From NCBI GenBank assembly GCA_001790815.1, contig MGDU01000001.1, forward strand, positions 2,982-66,981: 64,000 bases of DNA. The letters are read 5' to 3'. Made by a program: the position numbers and the translations under genes. Origin of the DNA: Candidatus Uhrbacteria bacterium RIFCSPHIGHO2_02_FULL_46_47. GTDB taxonomy: Bacteria; Patescibacteriota; Patescibacteriia; GWA2-47-26. The notes beneath the pieces are model-generated. The model had not been told where the DNA came from. It searched no databases and saw only the letters and a program-made list of their open reading frames with translations. Numbering within the stretch: the first letter of the stretch is position 1; every line of letters begins with the position of its first letter. Shown here one piece after another: positions 1 through 64,000 of this stretch.

Positions 1-206
1 TTCCCACTTTCCACATCAATCCCCAAAATATCTCCAACTAAACTATGAAAAATACAAAAATCTGCGCCCGAATCAACAAGCGCAGCGTATTCTGCTTTGA
101 TGCCTTGATGTTCAATAGTGAGCGCGATGAGCGGACGCAGGGCAGTTTTACCATCCGGAAATGCGGGACAAGGCGCCACGGCTACACGCTCATAGCGAAA
201 TTTCAT
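1..206 (-). CDS. retropepsin-like (clan AA) aspartic protease, partial (runs off window start)
   Basis: Not in ORF track because truncated; minus-strand ATG at 206-204 translates MKFRYERVAVAPCPAFPDGKTALRPLIALTIEHQGIKAEYAALVDSGADFCIF... with a DSGA active-site-like motif; 4-bp ATGA overlap with ORF 203..403. Confidence 0.4.
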   Translation of the reverse strand, partial: MKFRYERVAVAPCPAFPDGKTALRPLIALTIEHQGIKAEYAALVDSGADFCIFHSLVGDILGIDVESG

Positions 207-403
207 AGATATGCGCCGCCGATATAGAAGTCCTGACTCTTGGGTACGTGATAAAGAAGCGGCACTTCCACCCCTTTGGCGCGCGCTTCCTCAAATACTT
301 TTTTCCCATCTTCTCCTGAGGCAACCACCTGACGATCTTTGGTCATCGCAACCCAAAGCCCGCGATATTTTTTATAAATTTCTGTCATGTCTATAGCTGG
401 CAT
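203..403 (-). CDS. small hypothetical protein (66 aa), translationally coupled to downstream aspartic protease
   Basis: ORF track; protein-like composition; stop/start overlap with next gene. Confidence 0.4.
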   Translation of the reverse strand: MPAIDMTEIYKKYRGLWVAMTKDRQVVASGEDGKKVFEEARAKGVEVPLLYHVPKSQDFYIGGAYL

Positions 404-440
404 ATATCTACATTATATTCAAACCGTCTTTTTATGTCAA

Positions 441-1850
441 TCAGAGCAAACGGCTCTGTTTTTTGGCTTCTAGTTTTTCTTCGGCATTGAAAATGTTGAC
501 TACTCCATACTCGCCATCATAGCCCGGCGGATTGATCTTAACGCGGCCTTCGCGCACGCGGCGGATGGCTTCTACAAACCGCTGATGCGGGGAAATCGCG
601 GCCAGTTCATCATAAGACATATTGAGCAAAATGTTGGCTTCAGTCCCGGCCTTGGCCACTAAATCCCAATACACTTTTTCCACGCTTTTGGAGCTGCGCC
701 CTTTTACTCCATTGGCTTCCGCAATAATTTTATCCAACTCCACAAGGGACCAAAACTGCGGACAATATTCTGGCCTGCGGCCTTCGGGCTGATTTGCTAA
801 CTCTTCCACGCGCGAAAGTACGCCAATCGTCATGGCTTTTTTGCATTTTGGGCAAATTCCACCGAGTTTTTTGGTTTCCCGCGGATGCAAACACACTTTG
901 CACGCGCGATGACCGTCATAGTGGTACCGGCCTTCATCAGGGATGAATTCAATGGTGCCGAGCATTTTAAATCTGCTATTAGCTATTAGCAATTTGCTAT
1001 TAGCTAATCTGGCTGGTGCGGCTTCTCGTATAGCTTGCATTATGGAATCGTATGACAAGTCACCCATATTTCCTTCAAACACCGTTGCTTCCCTTCCTAA
1101 ATTCGGCAAAGAGTGCGCATCGGCACTGGAGACCAGCGCCACTTGATCCAGTTCTTTTACGCGCCAATTCATCAGCGGATCGCTGGACAATCCGGTTTCA
1201 ATGGCAAAAATATGCGGGGTTAATTCTTCAAAACATTCTGCAATGGAGTTGAATCCGGAATTGGATCCAAAAATCGCAAACCACGGCGTCCAGGCATGCG
1301 CCGGAATTAACACATTGCGCGGATCAATTTCCAAAATAATTTTCAAAAGCTCTTTAGAATTCATGCCAATAATGGCCCGACCATCAGATCCCAGTTTGCA
1401 TCCGCGCGCAGTCAAAGCGGCATTTATTTGCGCGGCCACTTCGATGGTTGGAGCATAAATTAAATGATGCACCCGCCGCATTTTTTTCGCGCCTTGCGAA
1501 TAGATGCAAGCCAATTCAGTGCCGAGCATAAAAAGCGTGGGTTTTTGGGGCAGTGAAATCTGGGGTGGTACGGTGGGTGTGAGCCCGGGACGCAATACAT
1601 ACAAACCATCATACATAGCGGGAAGCCGAGCTTCCGTGTTTACGGAAGCTCGGCTTCCGAATATTTCCCGCGCAGGCACTAATTTCGCTTTTATCTCCTC
1701 AAACCATTTTGGGTGAGTAAAATCTCCGGTGGATAAAATATCCACGCCTTTGACGCGCGCCCAGGCGTCCATATTCTCCAGCGTGAGTTGCGGCGAACAC
1801 GCCCGCGCGTATTTGGAATGAGTATGTAAATCGGCTATAAAACGGGACAT
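441..1850 (-). CDS. PHP-domain nuclease with C-terminal zinc ribbon (endonuclease Q-like)
   Basis: N-terminus MSRFIADLHTHSKYARA matches PHP/EndoQ DLHxHSxYS motif; CKVC...CPKC zinc ribbon near C-terminus; 469 aa. Confidence 0.5.
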   Translation of the reverse strand: MSRFIADLHTHSKYARACSPQLTLENMDAWARVKGVDILSTGDFTHPKWFEEIKAKLVPAREIFGSRASVNTEARLPAMYDGLYVLRPGLTPTVPPQISLPQKPTLFMLGTELACIYSQGAKKMRRVHHLIYAPTIEVAAQINAALTARGCKLGSDGRAIIGMNSKELLKIILEIDPRNVLIPAHAWTPWFAIFGSNSGFNSIAECFEELTPHIFAIETGLSSDPLMNWRVKELDQVALVSSADAHSLPNLGREATVFEGNMGDLSYDSIMQAIREAAPARLANSKLLIANSRFKMLGTIEFIPDEGRYHYDGHRACKVCLHPRETKKLGGICPKCKKAMTIGVLSRVEELANQPEGRRPEYCPQFWSLVELDKIIAEANGVKGRSSKSVEKVYWDLVAKAGTEANILLNMSYDELAAISPHQRFVEAIRRVREGRVKINPPGYDGEYGVVNIFNAEEKLEAKKQSRLL

Positions 1851-1945
1851 AATATCGCTAGCGTATCATACTATTTTGAAAATTAAAATACGGCGTGTGA
1901 CGGTATTGTACCATCTCACGCCGATACTGCACTGAAGAACTTCTC

Positions 1946-2956
1946 CTATCCTACCGCACTCTGCCATGCTCCCTGCATCGAGTGCGGCGGCAACTTGCCC
2001 AAGAGAATCCCGAGCACGAGCGCGAGTTGCGCATGATTGTGCCGTACGAGTTCTCCCGGGGCAAGGTAATCGCTTCCCAAAAGCTTCCTGCCTGAAAGCC
2101 GTGAAAGATCACCGAACTCGACCGAATAGGCCTGATCCTTTGCCGCATACCGGACTGAGCGATCCGCGTCAATCCCGTGGCTGTGGTAAAGCACGGTATC
2201 AACCGGGCGCGGCAAAAGGTGATCAAGAGTTGTCACGAAGTCCACGACGGTGAAGTTGTCCGTCTGTCCGCGCGTGGTCACCAGATTGCAAGTGTAGATG
2301 ATCTGCGCGCGCGAGGCCGCGATCGCTTCGTATACTCCCTGAACCAGCAGTACCGGAGCGATGGAAGACCACAGATCGCCGGGCATGAGGAAGAGGAACT
2401 GCGCTCTCCTGATTACCTCAAGCGCTTCCTCCACTGCTGGCTCATTCGGATCAAGCCAGACTCTTGTGATGCGGTCACCGGGCCGAAGCAATTTTCCAAG
2501 CTGGTCAAATCTTGCTTCTCCATGGACTTCCACGCCGCGCTCCGAGACGCCGTGAAGCCGCACTTGGCCGACCGTGATGGGAAGCACATGGCCGCGCACC
2601 TTGAGAATGTCTTCAAGCTCGGCCACGGCATCCAAGAAACTGCCGCCGTGCGAAGCGGCGAAGGTGAGCACCAGATTCCCGATATTGTGTCCTCCAAGTG
2701 CCCCGCGCGTCATGCGCGTGCGCAGGATGTGACGCACCACTTCGCGCGGCAGAGTCGTGAGCGCCGTAAGACACTGCAGCAGATCTCCCGGCGGAAGCGC
2801 TCCGTACTTGTCGCGCATCTCGCCAGAGCTCTCGCCGTCGTCCGCCATGGAAACGAGCGCTGTCGGCTCAAGTTCGAGCCGACGCAATGCGCGGAGAAAC
2901 TCGTAATGACCAGTTCCGCCGCCGATCGTAACGACCTTGGGTTCCATAGGTTTCAC
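1946..2956 (-). CDS. YvcK/CofD-like (UPF0052) gluconeogenesis-factor family protein
   Basis: VVTIGGGTGHYEFLRAL and MADDGESSG motifs typical of YvcK/2-phospho-L-lactate transferase fold; locally GC-rich. Confidence 0.65.
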   Translation of the reverse strand: MKPMEPKVVTIGGGTGHYEFLRALRRLELEPTALVSMADDGESSGEMRDKYGALPPGDLLQCLTALTTLPREVVRHILRTRMTRGALGGHNIGNLVLTFAASHGGSFLDAVAELEDILKVRGHVLPITVGQVRLHGVSERGVEVHGEARFDQLGKLLRPGDRITRVWLDPNEPAVEEALEVIRRAQFLFLMPGDLWSSIAPVLLVQGVYEAIAASRAQIIYTCNLVTTRGQTDNFTVVDFVTTLDHLLPRPVDTVLYHSHGIDADRSVRYAAKDQAYSVEFGDLSRLSGRKLLGSDYLAPGELVRHNHAQLALVLGILLGKLPPHSMQGAWQSAVG

Positions 2957-2986
2957 CTTTCTTTCAATGAGCCGACTCTCATAGCT

Positions 2987-3331
2987 CTAGTGGCGCTTCT
3001 TCCACTCTTTAAGATATGCGACTCGTTGCGCGGCAAGCTCTGCGCGTTCTTCATCGCTAAAACTTACCGGAACTACGAATCCGCACTCCACCGCGACTTC
3101 CGGGTGCATACTCGTGCAGACCCAGAAGCGAATTTCCGTACTCAGCGGCCACCTGTGCATTTGCACGTGTATTCGGGCTACCTTCATCAAACAGTTGCGT
3201 CGGAATACTTGAGGACACACTGGGCAGTCAAGTATCTCTGCGTCTTCAAGCAAGACTGGCTGGTTATTGAGCAAGGAACTGAACGTACTATGCATTGGTT
3301 CATGACCAAGCACTACTCTCATGTTGTACAC
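2987..3331 (-). CDS. hypothetical protein (114 aa)
   Basis: ORF track only; same GC-rich block as the yvcK-like gene. Confidence 0.3.
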   Translation of the reverse strand: MYNMRVVLGHEPMHSTFSSLLNNQPVLLEDAEILDCPVCPQVFRRNCLMKVARIHVQMHRWPLSTEIRFWVCTSMHPEVAVECGFVVPVSFSDEERAELAAQRVAYLKEWKKRH

Positions 3332-3366
3332 CTCCTTAATTCATCCTGCGACAATTACAAGATAGA

Positions 3367-4179
3367 TTAAAGAGGCAAGGGCATGGTGTGGAAGCGCGCA
3401 GTCCCATCTAACCGTTGCTGTAAAATCTTTTCCACAAACTGAAGTTGTTCCAGCGTGTTGATACCCAGCCCTTCTTGAGGATCATCCAGCAGGACCTCCT
3501 CCACGGTTTTTCCCTCCGCAAGCGCAAGGGCCACCACATCGGTCAGATAGTATTCTCCTTGCGCATTAGTGCGCTTGAGTTGCGGAAGAGTAGCCCATAG
3601 CCAGGCGGTCTTGAACAGATAGTAGCCGGGGTTAACCGTGGTAATGGCACGCTCCTGCGCACTTGCGTCGCGGCTTTCCACAATGTGCGCAATGCGGCCG
3701 TGCCCATTGCGCACGATACGGCCGTACGCTTCAAAAAACGTAAACCAATCTTCAAAATGCGAGAGCCGTAAAGTGGTAAGGGTGATATCGGCGCGCGCGG
3801 ACAAGTGATGCGCAACCAGCGCGTCAATGGTGCGCGCGGAAACCAACGGATGATCGCCATAGAGCACGAGCACATGATCATAGCGCATGAGTTTTTCTTT
3901 AGCCGCCAGCACCGCATGACCGGTCCCAAGCTGCGATTCTTGTATAGCATAATCGCACCCTGCGCCAATGCGGTCCCGAATAATATAAAGATCCGGCGCG
4001 ATAACGATTATCGGCTTTGATTGTACCACACTCCCTTTGATGTTTTCCAAAAGATGGGTAAGGAGCGGACGGCCTAACAGCGGAGTCAGCACTTTGGGCT
4101 GCTGCGTGTTGGCGTGCATGCGCTTGCCCTTGCCGGCGGCAAGGATGACAATGCCGATATTTTTTAAAGGGTTGACCAT
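3367..4179 (-). CDS. sugar-phosphate nucleotidyltransferase (GlmU N-terminal-domain-like)
   Basis: ILAAGKGKRM nucleotide-binding motif, YGDHPLV; 270 aa with no acetyltransferase repeat domain. Confidence 0.6.
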   Translation of the reverse strand: MVNPLKNIGIVILAAGKGKRMHANTQQPKVLTPLLGRPLLTHLLENIKGSVVQSKPIIVIAPDLYIIRDRIGAGCDYAIQESQLGTGHAVLAAKEKLMRYDHVLVLYGDHPLVSARTIDALVAHHLSARADITLTTLRLSHFEDWFTFFEAYGRIVRNGHGRIAHIVESRDASAQERAITTVNPGYYLFKTAWLWATLPQLKRTNAQGEYYLTDVVALALAEGKTVEEVLLDDPQEGLGINTLEQLQFVEKILQQRLDGTARFHTMPLPL

Positions 4180-4904
4180 AGCTTTTCAAAAATCAACTGC
4201 TGGGTGCGTGCGATATTATGATCCTCAACTACAACGCCAAGCGGCATCGACGCGCGGTCAATCGCGATGTGCGCGGTCTTCGTGCCGTAAATTAAAGTAT
4301 AGGCCGGCGATCCCGCGTCTTTAGTCAGCCATTTGCGTTGCGAAAGCATATCTTCTTTTCCTCCTTCTCCAAGTGCAATAACTTTTACCTCAATACCTCG
4401 TTTAATTCGTTCCTTGGTGAATTGCGGAAAACTTTTATGCAATACGTCTCGTAAATTTGAAGAAGAGTAAACATAGTATTCCTTTTGCCGCTCGCCGCCA
4501 AGTGTTGCCAGCACATCTTGCAGAATATTTTTTACTCCGGAAAGTCCCTCGTAATACCGTGCAACTGGCTTATCGCCGCCGCGATTATACATGGATTGAA
4601 GCTCCGGGATAATACTTTGAATTTTTTCGCGCAACCGACTCATTTCTTCAAGCCGTCCATCCAAATGGCGCTCAAGTTTCATTGGATCTTCCGCCACAAA
4701 ATATTGTTTCTTTTCTTTATGATAGTAAACCACAAGACCTTGTTTCATCAGGTGTTTTAAAATATCATAAGTCGTGCCGCGGTTTATTCCGGCTGATTGC
4801 GCTATTTTACGTACTGACGCAGGGCCAAGACTAAGCAAAATCAAATACACGCGGATCTCTTTTTCATCAAAACCTAATTTTTTGAGAATTTGAACTACAT
4901 CCAT
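4164..4904 (-). CDS. TrmB-family sugar-responsive transcriptional regulator
   Basis: N-terminal wHTH (LGFDEKEIRVYLILLSLGPASVRKIAQSAGINRGTTYDILKHL) plus TrmB C-terminal domain; start moved to internal Met (MDVVQ); divergent from pfk. Confidence 0.6.
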   Translation of the reverse strand: MDVVQILKKLGFDEKEIRVYLILLSLGPASVRKIAQSAGINRGTTYDILKHLMKQGLVVYYHKEKKQYFVAEDPMKLERHLDGRLEEMSRLREKIQSIIPELQSMYNRGGDKPVARYYEGLSGVKNILQDVLATLGGERQKEYYVYSSSNLRDVLHKSFPQFTKERIKRGIEVKVIALGEGGKEDMLSQRKWLTKDAGSPAYTLIYGTKTAHIAIDRASMPLGVVVEDHNIARTQQLIFEKLWSTL

Positions 4905-5130
4905 ATGCGTGTAGCGTGTAACGTATAACGTGTAACTCAAGAACCATTTATTCCAATCTTGCGCTATACGCTACAGGTTACAAGTTACACGTCTAGCTGT
5001 CAACTTTTTCTCTGCACAATATGTGGATAAGTCAAAAACTGCCTTAAATTATAGATAATATGCGTATTTTAGTGTCAATAATGCACATGACACTCTGGAC
5101 AGCTTATATATATTAGGGTATAACTTCATT

Positions 5131-6288
5131 ATGAAAACCCTTTTAGTATTTACCGGCGGCGGGCTTGCGCCAGCGCTTAATTCCACGCTTTACGGCGTTA
5201 TTACTGAGGCGCGCAAAAAAGGCTGGCGTGTACTCGGAGGACTTTACGGCTGGGCCTCGCTTTTGCGCGGCGGCGGGCATATTGATCTTACCGCCATGGA
5301 TATTGAATCGCTGAAAGAAAATGGCGGGACAATTTTGCGTTCCTCACGCGCAAATCCGTATGCAACTTCAGATGGTATAACTCAAGTAAAAGAAGCTCTC
5401 AAAACGCTTGGCGTCGACGCGGTCGTGGCAATTGGGGGCGATGATACGCTTGGCGCCGCGGCAAAACTTGCCTTAGAAGGTATCTCAATTGTTGGCATTC
5501 CCAAAACCGTGGATAATGATTTGCCCGGAACTTACTTTACTCCCGGATTTCCTTCTGCAGCATACTATCTTGCCACTTTTGCGCAGGAAATTAAACGTGA
5601 TGCCGCTTACGCGCTCTCGCGCATTTATATTATTGAGGCCATGGGTTTCAAAGCCGGCTGGCTAACAGCCGCTGGAGCACTTGGCGGTGCGGACCTAGTT
5701 CTTCCACCAGAGTGGAAAATTTCTTGGAAACAAACGCTGGAACTGCTTTCTGAACGTTACAAAAAAAATGGAAATTTCGCAACTGTCGTAGTATCGCAAG
5801 AAGCACATTTTGATGAACCATTGCATGGAATCAGTGAAACACAACTAGGAGAACAGCACGACCATGTGCGTCAAAGTTATATTTGTCTGACGCTTCGCGA
5901 CAAACTAAAGGCGGAACTGGGGATTGAAGCAAAAGCGCTTTATCCGGGAAATTATGTAGAAACCGGAAAACCAATTCCGCTTGATCGCGATCTTGCCATC
6001 GCACTTGGCAAAAAAGCAGTTGAACTTCTTGAACGCGGTGAGATCGGACGCATGCCCTGCATTACTCGCCCTTCTGCTCAAACTCTGGATCTGGCCGTTG
6101 ATAATGTGCCGCTTGCAATTATTGCGGATAAAAAACATCGTCCGCTTGATCCTAATATGTACGATACAAATTTACTTCTTCCCACTAAAGATTTTTTTGA
6201 CTACATGGCGCCGCTGGCGTGTGATTTTCCAAAACATGAAAATGCGTACGCACAACTCATGCAATTTATTTCCTCGCACAGTGCATAA
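5131..6288 (+). CDS. pfp: 6-phosphofructokinase, pyrophosphate-dependent type
   Basis: PFK fold (FTGGGLAPALN, PKTVDND); GGDDT instead of the ATP-PFK GGDGS, i.e. the Asp signature of PPi-PFKs. Confidence 0.7.
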   Translation: MKTLLVFTGGGLAPALNSTLYGVITEARKKGWRVLGGLYGWASLLRGGGHIDLTAMDIESLKENGGTILRSSRANPYATSDGITQVKEALKTLGVDAVVAIGGDDTLGAAAKLALEGISIVGIPKTVDNDLPGTYFTPGFPSAAYYLATFAQEIKRDAAYALSRIYIIEAMGFKAGWLTAAGALGGADLVLPPEWKISWKQTLELLSERYKKNGNFATVVVSQEAHFDEPLHGISETQLGEQHDHVRQSYICLTLRDKLKAELGIEAKALYPGNYVETGKPIPLDRDLAIALGKKAVELLERGEIGRMPCITRPSAQTLDLAVDNVPLAIIADKKHRPLDPNMYDTNLLLPTKDFFDYMAPLACDFPKHENAYAQLMQFISSHSA

Positions 6289-6363
6289 CTTGTTTATTGA
6301 CTTAACTGCACCCTTTGTTAAGATACAGATGCTCTAAATGAACTATTTGCAAGGGGGCGTACC

Positions 6364-7578
6364 TTGACTATTCCAACAACTGAAACTGTAAGCTGGTCAA
6401 ACAAGGCTGCAACGCGAACCGTTGTCGTTGCTCCATCGCTCAACATCGAGACTACCGCGTCAATCTCCGCTAAGCTGTTTGAGGAACTTGTCAAAAATAC
6501 GGACGGTTTCCTCATCGTGCCTGGGCAGAAACACACAGTTAAAGAGCTCACCATCTATGACGCACCCATGGGTGGCAAGGCCGCGGACGTGGTGACGCTG
6601 ATTACCGGATACAGCCAAACAATTCCGCTTGGTCATCGAGTTTCCGAGGGAATCGCCGCAGGCAGCTCTGCCAACATCGCGAATACCATTCGCGAGCTCG
6701 GAGTCCAGGATATCGGCATTATCGGTGCGATTGGAAAGGGCGGCGGAGGTGATGCGCTCGTGACGAGTCTTGAGCGCCGCGGATTTCGCGATCTGCTCCT
6801 AGTTCGGCGTACTGGAGGAAGCGCTCAAAGTCTTTTCCTTAGAGCTCCCACGGGCGAGACCATTGCATTCGCAAAAAAACCGCCCTACGAAGTCAGTCCA
6901 GAAATCCTCGCCTACCTTACAACTCACGCGAGCCCGCGAGTGCTCATCTGCAGCGGATTTTTGGAATATGAGCTTAACCTGATCAACGCGCTTTGCGATG
7001 CCGAGCATGTCCCAGAAGCAAGAGTGCTCTCGCCGCATGTCAACTGCTTCGATACCGAGACCGGCCGCAGGTCGTGCCTGGAGCTTGCAAAAAAGGCAGA
7101 TCTGTTCCACCTCAATCAATTTGAGTTCGCGCGCCTTCTGCGTCTGGGAGGAAATGACTGGGCAATTCCAGAAGATAAGCACGAACTCATTACGATCATG
7201 AAAAAAGTGGAAGCAAAACTCGTGTGTGTGACATGCGGTGATAAAGGGAGCGTAATCTACGACAGTCAGCAAAACGACATCCTCAGACAGTCAGCGTTTC
7301 CGGTTGATACCATATGCAACACAACTGGCGCAGGAGATGTTCATCTTGCGGTGCTGACCTACTACCTTTGGCTCCGCGGACATCGGATCAAGCTTGCTCC
7401 GGCACTTGAGCTTGCGACACGGATCTGTGCAAAAAAAATCGCCTTCGAAGGTGAGGCACCGCGACCGTGGGATGGAATTCCGCCCTCGGCAGAGCGAAAG
7501 CCCTGGGTGCGTGAAGCCGCGGATCACTATCACAGCGGAGCAACGCCGCCAGACGGATACACTCCAGTTTCCAAATGA
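6364..7578 (+). CDS. PfkB-family carbohydrate kinase (ribokinase-like) with N-terminal extension
   Basis: C-terminal NTTGAGD anion-hole motif and GG dipeptide; immediately downstream of pfp. Confidence 0.55.
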   Translation: MTIPTTETVSWSNKAATRTVVVAPSLNIETTASISAKLFEELVKNTDGFLIVPGQKHTVKELTIYDAPMGGKAADVVTLITGYSQTIPLGHRVSEGIAAGSSANIANTIRELGVQDIGIIGAIGKGGGGDALVTSLERRGFRDLLLVRRTGGSAQSLFLRAPTGETIAFAKKPPYEVSPEILAYLTTHASPRVLICSGFLEYELNLINALCDAEHVPEARVLSPHVNCFDTETGRRSCLELAKKADLFHLNQFEFARLLRLGGNDWAIPEDKHELITIMKKVEAKLVCVTCGDKGSVIYDSQQNDILRQSAFPVDTICNTTGAGDVHLAVLTYYLWLRGHRIKLAPALELATRICAKKIAFEGEAPRPWDGIPPSAERKPWVREAADHYHSGATPPDGYTPVSK

Positions 7579-7669
7579 AGCCACTAACAACAAGGGGGAC
7601 AACAAATCGGCGTGCCGTAGCTGACACGCCGATCTTTTAATTGTATTAAACAAAAACAAGTCCACTTTA

Positions 7670-7788
<119 letters not shown>

Positions 7789-7958
7789 GTGAACTTGTTT
7801 TATTTTTTGAGAGTAACCGCATCCAAAGAAATCCAAATTTGTGCTTCAGTGTTTTTGACCGATTAGTAACGCTCGGCTCAAATCCTTACGGATCTTTCAC
7901 CTGCGCCCTATCAACCTCATAATCTCTAAGGAGTCAAATAAGACCTAATCTTGAGGAC

Positions 7959-7997
<39 letters not shown>

Positions 7998-8134
7998 AAC
8001 GCTGCTACTGAGCAATGCCCTTGGTAGAACAACTCATACACAGGAGGTTCGTTCTTTCCGGTCCTCTCGTACTAGGAAAGAGCCCTCTCAAGTCTTTGCG
8101 CCCGCGACAGATAGGAGACCGAACTGTCTCACGC

Positions 8135-8318
8135 ATGTATATTCATTATTTCTAATGGCATGGACTATATCTTCATCCCGATTATACATCGGGAGCCAAC
8201 GTGTAGTCTCTACGGACTCTCTGCTTTCGCAGGTTGCCTCGGTATTACCCTCTTGAACAGTTCGAAATTCAAGGAGGGCTTCACCGATACAGTTGGTGCT
8301 AGAACGGCATTACTGCCG
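8135..8318 (-). mobile_element. group I intron 1 in 23S (E. coli ~2593 region), ORF-less, boundaries approximate
   Basis: Insertion between GAACGUC and GUGAGACAG exon sequence; contains S-like GAAGAUAUAGUCC and R-like GUAGAGACUAC core elements. Confidence 0.5.
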
Positions 8319-8345
8319 CCAAACGCCATGCTCCCAGATTGGGAG

Positions 8346-8379
<34 letters not shown>

Positions 8380-8404
8380 TGGCGAACAGCCAAACCCTTG
8401 GGAC

Positions 8405-9170
8405 CTCATTTCTTGTTATCTCCGCTTACGCGGAGTACCAGACTATACCATCACCATAGTTGCAATCGTCACCGATTGAACCGTAGGTGCGAACCGTATG
8501 ATAGTGGCATAATTCATAATAATATCCAAAGCCATCTATCTCACTACGATCTTGCATCGGAGATCAGTCGTTACGGGAGCGCTTGTCTTTGATCATTGTC
8601 GCATGATTGATGCGGCGATTTTTTGATCGCACATTCAATCGCGCCAATGTATCCGCCAAACGAGCCGCCACCATCAATTCCTTAGGAGAATTGATCGTGC
8701 CACTTAGCAATCGTAATGCTTTTGTGGTTTGCTGATTCTTAATCTTGAAATAAGGTTTCAATATAGTCAACAGTTCCTTAATTTCACTTTGCTTCCGTAA
8801 AAGCCAATCATACGTAGTGCGATTTTTACGCACTAGTCCGCAATGGCATTTATTTTGCAACCAATGCAGAATTTTGGGATTGGCTTGGGTTGCTTTTAAA
8901 ACAACCCGAATACGGAAACCAAATTTTTTCTCCTTGTGCCGTTCGATCGTCGCCATTATGGCGCCGTCGGCATCAAGAAAACCAGCAATATATGCTCGCT
9001 CGACTTCAGACAATCGCTTTCCCACGGGGTTAACCTTCATACATTCAAATTATACCTGGGACCTGCGATTTACACAAGTCGATATAATTCAAATTATGAA
9101 GGCCTTCACCGTTTTGAGCTCGTTTATTACTCCGACGTTTCCGTCGGAGAGAGAAGGTTATGTTTTCTCC
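8405..9170 (-). mobile_element. group I intron 2 in 23S (~2563), carries a LAGLIDADG ORF
   Basis: Exon ...GGGGCUGGAG resumes at 9175; GGUCCCAAGGG at 8400; intervening 765 nt encodes ORF 8564..9040. Confidence 0.55.
8564..9040 (-). CDS. LAGLIDADG homing endonuclease (single motif, 158 aa), intron-encoded
   Basis: YIAGFLDADGAI motif; located inside a 23S insertion. Confidence 0.8.
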   Translation of the reverse strand: MKVNPVGKRLSEVERAYIAGFLDADGAIMATIERHKEKKFGFRIRVVLKATQANPKILHWLQNKCHCGLVRKNRTTYDWLLRKQSEIKELLTILKPYFKIKNQQTTKALRLLSGTINSPKELMVAARLADTLARLNVRSKNRRINHATMIKDKRSRND

Positions 9171-9206
9171 AGCCCCAGGATGCGATGAGCCGACATCGTA
9201 CATTAA

Positions 9207-9613
9207 TCCACGATTTCGCGTGGTGCAGACTATATCTTCATCTTGCTCCGGATCGTAGTCCCGCGGACGCGGGACATAATCTCAGTTTGATTATAGCAAG
9301 AGTCGGCGTTTTACCCGGGCGCCACTTTCTGGCGCGCCAAGTCTTCCCTTTCGGGTCAGTCGTTACGGGGTCATGAGCGCTATGCGCTAAATTACTAATT
9401 TCTAATTGTTCTAATTTCTAAATTTTAGGAATTAGGTTAATTAGGTTAATTAGATATTCACTGCTTTGCAGTGCTGACTTCCCACGGTATCGCCGGGTAG
9501 CGCGGGCGCGCTACTGACGGGTCCACCGTTATAAGCCGATTTTATTGTCTCTATCTAAACTAAATGGTTTTGACGAAAAGACTGGAAACAAATCACTTTG
9601 TATGCACCCCGAT
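9207..9613 (-). mobile_element. group I intron 3 in 23S (~2500), ORF-less
   Basis: Insertion between GAGCCGACAUCG and GGUGCCAAAC exon blocks; S-like GACUAUAUCUUC at 9228; contains AT-rich hairpin aattaggttaattaggttaattag. Confidence 0.5.
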
Positions 9614-9847
9614 ATGTTAAGGTGCCAAACCTTGCCGTCGCTATGGGCGCTTGGGCAAGATCAGCCTGTTATCCCCGGAGTAGCTTTTATCCGTTGAGCT
9701 TCGCCGGTCCTATGACCGAGCGTCGGATCACTAACTTCTACTTTCGTATCTGCTCGTCTTGTATGACTCGCAGTCAAGCAGGCTTTTGCGTTTGCACGTC
9801 ATGCTCGATTTCCATCCGAGCTAAGCCTACCTTTGTAAACGCCTCCG

Positions 9848-10513
9848 TTACCTTTTAGGCAATTGTGTTAGCCAAACCTTGGGCAACTTATACCGCATTG
9901 AAGGAATCACGAATGGTTCGATGAGAGTAAGAAATCGTTCGATGGTTTCTCCTATCACATACAATTGCATCCCATCTCGATCCTTTCGTGTATTGGTTTT
10001 AATTCCAAACTTTTTAAGTAGTGCACTCTGAAGTCGTTCCATACTCTGCAGATCGAATCCTTGCGTATTCAGAAATACAGTGCGATGATGCTTCGATTTA
10101 ATTGATCCGTCATCCATATACCATACTGCGAGCACAAGTGGTGTAAGCCATCTATGGATCAATTGTGGCACTACCTTGTTTCCTTTGCGGTAGAATTGCT
10201 GAGCACAGAATCGGAATGAACCTGAGCTTAATGTATTGAAGTAATACTTTGGATATATTCCCGAGACGCTTCGAAGTCGCACAAATCGTTCGCGAACCTT
10301 TGGTAAAGTCAACACCCACTCCCGAAATTCGTTGTGGATCCAATCCACATATTCTTTCTGCTTGAGTGTGTGCTCAATCTTTAGCCGATAGGTTCGCCCA
10401 TGATCCTGCGTTTCTAAATGTCCATCTCCAAGAAGTGTTCCTACAAGAATCTCTTGCTGACGCGAAGTCAACTTGAGTTTATTCTTATATGTTGCTATTG
10501 CATTACTATGCAT
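9848..10513 (-). CDS. LAGLIDADG homing endonuclease (two motifs, 221 aa), intron-encoded
   Basis: ILVGTLLGDGHLE and LAVWYMDDGS motifs. Confidence 0.8.
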   Translation of the reverse strand: MHSNAIATYKNKLKLTSRQQEILVGTLLGDGHLETQDHGRTYRLKIEHTLKQKEYVDWIHNEFREWVLTLPKVRERFVRLRSVSGIYPKYYFNTLSSGSFRFCAQQFYRKGNKVVPQLIHRWLTPLVLAVWYMDDGSIKSKHHRTVFLNTQGFDLQSMERLQSALLKKFGIKTNTRKDRDGMQLYVIGETIERFLTLIEPFVIPSMRYKLPKVWLTQLPKR

Positions 10514-11147
10514 AGATTTGGTGTTCGAATTATTCGAACTCTCTATGTCGCCATAGAGTTCAGACTATATCATCTCCTCCGAAGGACTTCGGAGGAGTCG
10601 AGCGTGTAGTCGTTGAGGGGCCAATTTGCCCAGATTTTTGGACTTGACTTACTTTATACTTTGTGCTATATTGCTCACCAAGGAGGTTCCCATGTCGCAG
10701 AAGGCTCGCAACACGCACCTACTCTACGGTTTGCTGATCTACGGTTTTTTCGGAACGTGCTTGATGGTGATGTTCTCCGCCATCGCCCGCGGGTGCTACT
10801 CAATGTACTTTCGCTGAGCGCAACCGCGATCGCTCTGCCAACTCACCTGTGTCGAAGACGCAGGTGGGTTCTTCTTTTTTTATTTGAAATAAGTCCAAAA
10901 ATCTGAGCAAACGGCTTCCCTGCTGATTGTCCGCAGTCCGATATTTTCACCACACTTTTAAGTGCGGTAATCGGACATACTCCGGATGTTCCAGCATATA
11001 GTCCCGACGTTCGCCTTTGGCGAAGTCGGGATCCCGATCCCTTTACGGGCATCGGGACTCAATATTGCGTTCTGCATTACTGCAGAACCGCCCCTAAGGA
11101 TTCGTCCTCCGATGTCCATCGGAGGCGTAACGGAATTGAATCCTTGT
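9870..11147 (-). mobile_element. group I intron 4 in 23S (~2066), carries a double-motif LAGLIDADG ORF
   Basis: Exon GGGGCGGAUGCCUC (11150) continues at CUAAAAGGUAACGGAGG (9868); 1.28-kb insertion with ORF 9848..10513 and an S-like element at 10560. Confidence 0.55.
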
Positions 11148-11449
11148 TGAGGCATCCGCCCCAGATAAACTGCCTACCAGGCCCTGTTCCTCTGCGTCGA
11201 TTCAGGCGCAAAGGTAAGGAGTAAAATATAGAAAGGGTGGTGTTTCATTGTCGTCCCGCTTGCGCGGGACTCCCACCTACGCTAAACATTCCATGCCCTA
11301 CCCCAAGACCAAGCTACAGTAAAGCTTCACGGGGTCTTTTCGTCTAGCCGCGGGTAACTCGCATCTTCACGAGTCTTGCAATTTCGCCGAGTCCCTCGTT
11401 AAGACAGTTCTCAAGTTGTTATGCCATTCGTGCAGGTCGGAACTCCATT

Positions 11450-11733
11450 TACTTCATCATGTTACCATGATGTTTAGACTATACTTTCATCTGGCTACAA
11501 TCATTAGGAGATATAATCTCCATGGAATGCTTTTTCAGCCAGAGCCGACGTGTTGGCCATCCCGATAGATATCGGGACAACCCTCTCCTTTCGGATCAGT
11601 CGTTACGGGGTCAGTCCGCCTAGGCGGGACGACTTCCCACGGTATTGTCCTATTGTATCATAGGATATCCACCGTTATGAGTCGGCGTACTAATGCCATG
11701 TCGCCACAGCATTCGGGCGAGTGTTCCCGACCG
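11450..11733 (-). mobile_element. group I intron 5 in 23S (~1931), ORF-less
   Basis: Exon GCGAAAUCCCUUGUCGGGUGAA (11735-11768) and ..GGAGUUCCGACCUGCACGAAUGG (11447) separated by 285 nt carrying GACUAUAC S-like and gtcagtcgttacgggg elements shared with introns 2 and 3. Confidence 0.45.
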
Positions 11734-11756
11734 GAAACATTGTTCACCCGACAAGG

Positions 11757-12040
11757 GATTTCGCTTATCGTGTTACTCATCCTATTAAGGATGGGCATGG
11801 TCATTTCTGCCATGCTCTGCATGTCGCCATGCAGATCGGACTCTATCTTCTCCACGTATTTGATACGGGAGTCTGGCATATAGTCTCTACGGACTCTCTC
11901 AACACTTTCGTGTTAAGGTTGCCTCGGTATTGTCTCGATGCTTATCGAGATGTTCACCGATATAGTCAGATTTTCTTCTACATCTTCGCAGGCATTGCGA
12001 AGTTCGAAGGGGGTCTTTCACCCCACTAAGGCAGCAATTC
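11757..12040 (-). mobile_element. group I intron 6 in 23S (~1917), ORF-less
   Basis: Exon ..GUCCUAAGGU (12045) joins AGCGAAAUCCC (11757); core gtagtctctacggactctct..ggttgcctcggtatt is nearly identical to intron 1. Confidence 0.45.
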
Positions 12041-12744
12041 CACCTTAGGACGATTATAGTTATCGCCGGCGTTCATCAGCGCTTCGGTTCAAAGCTGCCG
12101 CGCGCCTTGCGGCGCACATGACTTCTCTCCTTAACGTTCTGACACTGGCCAGGCATCAGCCCCTATACATTGTCTTACGACTTCGCAGGGACCTATGTTT
12201 TTGGTAAACAGTCACTTGAGAGACGCTTGTTGCAGCCCCGCTTGCGCGGGGCAGGCCTTATCCCTAAGTTACGGCCACTTTTTTGCCGAGTTCCTAAACG
12301 AGGGTTCTCTCGTTCACCTTGGCACAATTGTGCCCGGGGACCTGTGTCGGTTTACGGTACGGTTGCCAAAAGACAGGGCTTCAAAGCTTTTCTAGGCGTA
12401 CTCTTTACTCTCATCTGATCCACCTTGCGGCTTCACATTACCCTTTGCAGGGACGTGCGTATCCAAAAACACGCGGGAACTCCGAGAACGCGCACCTTGA
12501 AATGACTCTTTCGGCAGTGCAGGAATATTAACCTGCTGTCCATCGACTACGCCTTTCGGCCTCGCCTTAGGACCGACTAACCCTGGGACGATTTGCGTTG
12601 CCCAGGAAACCTTCCCCTTACGGTGTGAAGGGTTCTCACCTTCATTTGTGCTACTTATGCCAACATTCTCTCTTCTTGCCGCTCCATGGCGGCTCACGCC
12701 TACCACTTCAACGCAGCAAGAATGCTCCCCTACCGCCGACGCTC

Positions 12745-12885
12745 CGCGTCGGAATTTCTAATTTCTAATTGACCTAATTTCTAATAAAATTTCCAATGCC
12801 CAATGTTTAATTTCCAAGTTTGGTTATTAGGTATTGGTACTTTTGGATTTTATTAGGTGAATTAGGTGAATTAGGTGAATTAGAC
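12745..12885 (-). repeat. AT-rich palindromic expansion hairpin inside 23S (replaces E. coli helix ~1165-1185)
   Basis: aatttctaatttctaatt...attaggtgaattaggtgaattaggtgaattag arms are near reverse complements; no group I core; flanked by contiguous exon sequence. Confidence 0.5.
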
Positions 12886-12976
12886 ATTTCCCGATGCGAA
12901 GCATCGACTCTTGTCTTCGGTACGCCGCTTAAGCCCCGGTACATTTTCGGCGCGGCACGGCTCGACCAGTGAGCTG

Positions 12977-13025
<49 letters not shown>

Positions 13026-15252
13026 TTGAGCCGCACCACTTCCTTTCACACTGAGCGGTCCCGATGCCCTTGCGGGATACGGGATGCCGACTTCACGTCG
13101 GCACGATTTTGGGACCTTAGACGAAGATCAGGGCTGTATCCCTTTTGAGCGATGGAGCTTAGCCCCCATGCTCTGACTCCCAAGGTACATCATACGGCAT
13201 TCGGAGTTTGATTCGATGCGACGGATTGCTCCGCCACGATCGATTCAGTGCTCTACCTCCGCAGACAATCCTTGAGGCTATACCACAGTATATTTCGGGG
13301 AGAACCAGCTATTACCCAGTTCGATTGGCATTTCACCTCTAACCACAGATCATCCCAAAGTGTTGCACAGCTTACGGGTTCGGGCCTCCATCTGTCTTTC
13401 GACAAACTTCACCCTGTCCATGGTTAGCTCACTGGGTTTCGGGTCTTGTGCACGCTGCTTGTCCGCAGATTTATCGACGCAGATAACGCTGATACAAATC
13501 AGCGAAATCAGCGCCAAAAAATCAGCGGGGTCGCCCTTTCAGACTTGGTTTCCCTGCGCCTTCGTCCCGTAGGACTTAGACTTTGCAACGCGCAACAAAC
13601 TCGTTGGCTCATTCTTCAATAGGAACACCATAACCGCTACGTAGCAGCGGAAATCCGAATTTCGAAATCCGAATGTCGAAATTTAATTCGTCATTCGTCA
13701 TTCTGGTTTCGTCATTCCCGATGCTACGCATCGGCGTTGATTCCTTGTAAGCGTATGGTTTCAGGTTTTATTTCATCGGCCTCACCGGCCTACTTTTCAC
13801 CTTTCCCTCATGGTACTTGTTCACTATCGGTGATGGAGGAGTATTTAGCCTTGGCGCATAGTCGCGCCGGTTTCCCACGGGATTTCACGTGTCCCGCGGT
13901 ACTCAAGTATAGTCATAGTAAGGCGATAACCCCTTTCGCGTACGGGACTGTCACCCTCTTTGGTTCCGCATTCCAGCGGATTCTACTAGGGAAGCTATGC
14001 TTTGTACACCCTACCTCGCCTTTCAAGGCAGCGATCATGACAAACTTACAACTTCTTCTACTTATGTAGCCCTTGAGCCTTCCGCAACGCACGTAGCGTC
14101 ACACCTTTCGATGCAACACTCGCCTCGCTACTTAAAAGTAGAAGATCTAGGCTTTTCCCCGTTCGCTCGCCACTACTAGGGGAATATCCACAAAAAATCG
14201 GGCACGAAACTCACGAAATAATTTCGTGTCTTTTCGTGTTTCAATTTTCGTGGTCTTTATTTTCTTTTCCTCTGGTTACTGAGATGTTTCACTTCACCAG
14301 GTTTACTTCGCCCACATTGCTGTGGGAGATTATGCAGTTCAACACTGCATAGGGTTGCCCCATTCGGACATCGCCGGATCAAAGCTTGCTTGCCAGCTCC
14401 CCGACGCTTATCGCAGGCTGCTACGTCCTTCATCGCCTCTCCATCCCAAGGCATCCACCATACGCCCTTGACACTGAAGCACAAATTTAGATTCTTTTGA
14501 TAATAGTTGACTAGTCGAAACTAGCAACTCGTTTTGATGCGATTACTCTCTACTAATTAAATTGTCAAAGTTCTCCAGTTCGCACCACAGATCAGATGGT
14601 CAACCTCATCTCTGAAGCGAAAATAAAAGATCCCGCGTACGCGGGACCCGTAAATTACACCGAAAAAAGACGGCTACCCGCTAGGACAAGTTAATTTCAG
14701 AACTTTTCGCATATTTAAGCTTAAAATTCAGCCTCCTTACCGTCTGTATCTTGCACCTGCTAGTATGCCATATCCCTTAAAATGTGTCAACCCCAGCCCT
14801 TCCACAGGGTATTCACAATGGGCTACAACCGCGGCGATTCCGCGCGCGACGAAGCCAGCAACGGCCACGACCCGCGCTTCGCCTAGCCGCACCTTCCCAC
14901 CTTCCACCACGCACCCGCTCTTCACACCCACCGCAAGCAACGCCATGTCTCCCCGACCTCTGGCGTTCTTCTTTTTATGCAAAAATGTAGCCGCAGGTCT
15001 TTAGCCTGCGTTCAATTGCGCCACCTAAAGAGCGGCGACTACAATTATGATGACTCCACATAAGAAAAACACCTTGGTAAGTCAACCACATCTATCCACA
15101 CCCTACATTGACAAACTATATGAATGTGGTATGCTTACAGTGGTTATCAATTCGAGGAATCACACTCCTACGAGGAGTCACTAAGCAGCCCACAAGGGCT
15201 GTTTTGCGTTAAAGCGCTATACAATATGAATCAGGAATTTTTGATTTATTAT

Positions 15253-16578
15253 TTATCGCGAGAGTGGTCTGAATTTTTGTCCAAGTTCCCAATTAGGATC
15301 AACATCAAGTTTTTGCCAGGGAGTGAATTGTTTGGCGCGGGCCATGAAATACCCAGCCGCGGCAATCATGGCGGCGTTATCTGTTGTGTAGGCAAGAGAT
15401 GGTAGTATGTAGGACGTAGTAGGTAGTTCGGATTTAATCGTATTGGCCAATTGCTCGCGCAGGCGTTTGTTTGCCGCCACCCCACCACCAAGAAGAACTG
15501 TTTTCACCTTGTACTTTTTCGCCGCGCGCACAGTTTTGGCTACCAGCACATCCACCACGGCTTGTTCAAATGAAGCACAAATACGTACTAAAGCATCCTG
15601 CGGGAGATTTGATGCGGCCGCAGAATTTTTACCCACTTTATTTTTCGCAAGAAAATCTCTGACATAATACAAAACCGCGGTTTTGAGTCCGGAAAATGAA
15701 AAATCAAAGTCCGGCGAATCAATCATGGGGCGAGGGAAGTGAATGCCCCCTCCCCTAACCCCTCCCACAAGGGGAGGGGGATTTTCTTTTATTCCCTCTC
15801 CCTTGATGGGAGAGGGTTGGGGTGAGGGTGGTTGCCTTGGGTGGAATTTCTCGGCCAATCTTGAAATGGCTGGTCCTCCCGGATAGCCCAACCCCAACAT
15901 CTTGGCCACTTTATCAAACGCTTCTCCTGCCGCATCATCGCGCGTTGCGCCAATAATCTTGAAATCCAAGTGCTTTTTCATAAGCACCAGTTCAGTGTGG
16001 CCACCACTCACAATCAAACACAGGAGTGGAAATTGTACACCCTCACCCTGCCCTCTCCCAGAGGGAGAGGAAAATTGTGGCGGTTTTCCCTCTCCCCATG
16101 TGGGAGAGGGTGGCCGTAGGCCAGGTGAGGGAAGCCAATTCGCATACACATGCCCTGCAAGATGATTTACTGCCACCACCGGCTTGCGCCAAAGATACGA
16201 AAACGTACGCGCCACTTCCACACCGACAAGGAGTGAAGTCGCCAGTCCCGGCCCAGCCGTTACCGCGATAGCATCAATCTCCCCCTCCCCTAGCCCCTCC
16301 CACCGAGGGAGGGGAACTTCTTTTTTCTTCCTCCCCCTTGATGGGGGAGGATTGAGGAGGGGATGAACCCCTTTCAAAGCTTGCTCTACCACTGGAATAA
16401 TCTTCTCCACATGCGCTCTTGCGGCCACCTCTGGCACCACCCCGCCGGTCTTGGCATGGATCTTAATCTGCGATGCCACAATGTTACTGTGAACTGTGAA
16501 CTGTTGTCTGTGAACTTCAACTACGGCCGCCGCAGTTTCATCACACGATGTTTCAATTCCTAAAATTCGCATAATCAA
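15253..16578 (-). CDS. tsaD: tRNA N6-adenosine threonylcarbamoyltransferase TsaD (Kae1/Gcp family), lengthened by three in-frame repeat insertions
   Basis: MIMRILGIETSCDETAAAVVE N-terminus; 441 aa vs ~340 typical; extra Pro/Gly/Glu-rich segments encoded by the palindromic elements at 15727-15840, 16040-16130, 16270-16365. Confidence 0.85.
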   Translation of the reverse strand: MIMRILGIETSCDETAAAVVEVHRQQFTVHSNIVASQIKIHAKTGGVVPEVAARAHVEKIIPVVEQALKGVHPLLNPPPSRGRKKKEVPLPRWEGLGEGEIDAIAVTAGPGLATSLLVGVEVARTFSYLWRKPVVAVNHLAGHVYANWLPSPGLRPPSPTWGEGKPPQFSSPSGRGQGEGVQFPLLCLIVSGGHTELVLMKKHLDFKIIGATRDDAAGEAFDKVAKMLGLGYPGGPAISRLAEKFHPRQPPSPQPSPIKGEGIKENPPPLVGGVRGGGIHFPRPMIDSPDFDFSFSGLKTAVLYYVRDFLAKNKVGKNSAAASNLPQDALVRICASFEQAVVDVLVAKTVRAAKKYKVKTVLLGGGVAANKRLREQLANTIKSELPTTSYILPSLAYTTDNAAMIAAAGYFMARAKQFTPWQKLDVDPNWELGQKFRPLSR

Positions 16579-17264
16579 AACTCCCTTGCCTCTCCAATTT
16601 TGAGCGGGACGAATTCAATGCCGGTGTCTTTGAGGCCGGTTTGGAAAATCATATACCACGGCATCTCAGGCCAACGAAGGATGGCATCGTGGATCGGAAT
16701 TGCAAATTTCGGCTTTAATTTTTTCACAAATTCCAATCCCTCCCGCACTGCCATCCATGGGGCAACCACCGGCACCGCAAGAATTTCGGCATGCACTTCT
16801 TCCGAAGGCGCGACGCAATCCCCTGGATGCAGTAACCGTTCACCAATAAAAAATCCTACATTTTCACAGTGTGGAATGTGATCAGCAATATGGCCGTGAT
16901 CGCAGGCAATGCCGCGAATGGTCACTCCGTGTACTATGCGCTCTTCTCCGCGGCCTAACACTGCACTGCCAGTGATTCCATTTTGTTCCAACACTTTCCG
17001 CACTGCTGTGTTTGTCAAAATAACCAATTCCGAGATTGGCGCGATCGCGCCGTTTTCGGAATGCTTATTTTTGAGAATAATTTTAAGCGCTTCGGGATAG
17101 GTATGGTCTGGATGTTCGTGCGTCAAAAGTAGTACATTACACTCCGGCAAATCTTCCGGCTTGACCAAGGAATCCTTAAACACATAATTTCCCGGATCAA
17201 TCAAAATCCGCGCTTCGCCTTCCTCAATATAAAGGCATGAGTGTCCGTACTTTGTAATACGCAT
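16575..17264 (-). CDS. MBL-fold metallo-hydrolase
   Basis: LLLTHEHPDH (HxHxDH) motif. Confidence 0.6.
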   Translation of the reverse strand: MRITKYGHSCLYIEEGEARILIDPGNYVFKDSLVKPEDLPECNVLLLTHEHPDHTYPEALKIILKNKHSENGAIAPISELVILTNTAVRKVLEQNGITGSAVLGRGEERIVHGVTIRGIACDHGHIADHIPHCENVGFFIGERLLHPGDCVAPSEEVHAEILAVPVVAPWMAVREGLEFVKKLKPKFAIPIHDAILRWPEMPWYMIFQTGLKDTGIEFVPLKIGEAREF

Positions 17265-17277
17265 AATTTCACAAATA

Positions 17278-17350
17278 GCGCCACCGGGATTCGAACCCGG
17301 GTACCAAGCTTGAAAAGCTTGTGTCCTAGACCAGACTAGACGATGGCGCC
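17278..17350 (-). tRNA. tRNA-Glu (anticodon TTC)
   Basis: Reverse complement GGCGCCAUCGUCUAGUCUGGUCUAGGACACAAGCUUUUCAAGCUUGGUACCCGGGUUCGAAUCCCGGUGGCGCUA folds as a cloverleaf, anticodon loop UUUUCAA. Confidence 0.75.
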
Positions 17351-17387
17351 ATAATCGTATAAGATTAATCTAAGGATAAACTATTTT

Positions 17388-17798
17388 TTGAATTCAGTCA
17401 ATCCTATGCCGGAAAGACGAGAATCTGGACTTATTAAAATCGAACTCGAGCAAGAACCTCCGGACAATCGCGATCTTGAACAGGCGAATAAAATGATGGA
17501 TCTTGCGATAAAAGCGGCCTGGCGTATTTTTAATCGCGGAGATGGTGAACGAGAAGCTATTAATTATATAGTAGACAGAGCTACTAATGATCCTGAATTG
17601 CGCAGGGAATATTATACAAGAATCCGAGAACTTTTTCACAAAGAAGGCATTGCGGCGCTGGCGCAAACCTATCAAAATCGTGTCCGTCAACAGGATGCCA
17701 AAACTCCCAAAGCACAAGCCCGAGCAAAGTGGGCAGTTGAAGCCAAAGATGCTGGCTTTGATGATGTAGAAGATTATCTTTCCCATTTGCAAGAATAA
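17388..17798 (+). CDS. hypothetical charged alpha-helical protein (136 aa)
   Basis: The plus frame is protein-like; the overlapping minus ORF 17394..17792 is low-complexity and rejected. Confidence 0.35.
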   Translation: MNSVNPMPERRESGLIKIELEQEPPDNRDLEQANKMMDLAIKAAWRIFNRGDGEREAINYIVDRATNDPELRREYYTRIRELFHKEGIAALAQTYQNRVRQQDAKTPKAQARAKWAVEAKDAGFDDVEDYLSHLQE

Positions 17799-17837
17799 TT
17801 TGCCTTTTCTATCGTGCTGCGCTACACTATATCAAAT

Positions 17838-18233
17838 ATGCCTGACTACTCTTTAGAATTTCTCCGTCCCGAAAGCCATAGTGAAATCCCTTGGCTCACC
17901 CGTAGCGATGAGGGTGAACTTGCGGTTGATGTGTATGAAACTGACAAAGCGATTTTTGTAAAAACCGCGATCGCGGGGGTAAAACCTGAAAATCTTTCGC
18001 TTTCGCTCACCCATGATATGCTTACCATCAAAGGCAAACGGTATGATGAAGAGACTGAAAAGCGAAACTACTTATGCCAAGAATGCCATTGGGGTGCATT
18101 TAGCCGCACGATAATTTTACCTGCAGAGATAAATGTCACAAAAGCTGAAGCAATATTTCGCGGCGGCATACTTTCTATAAAACTTCCCAAAACCAAGGGT
18201 GGAAATATAAAGTTGAAGGTGGAGGAAGATTAG
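17838..18233 (+). CDS. Hsp20/alpha-crystallin small heat-shock protein
   Basis: alpha-crystallin domain (ELAVDVYETDKAIFVKTAIAGVKPENLSLSL ... AEAIFRGGILSIKLPK); start moved to internal Met. Confidence 0.65.
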   Translation: MPDYSLEFLRPESHSEIPWLTRSDEGELAVDVYETDKAIFVKTAIAGVKPENLSLSLTHDMLTIKGKRYDEETEKRNYLCQECHWGAFSRTIILPAEINVTKAEAIFRGGILSIKLPKTKGGNIKLKVEED

Positions 18234-18235
18234 TT

Positions 18236-18448
18236 ATGAAGGCCATATTGGATCGATTTGAGGGAAGTTCTGCGATTCTGCGTATTGAAGGCGGACAGGA
18301 GTTAGTTATGCCAAAAGAAGAGCTCCCCAAAGAAGCCAAGGAAGGCGCGGCGCTCTTTCTCATGATTTCCCAAAGCGCCTCGGAAGAAGAAGCACGGGAA
18401 AAACTGGCCAAATCAATTTTGAACGAAATTTTGAATACTGAAGTATGA
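18236..18448 (+). CDS. DUF3006-like small protein
   Basis: MKAILDRFEGSSAILRIEGGQELVMPKEELPKEAKEGAAL pattern typical of DUF3006. Confidence 0.4.
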   Translation: MKAILDRFEGSSAILRIEGGQELVMPKEELPKEAKEGAALFLMISQSASEEEAREKLAKSILNEILNTEV

Positions 18449-20298
18449 ACGGGTTTATCCCCGCGCCGGGAGCACCACAACCAAAAAAACGGCGGCTTTT
18501 CGTAGCGGCCGTTTTTGGTGTACTTATTATTGGCGCACCGCTATTTGACGCCTTTGCCACGCGCGGGGAAATTTATCCGCATGTCCGCGTTGCCGCTGTT
18601 GAGATCGGTGGGCAAAGTACTGCGAGTGCGCGTAAAGAGTTGCAAGCGCGATTTGAAGAATTCAGCAATACTCCGCTTACTTTTATTGCGGACTCTACGC
18701 GGGCCGCTGTGCCGCTTGCGGATATTGTTTCCTTTGATGTAGATGCAACTATCAGTCAAGCACAGACAATCGGAAATTCCGGCTCATCACTTAAACGTTT
18801 TAATGAACGACTGACCGCGCGCGTCTCAGGAATTACGATCGCGCCAGTTGTTGATCTCAATGAAGAAGTGCTGAGCAAAACCCTGCATGAGGCGTTTGCC
18901 AGCATTGAAAGCGACCCTAAAAACGCCGCCTTTGCAGTTACCTTTCAAGATGGTAAAGCCACAGTTACAATCACGCCGGATGTGTCAGGAAACATGATTG
19001 ACATGGAAAGCGTAGCGAAAAAACTCACAGAATATGCCAGCACGCTCACCCTTGCTCCTCTTGAGCTTGCTCTGCAACCTATATCTGCGGAAATAATGAC
19101 TGATGATCTTCTAAAGCAGGTAGATGAGGCAGAGACGCTTTTTAAGCACGGCGCGCCTGAGGTAACACTGCAAGATAAAAAATGGATGATTTCCTATGAA
19201 ACTCTTGCGGACTGGTTAACTGCAAAAAAAGATGGGGACAAAATCGCTGTAGCGCTTGATGAAGTAAAAATCGCGACCTGGCTTGATACAATCGTAAAAG
19301 AAGTGGAGCGAAAACCGATAAATGCGATCTTTGAACTAAGCGAGGATGGTAAAAAAGTTATAGAATTTGATCTTGGCACGCCCGGCATAGAATTGCCGCG
19401 CGAAGAAAATGCCGCAGCAATCGCAAGCGCGATTCTTGCGCAAAAACCCATTGCCCTTGCGGTTAAAGAGTTGGCTCCACGCGTTACCCCTCAAAAAGGC
19501 GCGGCGGATTTTGGAATTAAAGAACTGGTCGGACGCGGCACAACGAGCTTTAAAGGTAGTCCGGTAAACCGCGTTAAAAATATCAAACGCGGAGCGGCAA
19601 TTTTGGACGGCACGCTTATCGCGCCAGGCGAAGAATTTTCTTTGCTTGAACATCTGCGCCCTTTTACTGAAGAAAACGGCTATTTGCCAGAACTGGTTAT
19701 CAAAGCGTCCGAAGGACGCACTACGCCAGAGATCGGCGGCGGGCTTTGCCAGATTGGAACAACCATGTTTCGTGTGGTGCTAAATGCCGGACTTCCGGTA
19801 ACTGCGCGCGCCAATCACTCTTACCGGGTTTCCTACTACGAACCGCCTGTTGGCATGGATGCCACAATTTATGATCCGGCTCCGGATTTTAAGTTTATCA
19901 ATGACACCGGCAATTGGCTTTTACTTACCACTCATGTCAGCGGATCAACACTGACCTTTGATCTTTGGGGAACCAAGGATGGCCGTATTGCGAAAACAAC
20001 GGAACCGGAAATTTCCAACATTAAAAAACCTCCGGAGAAAAAAATTATTGAAACTACCGAGCTTCCACCGGGAAAAACCAAATGCACGGAAAAAGCGCAT
20101 ATTGGCTCAGACGCGCGCTTCACCTACATTGTTACTTACGCTGACGGCACGGTAAAAGAAAAAGAATTTTTTAGCCGCTATCGGCCATGGCAGGAAGTCT
20201 GCTTGCTCGGCGTTGAAAAACTTACTGCGCCAGAGCCGTTGCCGGAAGAAGTGCCGCTTACGCCCGATACCGCGCCGCCAATCGTTGTGCAAAATTAA
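18445..20298 (+). CDS. VanW-family protein with N-terminal TM anchor
   Basis: GGGLCQIGTTMFRVVLNAGLPV...YYEPPVGMDATIY VanW signature; N-terminal hydrophobic helix. Confidence 0.65.
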   Translation: MNGFIPAPGAPQPKKRRLFVAAVFGVLIIGAPLFDAFATRGEIYPHVRVAAVEIGGQSTASARKELQARFEEFSNTPLTFIADSTRAAVPLADIVSFDVDATISQAQTIGNSGSSLKRFNERLTARVSGITIAPVVDLNEEVLSKTLHEAFASIESDPKNAAFAVTFQDGKATVTITPDVSGNMIDMESVAKKLTEYASTLTLAPLELALQPISAEIMTDDLLKQVDEAETLFKHGAPEVTLQDKKWMISYETLADWLTAKKDGDKIAVALDEVKIATWLDTIVKEVERKPINAIFELSEDGKKVIEFDLGTPGIELPREENAAAIASAILAQKPIALAVKELAPRVTPQKGAADFGIKELVGRGTTSFKGSPVNRVKNIKRGAAILDGTLIAPGEEFSLLEHLRPFTEENGYLPELVIKASEGRTTPEIGGGLCQIGTTMFRVVLNAGLPVTARANHSYRVSYYEPPVGMDATIYDPAPDFKFINDTGNWLLLTTHVSGSTLTFDLWGTKDGRIAKTTEPEISNIKKPPEKKIIETTELPPGKTKCTEKAHIGSDARFTYIVTYADGTVKEKEFFSRYRPWQEVCLLGVEKLTAPEPLPEEVPLTPDTAPPIVVQN

Positions 20299-20546
20299 AA
20301 TCACTCCCAAGTATTCGCGCTCAAGAAGATTAGTATTAGGGGAAGCCGAGTCGGAGACCAAGCTACCCTAGAAATTAACCTCCATGCTTGTCGTGAGCGC
20401 GAGTATCCAGGAGTGAATATGCAAAAACGGGGTTCCTCCCCGCTTTTTAATTGTCAACGCCCTAGTATATCATGCCTATTTCCCATTGTCAAGGCCACCC
20501 AAACCATACTAAAAGCGGCCTTTTCAGGCCGCTTTTTTATTGAATT

Positions 20547-21974
20547 TTATGCCGCTTTTACCATGCCGGCAATTCTTTCTTTCCTTTCAGGTGTAGCTGA
20601 GCGTATCGTGGCTTCCAGACCACGGCGCAAGGCACGAATTTCCGCACCTTCAGGATTACTGATATTTTCGCTTCCAAGCTGAATTGCGCCTTGAAGAGCT
20701 CTAATCTCTTTTTCGTTTTCAACCCAATCCTTCATCCATTCTCGTAAACTCGCACGTTCTGCCCGCTTGCCAAAACCGCGCAACTCCTTACTAAGCTGTT
20801 TGATCAACTTATCTCTGGCGGACTGATCACTCGCCACTTCTTCCATGTCAAAATTCTTAATTTTAAACTTTGCTTCAAATAATGTTTCCACATCCTGGAT
20901 CAATTGATTTCTTTTTGTTTCCGCTTTTTTAAGATCTGCTTCATTATTTTTCAACCGCTCTTCCGGCGTCTTTTTTCTGGCTTCTGCTTCTGCTTTGGCC
21001 TGTGGTGTTGCAAATAATTCTCCTTTCGCAATCGCGTCTTGGCGGCGCGCTTGACGAGCTTCGAACTTAGCAGCGGCTTGTTCTTTTTCCTCATCTGACG
21101 CGTCAGATGGCACATCGTAATCAGGCATAAGCCAAGCATTCATTTCCGAATCATCTTCTATGCGCGGTATCTCTTTTAATCTTTCTCGTCCTTCTGCTGC
21201 GTCAATTGCCGCATCCATTAAATCTTGAGAATGGCCCTCAAGCCATTTCTTAATAACATCTTTTTGACCGGGAATCTCTAACTCAGTCCCTTCCAAAATT
21301 TCTTCTGTTTGCTTCTCAAATTGTGCCTTGGCTTCGGCTTCAGTTTTCGCCTTCTCGCGTTCCAGACGACGCTCCGCCACTGTTTGGCGTAAAACATTAA
21401 GCATCTCTTCCGCTCGCTCGCGCTGCTTTTGCGTAAAATTTTCGGCTTGCATCTCTTGTACGCGCGCGCTGATCAAAGCATCAAAATCTTTGTCGCTTCC
21501 AATTGCAACCATTGCCCCTTCTACTTGTCCTTGCTCTTCGCTTATCTCAGTTGCAAACTCAGTCAGATCCTCTATTTCATCAGCTTGCTCTGTTAATTTT
21601 TTTGCGGTTTCCGGCGCTACGACTTTTGCCTCAGCCAAAGAATTAAATAATCCTTTAAGCGAATCCATACTCCGTCTCATGCGGTTAAAAATACTTGCTT
21701 TTTCATTTTTTAATTCTTGCCGGTTTGCTTCTAATTGTTGAGCAGCAGCTGATTCTTTTTCCATGCGTTCTCCATTTTTGAAAAATTCACGCTCTGCTTC
21801 TGTCTCCACAACTTCTCCTTTTCCTTTGCCTCCTTCAATAATGGTTAGTTTGGGTTTTTTAGATTCTGCACCTATCTCTCCAGAGACGGTTTTTCCGCCT
21901 GCAGTATCAGGAGTAACCGCATAGGGTTTTTCCGATTCCGGAACAGGTTTCCGTGCTTCAGCATTGCGTGCCAT
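20547..21974 (-). CDS. hypothetical highly charged coiled-coil protein (475 aa)
   Basis: Long E/K/A/R-rich ORF with no recognisable catalytic motifs. Confidence 0.45.
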   Translation of the reverse strand: MARNAEARKPVPESEKPYAVTPDTAGGKTVSGEIGAESKKPKLTIIEGGKGKGEVVETEAEREFFKNGERMEKESAAAQQLEANRQELKNEKASIFNRMRRSMDSLKGLFNSLAEAKVVAPETAKKLTEQADEIEDLTEFATEISEEQGQVEGAMVAIGSDKDFDALISARVQEMQAENFTQKQRERAEEMLNVLRQTVAERRLEREKAKTEAEAKAQFEKQTEEILEGTELEIPGQKDVIKKWLEGHSQDLMDAAIDAAEGRERLKEIPRIEDDSEMNAWLMPDYDVPSDASDEEKEQAAAKFEARQARRQDAIAKGELFATPQAKAEAEARKKTPEERLKNNEADLKKAETKRNQLIQDVETLFEAKFKIKNFDMEEVASDQSARDKLIKQLSKELRGFGKRAERASLREWMKDWVENEKEIRALQGAIQLGSENISNPEGAEIRALRRGLEATIRSATPERKERIAGMVKAA

Positions 21975-22060
21975 ATAAAAATATCAAAAGTTAGTTATTT
22001 ATAGTATCACACAACATTGAGTTTGTCAAATAAACCTGAGGGAAGTACACTATATAAACT

Positions 22061-23575
22061 ATGTCGCTTACTCGCGCGGTGGCCAGAAATACTTTTGTTC
22101 AACTTATTGGCCGCGTTATATCCATTGCGCTCGCGCTGATTGTAGTGGCAATAATGACCCGCGCCTTAGGGCCGGATGGCTTTGGCGGCTACTCCATTAT
22201 CATTGCTTTTTTGCAATTCTTCGGCATCACGGTTGATTTTGGACTGACCCTCACGGCTAATCGGATGTTGAGTGAAATACATAACTCCCCCCAACCCCCT
22301 CTTACCTTAAGAGGGGGAGACAATTCAAACCCTCCCCTTAAGATAAGGGGAGGTGCAGGAGGGGTTATGAACGATGCATCCCGCCTGATGTCCAACTTAA
22401 TGACCCTCCGTTTCGTGTCAGCAATCGTCTTTCTCGGTCTTGCGCCACTTGTCGCGCTCTTCTTTCCTTATCCACCTGAAGTAAAACAGGGAATTCTCCT
22501 GACAAGTTTTTCCTTTCTAGCCGTGATCATGGGGCAAACGCTCACGCCGATTTTTCAAAAAGAATTGCGCATGGGTTATGTAGTTGTGGCAGAGTTGATT
22601 GGCCGCGTGGTGCTTCTGGCCGGCGTAACATTGGCTGCCTATTTTAGTGCGGGACTGCTTTGGTTTATGGCCGCGGTTGTGGCCGGCAGTATTGCACAAT
22701 ATATTGCCACTCGTAAGGCGGCTTCCAAATTTATCAAACTGCGCTTTGCCTTTGACCGCGAAATATGGAAAAAAATTATTCGGACTTCCTGGCCTATTGG
22801 CGTGTCAATAATTTTCAATTTAATTTATCTTAAAGCTGACACTATAATCCTCTCGGTTTTGCGGCCGCAAGCTGAGGTGGGATTTTACGGCGCGGCCTAT
22901 CGGGTCATTGATCAATTTACCGCTGTAGCGACCATGTTTATCGGACTTGTTCTCCCACCACTTACTGCCGCATGGGTGGCTGGCAATCGCGAAAGATTTA
23001 CAAGAATATACCAAGGTGCCTTTGATGCCTACACAATTATCGCTTTTCCCTTGATGGTTGGCGCGCTAATGCTTGGCACAAAACTTATGGCTTTTGTTGC
23101 CGGTGCTAATTTTGCCGCTTCCGGTACAGTGCTGGGAATTTTAATGCTGGGCATGGTGGCGATATTTTTTTCCACGCTGTTTGGACATGTAATTGTAGTA
23201 TTGAACAAGCAAAAACCGATGATTTTGGGATATGCCGCAACTGCCGTGCTTGGCCTCACGGCCTACGCGCTGGTTATTCCGCATTATGGAATGTTTGGCG
23301 CGGCTTGGACAACAGTGGGAACAGAGTTTTTGATTATGCTCATCACCTTTATGGTGGTCTCCCGCGTGACTAAATTAAAACCTAATAACTTTGTGCTCTG
23401 GCGAAGTATTTTGGCTTCCGCCATCATGGGCTATACCCTTTACATTTTCTCCACCTATCATTTCCTTGTACTTTTATTTGGCGGCACATTAATCTATGGC
23501 ATAGCGCTGTTTGCGTTGGGCGGTATTAAAAAAGAAATGATTCGAGAAATCCTTTCAATACGTTCCCTCCCTTAA
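22061..23575 (+). CDS. MOP/Wzx-type polysaccharide biosynthesis flippase, carrying an in-frame repeat insertion
   Basis: ~12-14 predicted TM helices; N-terminus RNTFVQLIGRVISIALALIVVAIMTRALGPDGFGGYS typical of the family; insertion at 22283-22365. Confidence 0.6.
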   Translation: MSLTRAVARNTFVQLIGRVISIALALIVVAIMTRALGPDGFGGYSIIIAFLQFFGITVDFGLTLTANRMLSEIHNSPQPPLTLRGGDNSNPPLKIRGGAGGVMNDASRLMSNLMTLRFVSAIVFLGLAPLVALFFPYPPEVKQGILLTSFSFLAVIMGQTLTPIFQKELRMGYVVVAELIGRVVLLAGVTLAAYFSAGLLWFMAAVVAGSIAQYIATRKAASKFIKLRFAFDREIWKKIIRTSWPIGVSIIFNLIYLKADTIILSVLRPQAEVGFYGAAYRVIDQFTAVATMFIGLVLPPLTAAWVAGNRERFTRIYQGAFDAYTIIAFPLMVGALMLGTKLMAFVAGANFAASGTVLGILMLGMVAIFFSTLFGHVIVVLNKQKPMILGYAATAVLGLTAYALVIPHYGMFGAAWTTVGTEFLIMLITFMVVSRVTKLKPNNFVLWRSILASAIMGYTLYIFSTYHFLVLLFGGTLIYGIALFALGGIKKEMIREILSIRSLP

Positions 23576-23598
23576 GATAAGGGAGGGCAGGGTGGGTT

Positions 23599-25086
23599 AT
23601 GAATTACTACTACATACTACTTACTACGTTCTACATACTATTTACAGTTCTTGCGTGGAAACGCCTAAACTGGGCTGTACTTTTTGTAATTGCCGCACTT
23701 CCGTCTTATCTAATTCGCTTCCGCGTTGGCCCGATTCCGATGACTGTACTGGAGGGAATGATTCTCATAATTTTTGCTGTCTGGTTCGTCAAACGAAATT
23801 CGCGAATTCATAACCCCTCCTCACCTCCCCTTAACTTAAGGGGAGGCAGGGTAGGGTTATCATTTTACATTCCGCTGTTACTTTTTCTCCTTGCCTCCAC
23901 TCTTTCTATGTTTGTTTCTCCGGACTTGCGTGCCGCTTCCGGGATTTGGAAAGCATATTTTGTAGAACCAATATTATTTTTCTTTGTGCTCCGCGATCTT
24001 ATTCGAAACCACGTTACACGTTACACGTTACACGTTACGCAAATCATAGCCGCCCTTTCCCTTACTGCTCTAGCACTCTCCCTCTACGCCATTTACCAAC
24101 GCTTCACGGGCTTTGGAATTCCACCACCCTGGGATACAGAGTTGCGCGTGACCAGCATTTTCCCCTACCCCAACGCGCTTGCGCTTTTCCTTGCTCCGCT
24201 TGTGCCATTGTTTATTGCACAACTTCTCACTAAATTTCGTCATTCTGAGCGTAGCGAAGAATCTCGCGCGAATGCGCGGCAGTTATTTGTTATTGGTTAT
24301 TGGTTGTTAGTCACAATTGCGACAATTGTTGCGATTGTCTTTGCAAAATCCACCGGCGCGATGGTGGGGATTGCGGCCGGACTTTTATTAATATATGCAC
24401 TTTGGTTCGTGCGGTCAAAAACCTACGATCGTAGTAAATTGACCGCAACGAAATTCTACATACTACATACTACATACTACATACTTGCGATCGCCGGACT
24501 GACTATACTTTTACTGCGGGTTATGCCAAGTATAAAGGACGAGCTATTATTGCGCGACTGGTCCGGCCATGTGCGGCGCACGCAGTGGACGGAAACTTGG
24601 CAAATGCTTAAAGACACCTCCACGCCACTCGGTGCAGGTCGCCCAATCCTTGGCGCTGGCCTAGCGGGCTATAAAGAAACGCTTGCGCCATACCACAAAG
24701 CAACCTACCTTGAGATTTTTGAATATCCACACAATATCGTGCTCAATTTCTGGTCAGAAACCGGACTACTGGGCCTCTTCGCCTTTGTGTGGCTTATCAT
24801 AATTTTCTTTCGCACAACATTCCCCTCCCTTAGGTCCGACGCTTCAGTCGGACTCCGACCCAGCAGGGCGTCGGAGATAAGGGAGGGTAGGGTGGGTTAT
24901 GAACCGTATACCATCGCGGTCATGACCAGTATGGTCGTCGTATTGATCCACGGCCTCGTTGACGTTCCATACTTCAAAAACGATCTTGCTATTTTGTTCT
25001 GGATCGTGTATGCTTTGGGAATGGAACTTTCAAAATCAACGCTTTCGCAACCCCTCTTGACAACAGATAAGGACGTGATATACTAG
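23599..25086 (+). CDS. O-antigen ligase (Wzy_C/WaaL-like) family membrane protein with in-frame repeat insertions
   Basis: Polytopic protein; YPHNIVLNFWSETGLLGL matches the H..N..L...E.G..G ligase motif; start ATG lies inside a repeat element. Confidence 0.55.
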   Translation: MNYYYILLTTFYILFTVLAWKRLNWAVLFVIAALPSYLIRFRVGPIPMTVLEGMILIIFAVWFVKRNSRIHNPSSPPLNLRGGRVGLSFYIPLLLFLLASTLSMFVSPDLRAASGIWKAYFVEPILFFFVLRDLIRNHVTRYTLHVTQIIAALSLTALALSLYAIYQRFTGFGIPPPWDTELRVTSIFPYPNALALFLAPLVPLFIAQLLTKFRHSERSEESRANARQLFVIGYWLLVTIATIVAIVFAKSTGAMVGIAAGLLLIYALWFVRSKTYDRSKLTATKFYILHTTYYILAIAGLTILLLRVMPSIKDELLLRDWSGHVRRTQWTETWQMLKDTSTPLGAGRPILGAGLAGYKETLAPYHKATYLEIFEYPHNIVLNFWSETGLLGLFAFVWLIIIFFRTTFPSLRSDASVGLRPSRASEIREGRVGYEPYTIAVMTSMVVVLIHGLVDVPYFKNDLAILFWIVYALGMELSKSTLSQPLLTTDKDVIY

Positions 25087-25088
25087 GA

Positions 25089-25706
25089 TTGTTAATCCCA
25101 CTGCCTTCTCTCGCTTCGGCGGGGGACGGCAGTTTTGATTATAGTATGACAAAAGCATTCGTATTTATTGATGGAAGCAATTTTTACTTCCGATTAAGAG
25201 ATTTATCGGAACAAGTCAACGGAAAGTACAGCTTGCTTAATTTCAATTTTCGCGGGCTTGCGGAATGGATTGTACAACCTGATACCCTAATGGAAGCACA
25301 CTACTATGTTGGCGCAATACGTCGTCAACGTAATAACGAGAAAGCTGAAAAAATGTATGCGAATCAACAAAAACTAATTGCAAAATTACAACAACAAAAA
25401 ATATTCATAACACTGGGACAACTTATTCAACATCCGGATAAAACATTCCATGAAAAAGGCGTTGATGTACGGCTTGCCGTAGAGATGATCCGTTTTGCTC
25501 GCGAAAATAAATATGACATTGCGTATTTACTCAGCTCGGACACGGACTTAGTGGCGGCGGTTGAAGAAGTAAAATCATTTGGTAAAAAGGTTCAGTATGT
25601 CGGGATTGCAAAAGGACAATCCTTTGGCTTGACGAAAGTTGCCAATGATGTGCGATTGCTCCGTCCAGAAGATATTAAACCGTTCTTATCGAAATCGCTT
25701 ATATAA
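25089..25706 (+). CDS. NYN-domain (LabA-like) protein
   Basis: VFIDGSNFYF and LSSDTDLVAAVEEV motifs. Confidence 0.55.
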   Translation: MLIPLPSLASAGDGSFDYSMTKAFVFIDGSNFYFRLRDLSEQVNGKYSLLNFNFRGLAEWIVQPDTLMEAHYYVGAIRRQRNNEKAEKMYANQQKLIAKLQQQKIFITLGQLIQHPDKTFHEKGVDVRLAVEMIRFARENKYDIAYLLSSDTDLVAAVEEVKSFGKKVQYVGIAKGQSFGLTKVANDVRLLRPEDIKPFLSKSLI

Positions 25707-25710
25707 TAAT

Positions 25711-25950
25711 GGAGGGGTGCTCCGAATGGCTAACCCCGCACCAGAGCAGAGCTCGATGCGGGGCATGGGAACCGGCGGTGTCCCGTATGGAGAGCGGAGG
25801 GTTGTGCCGAACGGCTAAGGCACTGGTCTCGAAAACCAGCGGGCGCAAGCCCTTGCAGGTTCGAATCCTGCACCCTCCGCTCTCTCGTGCGGGATTTCGA
25901 AAACCGGCGCTCGCAAGGGCATGTGGGTTCGACTCCCACCCCCTCCGCCA
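25711..25950 (+). ncRNA. outer tRNA-like structure whose halves flank tRNA-Ser (split/intron-containing or rearranged second tRNA-Ser copy?)
   Basis: 5' GGAGGGGUGCUCCGAAUGGCUAA is homologous to the tRNA-Ser 5' end; 3' ..UUCGAAAACCGG-CGCUCGCAAGGGCAU-GUGGGUUCGACUCCCAC-CCCCUCC-G-CCA is homologous to the tRNA-Ser 3' half and pairs with the 5' GGAGGGG as an acceptor stem; encoded CCA. Confidence 0.3.
25796..25879 (+). tRNA. tRNA-Ser (anticodon CGA), class II with long variable arm
   Basis: GGAGGGU/ACCCUCC acceptor, U8, anticodon loop CUCGAAA, variable arm CGGGCGCAAGCCCUU, T arm GCAGGUUCGAAUCCUGC. Confidence 0.75.
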
Positions 25951-26065
25951 GAAAGGATTTTGCAAGGATTCGCCACGCTCCGCGTGGCGTGAATGAAAGC
26001 GCGCGGTTCTGAATCAGGAAGTGTGATAATTTGCTAAAAATGATCCGCCTCACTAATAAGCGAAT

Positions 26066-26515
26066 ATGATCAATCCACACTATATTAGTGGTTTAATCGA
26101 TGGTGAGGGAACCTTCACCTATACAAAAAATGGAGGAAGGGTTTATCCCTATTTTGCCATCAAGCTTAATGTAAAAGATCTGCCTTTACTTGAAAAAATT
26201 AAAGAATTTTTTGGTTGTGGAGAGATATACCATAGTCCTGCGCGAACATATACTATGAACGGTTTCACATATACTTCCGGAGAATTAGTAAACTTAAAGG
26301 TTTTTCGTATGGATGAGTTGATGAAGCTGGTGTGGCATTTTTTGGATTACCCTTTGGAAGGTAAAAAAGCAGAAGCCTTCAAAATTTGGAAAGAAATGGT
26401 TATGATTAAAACTGTGAATCGAAAAGAAGACTGGCCAAAACTACATGATCTTGCAGAAAAGCTTACTTTGGCCAATGGAGGAAAAAAGAAAAGACCTCGC
26501 AAGGGCAAGACTTGA
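26066..26515 (+). CDS. free-standing LAGLIDADG homing endonuclease (single motif, 149 aa)
   Basis: YISGLIDGEGTF motif; basic C-terminal tail. Confidence 0.7.
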   Translation: MINPHYISGLIDGEGTFTYTKNGGRVYPYFAIKLNVKDLPLLEKIKEFFGCGEIYHSPARTYTMNGFTYTSGELVNLKVFRMDELMKLVWHFLDYPLEGKKAEAFKIWKEMVMIKTVNRKEDWPKLHDLAEKLTLANGGKKKRPRKGKT

Positions 26516-26792
26516 CAGATTTTTGGCCCTCCATTATACTATTGCCAGCTTTCGTCACTGCACGGAAGAAAAGGAGGAAACCGGCAACATGTCGGAATAA
26601 AGCTCATGTGGAGTAAGCCATGTACCTGGCACTGCATGAGCGCCTGAACCTATAACAGAAGAGGTACATTCTTCTGGGCTCCACAGGATGGAGCATAACC
26701 CACGAAAGTGGGAAAAGCGCCCGAACTTTCCGGGCAAATCGGAAGCGAGGCCTAGGTAGACCCTAGAAAACTCGCTACCACAAGACACTGCT

Positions 26793-27746
26793 ATGGCTCA
26801 AAGCAGAAGGTCTTGGTCCAGGGGAAGAGCCAGAACAACAGGAGAAAAGACCTTGAACACGGTCAAGCGGACAGAGTTTCACCCCGACAAGTTCGCCGTG
26901 CTTGCGGCGATCGACCCGAACCTGCGGATCGAGCAGATTCGCGGGGTCTGCGTGGCGCCCGACGGCCAGAACATCGCCCTCTTCACGACGGAGGCGGGCC
27001 AGCGGATCGGCGAGAAGCGCGCGCTCGGCGTGTACGAGTACGGCAAGGACCACGCCGTCGACACGTTCACCGAGGTGGAGGGCGTGCAGTTGCTCTCCGG
27101 CACTCCGGGCATCCAGAACAACCCCGCGCGCGCGAGCATCGTCAAGGGCCTGAAGGGGCTGTTCGTGCGCGAGGACAAGAACGTGCTCGTGTGCAGCAAG
27201 CCCACGGGCGTGATCGGCTACTACCTCTACTCGAGCCCGACGGCGGAGCCGATCGACCTCACGACGCAGGACCTGGACTTCACCGAGGTGGTGTTCCTGC
27301 CCAAGCCCCGTGGCTACGTGGCTCGCGAGGCAAGGAGCAACTGCCTGTGGTTCCTGCCATTCGCAACCGCCAAGACGGGCACGGCCGGGCGGGTCGCCTG
27401 GAACATGAGCAACGCGCTACCCGGCGTCTCGGCGATCATGTCGCTACCGCCGCGGATCCAGAACAACCGCGCGGTGCTCTGCTCGACGCTCGAAGGCGAT
27501 CGGCAGTGCAGCGACACGCTCAACCTGTCGAGCATCGGAAGCAGTCAGATCACGAGCGTCGCGCGCGAGGGCGATGTCAACAGCATCGTCTTCCGCTGCT
27601 TCGCGAGCCACGAGGTCGCGATCATCGAGGTGGGCGTCGGGGCCAAGACGCTGGAACCCGGGACCTGGCAGGTTCCGACGGCTGATCTGCCGGAGCTCTT
27701 CGGCAAGGCAGGCGCCGCGCTCGTCTCGGCTTCGGCTCCGCTCTAG
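26793..27746 (+). CDS. hypothetical protein in a 68%-GC island
   Basis: Only frame with balanced composition; other overlapping ORFs are Arg/Ala-rich GC artefacts. Confidence 0.4.
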   Translation: MAQSRRSWSRGRARTTGEKTLNTVKRTEFHPDKFAVLAAIDPNLRIEQIRGVCVAPDGQNIALFTTEAGQRIGEKRALGVYEYGKDHAVDTFTEVEGVQLLSGTPGIQNNPARASIVKGLKGLFVREDKNVLVCSKPTGVIGYYLYSSPTAEPIDLTTQDLDFTEVVFLPKPRGYVAREARSNCLWFLPFATAKTGTAGRVAWNMSNALPGVSAIMSLPPRIQNNRAVLCSTLEGDRQCSDTLNLSSIGSSQITSVAREGDVNSIVFRCFASHEVAIIEVGVGAKTLEPGTWQVPTADLPELFGKAGAALVSASAPL

Positions 27747-27916
27747 TCGCCAGCGACGGCGACAAGCCCTGCCCGTGAGTTGGTAGGGAGCACCTTCCAA
27801 GTACATCAGTACGAGTGAATTCCAGGCCAAGCTGGTCTTGGTCTGAGAGTTTCCGCCGGCACCGACGCGCAAGCGCACGGGCCGGTCTTTTAATTTTGTG
27901 ATAAGATAAGCATACT

Positions 27917-30439
27917 ATGTCCAAAGAACGCTTTATGATAATTGACGGCAATGCCCTGGTGCACCGGGCATTTCATGCGCTTCCGCCGCTTTCCACCAAA
28001 GACGGTAAAATAGTCAATGCCGTATATGGATTTACAACAGTTTTGATGAAGGCATTGAAGGAGCTCAAGCCGGAATACGCGGCGGTAACTTTTGATTTAG
28101 CCGCGCCGACTTTTCGGCACAAGTTATACAAAGAATATAAAGCGCAACGTATAAAACAGCCGCAAGAATTATATGATCAACTGCCACTGGTTAAAGAAGT
28201 GGTGCGCGCGTTTGATATTCCGGTAGTGGAGAAAGAGGGATTTGAAGCTGATGATGTAATCGCGACTTTGTCGCGAAAATCCCAAATCCCAAGCACCAAA
28301 TCACAAATCGAAACGATTATTGTAACTGGAGACATGGACACATTGCAACTTGTGGATGAGAATACCAAAATTTACAGTTTTCGCAAAGGATTTTCCGATA
28401 CATTTATCTATGATGCACAAGCAGTGCAAGAGCGCTATGGACTCACGCCGGAGCAAATGGTGGATTACAAGGCCTTGCGCGGCGACCCATCTGACAATAT
28501 TCCGGGTGTGCGCGGTATTGGCGAAAAAACTGCTGTGGAATTATTGAAGGAGTTTAGCTCAGTAGAAAAACTATACAAAGAAATTGATAAAGAAAGTGTA
28601 CGCGCTAAAACAATACGGCCCAAAGTGTTGGAGCTGTTAAAACAATATCGAGAAGACGCAATGCTTGGCAAGAAGCTGGTGGAATTGGTAAAAGATGTGC
28701 CGCTTTCAGTATCGCTCAAAGATTGTAAACTAAGCGAACCAGATAAGAATAAGTTGAAAGAGATTTTTGAAAAATTTGAATTCAGGAATTTGTTGGCGCG
28801 ATTGGAAAAAAAAGATGTAGCCGCAGGTCTTCAGCCTGCGCAAAAAGCACAAGGATCGTTGTTGGGTAACCCCTCACCTGACCTTCAGTCATCCTCTCCA
28901 TCAGGGAGAGGGAAGGGTGAGGGTGGGATGTCACCCCTTTATGTTCGTGAAGGCAACACCATCATCGGCCACGATCTAAAATCAATACTACATACTACCC
29001 CCTACGCACTACCTCCTCCATTTTTTGACACCATGATTGCCTCTTATCTTTTGCATCCGGGAAGAGGCATGCATGACTTTGAAAGTGTTTTGCGTGAGCA
29101 CAATATGGAGCTGAATGGTCAAGCAGTGGTATTGCTTGCACAAAAACTTCAAGGGGAGCTGGCAAAAGAGAATCTCACGCCAGTATTTGAAAGTATTGAA
29201 ATGCCGCTTATTCCAGTGCTTGCGAAAATGGAGGGGATTGGCATTAAAGTGGATACGCCCTATTTAAAAAAATTATCTGTGCAATTTGCCAAAGAGTTAG
29301 ACGGATTTCAGAAAAAAATCCACAAACTCGCGGGCGAGGAATTTAATATTGCCTCACCAATGCAGTTACGCGAGGTGCTGTTTGAAAAAATGAAACTAGC
29401 TCCGGAAACTGGTCGCATTAAAAAAACCGCCAAAGGCAAAGTTGCCTCCACTGCCGCGGGCGAGCTTGAAAAATTGCGCGGACTACACCCCATTGTGGAT
29501 TTAATTTTTGATTATCGCGAGATTGCCAAATTGCAATCCACCTATACTGACGCTCTTATAGAATTAGTTGATAAAAAAGACGGCCGGGTGCACACTACTT
29601 TTAATCAAGCTGTAACTGCTACGGGTCGACTCTCCTCATCAAGTCCTAATTTGCAAAATATTCCGATTCGCACTGAAACCGGACGCCTGATTCGCAAAGC
29701 CTTTGTGGCTGAAAAAGGATATGTGCTTTTGTCTGCGGATTATTCGCAAATTGAATTGCGCGTAGCGGCTTCGCTTTCCGGCGATCCTGAACTTATTAAG
29801 GCATTTAAAAGTGGACATGATTTTCATGCCCATACCGCCTCATTGATGTTTGGTGTAGCTGAGGATAAAGTAACCAAGGAGATGCGGCGCAATGCCAAAG
29901 CCATTAATTTTGGAATTATTTATGGCATGGGTGCCACTGCGCTTGCGCAATCAACCGGTATGCCGCGCTATGAAGCCGAACAATTTATCGCGCGTTATTT
30001 TGAAGTGTTTAATGGCTTGCGCGATTATTTGGAAGGGTTAAAAGAGAAAGCCCGCACCAAAGGATATGTAGAAACGCTTTTTGGCCGCCGGCGATATCTT
30101 CCGGAAATAAATTCCGGTGTGCAACAAGTCCGCGCCGCGGCCGAGCGCATGGCCATTAATATGCCGGTTCAAGGCACCGCAGCAGATTTGATGAAAATGG
30201 CCATGATTAAAATTCATCAAGAACTACGTGCTACTTCCTACATACTACATACTAATGCACGCATGCTTCTCCAAGTGCATGATGAATTGGTCTTTGAAAT
30301 TAAAGAAGATCAAGTGACAGAAATTGCACCAAAAATTAAATCCATCATGGAAACCGTGCACACTTTCAAAGTCCCAATCCTTGTAGAACTCAAAACAGGC
30401 AAAAATTGGGGAGAGCTTTCTCCATTTTCCTCCCCTTAG
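27917..30439 (+). CDS. polA: DNA polymerase I
   Basis: 5'-3' exonuclease N-terminus (IIDGNALVHRAFHAL); polymerase motifs (RRNAKAINFGIIYG, QVHDELVFE); contains in-frame repeat insertions and a repeat-encoded C-terminus. Confidence 0.9.
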   Translation: MSKERFMIIDGNALVHRAFHALPPLSTKDGKIVNAVYGFTTVLMKALKELKPEYAAVTFDLAAPTFRHKLYKEYKAQRIKQPQELYDQLPLVKEVVRAFDIPVVEKEGFEADDVIATLSRKSQIPSTKSQIETIIVTGDMDTLQLVDENTKIYSFRKGFSDTFIYDAQAVQERYGLTPEQMVDYKALRGDPSDNIPGVRGIGEKTAVELLKEFSSVEKLYKEIDKESVRAKTIRPKVLELLKQYREDAMLGKKLVELVKDVPLSVSLKDCKLSEPDKNKLKEIFEKFEFRNLLARLEKKDVAAGLQPAQKAQGSLLGNPSPDLQSSSPSGRGKGEGGMSPLYVREGNTIIGHDLKSILHTTPYALPPPFFDTMIASYLLHPGRGMHDFESVLREHNMELNGQAVVLLAQKLQGELAKENLTPVFESIEMPLIPVLAKMEGIGIKVDTPYLKKLSVQFAKELDGFQKKIHKLAGEEFNIASPMQLREVLFEKMKLAPETGRIKKTAKGKVASTAAGELEKLRGLHPIVDLIFDYREIAKLQSTYTDALIELVDKKDGRVHTTFNQAVTATGRLSSSSPNLQNIPIRTETGRLIRKAFVAEKGYVLLSADYSQIELRVAASLSGDPELIKAFKSGHDFHAHTASLMFGVAEDKVTKEMRRNAKAINFGIIYGMGATALAQSTGMPRYEAEQFIARYFEVFNGLRDYLEGLKEKARTKGYVETLFGRRRYLPEINSGVQQVRAAAERMAINMPVQGTAADLMKMAMIKIHQELRATSYILHTNARMLLQVHDELVFEIKEDQVTEIAPKIKSIMETVHTFKVPILVELKTGKNWGELSPFSSP

Positions 30440-30598
30440 GTCCGACGTTCCAGTCGGACTCCGTACCGCAGCGTCGGAGATAAGGAAGAGCTAGAGGGGT
30501 TTATGAAACATGCTATAATACCAATACTATGAACGCATTTGAATGGGCCAAGGCAAAAGAAGCAGTAATACCGCCAATGAAGTGCATTAAAATAATCT

Positions 30599-30877
30599 AT
30601 GCGAGTTGATATCAGTAAATTTGGGGAATCTTTACTTTCAAGACCTGCCGGACGGGAGGCCGCTTTGGCATTGCAAGCAAATGTATTGCGCGATCTTAAG
30701 GAGGGAGAGCTTATTGAATTAGATTTTGGGAAAGTATTGGTTTTAACACCTTCATGGGCAGATGAGTTTCTTACTATGTTGCACGCACAATATGGAAAAC
30801 GCATTAAGATACTTCCATCAGACAATCCCAGTGTTCAGCTTACGCTTAAGACGATTGGTGAGCCAGTGCCGGTATAG
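30599..30877 (+). CDS. STAS-like small protein (DUF4325-like)
   Basis: 92 aa; ELDFGKVLVLTPSWADEFL pattern; followed by a hairpin terminator. Confidence 0.35.
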   Translation: MRVDISKFGESLLSRPAGREAALALQANVLRDLKEGELIELDFGKVLVLTPSWADEFLTMLHAQYGKRIKILPSDNPSVQLTLKTIGEPVPV

Positions 30878-30897
30878 ATGACCATTATAATTTGCAA

Positions 30898-31050
30898 GCA
30901 AAAAATCCGCCTGCCATGGCGGATTTTTTGTAATAAAATGATAACGGCTCAATATTTTGCGATCGCAAATACTTGAGTCGTTTGTTTTTAATGGGTGGAT
31001 AAAAAGAAAGGGCCGGGGGGAACGTGCCCGGCGCACGGAAGGATGGTTAT
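30898..31050 (+). repeat. 155-bp direct repeat, copy 1 (includes a terminator hairpin)
   Basis: aaatccgcctgccatggcggat...taataaaatgataacggctcaatattttgcgatcgcaaatacttgagtcgtttgtttttaatgggtgga...gtgcccggcgcacggaagga, nearly identical to 32024-32180. Confidence 0.8.
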
Positions 31051-31404
31051 GGTAGAAGTGCGAGCAGTTTCTTTTGAGCAGTTTCGCGGGGCTTGCCGCA
31101 CTTCAGGCAGAAGCGATCCCAATCACCAATGATATGGCCACACTGCCCGCAATCCTTGTAGGTGATGATGCATCTTGAGGTTTTCTGCTTAGGGTTGCTT
31201 GGCAACAATTGTGGAAGCGATTGTGATATAATGGTGTAGCCCCTCGACTAAGCTCGGGGAATACTAAGAGGAGATTGCCGCGGCCTTTGGCCTCGCAATG
31301 ACAAACTTAACTATGCCGCAGACGTATACTATTAATGCCTTCGCGATTGGCAGGGGGATGGATTTGACAAAGGAAGCAGAATTAGATAAAGTAGAATTAT
31401 CATT

Positions 31405-31617
31405 ATGGCTACCACCACCGCCCAGCAACTTAACACACAATTAAAGAAAATAGAGCATCAGCTCGCGGATATTCGCGGGCATCTTGTCCTACTTGAAGGA
31501 GATACGCAAAATAAACGCGCCCAAGTGCTTCAACGCACTGCCGGGGCTCTTAAGCATAAAGTTATGGATGATGTAGTGGCATGGCAAAAAAGGATTCGGT
31601 CAGAATGGGATGCGTAA
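31405..31617 (+). CDS. putative antitoxin (70 aa) paired with VapC
   Basis: Small helical ORF ending 7 bp before the PIN gene. Confidence 0.4.
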   Translation: MATTTAQQLNTQLKKIEHQLADIRGHLVLLEGDTQNKRAQVLQRTAGALKHKVMDDVVAWQKRIRSEWDA

Positions 31618-31623
31618 GATGAT

Positions 31624-31983
31624 ATGCGTATTTTACTTGATACTAATATTCTTTTGCTCCATCTTAAGGAGGGCATTCTTAAAAGGGTTCCTCCAGAGAT
31701 GGAGCTTTGTGTATCAGTGATCACTGTTGCGGAAGCCCTTCGATATCCGGGATTGGGAGATAATGATCTCAAAATTATTAGTGATCTTCTTGATATTATG
31801 GTGACTTTTGATATTGACTTGTTGATTGCGCGCCGTGCCGCCGAACTTGGGAGAACAAGGGCAACAAAACTCCCAGATCTTCTCATTGCGGCAACTGCGC
31901 TTGAGATGCATGCACCGCTTATTACTAAAAATATCCATGATTTTAAGGGAATTCCAGAACTCATCGCGCGAGAACATATTTAA
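31624..31983 (+). CDS. vapC: PIN-domain toxin (VapC-like)
   Basis: ILLDTNILL ... DLLIAATALEMHAPLITKNIHDF acidic PIN residues. Confidence 0.7.
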   Translation: MRILLDTNILLLHLKEGILKRVPPEMELCVSVITVAEALRYPGLGDNDLKIISDLLDIMVTFDIDLLIARRAAELGRTRATKLPDLLIAATALEMHAPLITKNIHDFKGIPELIAREHI

Positions 31984-32023
31984 TGAATTCATTTCCCGCC
32001 TAGCATTTTAACAAAATAATAAA

Positions 32024-32180
32024 CAAGAAATCCGCCTGCCATGGCGGATGTTTAGTAATAAAATGATAACGGCTCAATATTTTGCGATCGCAAATACTTG
32101 AGTCGTTTGTTTTTAATGGGTGGAGAAAAGAAAAAGCCGGGATTGAAACGTGCCCGGCGCACGGAAGGAACGTGGAAGGA
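32024..32180 (+). repeat. 155-bp direct repeat, copy 2
   Basis: See copy 1; the copies diverge after ..gcacggaagga. Confidence 0.8.
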
Positions 32181-32198
32181 TGATTTGTTTTTAGTGAA

Positions 32199-32969
32199 CT
32201 ATGCGTCCTGTGGATGAGTCTGCGCAGCGGCGCGGCGGACGCGCAGCCCTTGGAGCCAACGCTCGCGCAGGCTTGGCGGGGCAAAGGCGCTGATCTGCTC
32301 GAGCCGCTCGCGCGCTTCCTGCCCGATCTTGGACTTGGTGCGATCACGCGACTCCTTGAGCCAGTCAATCGTCTCGTAGACGCCGACGCCCAAGTGGTCA
32401 AGTCCCAGCACCATGCTTTCAAAGTCGGCCACGCTTGAGAAACGCGCCACGATCGGCAGTAGCCGCAGGACCGGAAGCGCAAGCCCATGTCCCCACTTAT
32501 CGCGAATCCACACGACCTCCAGTCCGTTCCAGGCGTGTGACACGGTCCAGAAGCAGGCGGGCGCCATGCCCACGACCTTGCCCGGCTTGCGAAACCAGCC
32601 GCCGTGGCGGACTTGGATGTAGACCGCGGGCTGCGGATAGGGCAGAGCCGTGTGGATGTGCTCGGTCCCGTCTTGGCCGAGAAAGAGATAGAGGATTCGA
32701 CCGATGATGTTGCGCCCGACGAACAGCCACAGCCCAGTCGTCATAATCAGGAAGATGAGGATGAGGACCAGGAATACGACCACCGTCAGAAAGGCCACGG
32801 ACCAGTAGTGATGCGCCTGGAAATCGACTACTAACCAGTAGAACGTGGAGCCCAGGAGGACGACGAACAGCACGTAGAGCAGAATATACATGGACTCGCG
32901 CCAGAGCATCGGGCCCACGGTTTTATCCTGAAGACACTCCTCACACCTCTTGTATTTCGTTGTCATCAT
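32199..32969 (-). CDS. hypothetical membrane protein in a ~62%-GC block
   Basis: Two or three N-terminal TM helices; other-frame ORFs here are GC artefacts. Confidence 0.4.
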   Translation of the reverse strand: MMTTKYKRCEECLQDKTVGPMLWRESMYILLYVLFVVLLGSTFYWLVVDFQAHHYWSVAFLTVVVFLVLILIFLIMTTGLWLFVGRNIIGRILYLFLGQDGTEHIHTALPYPQPAVYIQVRHGGWFRKPGKVVGMAPACFWTVSHAWNGLEVVWIRDKWGHGLALPVLRLLPIVARFSSVADFESMVLGLDHLGVGVYETIDWLKESRDRTKSKIGQEARERLEQISAFAPPSLRERWLQGLRVRRAAAQTHPQDA

Positions 32970-33162
32970 GCCGAACCTCCTAGCTCATAGGCCCTTGTCC
33001 CACGAGCGGAAGTGCCAAGGCCGGCCATCTTGCACCATGCAAGCAGCCCGTCCAGGGCATTTTTGAAGAACTAGATTGATTAAAACAAAAAAAGCGTGTT
33101 TTGTCAATACTTCGACATGAATAGGGGGAAGCGGTATAATTAGTGTGTTAAGTAAAAGCAAT

Positions 33163-33942
33163 ATGCCACAAACATATTCAATCAATGCCTTTGCAATTGG
33201 CAGGGGGATGGATTTGACGCGGATGTTGAAAAAGCCGCCGTTTCCGGTGGCGGAGAAAGAGCGCAATTTGGTAGTATTACAACCGGGTGGAGAATCGTAT
33301 ATTTTTGCGTTTTCATTTGGCGCTTTGGTCTTTTTCAATGTCAAAAACGAAAAGAAAGTAGCAGGCAGTTTCCGTAAATACGCGCACGCGGTAATTCCAA
33401 AACTGATTCGCGAAGATTACAGTGTGGCCATTGGCAATGAAACTGACGCGGTAACTTTTGACGAGGTGCGTATTAAGGAATTTTCTTTGGATAAATTGAT
33501 TTTGATTGCCACAGTGCTGGCTCAATCAGTATCAGTAGAGCACATTGAAAATGTGGTGGAAACCGTACTGCATAAATTTGAGCGCATTAATTTGAATTTG
33601 GAACGCGAAAGCAAACTGCGCGTGCGCGGTAGTGATCTGATTAAGATTCTGGGTACGACCAATTTGATTTTACAGCAGATTCTTTCGCGTCTTTCTCTGT
33701 TGGACAAGCCGGATATTACTTGGGATTCGCCGGAATTGGAAACGCTGTTTGGGCACATGCGCAAAATGTACGAACTGGATGATCGTTTTCGGGCTGTGGA
33801 GTTTAAGTTGGATTCCATTCAAGATAATTCAAAAGCGCTCTTGTCCATTTTGCAAACTAGACGATCAGAGCGCCTTGAAATTATAATTGTGGCGTTGATT
33901 TTGATTGAGGTGGTGCTGTTCGTGTATGAGTTGTTTCGATGA
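33163..33942 (+). CDS. DUF155 / RMD1-family protein with C-terminal TM helix
   Basis: Domain-level similarity; its first ~57 nt (MPQTYSINAFAIGRGMDL) are duplicated at 31314-31370. Confidence 0.5.
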   Translation: MPQTYSINAFAIGRGMDLTRMLKKPPFPVAEKERNLVVLQPGGESYIFAFSFGALVFFNVKNEKKVAGSFRKYAHAVIPKLIREDYSVAIGNETDAVTFDEVRIKEFSLDKLILIATVLAQSVSVEHIENVVETVLHKFERINLNLERESKLRVRGSDLIKILGTTNLILQQILSRLSLLDKPDITWDSPELETLFGHMRKMYELDDRFRAVEFKLDSIQDNSKALLSILQTRRSERLEIIIVALILIEVVLFVYELFR

Positions 33943-33951
33943 TTGCGCAGG

Positions 33952-35235
33952 CTAAAGACCTGCGGCTACCTGTTTTAGCCAGTTAATCACTTTTCGATTC
34001 ATAAGTATGTTGGTTAGATATTGTCGAGCGCCGACAGAGCGGATTTGTTCATGCTGTTCTGGCGCGTCTTTGTATAATTCCAAAACACGCGCGACTTCCG
34101 CGTCAATTTCTTCTTCGGTTGCGGAGATGTTTTGGGTGTGCGCCAATTTGCGCATTAAGAGCGCTGTTTTAACTCGCTTTATCGCTTGCGGCGCAAAGTC
34201 CAGCCGCAGTTGATCGCGTGTTTTGCCAATTTTTTGCAAGTAGTCGTTGAATTCCAGACCTTGCCGCGCAATACCGTCTTCCAGCTCAGCCAGCATTTTG
34301 TGTGTTTCTTCATTTACTAAAATATCCGGCACATCGGAAAATTTAGTTTTTTCAATGGCCTTTTCCAAAAGCTCAATTTCGCCGCGCTCCTCGTCTTTTT
34401 GCTTGGCCTCGTGCTCTAAATTACCGTGAATAATGGTTTTAAGATCAGCAATGGTTTTTTGACCAAGCTCTTGCGCAAATTCATCCGTAAGTTCCGGCCG
34501 CGTCAGTTCAAACACATCTTTGATTTCAATTTTAAAATCCACATCCTTGCCCGCAATCATTTTCTGATAATGTTCTTTAGGGAATTTAAGTTGAAATTCC
34601 TTAGTGTCGCCTTTTTTCAGTCCAACCAGTTGTTCTTTAAGGCCCGGCACATAATATTCCTCATCCATATAAACCGCGTGATCTTTGGTCACTCCGCCAT
34701 CAAGTGGCACGCTGTCCAGCGACATCGCCATATCCAATACAACTTTGTCCTCCGCCAAGGCGGGGCGGCTTGCCACCACTTCTTTGGTTTGCATTTTGCG
34801 CAAATCTTTAAGGACTTTATCTACTTTTGCAGCTTCAACTGTTGTAGTTTTTCTTTCCAATTTTATTGATGAATAATCACCCAGGGTTACCTCTGGCAAA
34901 AGCGCAATAGTGGCTTTAAAAATAAATGGGTTATCCGCGGCGAGTTTAATGACTGCAATTTCCGGAGAGCCAATAGTTTCCAGATTTTCTTTTTTTACCG
35001 TCTCAGTAAAGGAGCGCGGCACCGCAAGTTGCGCGGCTTCTTCCCAAACACGCTGTGCTCCAAAGCGGGCCACGACTTGTTCATAGGGCGCTTTACCCGG
35101 ACGAAATCCCGGAATAGAGGACTCACTGCTCATTTGCGCGGCCGCTTTCTGCAAATACGATTGCATGTCCTCCGGCGCAAGTTCAATGGTAATCTCTACA
35201 GCACTTTTGGGTAAGGATTTGAGGGTGTGTTTCAT
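33952..35235 (-). CDS. tig: trigger factor
   Basis: N-terminal ribosome-binding domain with GFRPGKAP motif, central PPIase-like and C-terminal domains; 427 aa. Confidence 0.85.
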   Translation of the reverse strand: MKHTLKSLPKSAVEITIELAPEDMQSYLQKAAAQMSSESSIPGFRPGKAPYEQVVARFGAQRVWEEAAQLAVPRSFTETVKKENLETIGSPEIAVIKLAADNPFIFKATIALLPEVTLGDYSSIKLERKTTTVEAAKVDKVLKDLRKMQTKEVVASRPALAEDKVVLDMAMSLDSVPLDGGVTKDHAVYMDEEYYVPGLKEQLVGLKKGDTKEFQLKFPKEHYQKMIAGKDVDFKIEIKDVFELTRPELTDEFAQELGQKTIADLKTIIHGNLEHEAKQKDEERGEIELLEKAIEKTKFSDVPDILVNEETHKMLAELEDGIARQGLEFNDYLQKIGKTRDQLRLDFAPQAIKRVKTALLMRKLAHTQNISATEEEIDAEVARVLELYKDAPEQHEQIRSVGARQYLTNILMNRKVINWLKQVAAGL

Positions 35236-35303
35236 AGTGGTAAAAGTTTATCATAATTTCCTAAGTATGACAAGGGTCTGCATTAAAAACACGCCGCCAA
35301 GAA

Positions 35304-35930
35304 TTACCTTGGTGGCGTAGAATGTCGTTCTCCTGGAGCCGAATAGGGCTCCCAGATATCAAAGATGTCATATAGAACTTGCAGAGTATTGCCTGCGGAA
35401 AAGCTGCCGTCCATTCGCTCCATGTCGGTTTCGTGCATATTGTCGTCAAACAGAAGAGCGACGAGCGTTATTGACCATGGGGAGGCATCATCCGTCCGTC
35501 TCACATTGATGTAGAACGCCGCGTGTTCAATCGGGCGGCTGATCTCTTGTGCGTGCTTGAGCATCTTTTCAAACTTCGTACTCAGCGTGAGGTACTCCCC
35601 GATTGCAAAGCGGATTTCCCGGTTTTGTCCAAACGATATTCCGTCGCATACCCGGATAACCGCCACTGAGTCGTAGGAAATTGATGTAAATGAATGCCAC
35701 AAATATCCTGCGCACTTCATGGGGGTTTTCCGCTGACCGAGCCGATTATTTCTCTCCAGCATTGTTAAGGCCAGTGAGGAGCGGTGGTATTCTTCCACCA
35801 CAAAGGCTCGTGAACCCATCAGGGTGAAAAGTGGACCTGACGCGTACACGACGGCAGAAGAGGATGGCTTGGGCGTGGCGGCAGTTCTGCATCCCAGCAA
35901 ACATACAAAAAGAGCAATGGCCATTTTCAT
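35304..35930 (-). CDS. hypothetical lipoprotein
   Basis: Signal peptide with LLGC lipobox. Confidence 0.4.
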   Translation of the reverse strand: MKMAIALFVCLLGCRTAATPKPSSSAVVYASGPLFTLMGSRAFVVEEYHRSSLALTMLERNNRLGQRKTPMKCAGYLWHSFTSISYDSVAVIRVCDGISFGQNREIRFAIGEYLTLSTKFEKMLKHAQEISRPIEHAAFYINVRRTDDASPWSITLVALLFDDNMHETDMERMDGSFSAGNTLQVLYDIFDIWEPYSAPGERHSTPPR

Positions 35931-35976
35931 GGTCTTCCTCCTTGTCTCACCTTACTCTTTAGAGAAAAAATGTCAA

Positions 35977-37950
35977 CTATCTTATAAGAAACCCGACAAT
36001 AAGAAGTGCGACAATGTTCATTATTTTAATCATCGGATTGATCGCTGGGCCAGCAGTATCTTTATACGGATCGCCGACCGTGTCGCCGGTAACCGCGGCT
36101 TTATGCGCATCTCCACCTTTGCCGCCATGATGTCCGGCTTCAATGTATTTTTTGGCATTATCCCAGGCCGCGCCGCCGGTGGTCATGGAGATCGCCACAA
36201 ATAACCCGGTAATGATAGATCCAACGAGCAATCCGCCGAGCGCTTTTGGTCCCAGTAAAAATCCCACCGCAATTGGCGCGACAACCGGAATAAGCGCCGG
36301 AACAATCATGTGCGCAATAGCCGCGCGCGTAACAATATCAACTGCCGCGCTATAATTCGGTTTGCCTTCCCCGGTCATAATGCCTTTGATTTCTTTGAAT
36401 TGTCGGCGCACTTCATTAACCACTGCTCCGGCTGCTTTACCCACTGCCTCCATCCCCAGCGCGCCAAACCAATAAGGTAAAAGCCCGCCAATAAAGAGTC
36501 CTACTAAAACCTTCGGATCTCCAAGTTCAAATACAATGCGTACTCCCCGAGCGGCAAACTCTTCTGTGTAGGCGGCAAAAAGCACCAGCGCGGCAAGACC
36601 GGCAGAGGCAATCGCGTAGGCTTTGGTGACTGCTTTTGTTGTGTTGCCAACGGCATCAAGCGGATCTGTCACCGCGCGTACCTCAGAAGGAAGTTCTGCC
36701 ATTTCCGCAATGCCGCCGGCATTGTCGGTAATCGGGCCAAAGGCGTCAATTGTTACAATAATACCGGTAAGCGAGAGCATGGACATAGCCGCGATTGCCA
36801 CGCCGTAAAGACCGGCCAGTTCATAGGCGCCAAGCATGCCTGCGGCAATCACAAGTACCGGAAGCGCGGTTGATTTCATGGAAATCGCCAAGCCCTGAAT
36901 TATGTTGGTTCCATGTCCGGTTTCCGAGGCTTTGGCAATAGATTGCACTGGCTTATGATTTGTTCCGGTGTAGTAATCGGTAATCCAGATCATCAGCGCT
37001 GTAACAACCAAACCGACAAGCGCGCTTAAAAATAGATTGGTCGCATTTGCTCCGGTTGGCGCAACGCGCGGAATAACAAAATAAAATGACAGCGCCGCAA
37101 GAATACCGGCAACCGCCAGTCCTTTATACAGCGCGCTCATAATTTTATTTCCGGAAAGGCGGATAAACAAAGTCCCGGCAATGGAAGCGATTATTGCCAG
37201 TCCGCCCATTATCAAGGGGAGCATTACGGCTGAAGCACCAAAAGTGAGCGACCCCAAAAGCATTGCCGCCACCGCGGTAACGGCATAGGTTTCAAAAAGA
37301 TCAGCAGCCATGCCGGCGCAGTCGCCAACATTATCCCCGACGTTGTCCGCAATGACCGCGGGATTGCGCGGATCATCTTCGGGAATGCCAGCTTCTAATT
37401 TTCCAACAAGATCAGCGCCTACATCCGCCGCCTTAGTGTAGATGCCGCCGCCAAGCCGCGCAAATACTGAGATAAGCGAACCGCCAAAGCCAAGCCCCAC
37501 CAGCGCGTTCAGATCGCGGGTGAGGTAGTAATAACCAGCCACGGCGAGAAGTGCAAGGCCAACAACCAAAAGTCCGGTAACAGTACCACCCTGAACCGCG
37601 ACATTCATGGCCTCCTTCAGTCCGGTTTTTGCCGCCTGCGTTGTGCGGACATTGGCGCGCACGGATATAAGCATACCGATAATTCCCGCCAGCGCGGAAA
37701 ATACGGCGCCGACCAAAAATCCCAGCGCGATTTTGAAATTCAGTCCAAATCCCAGAATTAAAAACAGCGCCAGCCCGATAGGCGCCACAGCTTTATATTG
37801 TCTTATTAAATAGGCCTTGGCGCCTTCTTGAATCGCTCGCGCAATGCCGATCATCTTGCCTTCTCCTCCCGAGAGTTTCATGATGCGCGAAGCCAGAACC
37901 AGTCCCCAAATAATTGCAAGGCTCGCAGAGCCGAGTATGAAAAGAAACAT
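35977..37950 (-). CDS. hppA: membrane-bound proton/sodium-translocating pyrophosphatase
   Basis: 657 aa polytopic protein; conserved H+-PPase blocks ([47 protein letters not shown]). Confidence 0.9.
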
Positions 37951-38136
37951 AGTGAATACTTAAGGAATTATGAACTCCGACGCTTTGGTCGGAGCCCCGA
38001 TCCACAAAAGGCATCGGGGTTATGAAGTTGAATTATGATACCAGAATCTTATATATTGATCAAGGATAGCATGTCCACAAGGTGTGGGTATCTACCCTTG
38101 ACATTTTAGCTTATTTATGGTATCTTATAGCCTGTC

Positions 38137-39435
38137 ATGAAAGCATCTTTATTTCGCCTAACCATCCGATTCTGCATCAAATTATTGGCCTTTTTTGTAA
38201 TCCTTGGCAAATGGATAAATATATTTGGCCGTGCTGGCGGAAGAATTTTGCGCAGGGGTTTACATTATACATTGCCGGTTGTGCTGTTTTTCTATCTACG
38301 CGCGCGCAAACTTAAAGCACGATTTTTTCAATTCATCGCGCCAATTAAGGGACGCCTTATATATCTATTTGGACATCGTTATTTTATACACGCCCTGGTT
38401 GTACTTATCGTAGCAGTTGCCGCCTTCCCTTCATTTAGAGTTGCGGATGCCTCAGTAGGAAATCGCAGTGAAGAAATACCCTTGCGCATGCTTGTGCCAG
38501 ATGAAGATGAAGGAGAAAGCTTGATAGACGATACGCTTCCAGCGGAAGAACTTGAAAGTTATTTGGAGGCGTTTTTCCAGGATCAGCCCCCTTTGAAAAT
38601 GGAGAAAATAGAGGAAGATTTACCACTCAGTCTTGACGATGGCGCGCTTTTGCGTAAAGAATTGCCCGGCACGCGCATTCTTCCCACGCGTACAGATATT
38701 GTTGAGTATGAGGTGCGGGAGGGCGACACACTATGGGCTATTGCCGAGCAGTTTGGCCTTTCGGTCGCAACTGTTCTTTGGGAAAATAAACTCACCCTCT
38801 ACAGTACGATCAGGCCTGGACAAAAGCTGGCAATTCTTCCGATCTCCGGAGTCTCACATATTGTACGCAAGGGAGAAACGCTTGGCGCAATTTCAAAGCG
38901 ATACAGCACAGCACTTGATGAAGTTGTTGAACTCAATCAGCTTGCGGATGCGACAGCAGCGCTTACTCCCGGTATGAAATTAGTGATTCCAGGCGGCCGT
39001 CCATATAGCGCGCCACTGCCAGTTTTGCCGCGGCGCGAGGTGATCACGCCTCCATCGCGTGTTGCAACGCTAGGAGGAAAACTGCTTTGGCCGATTATTT
39101 CAAAGCGAATTACTCAGTATTTCACCTGGCGTCATGCTGGACTTGACATTGGCGATAAGACCGGTGCCCCAATCTATGCGATAGAGGACGGCGTAGTTGA
39201 AGCGGCAGGGTGGGGCCGCGGCGGTTGGGGTAATATGGTACTGGTGAATCATGGCAATGGCATGAAGACGCGTTACGCGCACGCCTCAAAAGTGCTGGTC
39301 AAGGCCGGTCAGCAAGTGACAAAAGGGCAAACCATCGCATCTGTGGGATCAACTGGGCGTTCTACCGGGCCACACCTGCACCTTACGATCTATGTAAATG
39401 GCCGGCCAGTGAATCCATTGCAGTACTTGCGCTAA
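38137..39435 (+). CDS. LysM-domain M23 family peptidoglycan endopeptidase
   Basis: Two LysM repeats (YEVREGDTLWAIAEQFG; HIVRKGETLGAISKRY) and a C-terminal M23 domain (HAGLDI, HLHLTIYVNG). Confidence 0.8.
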   Translation: MKASLFRLTIRFCIKLLAFFVILGKWINIFGRAGGRILRRGLHYTLPVVLFFYLRARKLKARFFQFIAPIKGRLIYLFGHRYFIHALVVLIVAVAAFPSFRVADASVGNRSEEIPLRMLVPDEDEGESLIDDTLPAEELESYLEAFFQDQPPLKMEKIEEDLPLSLDDGALLRKELPGTRILPTRTDIVEYEVREGDTLWAIAEQFGLSVATVLWENKLTLYSTIRPGQKLAILPISGVSHIVRKGETLGAISKRYSTALDEVVELNQLADATAALTPGMKLVIPGGRPYSAPLPVLPRREVITPPSRVATLGGKLLWPIISKRITQYFTWRHAGLDIGDKTGAPIYAIEDGVVEAAGWGRGGWGNMVLVNHGNGMKTRYAHASKVLVKAGQQVTKGQTIASVGSTGRSTGPHLHLTIYVNGRPVNPLQYLR

Positions 39436-39539
39436 GGCGGATATGACAACAATGCTGCCGCAATAGTAATTATTAACACATACAAACAAAACAACGCGGT
39501 GAAAATCCGCGTTGTTTTTAAATGAACCTCCCCGCAGCA

Positions 39540-39680
39540 AGCTGCGGGGTATCCTAAAATCTCCCCTCCCTTGACGGGAGGGGACTGAAACATCCTTAAT
39601 GGATGTTTCAGGGGAGGGTGAAAACAACATTCTATCACCCCCACCCTAACCCTCCCCCATCAAGGGGGAGGGAACTATAA
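39540..39680. repeat. intergenic cluster of three GC-rich palindromic mini-elements
   Basis: cccctcccttgacgggaggggac..., cagggga gggtg..., ccctcccccatcaagggggagggaac; same family as the in-gene insertions. Confidence 0.8.
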
Positions 39681-39985
39681 GGTAACCCTGTAGCAAGCTA
39701 CAGGGAATTGCAAGATTAAAAATTTTCTTTCCCCCAAAATGCGAAATCGTGAATTCGTTTTTGCCCCCAAAATCCAATACCAAGGAGATGACCCCACATC
39801 CTCAAGCCGAAGCATTTTCGCTTCGGCTTTTCTCTTTCCTAAGTTCCTGTGGTATAATGATTTTGATAAGCATCAAGGATATGCGCCACAATTATAAAAT
39901 AAAAACTTGGTCCGGCTATATTTGATTAGGATACTTTTCTAGTCAGCATTATTTTGCCACCACTAACCTATCTAATCTAATCATT

Positions 39986-40681
39986 ATGAAATACTTTCAT
40001 CAATTCATAACAAAGAAAAATGTGCTCTTTATAACCATTTTTGTGATTCTTGGATTTATCGCTTTACAGATTCCAGTAGCGCAACTGGCGGGATCGAAGG
40101 TCAAGTTTACCATCTATGACGCGTTTGCGCCTGTCGCAGGCTCGTTTATCGGAAGTATTCCAGGCGCAATAGCCGTCTTTCTTATGCAGTTTTTTAATTT
40201 TTTGGTTCACGGAGCGCAAATTGAAGACGCAGGAACGGTTATTCGCTTCTTCCCCCTGCTTTTTGCCGTGCTTTATTTCGCAAAGAAAGGAAAAGTAAAT
40301 ATCATCATACCCGTGCTCGCCATCGCGGCATTCATCGCGCATCCAATCGGTCGGACGGTCTGGTACTTCTCGATTTTCTGGCTTATCCCCATTGCCGCGC
40401 ATTTCTTCCGCGACCGGTTTCTCCTTGTCCGCGCGCTCGGGGCCACATTCACCGCGCACGCGGTTGGAGGCGCGTTGTGGATTTGGGTTTTTGCGCTTCC
40501 GGCCCCGGTTTGGAATTCCCTTATTCCCGTCGTTATCACAGAACGGCTGCTCTTTGCGCTTGGCATCAGCGGATCGTTTATTCTCGTAAATAACCTTCTT
40601 GGTTTCTTAGAAAAAAAACATCTTCTAAACATCGGCTTTTACATTGATCAGAAATATCTCGCTCCCATTCTTCGCCGTTAA
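39986..40681 (+). CDS. polytopic membrane protein (possible ECF-type substrate-capture component)
   Basis: 6 predicted TM helices, 231 aa; weak family assignment. Confidence 0.4.
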   Translation: MKYFHQFITKKNVLFITIFVILGFIALQIPVAQLAGSKVKFTIYDAFAPVAGSFIGSIPGAIAVFLMQFFNFLVHGAQIEDAGTVIRFFPLLFAVLYFAKKGKVNIIIPVLAIAAFIAHPIGRTVWYFSIFWLIPIAAHFFRDRFLLVRALGATFTAHAVGGALWIWVFALPAPVWNSLIPVVITERLLFALGISGSFILVNNLLGFLEKKHLLNIGFYIDQKYLAPILRR

Positions 40682-40685
40682 CAAA

Positions 40686-41228
40686 ATGCGCCCCCAACAT
40701 CTTCTACAACGTAAAACGCGTTTTATCGCGTTCGTTGCCGCAAGCATTGATGGACGCATTTCACTGTCAGAAAAGACTTTGCCGCGATGGACGAGTAAGG
40801 AAGATTGGCGATTTTTGGAACGTTCACTTTCGCGCGCGGATGCCGTTGTTGTCGGCCGTAATACCTACGCAGCGGCCGCGAAGCGATTACGCAAACGAAA
40901 TACGTTTGTTCTCTCAAACCGCTTGAAAGCGATGGCGCGCAGGGGAAGTGTAACATTCGTTAATCCAGCGAACGTTGATCTAGCCTCCTTGCTTGCAAAA
41001 TATAAGACAGTGGCCGTACTCGGTGGTGGAACGGTATACCGCTTCATGTTGGAAAGTGGACTTCTGGACGAGATTTTTATTACTGTTGAGCCGCTCATCT
41101 TCGGTCACGGAAAGGAGATGTTTGTCGGCGGCACTGTAACAACACGAGTTAGTTTGCTGTCTGTAAAACGGCTCAATCGCGCCGGCACGCTCTTGCTTCA
41201 CTATCAGATTAACCATCAACAACTATGA
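40686..41228 (+). CDS. RibD C-terminal-domain / DHFR-like reductase family protein
   Basis: FVAASIDGRISL and VLGGGTVYRF motifs. Confidence 0.55.
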   Translation: MRPQHLLQRKTRFIAFVAASIDGRISLSEKTLPRWTSKEDWRFLERSLSRADAVVVGRNTYAAAAKRLRKRNTFVLSNRLKAMARRGSVTFVNPANVDLASLLAKYKTVAVLGGGTVYRFMLESGLLDEIFITVEPLIFGHGKEMFVGGTVTTRVSLLSVKRLNRAGTLLLHYQINHQQL

Positions 41229-41935
41229 TCATCCGACCAATTAAAACGCATGTTTTTCAAGAGGGTGACGATTTGTTTGCTTTCATTACGGACTACTTCA
41301 AAAAGCTTCCAGAAAAATCCGTAGTTGTCATTACTTCCAAAATCGTCGCCCTTGCGGAAAGACGAACGGCTATCGCAGAAAATGCGCAGATGAAAGAGAA
41401 ACTGATCCGCGCAGAAAGCGAGTTTGCCATTCCCACTAAATACGTTTGGCTCACAGTTAAGGATGGAATGGTCATGGCTTCTGCTGGAATTGACGAGTCA
41501 AACGCAAACGGCAAGCTCATTCTTCTGCCAAAAGACAGTTTTAAAACTTCTCGCTTTCTGCGCAATAAATTGCGAGAGCATTATGACGTGAAACATCTCG
41601 GCGTTCTGATTACCGACAGCCGTATAATACCGCTTCGCGTCGGCGTGACCGGCTTCGCTCTCGGATATGCTGGTTTTCGTGGTGTGAAAGACTATCGCGG
41701 AACGCCGGATATTTTCGGGAGAAAATTCAAATTTTCTCGCACCGATGTTGCCGATAGTCTCGCAACAGCCGCAACTTGCGTCATGGGCGAAGGAAACGAA
41801 CAGCAACCTTTGGCAATTATTGAAAAGGCACCGATTGAATTTTGTGATAAAATTCACCGCAAGGAATTGCATATCGACATTCAGGAAGATATGTACCGAC
41901 CTCTCTTTTCAAAATTGCCCAAACCGAAAAGATAA
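41225..41935 (+). CDS. CofE-like (F420-0:gamma-glutamyl ligase family, PF01996-like) protein
   Basis: VVVITSKIVALAE...ASAGID...LGVLITDS pattern; 4-bp overlap with the reductase gene. Confidence 0.5.
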   Translation: MIIRPIKTHVFQEGDDLFAFITDYFKKLPEKSVVVITSKIVALAERRTAIAENAQMKEKLIRAESEFAIPTKYVWLTVKDGMVMASAGIDESNANGKLILLPKDSFKTSRFLRNKLREHYDVKHLGVLITDSRIIPLRVGVTGFALGYAGFRGVKDYRGTPDIFGRKFKFSRTDVADSLATAATCVMGEGNEQQPLAIIEKAPIEFCDKIHRKELHIDIQEDMYRPLFSKLPKPKR

Positions 41936-42275
41936 TTTACTGCATTTTCACTTCGTTCAAATGCAGTATTCTTGAATTAGTCCGAACGCATTTCGCCGCC
42001 TGCGGCGGCGAGGGAGTCCCCTCGCGAAATTCCGAAATCTCGGCTCCGCCGCACCGCTGACAATTTTCCCGCCACATATTTTAAACTTTTGGAAGGCGGG
42101 ATTGCGTTTTGTAACTTCGCTTCGCTCAGACAAAACGGGAACAAGTTTTTCTTTGGTGGCAAATTCTTTTATGAAAATTCTTAATTCAAAAATTAAAAAA
42201 GAAAGCGGGCGGGACACTTATCGTGCCACGCCCGTGATTGTGCGGTTGCCATCTTCGTACCGCCGCGGTTATGAG

Positions 42276-42695
42276 TCAGCGATGACTCTGGTCGGCGTCG
42301 AGGACCGCTTGGCTTCCGCCGATGAACAGAGCGTGGAAGTAGCTGTCGCGGAGCGCTTCCTTGATTTCGTCCAGATTCGGCGCGTCCTCGTAGCCCTGCG
42401 GCGTCAGAATGACCCGCTGATCGTTCACCGGCTTGCCATGGAAGACGTGGTTTCCGTCTGTGAGGCCGATGTACCAGCCGCGGTCGAACTCGCACTCCTT
42501 CAGTGCACAGGTGTTGGGGCCTCCGGTGGGAACTGCCGTCGCCTTGACTGGGGGGTCGAAGCGATAATACTTCCCACGAACCAGTTTCTGCTGCGCCGCG
42601 TTGTTGGCGACGACATGGTCTGCCGTCATTGTGTCTCTCATCGGAAACTGCATGGCGTTTTGCCTCCTCTCAAGGTTCAGGTTTCGTCGCCGCAA
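42276..42695 (-). CDS. hypothetical protein (GC-rich), copy 1 of the tandemly duplicated gene
   Basis: Most protein-like frame in the repeat unit; likely start at internal MQFPMRD. Confidence 0.4.
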   Translation of the reverse strand: MRRRNLNLERRQNAMQFPMRDTMTADHVVANNAAQQKLVRGKYYRFDPPVKATAVPTGGPNTCALKECEFDRGWYIGLTDGNHVFHGKPVNDQRVILTPQGYEDAPNLDEIKEALRDSYFHALFIGGSQAVLDADQSHR

Positions 42696-43195
42696 CGTGC
42701 AGGCAACGACTATCGGTCTATGATTCCGATAATGTTCAATGTTAGCATACTACGCCATAAAAGTCAAGAGGCGGCAAGTGCCGCCTCTTGGGAGTATTTG
42801 AAAAATTTTTCTTTTCTGCTTCTACAAAATATGGTTCCCGCTCAAATCTTATTTGAGCGAGGCTCGCTCAGATTTCTGAGCGGCGAGCCGACCTGCGCTT
42901 CGCCGAGGCTTCGGCAAGGCGAGTGTTTTTCTACGGGTTCTTTTGCGGTTTTGATTCGTGCGGCGGAGCCGCACCGCTGACAATTTTCCCGCCACATATT
43001 TTAAACTTTTGGAAGGCGGGATTGCGTTTTGTAACTTCGCTTCGCTCAGACAAAACGGGAACAAGTTTTTCTTTGGTGGCAAATTCTTTTATGAAAATTC
43101 TTAATTCAAAAATTAAAAAAGAAAGCGGGCGGGACACTTATCGTGCCACGCCCGTGATTGTGCGGTTGCCATCTTCGTACCGCCGCGGTTATGAG

Positions 43196-43615
43196 TCAGC
43201 GATGACTCTGGTCGGCGTCGAGGACCGCTTGGCTTCCGCCGATGAACAGAGCGTGGAAGTAGCTGTCGCGGAGCGCTTCCTTGATTTCGTCCAGATTCGG
43301 CGCGTCCTCGTAGCCCTGCGGCGTCAGAATGACCCGCTGATCGTTCACCGGCTTGCCATGGAAGACGTGGTTTCCGTCTGTGAGGCCGATGTACCAGCCG
43401 CGGTCGAACTCGCACTCCTTCAGTGCACAGGTGTTGGGGCCTCCGGTGGGAACTGCCGTCGCCTTGACTGGGGGGTCGAAGCGATAATACTTCCCACGAA
43501 CCAGTTTCTGCTGCGCCGCGTTGTTGGCGACGACATGGTCTGCCGTCATTGTGTCTCTCATCGGAAACTGCATGGCGTTTTGCCTCCTCTCAAGGTTCAG
43601 GTTTCGTCGCCGCAA
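43196..43615 (-). CDS. hypothetical protein, copy 2 (100% identical)
   Basis: Identical translation to 42276..42695. Confidence 0.4.
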   Translation of the reverse strand: MRRRNLNLERRQNAMQFPMRDTMTADHVVANNAAQQKLVRGKYYRFDPPVKATAVPTGGPNTCALKECEFDRGWYIGLTDGNHVFHGKPVNDQRVILTPQGYEDAPNLDEIKEALRDSYFHALFIGGSQAVLDADQSHR

Positions 43616-44151
43616 CGTGCAGGCAACGACTATCGGTCTATGATTCCGATAATGTTCAATGTTAGCATACTACGCCATAAAAGTCAAGAGGCGGCAAGTG
43701 CCGCCTCTTGGGAGTATTTGAAAAATTTTTCTTTTCTGCTTCTACAAAATATGGTTCCCGCTCAAATCTTATTTGAGCGAGGCTCGCTCAGATTTCTGAG
43801 CGGCGAGCCGACCTGCGCTTCGCCGAGGCTTCGGCAAGGCGAGTGTTTTTCTACGGGTTCTTTTGCGGTTTTGATTCGTGCGGCGGAGCCGCACCGCTGA
43901 CAATTTTCCCGCCACATATTTTAAACTTTTGGAAGGCGGGATTGCGTTTTGTAACTTCGCTTCGCTCAGACAAAACGGGAACAAGTTTTTCCCTGCCTGC
44001 CGGCAGGCAGGTTTGGCGGCATTCAATCCAAGAATTCGCGAAGCGAATATTTAAAGAATATAGGATTTTAAAAATGATGACAACAACGACAATGAGAAAA
44101 GAGAAACAGGCCGAACGCTCTTACGAACGCTGGCCTGTTGGTTGTGGTTTC

Positions 44152-44643
44152 TCACGGCAGTTCTCCGTTCAGGATTTCCTGCCACGAGTTCACCTGCTTG
44201 ACCCGGTTGAGGAAGCGAGCGTATCGCCGCACTTCATCGGGACGTGGCTGAAAGAGATAGAGCGTGCTCACCGTGGCGAGGTTGCCCAAGATTTCCAATC
44301 GGTCGTCAACGAAGTGGGTGATGCCCAACTCCTCGCAGATACTGGCCTTCTCGTGTCTCTCACGGCAGAAGCGAACACGCTCGCGTCCGATTCCGGTGAG
44401 GTCGTAGAAGCGGTGATGGTCGAGCCATTGCAGGGTTTTGTCCTGCACGCGCTGACCGCACTTCGAGACAAGGAATACCTTGTCGCCGAACCGCTTCTCC
44501 ACGAGCTGGCGCAGAGCGTCGAAGACGCCCGGCACTGCCGTAGTCCGCAGGTAATTGTCAGTGAAGAACGAGGTATCGGTTCCGTCGTTCACTCGGTTGA
44601 TGATGACGCCGCCGATATCGACGCCAAGCGTTTCTGCATTCAA
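44152..44643 (-). CDS. hypothetical HAD-like / 5'-nucleotidase-like protein (GC-rich)
   Basis: N-terminal GVDIGGVII resembles HAD motif I; the opposite-strand ORF 43843..44679 is rejected. Confidence 0.35.
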   Translation of the reverse strand: MNAETLGVDIGGVIINRVNDGTDTSFFTDNYLRTTAVPGVFDALRQLVEKRFGDKVFLVSKCGQRVQDKTLQWLDHHRFYDLTGIGRERVRFCRERHEKASICEELGITHFVDDRLEILGNLATVSTLYLFQPRPDEVRRYARFLNRVKQVNSWQEILNGELP

Positions 44644-44878
44644 CGTTCTGTCCTCCTATCAAGGTACGTTTTAACCTAAGCACCATGCCTAGATTTGAAA
44701 GCAATCATAGCATATCCAGTCTAATACGTCAAGAAGCGGCGTTTGGCCGCTTCTTGGAAAGAATCAGTAGGATTAAAAAATTTTCTTCCCCCAAAATTAA
44801 AATATGGTTCCCGCTCAAATCTTATTTGAGCGAGGCTCGCTCAGATTTCTGAGCGGCAAGCCGATGTTTTTTCCTAAT

Positions 44879-44950
44879 TGCGCCCGGAGGGAATCGAACC
44901 CCCACCAACAGGTTCGAAGCCTGTTATGATATCCATTTCACCACGGGCGC
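44879..44950 (-). tRNA. tRNA-Arg (anticodon TCG)
   Basis: Reverse complement GCGCCCGUGGUGAAAUGGAUAUCAUAACAGGCUUCGAACCUGUUGGUGGGGGUUCGAUUCCCUCCGGGCGCA; anticodon loop CUUCGAA. Confidence 0.7.
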
Positions 44951-44963
44951 GTTACAATGTTTT

Positions 44964-45662
44964 TTAAATTTTCTCTTCCCACTTGCTTTTGAGAGCCGCT
45001 TCAGCCGCGGACATCTGCGCTTCTTGTTTGGAAGTGCCAAAGCCCTCGGCAATCATAATGTCGCCGATGTAAACCCCGATTTTAAATTGTTTGGCATGAT
45101 CCGGACCAATCTCGGAGAGTACGCGGTAAGAAGGAGTCATTGCCATTTTTTCCTGCACTAGTTCTTGAAAATGGCTCTTGGCGTCCACATATAATCCGTA
45201 CTCAATAATATGCGGAAGTTTTGTAAGAACTTCGCGTTTGGTAAAAGTTGTGGCAACTTCCATCCCCTGATCAAGATAAATCGCGCCAATGACCGCTTCA
45301 ATCGCGTTGGCCAAAATAATCTGACGCGCTTTGGATCCGGTGTCTTTGGCTTCTCCGCGCGACAAAAATAAATAATCATCCAAACCAATGTCCTTAGCAA
45401 TTTCCGCCATCATTTTCGCGTTAACCAGCGCCGCGCGCCAGTTGGTAAGCTCTCCTTCGGGATTGGGGTAGTGATTGTATAGGTGTTCGGTAACGGCAAG
45501 CTCCAGAACCGCGTCGCCCAGAAATTCCAGCCGTTCGTTTTGCGGAAGATGGAATGCGGGATTCTCATTAAGATAAGAGCGATGGACAAGCGCTTGCTTT
45601 AAAAGGTCCTGATTTTTAAATGTGACACCAAGGGTGTGTTCAAGTTTTGACCAATCTTTCAT
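44964..45662 (-). CDS. rnc: ribonuclease III
   Basis: ERLEFLGDAVLELAVTEHLY RNase III signature plus C-terminal dsRBD. Confidence 0.85.
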   Translation of the reverse strand: MKDWSKLEHTLGVTFKNQDLLKQALVHRSYLNENPAFHLPQNERLEFLGDAVLELAVTEHLYNHYPNPEGELTNWRAALVNAKMMAEIAKDIGLDDYLFLSRGEAKDTGSKARQIILANAIEAVIGAIYLDQGMEVATTFTKREVLTKLPHIIEYGLYVDAKSHFQELVQEKMAMTPSYRVLSEIGPDHAKQFKIGVYIGDIMIAEGFGTSKQEAQMSAAEAALKSKWEEKI

Positions 45663-45709
45663 ATTGAGTCGTCAGTTATCAGTCAGCAGTTCACAGCATT
45701 GAAATTTAA

Positions 45710-46186
45710 TTACTGCGAACCGTGAACTGATGTCTGTGAACTACGTTTGTCCACTTCTTTAATTTCTCCCTGCGCGGTCATATCCCGATAGATTGCGCCA
45801 AGTACCCCGTTTATAAATTTTCCCGAGGATTCGCCGCCAAAAGTCTTAGCCAGCTCAATAGCTTCGTTAATTGCCACTCGCGCTGGAATTTCAGGGTTAA
45901 ACCTAAGCTCGTAGACGCCGATGCGCAAGACATTGCGGTCAACCAGGGTAATTTGCTCAAGCGGCCATTGCGGCGCGTACTTGGTAATCAGTCCTTCAAT
46001 TGCGTCAAGATTTGTGAGAATTCCGTTTACTGTGGTTTCTACAAACTGCACATCATCAAACTCAGGCGCGAATTCTTTAAGATTGCCTTCAAGCGATCGT
46101 TGCAATTCCTCAACATCCTTGCCACGAAAATCCCATTGGTAAAGGGATTGCATGATGATCGTGCGCCCTAAGTGGCGGTTGGCCAT
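45710..46186 (-). CDS. nusB: transcription antitermination factor NusB-like
   Basis: [14 protein letters not shown]...[15 protein letters not shown] pattern; start moved to internal Met. Confidence 0.65.
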
Positions 46187-46187
46187 A

Positions 46188-46382
46188 CTATTTTTTCTTT
46201 CCCTTGAGGGGAATAGCAATAACTTGTCGGCCCTTGTAATAGCCGCAGTGCGGGCAGACGTGGTGAGGCAAGACTGCTTTGCCGCAGTGCGGGCACTTGG
46301 TAGTTCCTGCTCCAGCAAGCGCAAAATGCGCCGCGCGGCGGCGTTTATGAGAAGAGGTCCTTCGATGTCCAGGTAAACCCAT
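46188..46382 (-). CDS. rpmF: 50S ribosomal protein L32
   Basis: KRRRAAH... CPHCG...[10 protein letters not shown] zinc-ribbon L32 signature. Confidence 0.7.
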
Positions 46383-46496
46383 ATAAATATGATACGAATC
46401 TACAAATTATTATACGAATCAACTAATATACGAATCCACGAATAATTCGTATATTCGGAGATTCGTCAGATATTCGCTGATTCGTATCCTACTATA

Positions 46497-48947
46497 TCAC
46501 ACAAACGTTACGCTGGCAACTCTGTCGTTCACTTCTTTAAATCTCATCACCCTGACACCTTGGGTAGCGCGACCCTGCAGTGAAATGGTGCGGAAGGCAG
46601 TGCGCAGAACTTGTCCTTTTTTGGAAATTACAATCAGATCGCGTTCATCTTTAGCGTTGGCAATAAAGGCGCCAATAACATCGCCGGTTTTCTCAGTTAC
46701 TTTTGCCGTTTTAATGCCTGATCCGCCACGACGTTGTATTTTATAAGATTTTACATCGGTGCGTTTGCCAAACCCATTTTCCATCAGTACAAAAAGTTCC
46801 ATCATGCCTTTTTCAACAAGTTTGCTATCCAGCACATCCATGCCAATTACCCGATCTTTTCCCTTAAGGCGCGCGCCGCGCACGCCGGAGGCCACCCTTC
46901 CCATTGGTCGCACATCCGCTTCCTTAAAGCGGATAGATTGTCCCAGTGAAGTAATCAACATCACTTCATCTTTGCCGGACGACGGTTTTACCCATTCCAG
47001 ATTGTCTTCCGGTTTAAGTTTAATAGCAATGAGTCCTGAACGGCGTACTACTTCAAAATCTTCCAAATCCACTTTTTTAATTAAACCCTTGCTGGTAACC
47101 ATGACCAGATATTTATAATCGCCAAGCTCTTTCAAGGAAAGCACATCCGATACTTTTTCACCCGGCGCAAGTTCTAAGAAATTTACAACCGCCTGACCTT
47201 TTGCAGTTCTGGTGGCTTGTGGAACTTCATAGGCCTTAAGCTTAAATACCCGGCCGCGGCTGGTAAAGAAAAGCAGATCCGCATGAGTTGTGGTGGTAAA
47301 AAGATGTTCTACCACATCTTCTTCTTTGGTGGTCACCCCGATTACTCCTTTGCCACCACGCCCTTGTCGTTTAAAAGTTTCCGGCGGCAGGCGCTTGATA
47401 TAGCCGTCAGCAGTAATCATAACAATGGTGGCCTCATCCGGGATAAGATCCTCAGCGCGGAATTCTTTAACCGCATGGGCGACAATCTCCGTGCGTCGCT
47501 TGTCGCTATATTTTTTTGTGAGCTCCTCAATTTCATTTTTGATAATGCTCAGGATTTTTTTTGAGGAAGCCAGAATAGATTCTAATTCTTTAATAAGTTC
47601 AAGTTTTTCCTTAAGTTCGGTTTCAACTTTGAGTCGTTCAAGATTGGCAAGCTGCTGCAGGCGCATCTCTAAAATAGCAATGGCTTGGATTTCCATGAGT
47701 TTAAATTTTTTAATTAAGTTTTCCTTGGCCTCATCGCGATCCTCAGATTTTTTGATGGTGGAAATTACTTGATCAATGTGAAGGATTGCGATTTTAAGAC
47801 CTTCAAGGATATGCGCCCGTTCTTTGGCGCGCGCAAGATCGTAAGAGGTGCGCTTGCGGATGACATCTTGACGATGTTTTAGATATTCTTCCAAAATACT
47901 TTTAAGATTCAATACGCGCGGTTGAATTCCATCAACCAGCGCAAGCATGTTGACATGAAAAGTGGTTTGGAGCGAGGTAGAATCAAATAATTGATTAAGA
48001 ACCTTTTTGGGATAAGCGTCTTTTTTAAGTTCAACAACAATGCGCACGCCTTCTTTATTGTTGCTCTCATCCCGCAAGTCGCGGATGCCCTCCAATTTTT
48101 TATCACGCACAAGATCCGCGATGTGCGTTAGAAGATCGGCTTTATTTACGCCATAAGGAACTTCAGTCACGATAATTTTGGAAACATCAACAATTTCCGC
48201 TCGCCCGCGCATGACAATGGATCCTTTGCCAGTTGCGTAGGCCTGCTTAATATCTTCTTTGTTATAGATGATGCCGCCGGTTGGAAAATCCGGCCCGGGC
48301 ACGAATTTTATAAGATCTTCAACTGTACACTCCGGATTTTCAATAAGATGCGCGGTGGCCTGACAAATCTCGCCTACATTATGCGGCGGGATATTTGTAG
48401 CCATGCCAACCGCGATGCCTAAAGTGCCATTTAAAAGCAAGTTAGGAAGTTTCGCGGGAAGCACGCGCGGTTCTTTATGAGTGCCGTCATAGTTGGGGAC
48501 AAAAGCAACTGTTTCTTTTTCAATATCTTGCAAAAGTTCTTCGGAAATTCCTGCCAGCTTTGCCTCGGTATACCTCATAGCCGCCGCAGCATCCCCATCC
48601 ATGGAACCAAAGTTGCCCTGTCCCCAGATAAGCGGGTAGCGTAAAGAAAAATCCTGTGCCATGCGCACCATGGAATCGTAAACGGCCACATCGCCGTGCG
48701 GATGATATTTGCCAAGCACTTCACCAACCACCGTTGCGGATTTGCGGAATTTCGCGCCAGGTTTAAGCCCGACGTTCCACATCGCGTACAAAATCCTGCG
48801 GTGCACGGGCTTTAATCCATCGCGCACGTCAGGCAGCGCGCGGGCGACAATAACCGACATTGCGTAATCCAAATAGGACTCCTGCATTTCATCCACAATA
48901 GGGCGGGCTTCCAGTTTTCCTACGCGATTTATTTTTTCATTCGGCAT
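46497..48947 (-). CDS. gyrA: DNA gyrase subunit A
   Basis: [33 protein letters not shown] region; C-terminal beta-pinwheel repeats; 816 aa. Confidence 0.9.
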
Positions 48948-48953
48948 ACCATA

Positions 48954-49190
48954 CTATTTTAGGCGATCAAGTTGTTGTTTGAAATCATCCCAGCTTCCTC
49001 CAAGTTGTTTCTGAGTTTGTTTTAAGGCGGATAGCGGGGAAGGATATTTTTTTTGATTAAGCGAAAAGGTCGTGCGCAAGGATACAAGCCAGATGGTGAA
49101 TACAACGGCGGCCACGCACACCACGCCAACTACTAATAATTGGCGTCTGGCTTTGGCTATTTTTTCTTCCTCTTCCATACTTCGCCACAC
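48954..49190 (-). CDS. small single-TM hypothetical protein
   Basis: ORF track; one hydrophobic helix. Confidence 0.3.
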   Translation of the reverse strand: MWRSMEEEEKIAKARRQLLVVGVVCVAAVVFTIWLVSLRTTFSLNQKKYPSPLSALKQTQKQLGGSWDDFKQQLDRLK

Positions 49191-49192
49191 AT

Positions 49193-49840
49193 TTATGCTT
49201 TTTCCAACACCACTACCTTCATTTCATCGGCCGGCAAATCTTTTCGCGTGACTTTGAACTTTGGCATCTGCTCTGATTTTGCGCCAACTATTTTTAAGAA
49301 TGGTTCTACTCCCTCGGCTTTCAATTTTAATCCTTCCACTTTGTACAGCATTGGCATTACCACTCGCGCCTCCAGCTCCGATGCTAATTCCGCCGCCTTT
49401 TTGGCGTCCAACGCAGTGCCTCCGCCAACCGGTACCATAAGCAGATCCACTCCTTCAATTGCCTGCAGTTCAGTTTCGCTTAGGACGCGGGTGAGACTCC
49501 CGGTGTGCAAAATTACTATTCCTTCGGCTTCAATCCAAAATACAAATTCCGGGGGGCTATTTTGATTGGAAAAGGGGATAGCATATACAAACACGCCTCT
49601 CACCTCATATTCGCCCGGGGTTTCAATAACAAAAGGCTTTTTACCCTCGCGCCCTTCAATCGGATATTTCACCTCCGGATCGCTTTTGAGCACAATATCT
49701 GCCGTAAGAGTTCGCGGCAATTTAAGTCCCACAACCGCGGGATCAAAAGGATCAGTGATAATCGTCACCTCTTCATTTTGCGATTTAATGTCAATTTTGA
49801 AACAGGATTGTCCAAGCCAAGTGATGATCATATTTTTCAT
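49193..49840 (-). CDS. MBL-fold metal-dependent hydrolase (UPF0173-like)
   Basis: ITWLGQSCFKIDI N-terminus typical of UPF0173. Confidence 0.55.
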   Translation of the reverse strand: MKNMIITWLGQSCFKIDIKSQNEEVTIITDPFDPAVVGLKLPRTLTADIVLKSDPEVKYPIEGREGKKPFVIETPGEYEVRGVFVYAIPFSNQNSPPEFVFWIEAEGIVILHTGSLTRVLSETELQAIEGVDLLMVPVGGGTALDAKKAAELASELEARVVMPMLYKVEGLKLKAEGVEPFLKIVGAKSEQMPKFKVTRKDLPADEMKVVVLEKA

Positions 49841-49924
49841 GTATCATGAAGCATAAAACATGTAACAATAATATCATAAATAAAGACGGGGCACAAGGCC
49901 CCGTCTTTGGTAGGTTCTGTATGT

Positions 49925-51103
49925 TTATTTCACTTCCGGCCGGTAGATTTCAAGCTCTTTAAGCTCGCCATTTTCTACTTTCTTTACGCTATAAGGCAGT
50001 CCGACCGGATCGCCATTTTTATCAAAGGTGAGCGAGCCCAGCGCATGTTTCCACTCTTTGAGTTCATAAAGATAATCGCGCAATTTTTCCGTATCAAGCC
50101 CCACCTTTTCAATGGCATCTTTGATAAGATAAAACTGGCTGTACATGTTTGCCATAAACGAAGGAAACGGCGCGTCCTCATTATATTTCTGTTTATAGGT
50201 GGTGAGCATTTTTGCCGCCAGATCTCCTTTTTCATCAAACCAATTTTCAATGCCAACTACACCCTCCATTTCTTTTTTGTTTTCTGCAACGATGTTGCGG
50301 CCGATCAGCACCTCCGCAGTAAGCCGCGACGCAGAAACGCCGTTTGCGGCAAGCTGTTTTAAGATAAGGATGCCCGGAGAAGAAGTTTGCGGCAAAATAT
50401 ATACTACATCTGGATTTGCGGACTTTATCTTTAGAATTTGGGTACGAAAATCTGTATCGCCACTATTGTAAGTTTCATCTGCTACCACCTCACCGCCACT
50501 CGCCTTGAATTTTTCAGTAAATACACGGCGTAATCCTTGAGCGTAATCTTTGGTTTCAGAGATGACCGCGGCTTTGCGTGCCCCCACTTTACTCATAGCG
50601 TACTGCGCCGCTACATCTCCCGCGGTGGCATCAGATGGGGCGGTGCGGAAGATAAAATCTCCTGCGCCGGTGATGTCCGGGCTCGTGGCTGAGGGTGAGA
50701 CGATCAGCACTTTTGCCGTTTCAGCAAGCGGCGCCATTGCTAGAGTTTCAGATGAGCATACCCCGCCAAATATCATTTTTGTATCATCAATATTAATGAG
50801 TTTTTGCGCGGCTACGCTTGCCTCTTTGGCGTCACATTTGCCATCTTCCCAAACTACCTCAAACGGCCGGCCATTTACTCCTCCGGCAGCATTGATTTCC
50901 TCAACCGCGAGCAATCCGGCGCGCTGAATTGGCAAACCATACGCGGCGCTGTCCCCGGTAAGAGGTACAACCGCTCCAATTTTTATTGGTCCAGTCTCTG
51001 AAGCGGAAGGTTTTTGTACTGAAGGCGTGCGCGCAAGCGCTACAATCACAATAATTATGGCAAGGACTACTAGTCCCCAAAATAATTTAACTCCTTTGGC
51101 CAT
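49925..51103 (-). CDS. ABC transporter substrate-binding protein, branched-chain amino acid (LivJ-like, type I PBP)
   Basis: Signal/TM anchor then IKIGAVVPLTGDSAAYGLPIQRAGLLAVEEINAAGGVNGRP. Confidence 0.65.
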   Translation of the reverse strand: MAKGVKLFWGLVVLAIIIVIVALARTPSVQKPSASETGPIKIGAVVPLTGDSAAYGLPIQRAGLLAVEEINAAGGVNGRPFEVVWEDGKCDAKEASVAAQKLINIDDTKMIFGGVCSSETLAMAPLAETAKVLIVSPSATSPDITGAGDFIFRTAPSDATAGDVAAQYAMSKVGARKAAVISETKDYAQGLRRVFTEKFKASGGEVVADETYNSGDTDFRTQILKIKSANPDVVYILPQTSSPGILILKQLAANGVSASRLTAEVLIGRNIVAENKKEMEGVVGIENWFDEKGDLAAKMLTTYKQKYNEDAPFPSFMANMYSQFYLIKDAIEKVGLDTEKLRDYLYELKEWKHALGSLTFDKNGDPVGLPYSVKKVENGELKELEIYRPEVK

Positions 51104-51521
51104 ATGTTTTTAACATAATGAGTATTAATCCTGCAAAGATTAGTATATCAGCGATATTGATTGTGGCAAGACCCATGATATGCACATAGTCAATCACACC
51201 GCCGTATGCGAAACGGTCAAAGACATTGGAGGCGCCGCCGAGGAGAACAGGGACTAAGAAGGGCAAGGACTTAGCATGTAGCATGTAGTAAGTAGTAATA
51301 ACAACAAGAATCACAAGGGCAAGATAGGGAATGAATCTCCAAGCCGGGAAAAAGAAAAGCGCTGGATTAAGGTAATAGCCAAGATCCAGTCTCGGCACAA
51401 ACGCAAACACCTTCCCCAGCGGAAGGTGCGAAACAACAAACTTGAGGATGCGATCCAAGATGAACCCGATTATTGCAAGCGCAATGATCAGCTGGTGAGC
51501 TGTTTTTTGCAGTTGATACAT
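51087..51521 (-). CDS. lspA: lipoprotein signal peptidase II
   Basis: GGASNVFDRFAYGGVIDY and 4 TM helices; carries a heptamer-repeat-encoded YYMLHA segment. Confidence 0.7.
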   Translation of the reverse strand: MYQLQKTAHQLIIALAIIGFILDRILKFVVSHLPLGKVFAFVPRLDLGYYLNPALFFFPAWRFIPYLALVILVVITTYYMLHAKSLPFLVPVLLGGASNVFDRFAYGGVIDYVHIMGLATINIADILIFAGLILIMLKTYGQRS

Positions 51522-51853
51522 GAGGAGGAAGTCGGACGAGCTAAAAGTCGCCGTTCATCAATTGGATTTTTACAGTATTTGCAAATGCCGTAGGTTCCCT
51601 TTTTCATTGCTTCCAGCGCGTTTTTTACATCGCGTAGTGCTGACTCAAGCGTTCGCTCCAGAGTTAAGTTGTCGCTATATTGAGCAACCTCGGTAGCATT
51701 GTCTTCTTCTTTTTCTCCAAATTGTGGAAAAACCGCATTGTAATCATCCGGATTATGAATGTTTTTGGCGGAAAACTGAGCAAGCTGTGTTTCCAGTTTC
51801 TCTTTTTCTGTAATAAGTTGTGATTCAATTTTTTTAAGCGTAGTGGTGTCCAT
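51488..51853 (-). CDS. DksA/TraR-family C4 zinc-finger protein
   Basis: C-terminal CKYC...CINC; coiled-coil N-terminus; start moved to internal Met. Confidence 0.5.
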   Translation of the reverse strand: MDTTTLKKIESQLITEKEKLETQLAQFSAKNIHNPDDYNAVFPQFGEKEEDNATEVAQYSDNLTLERTLESALRDVKNALEAMKKGTYGICKYCKNPIDERRLLARPTSSSCINCKKQLTS

Positions 51854-51949
51854 ATAGATAGGGTAGGTGGAGATAACCATACTAGATAAAGGTAACATGG
51901 AGTATATCAATAGTGACATTTTGTGTCAATCCCTTTTAGAATGAAACAG

Positions 51950-52225
51950 GGCGCCGTTAGGCGCCCCGGTTTGTTTCCCTGTAAAGTGGAAAGTCAAAGT
52001 ATTCCGAGACCTAACAACGCCCAAACCCTTAAGTGTTCTTCGCACTCACACTGATGAGTGTAAGTTTGAAGATTTCGCACTTTTAGGGTGAAAGGACTGT
52101 GCCTTTCTACCTTTCTTGGGTGATACTCGCAACCGCGAGATCTCCCAATTAGCACTTTTGTTTTTGTAGTCCCGCAATGCGGGATTAGGAAGAAGAGTAG
52201 AAAGGAGGAGGTTGTTAAAGACCAA
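51950..52225 (-). ncRNA. candidate small RNA (~275 nt) bracketed by a consensus promoter and an intrinsic terminator
   Basis: Minus strand TTGACA-17nt-TATTAT at 52268-52235; GGGGCGCC-UAAC-GGCGCCC hairpin plus U-run at 51975-51948; no plausible ORF. Confidence 0.3.
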
Positions 52226-52378
52226 CTTCCACTCTTTATAATATCAGATTATCAACAAATTGTCAACAATTTGCCTTAAATAAGCCAAAATTTAGCAGTT
52301 TGAGAGCTATTTTAAGTACTCTGGACAAATTTTGTGTACAAGGACTTATCCCCAGATACAACAACTTATCCACATATG

Positions 52379-54661
52379 TTAGTGATCTCGGCGACTGCGT
52401 CCGCCAAAGCCAAAGCCTCGGTGTGGCGGCCGGCCGCCGCGTCCGCTTGAAAATCCGCCACGGTCTCCGCCGCCTTCACCATATCCCGGAGGCGGAGTTT
52501 CCGCGCCCGGATCAATCAATGCTTTGCGCGACAAATTAATCCGTCCCATTTCGTCAATTTCATTTACTTTGACTTTTACAGTATCGCCGATGTTAAGAAC
52601 GTCCGTAACTTTGTTTACGCGGTAGTGCGCCAATTCCGAAATATGCACCAATCCTTCTTGTTTGGGCAGAACTTCCACAAACGCGCCAAAATCCATAATG
52701 CGCGTTACTTTGCCTTCAAATATTTCACCGGCTTTTACTTCGCGGGTCAAGTTTTTAATCCAGGTTACGGCTTTATCCGAAGCTTCGGGAGAAGTGGAAG
52801 TAATCATCACTAATCCGTCATCTTCAATGTCAATAGTTACGCCGGTTGCGTCAATAATTTCGTTAATCATTTTTCCACCCGGACCAATCACATCGCGGAT
52901 CCGGTCTACCGGAATACGGAATGAGATAATACGCGGCGCCCACTTACTAAGCTCAGCTCGCGGAGTGGCAATGACCGCGTCCATCGCGTCCAAAATTTTC
53001 ATGCGCGCCTCTTTTGCCTGTGCAAATGTCTCGCGCACCACCTTTTGGGTAAGTCCTTTGGTTTTTGTATCAAGCTGAATTGCAGTCACGCCATCGCGCG
53101 TGCCAGCTACTTTGAAATCCATCCCGCCTTTGCCATCTTCCAAATCTTGCAGGTCAGTAATAATTTTGTATTGACCATCCTCTGTTGAAGCTAAACCCAT
53201 AGCAATGCCGGCCACTTGTTTTTTAATCGGCACGCCGGCATCCATAAGCGCGAGGGAAGAGGCACAGGTTGAGCCCATTGATGAAGATCCGTTTGAAGCC
53301 AGCACCTCAGAAACCACCCGAATTGTATAAGGAAAAGTCTCTTTATCTGTTGGCAACATTGGCCAAAGCGCGCGCTCGGCAAGCGCGCCATGTCCAACCT
53401 CGCGACGGCCTGGACCAAACATGCGTCCAGTTTCACCAACCGAGTAGGGGGGGAAATTGTAATGATGGAAAAAACGGCGCTTGCCTGAAACATCCATGCC
53501 CTCCAGGGTTTGCTCAAGTCCTGGGGCGCCAAGGGTAACGGTTGAAAGCACTTGAGTATCGCCGCGGGAAAATAGCGCTGAACCATGGGTGCGCGGCGGA
53601 ACAGCCACCTCCACTTTAAGCGGTCGGACATCAGTAAGTCCTCGGCCGTCTACGCGCTTTCCTTCCCTAAGTATTGCCTGCGTGACTAATTTTTCAACGC
53701 CATCTTCTACTGAGGACAGACCGGTTTTGCGCGCGTCTTTTGACAAGTCAAGGGCGGCAAGATGTTCTTCAATGAGGAGATAGAGTTGATCTTTGACCGC
53801 GCGTCGCTCAATTTTGCTGGCATGGGGCTCAGCAAATAGCATATCGCGCTTTGACTCCAGAAATTTCTGTGTTTCTTCAACTGCGCGGCGATTTTCTTCT
53901 TTGAGTTTTATAGCTTCATCAGTGGCCGGTATAATTTCCGGGGAGCGTTTTGGCTTTCCGGCTTTTGCGCGTACTTCTTCAATAAGCGTAATAATTTTGC
54001 GCAAGTGTTTTTGTCCAAATTCTATGCCTTCGGCAATAAGCTCTTCAGACATCTCGTCTGATCCGGCTTCCAGCATGAGCACTTTTTGATCCGTACCAGA
54101 AACCACTAAATCAAGTTTGGATTTTCCACGCGCTTCAAAGGTCGGGTTTAAAACCCATTCCCCGCCTTTGCCGCCGGTTGCCTCTGCGGATGGAATGAAT
54201 CCTACGCGCGCGCCCGCAATCGGGCCATCCCATGGAATGTCTGATAACATAATCGCGCACGAGGCCGCGATAAGTGCAGGGATGTCAGAATCGTTTTCTC
54301 CGTCAACTGAAAATACTGTGAGAATCACTTGAATGTCACGGCGAATAGTAGCCGGAAAAAGAGGCCGAATTGAGCGATCAATAAGCCTACCGGTAAGTAT
54401 TGCTTCATCAGAGGGACGACCTTCACGTTTAATAAAGCGCGAGCTCTTTATTTTACCGGCGGCGTAAAGTTTTTCTTCGTATTCAACTGAGAGCGGTAAA
54501 AAATCCACCTCGCGGGGATGGTGCGACATTACCGCGGTGGCGAGCACGAGAGTATCTCCGTATTGAACCGTGCATGATCCATTTGCTTGATGCGCGAGTT
54601 TTCCGGTTTCAATGATTAAATTTTTTCCTCCCCAATTTGTTTCAAAACGTTCAATTGACAT
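52379..54661 (-). CDS. pnp: polynucleotide phosphorylase with Gly/Arg-rich C-terminal tail
   Basis: Two RNase PH domains, KH and S1 domains; 760 aa. Confidence 0.9.
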   Translation of the reverse strand: MSIERFETNWGGKNLIIETGKLAHQANGSCTVQYGDTLVLATAVMSHHPREVDFLPLSVEYEEKLYAAGKIKSSRFIKREGRPSDEAILTGRLIDRSIRPLFPATIRRDIQVILTVFSVDGENDSDIPALIAASCAIMLSDIPWDGPIAGARVGFIPSAEATGGKGGEWVLNPTFEARGKSKLDLVVSGTDQKVLMLEAGSDEMSEELIAEGIEFGQKHLRKIITLIEEVRAKAGKPKRSPEIIPATDEAIKLKEENRRAVEETQKFLESKRDMLFAEPHASKIERRAVKDQLYLLIEEHLAALDLSKDARKTGLSSVEDGVEKLVTQAILREGKRVDGRGLTDVRPLKVEVAVPPRTHGSALFSRGDTQVLSTVTLGAPGLEQTLEGMDVSGKRRFFHHYNFPPYSVGETGRMFGPGRREVGHGALAERALWPMLPTDKETFPYTIRVVSEVLASNGSSSMGSTCASSLALMDAGVPIKKQVAGIAMGLASTEDGQYKIITDLQDLEDGKGGMDFKVAGTRDGVTAIQLDTKTKGLTQKVVRETFAQAKEARMKILDAMDAVIATPRAELSKWAPRIISFRIPVDRIRDVIGPGGKMINEIIDATGVTIDIEDDGLVMITSTSPEASDKAVTWIKNLTREVKAGEIFEGKVTRIMDFGAFVEVLPKQEGLVHISELAHYRVNKVTDVLNIGDTVKVKVNEIDEMGRINLSRKALIDPGAETPPPGYGEGGGDRGGFSSGRGGRPPHRGFGFGGRSRRDH

Positions 54662-54664
54662 AGA

Positions 54665-55348
54665 TTATTCAGACCACGGTGTAATAATTGGATAAATGCT
54701 TGACTGCGATTCTTCAGTTTCCTCACTTTTGCGTCCTCCCCGCACCCGACGAAGCCCGCGTCCAAATCCACGCGATGCTGTTTGTTTTTCACTTTGTGCT
54801 CGCTTATCGCGTTCATGATCTCCACTGCCACCGCCTCTGCCAATCTCTCCGGTCTTCATCAAATATCGCTTTGGATCAGAAGAAAGATCTGTATAGCCAT
54901 CCACAATTTCAAGAAGCTTGGAAGAAGTAGTTTCTCTAAAACTCATAACTTCTACAAGGCAGCCCTTCACACCCTTCAGATATTCAAGCAATGGATAAAA
55001 ATCGCCATCACCAGAAGCAATAACAATCGCGTCAACTTTATCCGCGAGTTTAATCGCATCTACCGCAATGCCCACATCCCAGTCGGCTTTTTTCATGCCT
55101 CCGTATATTTGCAGTTCTTTTTCTTTAGTTTCAATGCCCGCGCCTTTAAGGGCTTCAAAAAATGGCCGCTCTTCGCCGGTTTTTGTGGCCACTACATAGG
55201 CAATCGCGCGGGTAAGCTTGCGTCCGGATACCGCGTCTTCAACAATATTTTTAAAATTGACTCGCGCTCCAAAGAGATTGCGCGCCGAATAATACATATT
55301 TTGTGTGTCAATAAAAATCGCGACACGCTGTTCTGGATGTTTAATCAT
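54665..55348 (-). CDS. NYN-domain (LabA-like) protein, second paralog
   Basis: [12 protein letters not shown] and IASGDGDF motifs; Gly/Arg-rich tail. Confidence 0.55.
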
Positions 55349-55605
55349 AATTTAAGTTTTTTCTTCAATGCCGCCACGCGATCTTTGCTTTCAATGTCCA
55401 AATATTTTAAAAGCCGTCTCCGTTCAGAGACTTTCCGCAAAAGACCGCGGCGGGATGAAAAATCTTTTTTGTGCTGGTTGAGGTGCTCTTGCAAATCCTC
55501 AATTTCCGCACTTAAAAGCGCAATTTGCACTTCTGGCGATCCTGTATCTCCCTCATGAGTCGCGTATTTTTTAATTAAAGATTCCTTCTTTTTCTTATCC
55601 AACAT
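55345..55605 (-). CDS. rpsO: 30S ribosomal protein S15
   Basis: [26 protein letters not shown]... matches S15 throughout. Confidence 0.85.
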
Positions 55606-55765
55606 ATTTTATCTGTGGCCACGTTGTTCCAAGTGAATCGTCGTTGGGTACGATAAACCGAGAACAACGCCAAACCAGGTAAATTTAAGATTAAATGAGT
55701 ATATCACAACATCAATATTGTGGCAAGAGCGCCATACTGTTATACTAGAATGTGCGACACAAAGT

Positions 55766-56800
55766 ATGACACTTGATACATTAGTGCGACAATTTTTGGA
55801 ATATATTGAGGTGGAACGAGGACGGAGCAAAAGGACGATTGAAAATTACCAGTTTTATCTAGGGCGGTTTTTGATGTGGTCTGCGGATCATGGGGTAAAG
55901 AGTCCGGCTGGCATAACGCAAGATACAGTGCGCGAGTATCGGCTGTGGCTGAATCGCTACAGGGCTAAGCCCTTAAAGCATACAGGGCTTAGCCCTGACG
56001 AGGGACTTAAAAAAAATACTCAAAACTATCATCTTATTGCATTGCGCGCGTTTTTAAAATATCTTTCCAAGCGCGATATCAAAACCCTTGTGCCGGAAAA
56101 AATTGAATTGGGCAAAATGCCTACGCGGCAAGTGGATTTTCTTGAGGCAGAAGATTTGGAACGGATGCTTAAGGCGCCGCTTATCCCCTCACCTGACCTG
56201 CGGTCTTCCTCTCCCGAGGGGGTCGAAGACGGGCCGAGCGGGCGTAGGCCCCGGGGAGGGCAGGGAGAGGGCAGTATTGTGCAACTTCGCGACAAGGCAA
56301 TTTTGGAAATGTTGTTTTCAACAGGCCTGCGCGTGTCCGAGCTTGCTGGACTCAAACGTACGGATGTGAATCCAAAAAAAGAAGAGTTTACCGTGCGCGG
56401 TAAAGGAAGCAAATTACGCGTGGTCTTTATGTCGCCGGGAGCGCGGGAGTGGCTTAAAAAATATTTGGACGCGCGCGGTGATATGGCGCCATATTTGTTT
56501 GTCCGCCATGATAAAGCCCGTCTCAAAAGCGGAGAAGGCGGCGCGCTTACGCCGCGTTCAATACAAAGAATTGTGGAGAAGTATGCCAAAGCCGCGGGAA
56601 TTACCAAACGCATTTCCCCGCACACCCTCCGACACACATTCGCTACTGACCTTTTGCGCAATGGCGCCGATATTCGCAGTGTGCAAGCTTTGCTTGGCCA
56701 TTCCTCCATTACCACCACCCAAATCTACACTCATGTTACCGACACCCAGCTTCGCGAGGTGCACAAGGCATTTCATGCACGGCAAAGAGCAGAGGATTGA
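55766..56800 (+). CDS. tyrosine recombinase XerC/XerD family, carrying an in-frame repeat insertion
   Basis: HTLRHTFATDLLRNGADIRSVQALLGHSSITTTQIYTHV catalytic region; insertion at 56188-56285. Confidence 0.8.
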   Translation: MTLDTLVRQFLEYIEVERGRSKRTIENYQFYLGRFLMWSADHGVKSPAGITQDTVREYRLWLNRYRAKPLKHTGLSPDEGLKKNTQNYHLIALRAFLKYLSKRDIKTLVPEKIELGKMPTRQVDFLEAEDLERMLKAPLIPSPDLRSSSPEGVEDGPSGRRPRGGQGEGSIVQLRDKAILEMLFSTGLRVSELAGLKRTDVNPKKEEFTVRGKGSKLRVVFMSPGAREWLKKYLDARGDMAPYLFVRHDKARLKSGEGGALTPRSIQRIVEKYAKAAGITKRISPHTLRHTFATDLLRNGADIRSVQALLGHSSITTTQIYTHVTDTQLREVHKAFHARQRAED

Positions 56801-56939
56801 CTTTTGTAAAAATTTATGATAGTTTATAGTCAACTTCGCCCCTGTAGCCCCGAAGCACTTTATGGTCGGGGAGCCGACCTCCGACGCGGTGGTCGGAGCA
56901 TGTGGAGCGTCGGCTTTCAATGGACCCCGCACCTTCTGC

Positions 56940-57012
56940 GCCCCCATAGCTCAATGGATAGAGCAGTGCTCTTCTAAGGCATTGATGTACGTTCGACTCG
57001 TGCTGGGGGCAG
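56940..57012 (+). tRNA. tRNA-Arg (anticodon TCT)
   Basis: GCCCCCA/UGGGGGC acceptor, U8, anticodon loop CUUCUAA; embedded in a 14-bp inverted repeat (ccccgcaccttctg ... cagagaaggtgcgggg). Confidence 0.65.
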
Positions 57013-57053
57013 AGAAGGTGCGGGGCAGATAGAACTGTGAATTTCTCAATAGT

Positions 57054-57129
57054 GGGGTGCCTATGGTGTAATGGCAGCACAGAGCCCTGTGGAGGCTTTA
57101 GTTCGGGTTCGAATCCCGATAGGCACCCC
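57054..57129 (+). tRNA. tRNA-His (anticodon GTG) with encoded G-1
   Basis: Extra 5' G pairing with C73; anticodon loop CUGUGGA; T arm GGGUUCGAAUCCC. Confidence 0.7.
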
Positions 57130-57182
57130 ATTGTTGAGAAAGAAACGAGGCCAAAAGGCCTCGTTTTCTGTTTTCCCGCAAT

Positions 57183-58277
57183 ATGTTATACTGTATGACT
57201 ATGCACATGTTAGACAACCCGGAACATTTTAAAAAATACGATAAGCATAAAGTGCTGGAGTCAATTATCGCGCTTCCCAAGCAGTGTCAGCAGGCCTGGG
57301 CAGAGACAACTCAGATAAAATTCCCAGCATCTTACCACAAGGTGAAAAATGTTGTAATTGCCGGCATGGGAGGGTCAACGCTGGGCGGCTACATGATCAA
57401 AAGTATTTACGAGAAAGAATTGCGCGTGCCGATGGAAGTGGTTAATCATTACAATCTGCCGGAATACGTCAATCGTGATACTTTGGTTATTGTCGCTAGT
57501 TATTCCGGCGGCACCGAAGAAACTTTGGCGGCGGCTCAAGAGGCAAAAAAACGAGGTGGGAAAATAATGGGAATTACTACAGGTGGAACGCTTGGCAAGT
57601 GGCTTGCGGCACATAAAGTGCCGCGCTACGTTTTTGTGCCTACACACAATCCTTCAGGCCAGCCACGGCTGGGTACGGGGTATACGATGATCGGAATGCT
57701 GGCGATGCTGTGTTCAGCAGGTGTTTTTGGTAGCCGCCGGTCTTTAGCCGGCGATATTGCGCGCAGCCTAAAGAGCTGCGACTACAATCGGTTGTTTGGT
57801 TCATTCGCACCTACAACAAAAAACCCTGCAAAACAAATGGCGGAAAAATTAAAAAATCGCGGGGTTTTGATTTTTGCCTCGCAGCATTTGATTGGAAATG
57901 CGCATACCATGGCCAACCAGATCAATGAGAGCGCAAAACAATTTGCCGTGTCATTCCCGCTTCCGGAGGCGAACCATCATTTAATGGAAGGGTTGACTTT
58001 TCCTAAAACCAATTCGCGAAATCTGGCCGGGCTTTTTCTGGAATCCAATCTTTATCATCCGCGCGTGGCCAAACGCTATCCAATTTCCCGTGAGGTACTG
58101 CAAAAACAGCACATCCCCGCCTATGCATGGGCGCCACGCGGGAACAACCGCTTATTACAGGCATTAGAAGCTCTTTCCTTTGGCAGTTTTCTCTCTTTTT
58201 ATCTAGCGATGCAAAATAATCTTGATCCATCTCAGATTCCGTGGGTGGATTATTTTAAAAGAAAGCTTGGGGCATGA
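57183..58277 (+). CDS. bifunctional phosphoglucose/phosphomannose isomerase (SIS domain)
   Basis: Family-typical N-terminus and SIS motifs (IAGMGGSTLGG). Confidence 0.6.
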   Translation: MLYCMTMHMLDNPEHFKKYDKHKVLESIIALPKQCQQAWAETTQIKFPASYHKVKNVVIAGMGGSTLGGYMIKSIYEKELRVPMEVVNHYNLPEYVNRDTLVIVASYSGGTEETLAAAQEAKKRGGKIMGITTGGTLGKWLAAHKVPRYVFVPTHNPSGQPRLGTGYTMIGMLAMLCSAGVFGSRRSLAGDIARSLKSCDYNRLFGSFAPTTKNPAKQMAEKLKNRGVLIFASQHLIGNAHTMANQINESAKQFAVSFPLPEANHHLMEGLTFPKTNSRNLAGLFLESNLYHPRVAKRYPISREVLQKQHIPAYAWAPRGNNRLLQALEALSFGSFLSFYLAMQNNLDPSQIPWVDYFKRKLGA

Positions 58278-58972
58278 AGGTCGCTGTTATTATTCCTACT
58301 TACAACGAGCGAGCAAATATCAAAAAGCTCGTGAAGCAAATTTTTGCGCTGAATATTTCCGAATTGGAAGTAATTGTAGTTGATGATTCTTCAAATGACG
58401 GCACGCTTGAGGTGGTGCGCGCTCTGCGCAAGCGTTTTCCGGTTACGCTTATTTTGCGTCCTAAAAAACTCGGCCTGGGCAGTGCTTTGCGCGACGGACT
58501 AACTTTGGCCGTGCAACATGGTGCGACAGTGACCATTACCATGGATGCGGATTTTTCGCATGATCCGCAATTGCTTCCAAAAATGATTTCCGAAATTGTG
58601 CAGGGCAAGGATTTGGTAATCGGTTCCCGTAGAATTTCTGGGGGAGAGATTATCGGCTGGGGGCCATGGCGGACATTTATGAGCCGGGCGGCAATGGAGT
58701 TTTCCCGGCGCGTACTTGATATTTCGGCGCGCGATGTAACCTCTGGTTTTCGCGCGTATCGCCGGCGAGTGCTGGAAATAATTGATCTTTCACGCATATC
58801 AAGCACTGGGTATGCGTTTCAGGAAGAAATGCTGTACAAAGCCCAGCGCGCGGGATTTAAAATTGCGGAAATTCCCATTGTGTTTAATGATCGCCGGCAC
58901 GGAAAATCAAAATTGGGAATAAGAGATATTGCGGAATTCTTCGTGACAGTGGTACGATTAAAGTTATCTTAA
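58274..58972 (+). CDS. GT2 glycosyltransferase, polyprenol-phosphate mannose/glucose synthase (Dpm1-like)
   Basis: VIIPTYNERANI...VVDDSSNDGT...DADFSHDP motifs; C-terminal TM. Confidence 0.75.
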   Translation: MKVAVIIPTYNERANIKKLVKQIFALNISELEVIVVDDSSNDGTLEVVRALRKRFPVTLILRPKKLGLGSALRDGLTLAVQHGATVTITMDADFSHDPQLLPKMISEIVQGKDLVIGSRRISGGEIIGWGPWRTFMSRAAMEFSRRVLDISARDVTSGFRAYRRRVLEIIDLSRISSTGYAFQEEMLYKAQRAGFKIAEIPIVFNDRRHGKSKLGIRDIAEFFVTVVRLKLS

Positions 58973-59074
58973 ATGACGAGTGACGAAATCCGAATGACGA
59001 ATCAATGCCTAAATTATTGAATGCATTAAAACATTAGGGCTTCATTCGTCATTAGTCATTCGGGCTTCGGATTT

Positions 59075-60769
59075 ATGCGACAACATAAACTAATTTTAAT
59101 CGGCATTATTCTTCTTGGCCTTTTTTTGCGTCTCTTTATTTTATCTCAAAGAGGTTCGCTTTGGTTTGATGAGGCATTTTCCGTGCATTTTGCAGAAATG
59201 CCGCTTAAACAGATGCTTCATTATTTGCAGTTTGAAAATAATCCGCCGTTATATTTTATTCTGCTTCATTTTTGGATGAAACTTTTCGGAAGCGGAGAGC
59301 TTGCGGTGCGCGCGCTTTCCATGATTTTTGGCATGGCAAGCATTCCGATGGTATATGTGCTGGGCGTGCGGCTTTTTACTCCTCTCGCCCAAACCCCCTC
59401 ACCCGATCTCGCTTCCGCTCAATCACCCTCTCCCCAAGGGAGAGGGCAGGGTGAGGGACGAGTGGCCGGACTTTTTGCGGCATTTCTTCTTGCAATTTCC
59501 ACATTCCAGGTTTATTACGCAACCGAAACGCGGATGTATACGCTGTATTTGTTTTTAGCATTGCTTGCGGTTTGGTTGTTCGTTAGATTACAGATTAAAG
59601 ATTTAAGATTAAAGACAGCATATCAGGCGAATCCGTCACTGAGTGATAAGGGTGCCCATCACTCAGTGACGAAATTTGTTCCTCTTTTCTTAGTTCTACT
59701 CCTACTTATCTGGACGCATATCACTGCTTGGATGATTATCGCCGCATTATTAATTTACCTTTTGTGGCAATCGCAATTCAACATTAAACAATTCATAATT
59801 CATAATTCTAGATTCATAATTCTTGGAGCACTTTTAGTGCTCCAATTCCTGCCCTGGGCTGTTAATTTTATTAAACTCAAAATTATTACGCCAATATCAC
59901 AAGGATATTTTTTTTATCTTCCGCCTGATAAGAATTTTTTTCTTTCAATCCTTGAAATGTTTTTGGTGTTTGGGCAGGATAATGCTTTTATTGTAACACT
60001 TTTAAGTGTGGTGATTGTGGGGCTACTTTGGTTTGCATTGCGTAGTGCCTTCACCCCAACTCCTCTCCCTGAGGGAGAGGGTAGGGTGAGGGGGGTACGA
60101 TTGCTATTTTCATGGCTACTTGTTCCACTTCTTATTGGTTTTGCGTTTTCAAATGCCATCCCGCGTTACTTTATTGCAGTAGCGCCGGCATTGTATTTGT
60201 TGCTGGGAATCGGGTTTGCCAATTTTGTTGAGCGAATAAAAGGTAAATTTACTTTAAGACAATTCTACTTACTACATACTACCTTCTACCTACTCATGCT
60301 CGCGTTGATTTTTCCGGATTTACCATCACTTGTAAAAATTGGGCATCGTGAGTGGGATAAATTGACAGGGTGGGTAGAGCAAATGCAAAATGTAAAATGT
60401 AAAATTAAAAATGAGTGTCTTGTGTTAATAAATCCGCATAGTGAGATTTTGCCGTTTGAACGATATTACAAGGGTTCATTGCCAGTGGTCGGCTTTTATC
60501 CGCGCGATGATCAAGATGATCGCGATACACGTATTGTAAAGACAAATTGGATCTCGCTTAATACAAAAGAAAATGTCCCGCGGCTGCGGGACATAACGCG
60601 CGGATATAATCACGTATTTTTGGTAACCGGCGGGATTGATCCGATTGGCCGCAATCTAGTGCCGGCCTGGTTTTGGGATAATGGGTGGAAGAGGGTTGAG
60701 TCTCAGGAGTTTGGAAGAATATCAGTGATGGTGTTGGAACGGTTGCCCCTCACCCAACCCTCTCCCTAA
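59075..60769 (+). CDS. ArnT/PMT-family (GT39/GT83-like) polyprenol-phosphate-sugar-dependent glycosyltransferase with in-frame repeat insertions
   Basis: Polytopic; N-terminal DEAFSVHFAEM loop typical of GT-C mannosyltransferases; follows a Dpm1-like donor synthase. Confidence 0.6.
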   Translation: MRQHKLILIGIILLGLFLRLFILSQRGSLWFDEAFSVHFAEMPLKQMLHYLQFENNPPLYFILLHFWMKLFGSGELAVRALSMIFGMASIPMVYVLGVRLFTPLAQTPSPDLASAQSPSPQGRGQGEGRVAGLFAAFLLAISTFQVYYATETRMYTLYLFLALLAVWLFVRLQIKDLRLKTAYQANPSLSDKGAHHSVTKFVPLFLVLLLLIWTHITAWMIIAALLIYLLWQSQFNIKQFIIHNSRFIILGALLVLQFLPWAVNFIKLKIITPISQGYFFYLPPDKNFFLSILEMFLVFGQDNAFIVTLLSVVIVGLLWFALRSAFTPTPLPEGEGRVRGVRLLFSWLLVPLLIGFAFSNAIPRYFIAVAPALYLLLGIGFANFVERIKGKFTLRQFYLLHTTFYLLMLALIFPDLPSLVKIGHREWDKLTGWVEQMQNVKCKIKNECLVLINPHSEILPFERYYKGSLPVVGFYPRDDQDDRDTRIVKTNWISLNTKENVPRLRDITRGYNHVFLVTGGIDPIGRNLVPAWFWDNGWKRVESQEFGRISVMVLERLPLTQPSP

Positions 60770-60802
60770 GGGAGAGGGGGATTGTAGGTTTGGTGAGGGA
60801 GA

Positions 60803-61465
60803 TTAGTCAAAGATATTGCTGTCCCGACCAACTGCGTCAGTAGCTTTTTCTTGGCACTCTTGCCATTTGTCATAGGCATTATTGACATCTTCTTCTGTGG
60901 CTGAACCCCCCACTCCGAAAGGCCCAGTCTGAAGTTGAGTATTTTGATAGGCATTCCATTCATTGCAACAGGTTGCTCGCCCAATAGCTTCGCCAGAAGT
61001 TGCACAGCTTTGCACCTGGCTTGCAAATTGCTCACGAATGGAATTGAGCAAACCGCGTGTTACAAAAAACGCGATACTATAGGAAGTCCAAATAATTGTC
61101 GTGCCGACCGCGGCGCGGGTAATAATTTTTTTTGCGGTGCCGATTTTTTCGTCATTTCCTTGCGAAGTCATGTATATTACTCCGCCATAGACAAGATAAA
61201 CAATCAGAATCAAGCCGACAAAGCCCAAAGACCAACGCGTAATTTTCAAAACATACACGCGAATATCTACTGCCGCAAGCGCGCTTTCTCCCAACCCAAC
61301 TACCGCGGCTTGTTGAGCAGTGCCGCGAATGCCTTCTTGCAGACCTGGGGAGATTTGCGCGTGGGCAGTGGGAATTAAAAATGTAAAATGAAAAATGAAA
61401 AATGAAATTACAAAAATAAATGCTAAATACTTTGCATTTTTAATTTTCAATTTTGTATTCTTCAC
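60803..61465 (-). CDS. pilin-like small membrane protein, paralog 1 (Cys-rich C-terminal ectodomain)
   Basis: Signal peptide; two TM helices flanking YGGVIYMTSQGNDEKIGTAKKIITRAAVG. Confidence 0.5.
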   Translation of the reverse strand: MKNTKLKIKNAKYLAFIFVISFFIFHFTFLIPTAHAQISPGLQEGIRGTAQQAAVVGLGESALAAVDIRVYVLKITRWSLGFVGLILIVYLVYGGVIYMTSQGNDEKIGTAKKIITRAAVGTTIIWTSYSIAFFVTRGLLNSIREQFASQVQSCATSGEAIGRATCCNEWNAYQNTQLQTGPFGVGGSATEEDVNNAYDKWQECQEKATDAVGRDSNIFD

Positions 61466-61815
61466 ATGTTTGCTTTAGCATTAAGGATGATTCTTGCTAG
61501 TATCTTACCAAGTTCTCGGCATTCCTGCAAAAGCATCTCAACTGTTTTCCTGTCAATCCAAGCGAGTTCAATCAGAATTTCAAGCCAAAGCTCGGTTTCA
61601 CGCAATTCCTTAAGAGCAATGCCCATACAACTGACAAATTCCGGTTTAGATCGCGCGCTAGCAGCTTCACGCGCATTAGCGGCCGGTGATGTGCCAGAAC
61701 CAACTAGTTGGTTGGCAATTCGGAAAGCACCGGGTATGCGAAGCAATTTTTGTGAAAGTCGTATTGTATCAATTGCAAATCTTTTAAGGCGTTGATGTAT
61801 TTCCTTTTCTTCCAT
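61462..61815 (-). CDS. four-helix-bundle protein (23S rRNA intervening-sequence protein family)
   Basis: 117 aa; SQKLLRIPGAFRIANQLVGSGTSPAANAREA ... ELRETELWLEI pattern of TIGR02436/PF05635; flanked by AT-rich inverted repeats. Confidence 0.6.
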   Translation of the reverse strand: MEEKEIHQRLKRFAIDTIRLSQKLLRIPGAFRIANQLVGSGTSPAANAREAASARSKPEFVSCMGIALKELRETELWLEILIELAWIDRKTVEMLLQECRELGKILARIILNAKANM

Positions 61816-61848
61816 TTTACATTTTAAATTTTTAATTTTACATTACCC

Positions 61849-62343
61849 CTACCTTTGTTCCAATCTAAACGGCCCATATTCCAATCCTCCGCGTGAGGGA
61901 CCGCTGGGCTTAAATGCGACATTTAAAATGAAGTTGGTGATAATCCAAGAGCCCAGCATAATGGCCAGGCCAATGGTTGCCCGCACTATGCGCGTGCGCG
62001 CTTTTTTTACGGTTTCTTCATTGCCGCCAGCCATCATCCATTGAATTCCGGAATAAACTGTGAAAATTAAGAAAGCAAGGCCGGCAAGCAAAAATGCAGT
62101 ATTGGCCAAAACGCCAATGCGCGTGGCAATCGGGTTGGGTGCGCTTCCCAATCCGCCAATCGCATCATCAGTAGCTGATGGACCAAAAAGAGTTTTGGCG
62201 CGGCAGACAATTGGATCAAGAGATGCCGCGCAGGGATCAGGATTGGGGGGTGGCGGCTCATCAGCCAAGACAGGCAAAGAAGCCAGAAGCAAAAAGCCAA
62301 AAGCCAGAATTGTTATTAAAATTAATTTTGGGACTTGTTTCAT
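61849..62343 (-). CDS. pilin-like small membrane protein, paralog 2
   Basis: Signal peptide; YSGIQWMMAGGNEETVKKARTRIVRATIGL. Confidence 0.5.
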   Translation of the reverse strand: MKQVPKLILITILAFGFLLLASLPVLADEPPPPNPDPCAASLDPIVCRAKTLFGPSATDDAIGGLGSAPNPIATRIGVLANTAFLLAGLAFLIFTVYSGIQWMMAGGNEETVKKARTRIVRATIGLAIMLGSWIITNFILNVAFKPSGPSRGGLEYGPFRLEQR

Positions 62344-62669
62344 AGAGTAGTGCTACTGGTCAGAATTTCGGCAACTGTGCGGGTAATAATTAAGGCCAAA
62401 AGGGTAATCGCAAAGCCAACTATTGCTCTCAAAATATAGGTGCGCGCTTTTTTTACTTGTTCTTCATTGCCGCCAGCAGTGAGCCAAAGATATCCGCCGT
62501 AAAGAATCACCAGAAAAAAAATCACGCCCACAAACGAAAGCGCGACTGATACAAGACCGGCAAAAATGGATCTGATATCCTTACCTTCGCCCGATACATA
62601 TCCGGCTTTTTCCAAAAATATCTCAGTAGGGGTTTGGGGCATATCTGCTATTGGCCAATGAGCACACAT
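62340..62669 (-). CDS. pilin-like small membrane protein, paralog 3
   Basis: YGGYLWLTAGGNEEQVKKARTYILRAIVGF. Confidence 0.5.
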   Translation of the reverse strand: MCAHWPIADMPQTPTEIFLEKAGYVSGEGKDIRSIFAGLVSVALSFVGVIFFLVILYGGYLWLTAGGNEEQVKKARTYILRAIVGFAITLLALIITRTVAEILTSSTTL

Positions 62670-63337
62670 TTTGCATCATAATCCCATATTTCCAAAGCAC
62701 TCCAGCCACTGCCCCGATCAACTACTAGTCCATATCCGTCAGGACAGGTATAAAATGGGCTGGGTTCTACCTCAGTAGGTATGGCTCCTCCTTCTGAAGG
62801 AGGCGTTACTGGCCGCGCCACATAGCCAGTAACAAAACGAGTAATTGAGGCGGCAAAAAGCACAATTAAAATTCCAATTGCGGCGCGGACAATTGTGTGT
62901 TTGGCTTTTTTTACCTGCTCTTCATTGCCGCTAGCGGTTAAGTACAGCGCACCGCCATACAAGGTCAGGGCGAAAAAAATAACTCCGATAAGCAGGAGCG
63001 CGGCATTTACAATATTGCCGGTAAAAATTGCTAAGTCTGTTTCTCCGGTTCCAAGTGGGGCTAGTTCTCCGCCGCCGGCTTTGAGCAGTTTTTGAAGCAC
63101 TGCACCTTTGCCTGTTTCAAATGCCGGGGAATGTTCCTCACCCGGCATATGTGTGGCATGCACGGCAGGCGCTGGAAATGCGGCAATGAATATGATTGCC
63201 GCAAGAATAATGAATTTGAAATATCGGGAAGCTGAGCTTCTGTAACTACGGAAGCTCAGCTTCCATTTATAATTCCTGCCTGCCCCGCGCCTCCCGCCTT
63301 GGCGGGATGGTGCGGGGATTCCTGATTCCTGGTTCAT
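62648..63337 (-). CDS. pilin-like small membrane protein, paralog 4 (with C-terminal ectodomain)
   Basis: YGGALYLTASGNEEQVKKAKHTIVRAAIGI. Confidence 0.5.
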   Translation of the reverse strand: MNQESGIPAPSRQGGRRGAGRNYKWKLSFRSYRSSASRYFKFIILAAIIFIAAFPAPAVHATHMPGEEHSPAFETGKGAVLQKLLKAGGGELAPLGTGETDLAIFTGNIVNAALLLIGVIFFALTLYGGALYLTASGNEEQVKKAKHTIVRAAIGILIVLFAASITRFVTGYVARPVTPPSEGGAIPTEVEPSPFYTCPDGYGLVVDRGSGWSALEIWDYDAKCVLIGQ

Positions 63338-63338
63338 A

Positions 63339-63686
63339 TTACTGATATGAGGCCAAAATTACCGTGCTGACAATGTAGCTTGTAATCGCGTAAGCGCCGA
63401 CAACAACGATGAATCCAATAGTTGCGGTGGTCAAAATACCAATTGATTTTTTTACCTGCTCCTCATTTCCCCGCGCAGTCATCCAAAGATATCCACCGTA
63501 AATAACAAGAATGCCAAAAATCACGCCAATCATAATCATGGCGCCCTGAATAATCTTGCCAATAATAACCTCCGGAGCTTGAGGCGCTCCACCAAATCCG
63601 GCTTTTTCTCCAAATTTAGTAACAAAAAACCCTGCTCTTTGTAATCCGGTTGACGGTGGCGCAGTGGTATTGTTGGCAATCAACAT
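63339..63686 (-). CDS. pilin-like small membrane protein, paralog 5
   Basis: YGGYLWMTARGNEEQVKKSIGILTTATIGF. Confidence 0.5.
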   Translation of the reverse strand: MLIANNTTAPPSTGLQRAGFFVTKFGEKAGFGGAPQAPEVIIGKIIQGAMIMIGVIFGILVIYGGYLWMTARGNEEQVKKSIGILTTATIGFIVVVGAYAITSYIVSTVILASYQ

Positions 63687-63688
63687 AT

Positions 63689-64000
63689 TTATTGCACTTG
63701 TAGCAAGAGTCGGGTAACAATGAAGTTTGTTATGGTATAGGAAAGAAAGACCACAATCAGGCCGATGGTGGCGTCTTTAATAAGTTCTTGCGCTTTTTTT
63801 ACTTTTTCTTCATTGCCCCGCGCGGTCATCCATATAATTCCGCCATAAATCGCCAAAGCAAAAAAGATAACGCCCACAAAACTTAAAAGATAGCCCACAA
63901 GCTCTCCAGCAACTTCAGCCGGTTGTCTTGCTGTTGCCCCTGCGCGTGTTAATCCGGCTTTTTCCGCGGTTTTGAGAAGACCTGCTTTAACTTCTTCTGC
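63689..64000 (-). CDS. pilin-like small membrane protein, paralog 6 (5' end beyond window)
   Basis: YGGIIWMTARGNEEKVKKAQELIKDATIGL; the reading frame continues open upstream to the window edge (..KAGLLKTAEKAGLTRAG..). Confidence 0.5.
   Translation of the reverse strand, partial: AEEVKAGLLKTAEKAGLTRAGATARQPAEVAGELVGYLLSFVGVIFFALAIYGGIIWMTARGNEEKVKKAQELIKDATIGLIVVFLSYTITNFIVTRLLLQVQ

Follow-up and report, generated by a model that had tools for sequence, protein, structure and literature searches.

A probable 920-bp tandem duplication of a horizontally exchanged one-gene cassette behind tRNA-Arg(TCG) in Candidatus Uhrbacteria

Introduction

The 64-kb window, that is, the whole stretch of Candidatus Uhrbacteria DNA analysed here, contains a perfect tandem repeat with a 920-bp unit, which is probably an ordinary copy-number variant of a horizontally exchanged one-gene cassette, lying in a mosaic locus at a tRNA gene and duplicated by recombination between 104-bp direct repeats (J1). 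Some assemblies of the population have one copy and one has two, so that the assemblies, if not the population itself, are polymorphic. Downstream of tRNA-Arg(TCG), a 5-kb region would be a mosaic of horizontally exchanged modules, in which A and B appear to be self-contained one-gene cassettes. In each of them a hairpin merges into a sigma-70-type promoter, which is followed by the gene and a terminator, and a J1-J2-H spacer lies between the two.

The tandem repeat and its one-copy alleles

A sequence-only reading of this DNA had described identical open reading frame (ORF) pairs offset by 920 bp, a 2.1-copy tandem repeat and a junction sequence that recurs three times. Base-by-base comparison bears this out, in that s[i] = s[i+920] is true for all i from 42048 to 43071, and an independent repeat search gave equal spacing; the repeat has 2.11 copies of the unit at 42048-43991 (1944 bp) with no mismatch, and TRF missed it only through its maximum period of 500. 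The unit consists of one cassette (42157-42805) and a 271-nt hairpin-rich spacer. J1, which like the other spacer features below has no strand, is found at 42048-42151, where it forms the CofE-side border of the array, at 42968-43071, and at 43888-43991, where it adjoins cassette B. The middle copy occurs only in the duplicated form and carries the J2-J1-terminator junction, which is specific to that form or to a 920-bp circle. J2 itself (42892-42967, second copy 43812-43887) is the central part of the spacer between cassettes.

A single unit between 100% identical flanks is found in further assemblies of this population, namely GCA_001791295.1 and two ENA assemblies (L001, L002 and L004), with a perfect 104-bp J1 on both sides of gene A (the equivalents of 42048-42151 and 43888-43991). 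Direct repeats thus mark precisely where the duplicated unit begins and ends, as expected of duplication by homologous recombination. The exact gene A protein occurs in three NCBI assemblies of this population: one genome has it twice, as identical proteins with accessions two apart (OGL69291 and OGL69293), at least one (GCA_001791295.1) has it once, and accessions are single elsewhere. No tandem copies of gene A or B were found among all other loci fetched. Copy number is read here from assemblies, and an assembler could have walked a graph cycle, so that the true number may be one plus a circle, two, or more. Since the copies are identical, the duplication event would be very recent, which supports the earlier view of recent amplification in this respect; the accompanying caution about assembly collapse or expansion was apt too, as the public assemblies differ by exactly one unit.

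In minus-strand order the one-copy allele reads tRNA, H', B, J1-J2-H, A, J1 and flank, with J1 copies bracketing A. Because J1 is already present on both sides, the duplication is the expected product of recombination between the J1 copies. It could have arisen by unequal homologous recombination between J1 copies on sister chromosomes, or a 920-bp circle could have looped out and re-inserted at J1; as either route gives J1-X-J1-X-J1, either would produce the observed 2.11-copy repeat. The idea of an element undergoing amplification is right as to recency, but no element-encoded machinery is needed, because the 104-bp direct repeats of the one-copy allele suffice.

An assembly artefact, in which the chromosome has one copy and the second comes from an assembler or curation step traversing a repeat-induced graph cycle, is unlikely, although several observations agree with it: the copies do not differ at a single base, one copy is present in at least three other assemblies of this sequence, 920 bp is beyond short-read span, and every junction but the internal-J1 one is common to both forms. 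However, the J2-J1-terminator junction requires reads that run through the 104-bp J1 into A-unit sequence at either end, it is also present in a second assembly made by a different pipeline (the 1727-bp contig L005/L018, JGI 3300002529), and the repeat region has no Ns or scaffold gaps.

Less probable still is a single chromosomal copy whose X-J1-X junction derives from a free 920-bp circle (cassette A and spacer) cut out at J1, so that the "duplication" would be the trace of an element in the course of active excision. The unit has no replication or recombination gene, a non-replicating form would be scarce in a metagenome, and two chromosomal copies are annotated in one NCBI genome. On the other hand, the junction is just as diagnostic of a circle, the JGI contig lies entirely within the repeat with a terminal redundancy of 807 bp, and cultures with tycheposons hold circular intermediates alongside tandem junctions (bioRxiv 10.1101/2020.12.28.424599). 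Many A and B homologues lie on contigs of about 0.7-1.6 kb, which would suit circles, but strain-variable repeats predict short contigs equally well. Duplication of cassette A in the chromosome by recombination at J1 is the preferred and moderately probable explanation.

Cassette A and its gene

Cassette A, the horizontally shared core, is encoded on the minus strand at 42157-42805 (copy 2) and 43077-43725 (copy 1); the two copies are identical and consist of a hairpin with promoter, a structured and conserved leader, a 125-aa gene and a terminator. The minus-strand ORF of 121-139 aa noted earlier in each unit is real (42276-42695 and 43196-43615), but alignment of homologues locates the true ATG start and sets the length to 125 aa (MQFPMRD...), giving gene A at 42276-42653 (copy 2) and 43196-43573 (copy 1). 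The perfect palindrome reported for each unit is the 26-nt CAAGAGGCGGCACTTGCCGCCTCTTG at 42765-42790 and 43685-43710, whose 3' arm enters the -35 of the predicted promoter at 42739-42767 (TTGACT-17-TAACAT, extended -10 TG). The whole palindrome-promoter site (minus strand, 42739-42790, repeated at 43659-43710) scored promoter-like and terminator-like alike, and its fold together with the leader has z = -4.5. On the same strand a terminator hairpin followed by a T run was read from the sequence at 42207-42233, repeated at 43127-43153, and is conserved in L008 and L021.

Cassette A shows 77-90% nucleotide identity to Nealsonbacteria and other CPR contigs with shared end points, including 77% over 649 nt with sharp ends against Nealsonbacteria (L008/L025). 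Gene A has a GC content of 53-64% in hosts of 34-47% GC, and its dN/dS is about 0.1-0.3. Structure prediction, which had been proposed as a check on the duplicated ORF, gave a confident AF2 model (pLDDT 90.5), but the model has no fold match in PDB or BFVD, and there was no match in PDB by sequence and profile search, nor in Pfam, NCBIfam, PHROGs or PADLOC. A profile search against 1.8 billion representatives recovered only 63 relatives, which are small and stand-alone with no informative fusions, and the family comprises about 60 clusters.

Cassette B and its gene

Cassette B (minus strand, 44014-44787), with the duplicated unit on one side and tRNA-Arg(TCG) on the other, consists of a palindrome, a promoter (predicted at 44704-44732, TTGACG-17-TATGAT), a 163-aa gene and a terminator. 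A 20-nt perfect palindrome, CCTGCCTGCCGGCAGGCAGG, with no strand and likewise picked out by reading the letters, is situated at 43992-44011 between J1 and the cassette. Cassette B is 95.1% identical in nucleotides to Niyogibacteria CP066691.1 over 777 nt with sharp boundaries, and for gene B the same comparison gives dS 0.13 and dN/dS 0.15. Gene B has 815 homologues, and all the named ones are from CPR.

Gene B (minus strand, 44152-44643, 163 aa) has 58% GC and a predicted HAD-like or deoxyribonucleotidase-like fold. According to its AF2 model (pLDDT 93.4), the product has a Rossmannoid HAD fold, with Foldseek matches to 3bwv (deoxyribonucleotidase-like, 2.5e-5), 2pke (HAD-like, 6e-4) and the T4 Pnkp phosphatase 5uj0 (E = 0.016). 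Motif I, however, is an invariant D9-I-G11-G12-V13, so that the canonical DxDx(T/V) with both aspartates is absent and Gly stands in place of the second Asp in 24 of 24 aligned members; because of this replacement, HAD-phosphatase catalysis by gene B is uncertain. No match to gene B was found in Pfam, NCBIfam or PADLOC, and PHROGs gave weak matches only (E >= 0.06).

The spacer and the hairpin element H

The J1-J2-H spacer (about 250-271 nt) folds strongly (z = -5), and its imperfect inverted ends pair as GTTCCCG...CGGGAAC. H, consisting of two adjacent related hairpins with CGCTCA...TGAGCG twice, is located at 42826-42891 and 43746-43811, and a third copy with one mismatch, H' (44799-44864), lies directly downstream of tRNA-Arg at a distance of about 14 nt; the two-hairpin element described for each unit and beside the tRNA is thereby confirmed. 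Its fold has z = -3.8 to -5.7, and 100 shuffles gave 0 matches to it. A genome-wide REP-like element was considered and rejected, CGCTCA...TGAGCG being found only at the three H sites in the 64 kb and otherwise only in same-strain contigs. A scan of 41800-45100 with Rfam at E <= 10 returned only the tRNA, and H, J1 and J2 match no known RNA family. J2-like sequence also occurs after gene B in Niyogibacteria L014.

Promoter-like sites number 8 against 1.6 expected; both cassettes have a terminator and a strong promoter-like site that includes an extended -10. The cassette end motifs are, on the left, a T-run with AATCCT/AATACT and hairpin-TTGAC and, on the right, GAATTTGCCRCC.

The tRNA locus

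The tRNA-Arg(TCG) gene (minus strand, 44879-44950) is co-oriented with the cassettes, which lie directly downstream of it as is typical of tRNA-targeting elements, and the array starts about 14 nt away, so the segment does end at a tRNA as had been said. It had also been called a foreign block of about 60% GC; this is true of gene A (60%) and nearly so of gene B (58%), but the whole block has only 53%, while the window has 47.7% and reaches 60-67% elsewhere. The only ORFs in 41936-44878 are the two copies of A and one of B, with no element-encoded integrase; a search for a recombinase in the island and for a second copy of the tRNA-Arg 3' end in the window (up to 3 mismatches) was negative, and the sole tyrosine recombinase of the window, at 55718-56800, is Xer-like and 11 kb away. 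Consequently, the earlier "integrated element" is accurate in that the DNA is horizontally acquired and abuts a tRNA, but it comprises two unrelated one-gene cassettes without their own integrase or tRNA att repeats.

On the other side of the array is a three-gene module on the plus strand (39784-41917) encoding a membrane protein, RibD_C and a CofE-like protein (Pfam), which has 88.7% nucleotide identity over 2135 nt to Taylorbacteria (L049/L050). High identity across CPR is thus seen outside the cassettes as well. CofE synteny did not reveal an empty site, because this module, too, has been shared horizontally and its context differs between lineages.

The cassettes probably arrived as small circles that inserted in the Campbell manner into hairpin-rich sites downstream of tRNA genes, a step that might be catalysed by a host recombinase acting in trans or might proceed by homologous recombination after DNA uptake. 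As to the array ends, the tRNA side has only H and the flank side only J1, with J2 at neither, which does not fit attP x attB. A simple attP x attB model was rejected by eye on the sequence, and so was a model in which J2 is filler from duplicated flanks; J2 has no match on the tRNA side or on the CofE side.

The same cassettes in other CPR genomes

Of about 15 distinct A loci, 5 have a co-oriented tRNA no more than 2.5 kb upstream, and so do 4 of 5 B loci. Long host-specific direct repeats surround the cassettes elsewhere, and some of them are tRNA 3' ends. The repeats are the 26-nt 3' end of tRNA-Leu in L008, about 150-200 nt from the 3' end of tRNA-Ala in L034, 25+34 nt in L030, and 30 nt in L014 together with a tRNA-Leu 3' fragment of roughly 20 nt. 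In L024, cassette A has 30+20-nt inverted repeats around it. A tRNA 3'-end repeat at the far border is accordingly found for these cassettes in L008, L014 and L034, but not at the tRNA-Arg locus.

Comparison with known systems

Neither an integron nor a prophage accounts for the cassettes, and an IS element probably does not either. Integron attC sites have R'' RYYYAAC ... R' GTTRRRY cores and are 57-141 nt long, and integron cassettes are mostly promoterless and expressed from Pc. An integron-like array, in which J1-J2-H is a folded attC-type site and an integron integrase from another part of the genome captured the cassettes, is very improbable: like integron cassettes and CALIN arrays, the locus has co-oriented one-gene cassettes, array-specific, strongly folding repeats between them (here pairing at their ends) and no recombinase of its own, and on the CPR contig L036 a conserved repeat of about 65 nt comes after each of at least six small genes. 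But there is no IntI in the 64 kb (the tyrosine recombinase scores 115.6 on TIGR02249, where the cutoff is 265, and fits Xer models better), the spacer ends do not match attC and have reversed polarity, the 250-270-nt spacer is about twice as long as attC, promoter and terminator are present in every cassette, and partial spacers stand at both array ends.

As regards IS elements, MITEs and transposons, there is no transposase and no consistent short target duplication was seen; the spacer does have imperfect inverted ends, and L024 the inverted repeats named above. Similarity to prophages, phage satellites or plasmids was absent: gene A has no match in IMG/VR, INPHARED or PLSDB, and gene B has a single phage match, to a phage "phosphatase" at 36%.

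The closest parallels lie elsewhere. As in duplication-amplification, the units are head-to-tail and identical, each is as long as the distance from one repeat to the next, 104-bp repeats already flank the gene in the one-copy allele and copy number is polymorphic in the population, but the flanking repeats here are part of a cassette-associated structured spacer and not IS or rRNA copies. For the tRNA-linked tycheposons of Prochlorococcus, tandem-repeat junctions and excised subpopulations have been reported (bioRxiv 10.1101/2020.12.28.424599). Variable modules stacked downstream of a tRNA, tandem junctions, heterogeneous subpopulations, cargo-only integrase-free units and, in L008, L014 and L034, partial tRNA repeats around the same cassettes are features in common. 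In contrast to tycheposons, the units here have one gene and a much smaller size (0.65-1 kb), none of the loci examined contains an integrase or replication module, and the repeats at the tRNA-Arg locus are H and J1, not tRNA fragments. CIMEs and Xer-dependent IMEX (CTX/RS1 arrays) also lack a recombinase on the element, are flanked by direct repeats and are prone to tandem arrays, and the host encodes an Xer-like recombinase; however, no dif-like site was identified and the direct repeats here are long and host-specific.

Biological significance

CPR bacteria have tiny genomes. To our knowledge, few mobile elements have been recognised in them, and no description of such cassettes in CPR was found in the literature. 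It is conceivable, though doubtful, that A and B represent an undescribed class of mobile elements of 0.65-1 kb in CPR/Patescibacteria. Members of such a class may have no recombinase, one gene with its own promoter and terminator, phylum-level transfer and circular excision, and may insert into terminator-like hairpins or downstream of tRNA genes, duplicating 25-200 nt of the host DNA in the process. If so, the 920-bp duplication would be a snapshot of an excision and re-insertion cycle.

The duplication, as a copy-number variant, is in itself routine, and the cassette context is more useful. The duplication would double the dose of gene A, and users of this metagenome-assembled genome (MAG) should be cautious, as assemblies of one population disagree by exactly one 920-bp unit. 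The analysis defines two widespread protein families (A and B). Moreover, one-gene modules with their own expression signals cross phylum-level lineages at up to 95% DNA identity and accumulate behind tRNA genes. Candidate means of this gene flow are a recombinase acting in trans, or natural transformation in combination with homology at hairpins or tRNA genes, and if the pattern is general, it would offer a tractable handle on gene flow in uncultured episymbionts.

Tandem Duplication and Copy Number

An earlier sequence-only reading had described a perfect 920-bp tandem duplication beside tRNA-Arg(TCG), and the analysis confirms it. Every base from 42048 to 43071 matches the base 920 bp further on, so that a perfect repeat of 2.11 copies occupies 42048-43991. 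The 920-bp spacing was also returned by a repeat search of the window, while TRF missed it because of its period limit of 500. The contents claimed for each unit were found as well, namely a minus-strand ORF (gene A, 125 aa, the gene of cassette A), a 26-nt perfect palindrome and H, a 66-nt element of two adjacent related hairpins occurring once per unit, and so was the third copy of H near the tRNA (H', 44799-44864, one mismatch to H). The supposed GC content of about 60% holds for the two genes (60% and 58%) but not for the whole block, which has 53% versus 47.7% in the window; on recalculation, GC is higher still elsewhere in the window. Long spurious plus-strand ORFs (292 and 325 aa) traverse the entire unit.

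The gene A product has 100% sequence identity with a hypothetical protein from Candidatus Uhrbacteria bacterium RIFCSPLOWO2_01_FULL_47_24, and contigs encoding exactly this protein were fetched and aligned against the window. NCBI GCA_001791295.1 and two ENA assemblies have both flanks 100% identical to the window and exactly one unit, in which J1, a direct repeat of 104 bp without mismatch, still lies on either side of gene A (both flanking copies, 42048-42151 and 43888-43991, are kept). A JGI contig of 1727 bp corresponds exactly to 42059-43785 of the window and therefore carries two gene A copies; one NCBI genome also has the identical protein twice (OGL69291 and OGL69293, accession numbers two apart), and two more accessions, OGL76364 and OGL82027, are each single. 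The duplicated form has a single sequence that the one-unit form lacks, the junction with unit sequence on either side of J1, and this junction is found in the JGI contig and in the window. A real chromosomal duplication of the 920-bp unit is rather probable, and it is unlikely that the second copy is an artefact of assembly. The junction alone is equally compatible with a chromosomal tandem or a circle, and copy number needs reads, but its origin from a 920-bp circle is considered quite improbable. The duplication represents a very recent copy-number variant of an ordinary kind, or perhaps an ambiguity of the assembly. The earlier interpretation is upheld in part.

Organization and Expression Signals

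From tRNA-Arg (44879-44950, minus strand, about 14 nt from H'), the array runs along the minus strand through H', cassette B (the unit of gene B, 163 aa), a 20-nt palindrome, a spacer of three successive parts (J1-J2-H), cassette A, J1-J2-H again, the second cassette A, J1 and a unique flank to the stop codon of a convergent CofE-like gene. A palindrome opens each cassette, and its 3' arm leads into the -35 of what looks like a strong promoter, extended -10 included (TTGACT-17-TAACAT in cassette A, TTGACG-17-TATGAT in cassette B); eight promoter-like sites were observed in the region versus 1.6 expected. Because the palindrome scores terminator-like as well as promoter-associated, it may insulate the cassette from transcription upstream. 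In cassette A, the promoter is followed by a leader of about 85 nt with a conserved hairpin, then a Shine-Dalgarno sequence and the 125-aa gene, with a terminator downstream. The leader (42654-42738) retains its hairpin (ATCGG...CCGAT), a GC-rich segment and the Shine-Dalgarno context, AGGAGGCAAAACGCC-ATG, in different lineages (homologous leaders in contigs L008, L019 and L009) and is a possible candidate for a cis-regulatory RNA.

The J1-J2-H spacer folds far beyond shuffled sequence (z = -5.0), its ends being predicted to pair as GTTCCCG...CGGGAAC, and H folded alone gives z = -3.8 to -5.7. The spacer, H and the leader/palindrome elements match no family in an Rfam scan. J2 is recognisably conserved beside gene B in Niyogibacteria, while sequence searches place H in this strain only. 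Upstream of the L32 gene, ATACGAATC / GATTCGTAT repeats are clustered at 46385-46491 in both direct and inverted orientation; L009 (5608-5655 and 7522-7569) and L026, downstream of gene A, have comparable TTCGTAT-rich repeats, which may represent a regulatory or binding motif shared by unrelated CPR loci.

The Two Cassette Proteins

Gene A has 62 close clusters, the source-named ones nearly all from CPR/Patescibacteria, and among 1.8 billion representatives searched with a profile only 63 gene A clusters were found, all small stand-alone proteins. It is under purifying selection (dN/dS about 0.1-0.3) and its AlphaFold model is confident (pLDDT 90.5). No match was found in Pfam, NCBIfam, PHROGs and PADLOC family searches, nor for the fold in PDB or BFVD. 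In L008 and L025 (Nealsonbacteria), gene A (4001-4366) is a pseudogene, its conserved RGWYIG motif being interrupted by an in-frame stop (TAC to TAA); this copy is flanked by tRNA-Leu 3'-end repeats.

Gene B has 815 homologues, every source-named one from CPR, and a confident model (pLDDT 93.4), the predicted fold of which is HAD-like or deoxyribonucleotidase-like on structure comparison. A phage protein annotated as "phosphatase" matches it at 36%, and all 24 aligned members have glycine where HAD motif I has its second aspartate. Antisense ORFs of 195 and 82 aa (43843-44679, plus strand) are annotated over gene B (44152-44643, minus strand) in the public record of this genome, and consequently protein databases lack this strain's real 163-aa product.

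Cassettes as Exchanged Units

Cassette B (44014-44787) and Candidatus Niyogibacteria CP066691.1 share 95.1% DNA identity along 777 nt, with sharp borders and dS of 0.13. For cassette A (42157-42805), Nealsonbacteria contigs give 77% identity along 649 nt, the end points coinciding, and parts of it are 84-90% identical to other contigs. The GC content of gene A is 53-64% within hosts of 34-47%, and for both genes the housekeeping neighbourhoods are quite different from locus to locus. Of about 15 distinct gene A loci, 5 have a co-oriented tRNA gene no more than 2.5 kb upstream, as do 4 of 5 gene B loci, the random expectation being about 5% by our own rough estimate (1-Mb genome, about 45 tRNAs). 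In other genomes, long host-specific direct repeats bracket the cassettes: in L008 they are 26 nt from the 3' end of tRNA-Leu, in L034 about 150-200 nt that begin at the 3' end of tRNA-Ala, in L030 25+34 nt of terminator, and in L014 30 AT-rich nt; L014 additionally has a tRNA-Leu 3' fragment of about 20 nt, and L024 has inverted repeats in place of direct ones. The cassettes are thus discrete, horizontally exchanged units, and their link to tRNA genes and to long flanking repeats is established as well.

L036 (990-4710) has at least six small co-oriented ORFs, gene A among them, each followed by an array-specific conserved terminator-like element of about 65 nt (AACAGCCCGCGAAAAAGCC...ATCGCGGGCTTTTT), an organization like that of a cassette array. 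Small ORFs with a GIY-YIG-type N-terminal motif, by motif reading, in L034 (700-2400) and a weak HNH match in L039 (2236-2930) lie beside or between tRNA genes near cassettes, and the L034 repeat encloses one such ORF together with cassette A; co-transfer of neighbouring cassettes by a homing endonuclease is a possibility.

The adjacent three-gene CofE module (39784-41917), encoding a 231-aa membrane protein, a RibD_C/DHFR-like protein and a member of the CofE-like F420-0:gamma-glutamyl ligase family, has 88.7% DNA identity to Taylorbacteria contigs; since this module is itself shared, the roughly 5 kb downstream of tRNA-Arg form a mosaic of acquired modules. Many CPR lineages have CofE-like proteins at 80-89% identity in differing neighbourhoods, which points to wide exchange of the module among organisms that are not known to make F420.

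Elsewhere in the window, 25796-27900 is a second tRNA-linked insertion site, where tRNA-Ser(CGA) (25796-25880) is followed by a tRNA 3'-half remnant (about 25885-25950, ...GGGTTCGACTCCCACCCCCTCCGCCA), a low-GC ORF (26066-26515) with a LAGLIDADG-like motif (LIDGEGTF), a TTGACA-17-TATACT promoter and a 317-aa ORF (26793-27746, 66% GC) with no Pfam, NCBIfam or PADLOC match. In 32199-33100, a hydrophobic minus-strand ORF of 256 aa (32199-32969, 60-65% GC, no family match) with its own promoter-like site and long leader looks like another GC-rich acquired cassette.

Mechanism and Comparison with Known Systems

Unequal recombination between J1 copies would give J1-X-J1-X-J1 (X, the unit without J1), exactly the observed form, and excision of a 920-bp circle with re-insertion at J1 would give the same product; the duplication was presumably produced in one of these ways. 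The original arrival of the cassettes was probably a Campbell-type insertion of small circles bearing a stretch identical to the target. As the cassettes have no recombinase, insertion would need a host enzyme in trans or homologous recombination after DNA uptake. The sole recombinase seen in the window is a tyrosine recombinase of Xer-like type (55718-56800; 360 aa, immediately upstream of tRNA-Arg(TCT) and tRNA-His within 55718-57130), and no repeat of a tRNA-Arg fragment was found in the window. A simple attP x attB scheme does not fit this array, which has only H next to the tRNA, only J1 on the opposite side and no J2 in either place.

This locus works most like duplication-amplification between direct repeats and stacked tRNA-linked islands such as tycheposons, where both excised subpopulations and junctions of tandem repeats have been reported (bioRxiv 10.1101/2020.12.28.424599). 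The cassettes may also resemble elements of the CIME or IMEX kind, which lack a recombinase of their own and depend on mobilisation in trans. An integron is rejected, because the window has no IntI, the spacer differs from attC in end motifs and length, and the cassettes have their own promoters; so is a prophage or plasmid remnant, gene A having no match in IMG/VR, INPHARED or PLSDB. The locus is probably not an IS element either, no transposase and no consistent short target duplication having been seen. No description of such cassettes in CPR was found in the literature; as one-gene, self-expressed units exchanged between CPR lineages, they amount to a variant of tRNA-linked integrative islands with modest novelty.

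Follow-up and report, generated by a model that had tools for sequence, protein, structure and literature searches.

A collinear array of nine VirB2-like pilin-family genes in Candidatus Uhrbacteria

Main finding

A locus of Candidatus Uhrbacteria (class ABY1) carries nine genes of the T4SS_pilin family PF18895 (VirB2-like) which, judging from their sequence relationships across genomes, are a stable, ordered and non-redundant set. The downstream two-thirds of this array lie in the 64-kb stretch of DNA that was analyzed here (hereafter the window). The family membership of the genes, their architecture, the extent of the array, its conserved order and its neighborhood were established by our analysis. 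With moderate confidence, we favor the view that the nine paralogues encode non-redundant subunits of one heteromeric, VirB4-dependent surface filament or conduit. The link to CPR bacteria that an initial annotation had drawn for such arrays agrees with the identity of the organism.

Array extent and gene content

The minus strand of positions 60803-64000 holds six paralogous small membrane-protein genes and one intervening four-helix-bundle gene. All six paralogous ORFs listed in the initial annotation (220, 164, 109, 229, 115, and >100 aa) were confirmed, and so was its expectation that the series continued past the window edge. When the same locus was read on longer public contigs of Ca. 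Uhrbacteria, the complete array consisted of nine co-directional pilin genes. Three of them lie past the gene cut at the window edge, after which the array terminates at a solute-binding-protein gene (SBP_bac_1), i.e., on the longer contigs the array begins directly after this gene. It is interrupted by two four-helix-bundle genes, and two NTase/HEPN pairs are located between paralogues 1 and 2. Specifically, the window contains the C-terminal 104 codons of paralogue 4 (63689-64000; 135 aa in full at L001 9591-9998, with its start past the window edge), followed by paralogues 5 (63339-63686, 115 aa), 6 (62648-63337, 229 aa), 7 (62340-62669, 109 aa), 8 (61849-62343, 164 aa), and 9 (60803-61465, 220 aa, GTG start), the last gene of the array, all on the minus strand. 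Intergenic spacing among the window ORFs ranges from -22 to +33 nt, with paralogue 7 overlapping its flanking genes by 4 and 22 nt, and this packing suggests co-transcription. An 18-nt inverted repeat (63227-63264) falls inside the 5' coding part of paralogue 6. Paralogue 5 was used as the query for homologue searches and for structure modeling; contigs from 38 collection blocks carry an identical protein, with 24 contigs examined, and the recovered copies of the locus were all identical and belong to one strain.

Family assignment and protein architecture

The initial suggestion of a T4SS pilin family held up in profile-HMM searches. The gathering threshold of PF18895 (26.6 bits) was passed by five of the six window proteins (34.6 bits for the in-window part of paralogue 4 and 30.3, 37.7, 31.0, and 31.7 bits for paralogues 5 to 8, respectively), and the 220-aa paralogue 9 was 0.2 bits short of it (26.4). 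The similarity of these proteins is not due to chance, as the Pfam E-values of the window paralogues range from 2e-9 to 8e-6. PF18895 was also matched by all 48 aligned homologues, one of which bears the NCBI name "pilin", and five of these relatives matched PF04956 (TrbC/VirB2) as well, with a best E-value of 9.4e-7. None of the six window proteins matched PF04956 at E<=1. An hhalign comparison with five annotated plasmid VirB2/TrbC proteins covered 55 columns (E 0.0015, probability only 16.6%), and in this weak alignment the TM1-loop-TM2 elements were placed in the correct register. All six window proteins also matched NF045849, the Mbov_0395 pilin-like conjugal transfer family of Mycoplasma ICEs, weakly over the hairpin (19-31 bits), the best score being 30.8 against a cut-off of 40 bits that none of them reached.

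The shared two-helix hairpin proposed for these proteins was supported by the hydropathy of every paralogue, with hydrophobic segments flanking the GNxE loop in 9/9, and by an AlphaFold2 model of paralogue 5, in which two long helices (H38-70 and H75-113) were predicted with a helix pLDDT of ~95 (mean pLDDT 80.6). Such a hairpin differs from the single N-terminal helix and globular head of type IV pilus (T4P, PilA-like) pilins assembled by PilB/PilC. CPR bacteria do have T4P (PMC10633639), and a GspE/VirB11-like ATPase was located within 10 kb at two related loci, but none of the nine N-termini contains the class III signal motif (G/F-T-L-x-E) and no Pfam match of the T4P kind (N_methyl or pilin) was obtained. 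We therefore give next to no weight to a T4P origin, and the absence of a prepilin motif and of N_methyl, together with the two-TM hairpin, rules out a T4P pilin identity at the level of sequence features.

The loop follows the consensus TA-x-GNEE-x-VKKA. It had been described as near-invariant, which overstates its constancy: the columns that are identical in all nine paralogues are limited to G, GN-E, and G, and variants include GNDEKIGTAKK in the 220-aa protein and GNPE in two upstream paralogues. The related claim that this part is far better conserved than the remainder was upheld, as positional orthologues share 58% identity in the hairpin core, 26% in the N-terminal part, and 22% in the C-terminal extension. 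In the DNA, the segment encoding the loop recurs as a family of five 91-nt copies with 67-76% identity. Lysine and arginine residues over the nine paralogues total 30 in the loop, 10 before TM1, and 6 after TM2. A signal peptide or N-terminal anchor had been ascribed to each protein, and this applies to most of them, but no N-terminal signal peptide is recognizable in the 109-aa or the 115-aa protein. Likewise, the EKAG motif is exact in three proteins (109, 115, and 135 aa) and is replaced by LKAG in the 229-aa protein. Outside the hairpin, ectodomain length and Cys content vary greatly among paralogues and orthologues. Paralogue 9 has a signal peptide and a ~90-aa C-terminal extension with 4 Cys (hydropathy and Cys count), paralogue 6 has a leader of ~60 aa and a ~60-aa C-terminal extension with 2 Cys, and paralogue 8 has a signal peptide and the loop GNEETVKKA.

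Conserved order of the paralogues

Each of the nine paralogues has a collinear reciprocal-best orthologue in each of three other genomes (loci L010, L011, and L017), e.g., paralogue 9 is paired with the last array position in all three. Orthologues share 28-73% identity and paralogues within the array 25-55%, and every pilin is closer to its own orthologue than to any paralogue. Housekeeping neighbors are 65-80% identical between these genomes. No recent amplification, gene conversion, or turnover was seen in the comparison of the nine paralogues with these three genomes. The set is therefore old and non-redundant and not a fast-changing cassette. Because they are old and have kept their positions across genera, the nine paralogues would be non-redundant parts of one heteromeric assembly and not interchangeable. 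The stable order appears new relative to PMC12102498, as positional orthology does not feature in the available passages of that paper.

These results bear on the idea that the genes encode interchangeable forms of a single pilus subunit and were amplified to vary antigens or host range. It is the explanation put forward for the Bartonella and Anaplasma VirB2 arrays, and the passages of PMC12102498 on this topic suggest it for Patescibacteria. The much faster evolution of the termini relative to the hairpin and the large differences in ectodomain length and Cys content are in line with it. However, such variation is hard to reconcile with one-to-one collinearity at 9/9 positions in three genomes whose housekeeping proteins differ by 20-35%, with tight packing and overlaps as in a co-expressed operon, or with a locus that shows neither expression-site architecture nor shufflable cassettes. 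The recovered copies showed no population variation either, which is a weak test since they all represent one strain. Taken together, we regard interchangeable variants as improbable.

Four-helix-bundle genes

The four-helix-bundle gene between paralogues 8 and 9 (61462-61815, minus strand, 117 aa) encodes a protein matching TIGR02436 (86.8 bits, cut-off 24) and PF05635 (64.6 bits, cut-off 33.8). An identity with the DGR protein Avd was rejected (NF033474, 16.5 against 80). The gene had been called mobile, and in favor of this the presence and position of such genes vary among orthologous arrays, within which they are 4.5-fold enriched. On the other side, the two copies at this locus are only ~21% identical, the stop codon of the window copy overlaps the GTG start of paralogue 9, and no transposition machinery was seen with the gene. 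A 28-nt inverted repeat (61373-61400 and 61810-61837) brackets it.

Genomic neighborhood

Genes of the VirB4, VirB6, VirD4, and PrgI families were found neither in the window nor in the 10 kb beyond it, and no VirB4, VirB6, or VirD4 turned up in the 10-kb surroundings of the 80 arrays most similar to this one. A phmmer search with Agrobacterium VirB4 gave no hit with E<=10 either in the window or in 90 loci; the large recurrent neighbors and Walker-A ORFs of related loci were FtsK, FtsH, UvrA, SMC, and similar proteins. The initial annotation had stated beforehand that the lack of a nearby secretion ATPase would tell against its proposal, and literally such a lack is what we observed in the window and 10 kb beyond. 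This does not refute the pilin reading, since Table S1 of PMC12102498, our sole basis for VirB4 in this genome, lists VirB4 for both assemblies carrying the locus (outside the window), and the same paper places pilin genes apart from virB4 in ~40% of assemblies.

An SBP_bac_1 homologue lies on the same strand within 500 nt of a pilin gene in 53 of the 63 evaluable related loci, in 32 of which GalU is encoded directly upstream of it. No ABC permease or ATPase was found beside the solute-binding protein at this locus or at related ones. A full-text term search of PMC12102498 returned no mention of a solute-binding-protein neighbor, and GalU does not occur in the available passages of that paper. 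On the other flank, the array is convergent with two glycosyltransferase genes on the plus strand, in agreement with the annotated Dpm1-like and ArnT/PMT-like pair at the family level. The pilins may be glycosylated, as the annotation had proposed. The first (58274-58972, 232 aa) belongs to the GT2 family (PF00535, 113.6 bits) and is probably a polyprenyl-phosphate hexose synthase, judging from its best NCBIfam matches (PgfS, dolichyl-P-hexose transferase, AglJ, and PpgS, all below cut-offs). The second (59075-60769) encodes a polytopic GT-C-like protein of 564 aa with ~10 TM helices, which scored 22.9 bits against PMT_2 (PF13231; cut-off 26.1) and 18.2 as TMEM260-like; its L017 orthologue (E 6.5e-200) reached 52.8 bits for PMT_2. 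In L017 and L018, the array is followed directly by an orthologue of the GT-C gene. This gene carries two in-frame palindromic repeat insertions in the window, and repeat analysis located a palindromic element (CCTCTCCC-N-GGGAGAGGG plus flank) at 60746-60789, where it covers the GT-C stop codon and the space up to the convergent pilin gene. For this palindromic repeat, 10 matches were counted in the window and 0 were expected.

Relatives of the array proteins include natural single-chain proteins with 6-8 fused hairpins, of which a full-text term search of PMC12102498 returned no mention, and proteins in which the hairpin is joined to ectodomains of up to ~2600 aa. At locus L095 the hairpin is the N-terminal module of giant Ig-domain proteins. 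Ectodomains of this size are not easily reconciled with a simple pilus subunit. In the 80 related loci, arrays reach ~13 genes, an approximate count obtained with a home-made HMM.

This neighborhood, with solute-binding-protein and GalU genes and no linked VirB4 in more than 80 loci, raises the possibility of a VirB4-independent envelope module acting with the adjacent solute-binding protein. The hairpins would then build a fixed heteromeric ring, bundle, or anchor platform, as opposed to a conjugative-type pilus, and would display variable ectodomains or couple the sugar-binding protein to the uptake of host-derived compounds. The strictly kept paralogue order, the fused chains, which would be polytopic membrane proteins, and the Ig-domain proteins of L095 are also consistent with this. 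Nevertheless, we consider it unlikely, as the solute-binding protein lacks a permease or ATPase, the proteins resemble TrbC/VirB2 and the Mycoplasma ICE family weakly but consistently, and PF18895 is tied to T4SS elsewhere, i.e., inside the essential T4SS gene cluster of Southlakia epibionticum (PMC10633639) and, in 1135 of 1948 assemblies, in the vicinity of virB4 (as given in PMC12102498).

VirB2-type pili have both termini on their outer face. Fused chains of 6-8 hairpins could thus still fit a filament.

Points that count against a pilus are the missing local VirB4, the weak VirB2 match, the missing PF04956 match, the two proteins without a signal peptide, and the giant ectodomains.

Comparison with known systems

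The system had been presented as uncharacterized, but arrays of this kind have already been described by Wang et al. 2023 (PMC10633639) and Quinonero-Coronel et al. 2025 (PMC12102498) and in a review covering Patescibacteria pilin arrays (PMC12857230). According to the passages of PMC12102498 on these arrays, 441 PF18895 arrays of 2-11 genes occur in 383 Patescibacteria assemblies, most abundantly in Microgenomatia and Saccharimonadia, with an average paralogue identity of 25% and a maximum of 54%; both assemblies with our locus belong to that dataset. The array described here shares with them the family, the co-directional arrangement, and a comparable paralogue divergence, and differs from what those passages describe in its occurrence in ABY1 and in the size of related loci (up to ~13 genes against a maximum of 11).

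In S. epibionticum ML1, a six-gene tandem array of PF18895 paralogues (SEML1_0014-0019), whose genes are the only members of the family with genetic data, is essential for epibiotic growth and stands beside virB4 and other T4SS genes in the cluster SEML1_0006-0019 (PMC10633639). Whereas those six genes lie inside a T4SS cluster, here nine genes follow a solute-binding-protein gene with no T4SS gene in the window or the next 10 kb. The solitary pilin SEML1_0024 of the same species is convergent with a GT-C glycosyltransferase gene and adjacent to an S15 gene, much like the arrangement in this window.

Like VirB2, TrbC, and TraA (PF04956; Agrobacterium T-pilus, RP4, and F), the proteins are small and have a leader (long in some cases), two hydrophobic helices, and a loop that is short and basic. 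Here, however, the loop is ~7 residues longer and carries an acidic GNEE motif, and unlike those diderm systems the host is monoderm, with a nine-gene array in place of one gene and no virB1 or virB3 neighbors. Bartonella and Anaplasma phagocytophilum (cited in PMC12102498) likewise have several tandem VirB2 genes that are divergent and variable in their surface-exposed parts; they are read there as immune-evasion variants in animal pathogens, in contrast to the stable set, collinear across genera, of a groundwater organism. The Mbov_0395 family shares the weak hairpin matches and the monoderm T4SS context, but is encoded by a single gene on a mobile element, whereas here the array is chromosomal and the scores fall below the cut-off.

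Conclusions

A large part of bacterial diversity belongs to the Patescibacteria, whose lifestyle is host-dependent. We know of no cargo or structure ascribed to the T4SS and pilin array of their one genetically tractable species, and to our knowledge no pilus of PF18895 proteins has been visualized. None is reported in PMC10633639, PMC12857230, or the available passages of PMC12102498.

Drawing on established knowledge of VirB2, TraA, and TrbC, we infer pilus formation, VirB4 dependence, topology, and co-assembly for the heteromeric filament or conduit that we favor. Most subunits carry a Sec-type leader, sometimes very long, then a fast-evolving N-terminal segment, which would be extracytoplasmic, and the conserved two-helix transmembrane hairpin, whose short K/R-rich loop would face the cytoplasm; some members add a C-terminal Cys-containing ectodomain. 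Once inserted in the membrane, the subunits would be taken up by a VirB4-powered, monoderm-type type IV secretion machine encoded elsewhere in the genome and would form a surface filament or conduit serving the host-dependent lifestyle, presumably with the conserved loop lining its interior and the variable termini outside.

More speculatively, and at a low probability, the PF18895 arrays of ABY1 and Paceibacteria may build, in place of alternative subunits for a VirB4 pilus, a fixed heteromeric envelope structure of 5-13 different hairpins, sometimes as a single chain of 6-8 hairpins, with genetic coupling to a solute-binding protein of the sugar type and to sugar-activation genes (GalU, GT2, and GT-C). 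Such a structure might be a heteropolymeric filament that is glycosylated, or else a membrane ring capturing host-derived compounds; if true, T4SS pilins would have given rise to a new kind of appendage. Although this kind of array was already known, the stable order, the linkage to solute-binding-protein and sugar genes without an ATPase, and the fusions of up to eight hairpins sharpen the question, and together these three points constrain models of how such appendages are constructed.

An ordered array of nine VirB2-like pilin genes

The initial annotation had singled out six small membrane protein genes on the minus strand at the end of the window, split by a four-helix-bundle gene, and both the open reading frames and the hairpin architecture of their products were confirmed. 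Numbered along transcription, these are pilin 9 (60803-61465, 220 aa, GTG start), pilin 8 (61849-62343, 164 aa), pilin 7 (62340-62669, 109 aa), pilin 6 (62648-63337, 229 aa), pilin 5 (63339-63686, 115 aa), and a partial pilin 4 that runs from 63689 to the window edge (104 codons in the window). The pilin genes are tightly packed, with spacings of -22 to +33 nt. Three public loci (L001-L003) match the final 10 kb of the window at 100% identity. On longer contigs, the order of transcription is GalU, a solute-binding protein of the SBP_bac_1 family (SBP, 467 aa), pilin 1 (181 aa), two NTase/HEPN pairs, pilin 2 (261 aa, 18 Cys), a four-helix-bundle gene, pilins 3-8 (128, 135, 115, 229, 109, and 164 aa), a second four-helix-bundle gene, and pilin 9. 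The array therefore consists of nine pilin genes, of which the window contains pilins 5-9 in full and the greater part of pilin 4; it does continue past the window edge, as had been proposed, but it ends definitely, at nine genes. Convergent with pilin 9 are genes for a GT-C glycosyltransferase-like protein (564 aa), a GT2, and glucose-6-phosphate isomerase (PGI), followed by an integrase and two tRNA genes.

The 115-aa pilin is present on many public contigs, e.g., MGEJ01000001.1 (GCA_001791295.1), and another window gene was found on MGEO01000001.1 (GCA_001791415.1); both assemblies come from the Rifle aquifer and belong to Candidatus Uhrbacteria, in GTDB class ABY1. No signal was obtained for strain-level variation or dN/dS, the recovered copies of the locus being 99.9-100% identical with zero differences across the array, and promoter and terminator scans over the array did not rise above shuffled expectation. 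Within its 5' coding part, where the long leader is encoded, the gene for the 229-aa pilin contains an 18-nt, nearly perfect inverted repeat (63227-63264; 2-nt spacer), whose transcript could fold into a strong hairpin.

Pilin arrays were published between 2023 and 2025 (PMC10633639, PMC12102498, PMC12857230), and the flagged feature is therefore of a known kind rather than the uncharacterised system first suspected. In S. epibionticum, six genes with the T4SS_pilin domain PF18895 (SEML1_0014-0019) are essential, and Gram-positive conjugative T4SSs are normally without a pilus (Wang et al., PMC10633639). Quinonero-Coronel et al. 2025 (PMC12102498) searched 3,035 Patescibacteria genomes, GCA_001791295.1 and GCA_001791415.1 included, for PF18895 and PF04956; of the VirB4-positive assemblies, 1,948 were reported to have VirB2-like pilins, which lie near virB4 in 1,135 of them. 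A 2025 review restates the points of both papers on pilin arrays (PMC12857230).

Architecture and family of the pilins

A hydrophobic hairpin around a GNxE loop is found in every pilin paralogue. The AlphaFold2 model of the 115-aa pilin, built from a 48-sequence alignment, consists of two long helices (residues 38-70 and 75-113, pLDDT ~95) preceded by 35 poorly defined N-terminal residues. The loop is strongly conserved, but not the invariant GNEE of the initial annotation: only the G, GN-E, and G columns are fixed among the paralogues, and the 220-aa pilin reads GNDEKIGTAKK. Likewise, a signal peptide or N-terminal anchor had been ascribed to each protein, yet none is recognisable in the 109-aa and 115-aa pilins, and the EKAG motif occurs in three proteins only. 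The loop is rich in K/R residues (30 summed over the nine paralogues, versus 10 before TM1 and 6 after TM2).

The VirB2/TrbC-like family that had been guessed was borne out by a Pfam search, in which five of the six in-window pilins exceeded the gathering score of PF18895 and the 220-aa protein scored 26.4 against 26.6. All six also gave sub-threshold matches to NCBIfam NF045849 (Mycoplasma ICE pilin-like protein). A homologue search yielded 54 proteins at E <= 0.001, all with PF18895, one also with PF04956, and one named 'pilin' by NCBI; similarly, PF18895 was matched by all 48 members of the alignment and PF04956 (TrbC/VirB2) by five of these. With 66,287 members at E <= 0.001 among 1.84 billion cluster representatives searched by profile, the PF18895-type family is very large. 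Searching PDB sequences with the family profile recovered no pilin and gave spurious summed matches to designed 'Pizza' beta-propellers via a 20-residue stretch. We also compared the pilins with VirB2/TrbC proteins annotated on five MPF_T plasmids, where they are encoded between VirB1-like and VirB3 genes. The hhalign comparison placed TM1, loop, and TM2 in the correct register, but with a probability of only 16.6% (E 0.0015), and the loop of the array pilins is ~7 residues longer than that of the plasmid proteins. The link to VirB2 thus rests on the Pfam naming, on the PF04956 cross-hits of some relatives, and on the published gene context in other Patescibacteria, rather than on strong similarity in the profile comparison. 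Type IV pilus pilins were excluded, as neither a class III signal motif nor an N_methyl match was found.

Conserved neighbours and absence of a local T4SS ATPase

A scan of species-representative genomes supplied, as the related set, the 80 loci most similar to ours; its best hit is 64% identical, and the species of the window itself was not recovered. These loci derive mostly from Uhr-, Magasanik-, Falkow-, and Buchananbacteria and from Paceibacteria. Nearly all of them carry arrays, and in the 46 whose two sides are both complete the number of genes ranges from 5 to 13 (modes 7 and 9), which rules out a fixed hairpin number per array. An SBP_bac_1 homologue lies on the same strand within 500 nt of a pilin gene in 53 of the 63 loci with a judgeable upstream side, and GalU is directly upstream of the SBP in 32 of these; the SBP-array linkage is conserved across ABY1 and Paceibacteria. 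At the locus studied here, both genes lie just beyond the window end (GalU at L001 3150-4022, SBP at L001 4141-5544), with 2 nt between the SBP stop and the start of pilin 1. GalU scores above the TIGR01099 cut-off (335 bits), and the SBP, a distant member of the carbohydrate-type binding proteins, matches GanS and MalE weakly. No ABC permease or ATPase was found beside the SBP. A full-text term search of PMC12102498 returned no mention of the SBP neighbour, and our literature search found no paper joining Patescibacteria, solute-binding protein, T4SS, and pilin.

The initial annotation had proposed to look for T4SS machinery beyond 64 kb; precomputed Pfam annotation revealed no VirB4, VirB6, VirD4, or PrgI in the window or the following 10 kb. 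Across the related loci, Agrobacterium VirB4, VirB3, VirB6, and VirB8 queries matched no ORF even at E <= 10; the Agrobacterium (MPF_T) VirB4 query is perhaps too distant for monoderm-type VirB4, a gap filled by Pfam scans of candidate ORFs. Housekeeping proteins (FtsK, FtsH, UvrA, SMC, DnaA, BipA, etc.) accounted for the large neighbours that recur and for all Walker-A ORFs of at least 450 aa. The main alternative to a VirB4-driven pilus builds on the linkage with the SBP, and holds that the pilins form an SBP-coupled heteromeric envelope module independent of VirB4. We consider this unlikely; the published pilin genes near virB4 and the placement of VirB4 elsewhere in the genome, for which entries of Table S1 of PMC12102498 are the basis, speak for the VirB4-driven pilus.

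Glycan and envelope genes recur near the arrays as well, namely GT2, GT28/MGDG-synthase-like, DUF2079, PMT_2, Wzy_C, and flippase. The flanking genes plausibly form a glucose-activation route from PGI through GalU and a GT2 resembling polyprenyl-phosphate hexose synthase to GT-C. An invariant Pro flanked by Thr/Ser follows directly after the predicted leader cleavage site in all nine paralogues; given this shared site and the glycan-gene flanks, putative glycosylation of the array pilins is a reasonable hypothesis. The GT-C link is recurrent, not general: direct homologues of the GT-C protein are confined to the two closest genomes, and of ~64 evaluable loci just 8 have a polytopic protein downstream of the array. 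In S. epibionticum, a solitary PF18895 gene adjoining S15 is likewise convergent with a GT-C enzyme. At 55718-57130, a tyrosine recombinase gene adjoins tRNA-Arg(TCT) and tRNA-His, and the PGI, GT2, and GT-C block between it and the array is missing at the orthologous position of L010, a genome with an orthologous array; this could be a small integrated island.

Positional orthology and poly-hairpin fusions

Arrays from three further genomes (L010, L011, and L017) served for comparison with the nine pilins; in these genomes, the neighbouring GalU, S15, and NYN proteins are 65-80% identical to those of our locus. All three arrays hold, in collinear order, a reciprocal-best orthologue of each of the nine pilins, and the L011 array has one extra gene. 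Orthologues are 28-73% identical versus 25-55% for paralogues within the array, and each protein is closer to its orthologue than to any paralogue; this one-to-one relation fades in more distant arrays. Identity between orthologues reaches 58% in the hairpin core versus 26% in the N-terminal part and 22% in the C-terminal extensions, in line with the contrast between the loop and the remaining protein noticed at the outset. Recent amplification or turnover of cassettes would hardly look like this; the pattern points to nine specialised, non-redundant subunits with fast-evolving exposed parts. The 2025 survey suggests that such arrays have a part in adaptation to different hosts (PMC12102498). 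On this reading the pilins would be interchangeable host-range variants, an idea which the fast-evolving ectodomains fit and the strict positional orthology does not; for the present array we find it quite improbable.

The profile search also revealed proteins with several PF18895 hairpins in a single polypeptide, six in P0055 (555 aa) and eight in P0067 (820 aa). On its contig (L098 76-1743), P0055 reads as one uninterrupted ORF under code 11, with three single pilin genes after it. Paralogues fused into one chain are classic evidence of joint assembly, and since both ends of each hairpin are expected outside, such chains are topologically consistent. In the related locus L095 (CAZQUL010000001.1), two proteins begin with the leader and hairpin, one of 679 aa (9818-11857) that has a Big_5 Ig-like domain and one of 2,784 aa (11886-20237), and the PF18895 hairpin is thus able to carry giant ectodomains. 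Poly-hairpin fusions were not mentioned in PMC12102498 according to a full-text term search.

Accessory insertions and repeats

The four-helix-bundle gene of the window (61462-61815, minus strand, 117 aa) lies between the 164-aa and 220-aa pilins, its stop overlapping the GTG start of the latter, and belongs to PF05635/TIGR02436 (four-helix-bundle or '23S rRNA intervening sequence' protein). A diversity-generating retroelement was rejected: the gene is Avd-related, but its Avd score is far under the cut-off and no reverse transcriptase is nearby. Positions of such genes vary, with two in our array, none in L010 or L017, and one between SBP and first pilin in L011. Among 82 loci, 10 lie inside or at arrays versus 5 outside (0.28 versus 0.06 per 10 kb; binomial P = 0.004). 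This variable position and enrichment agree with the 'mobile' label of the initial annotation, which is plausible, but the two copies of our array are only ~21% identical. A perfect 78-nt direct repeat precedes each toxin-antitoxin-like NTase/HEPN pair between pilins 1 and 2 (L001 6107-6184 and 6911-6988). The four-helix-bundle genes and NTase/HEPN pairs are variable accessory insertions.

Imperfect AAAATG(T/C) heptamers occur, within the window, around the array only (6 matches versus 0.07 expected), in the 3' part of the GT-C gene (60381-60412, peptide QMQNVKCKIKNE), in the signal-peptide codons of the 220-aa pilin (61379-61403), and just upstream of the four-helix-bundle gene (61814-61831). 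The latter two sets form a 28-nt inverted repeat that brackets this downstream four-helix-bundle copy.

A palindromic repeat, CCTCTCCC-N3/4-GGGAGAGGG, often followed by AGGGTGAGGG, occurs 10 times (both strands counted) versus 0 expected, at 16051-16071, 28892-28912, 59426-59457, 60061-60093, and 60746-60789, with a partial copy (56253-56271) in the integrase gene. Four full copies lie in frame within ORFs (a TsaD-like gene, PolA, and twice the GT-C gene), adding peptides such as SPSPQGRGQGEGR, and resemble Rickettsia palindromic elements, which insert into coding sequence. Elsewhere in the window, the 23S rRNA gene (7668-14467, minus strand), adjoined by 5S rRNA, is split by group I introns with LAGLIDADG endonuclease ORFs, as is typical of CPR genomes. 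A 920-nt unit is repeated in tandem in about three copies of 97-100% identity (42041-44864); two anchor genes flanking it show a 920-nt coordinate offset relative to MGEJ01000001.1, which suggests a copy-number difference.

Proposed mechanism and significance

By analogy with VirB2, TraA, and TrbC, the array pilins would be inserted in a Sec-dependent manner and have their leaders cleaved, leaving the K/R-rich loop facing the cytoplasm. A VirB4 machine encoded elsewhere would then extract and polymerise them, so that the loop would line the lumen and the variable termini would be exposed. This VirB4-driven pilus is the mechanism we favour, with some reserve, and the nine subunits probably co-assemble. 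The array is real and was correctly recognised, and it retains a modest interest through its lineage-specific features, i.e., nine ordered paralogues, linkage to SBP and GalU, separation from virB4, and related poly-hairpin fusions.
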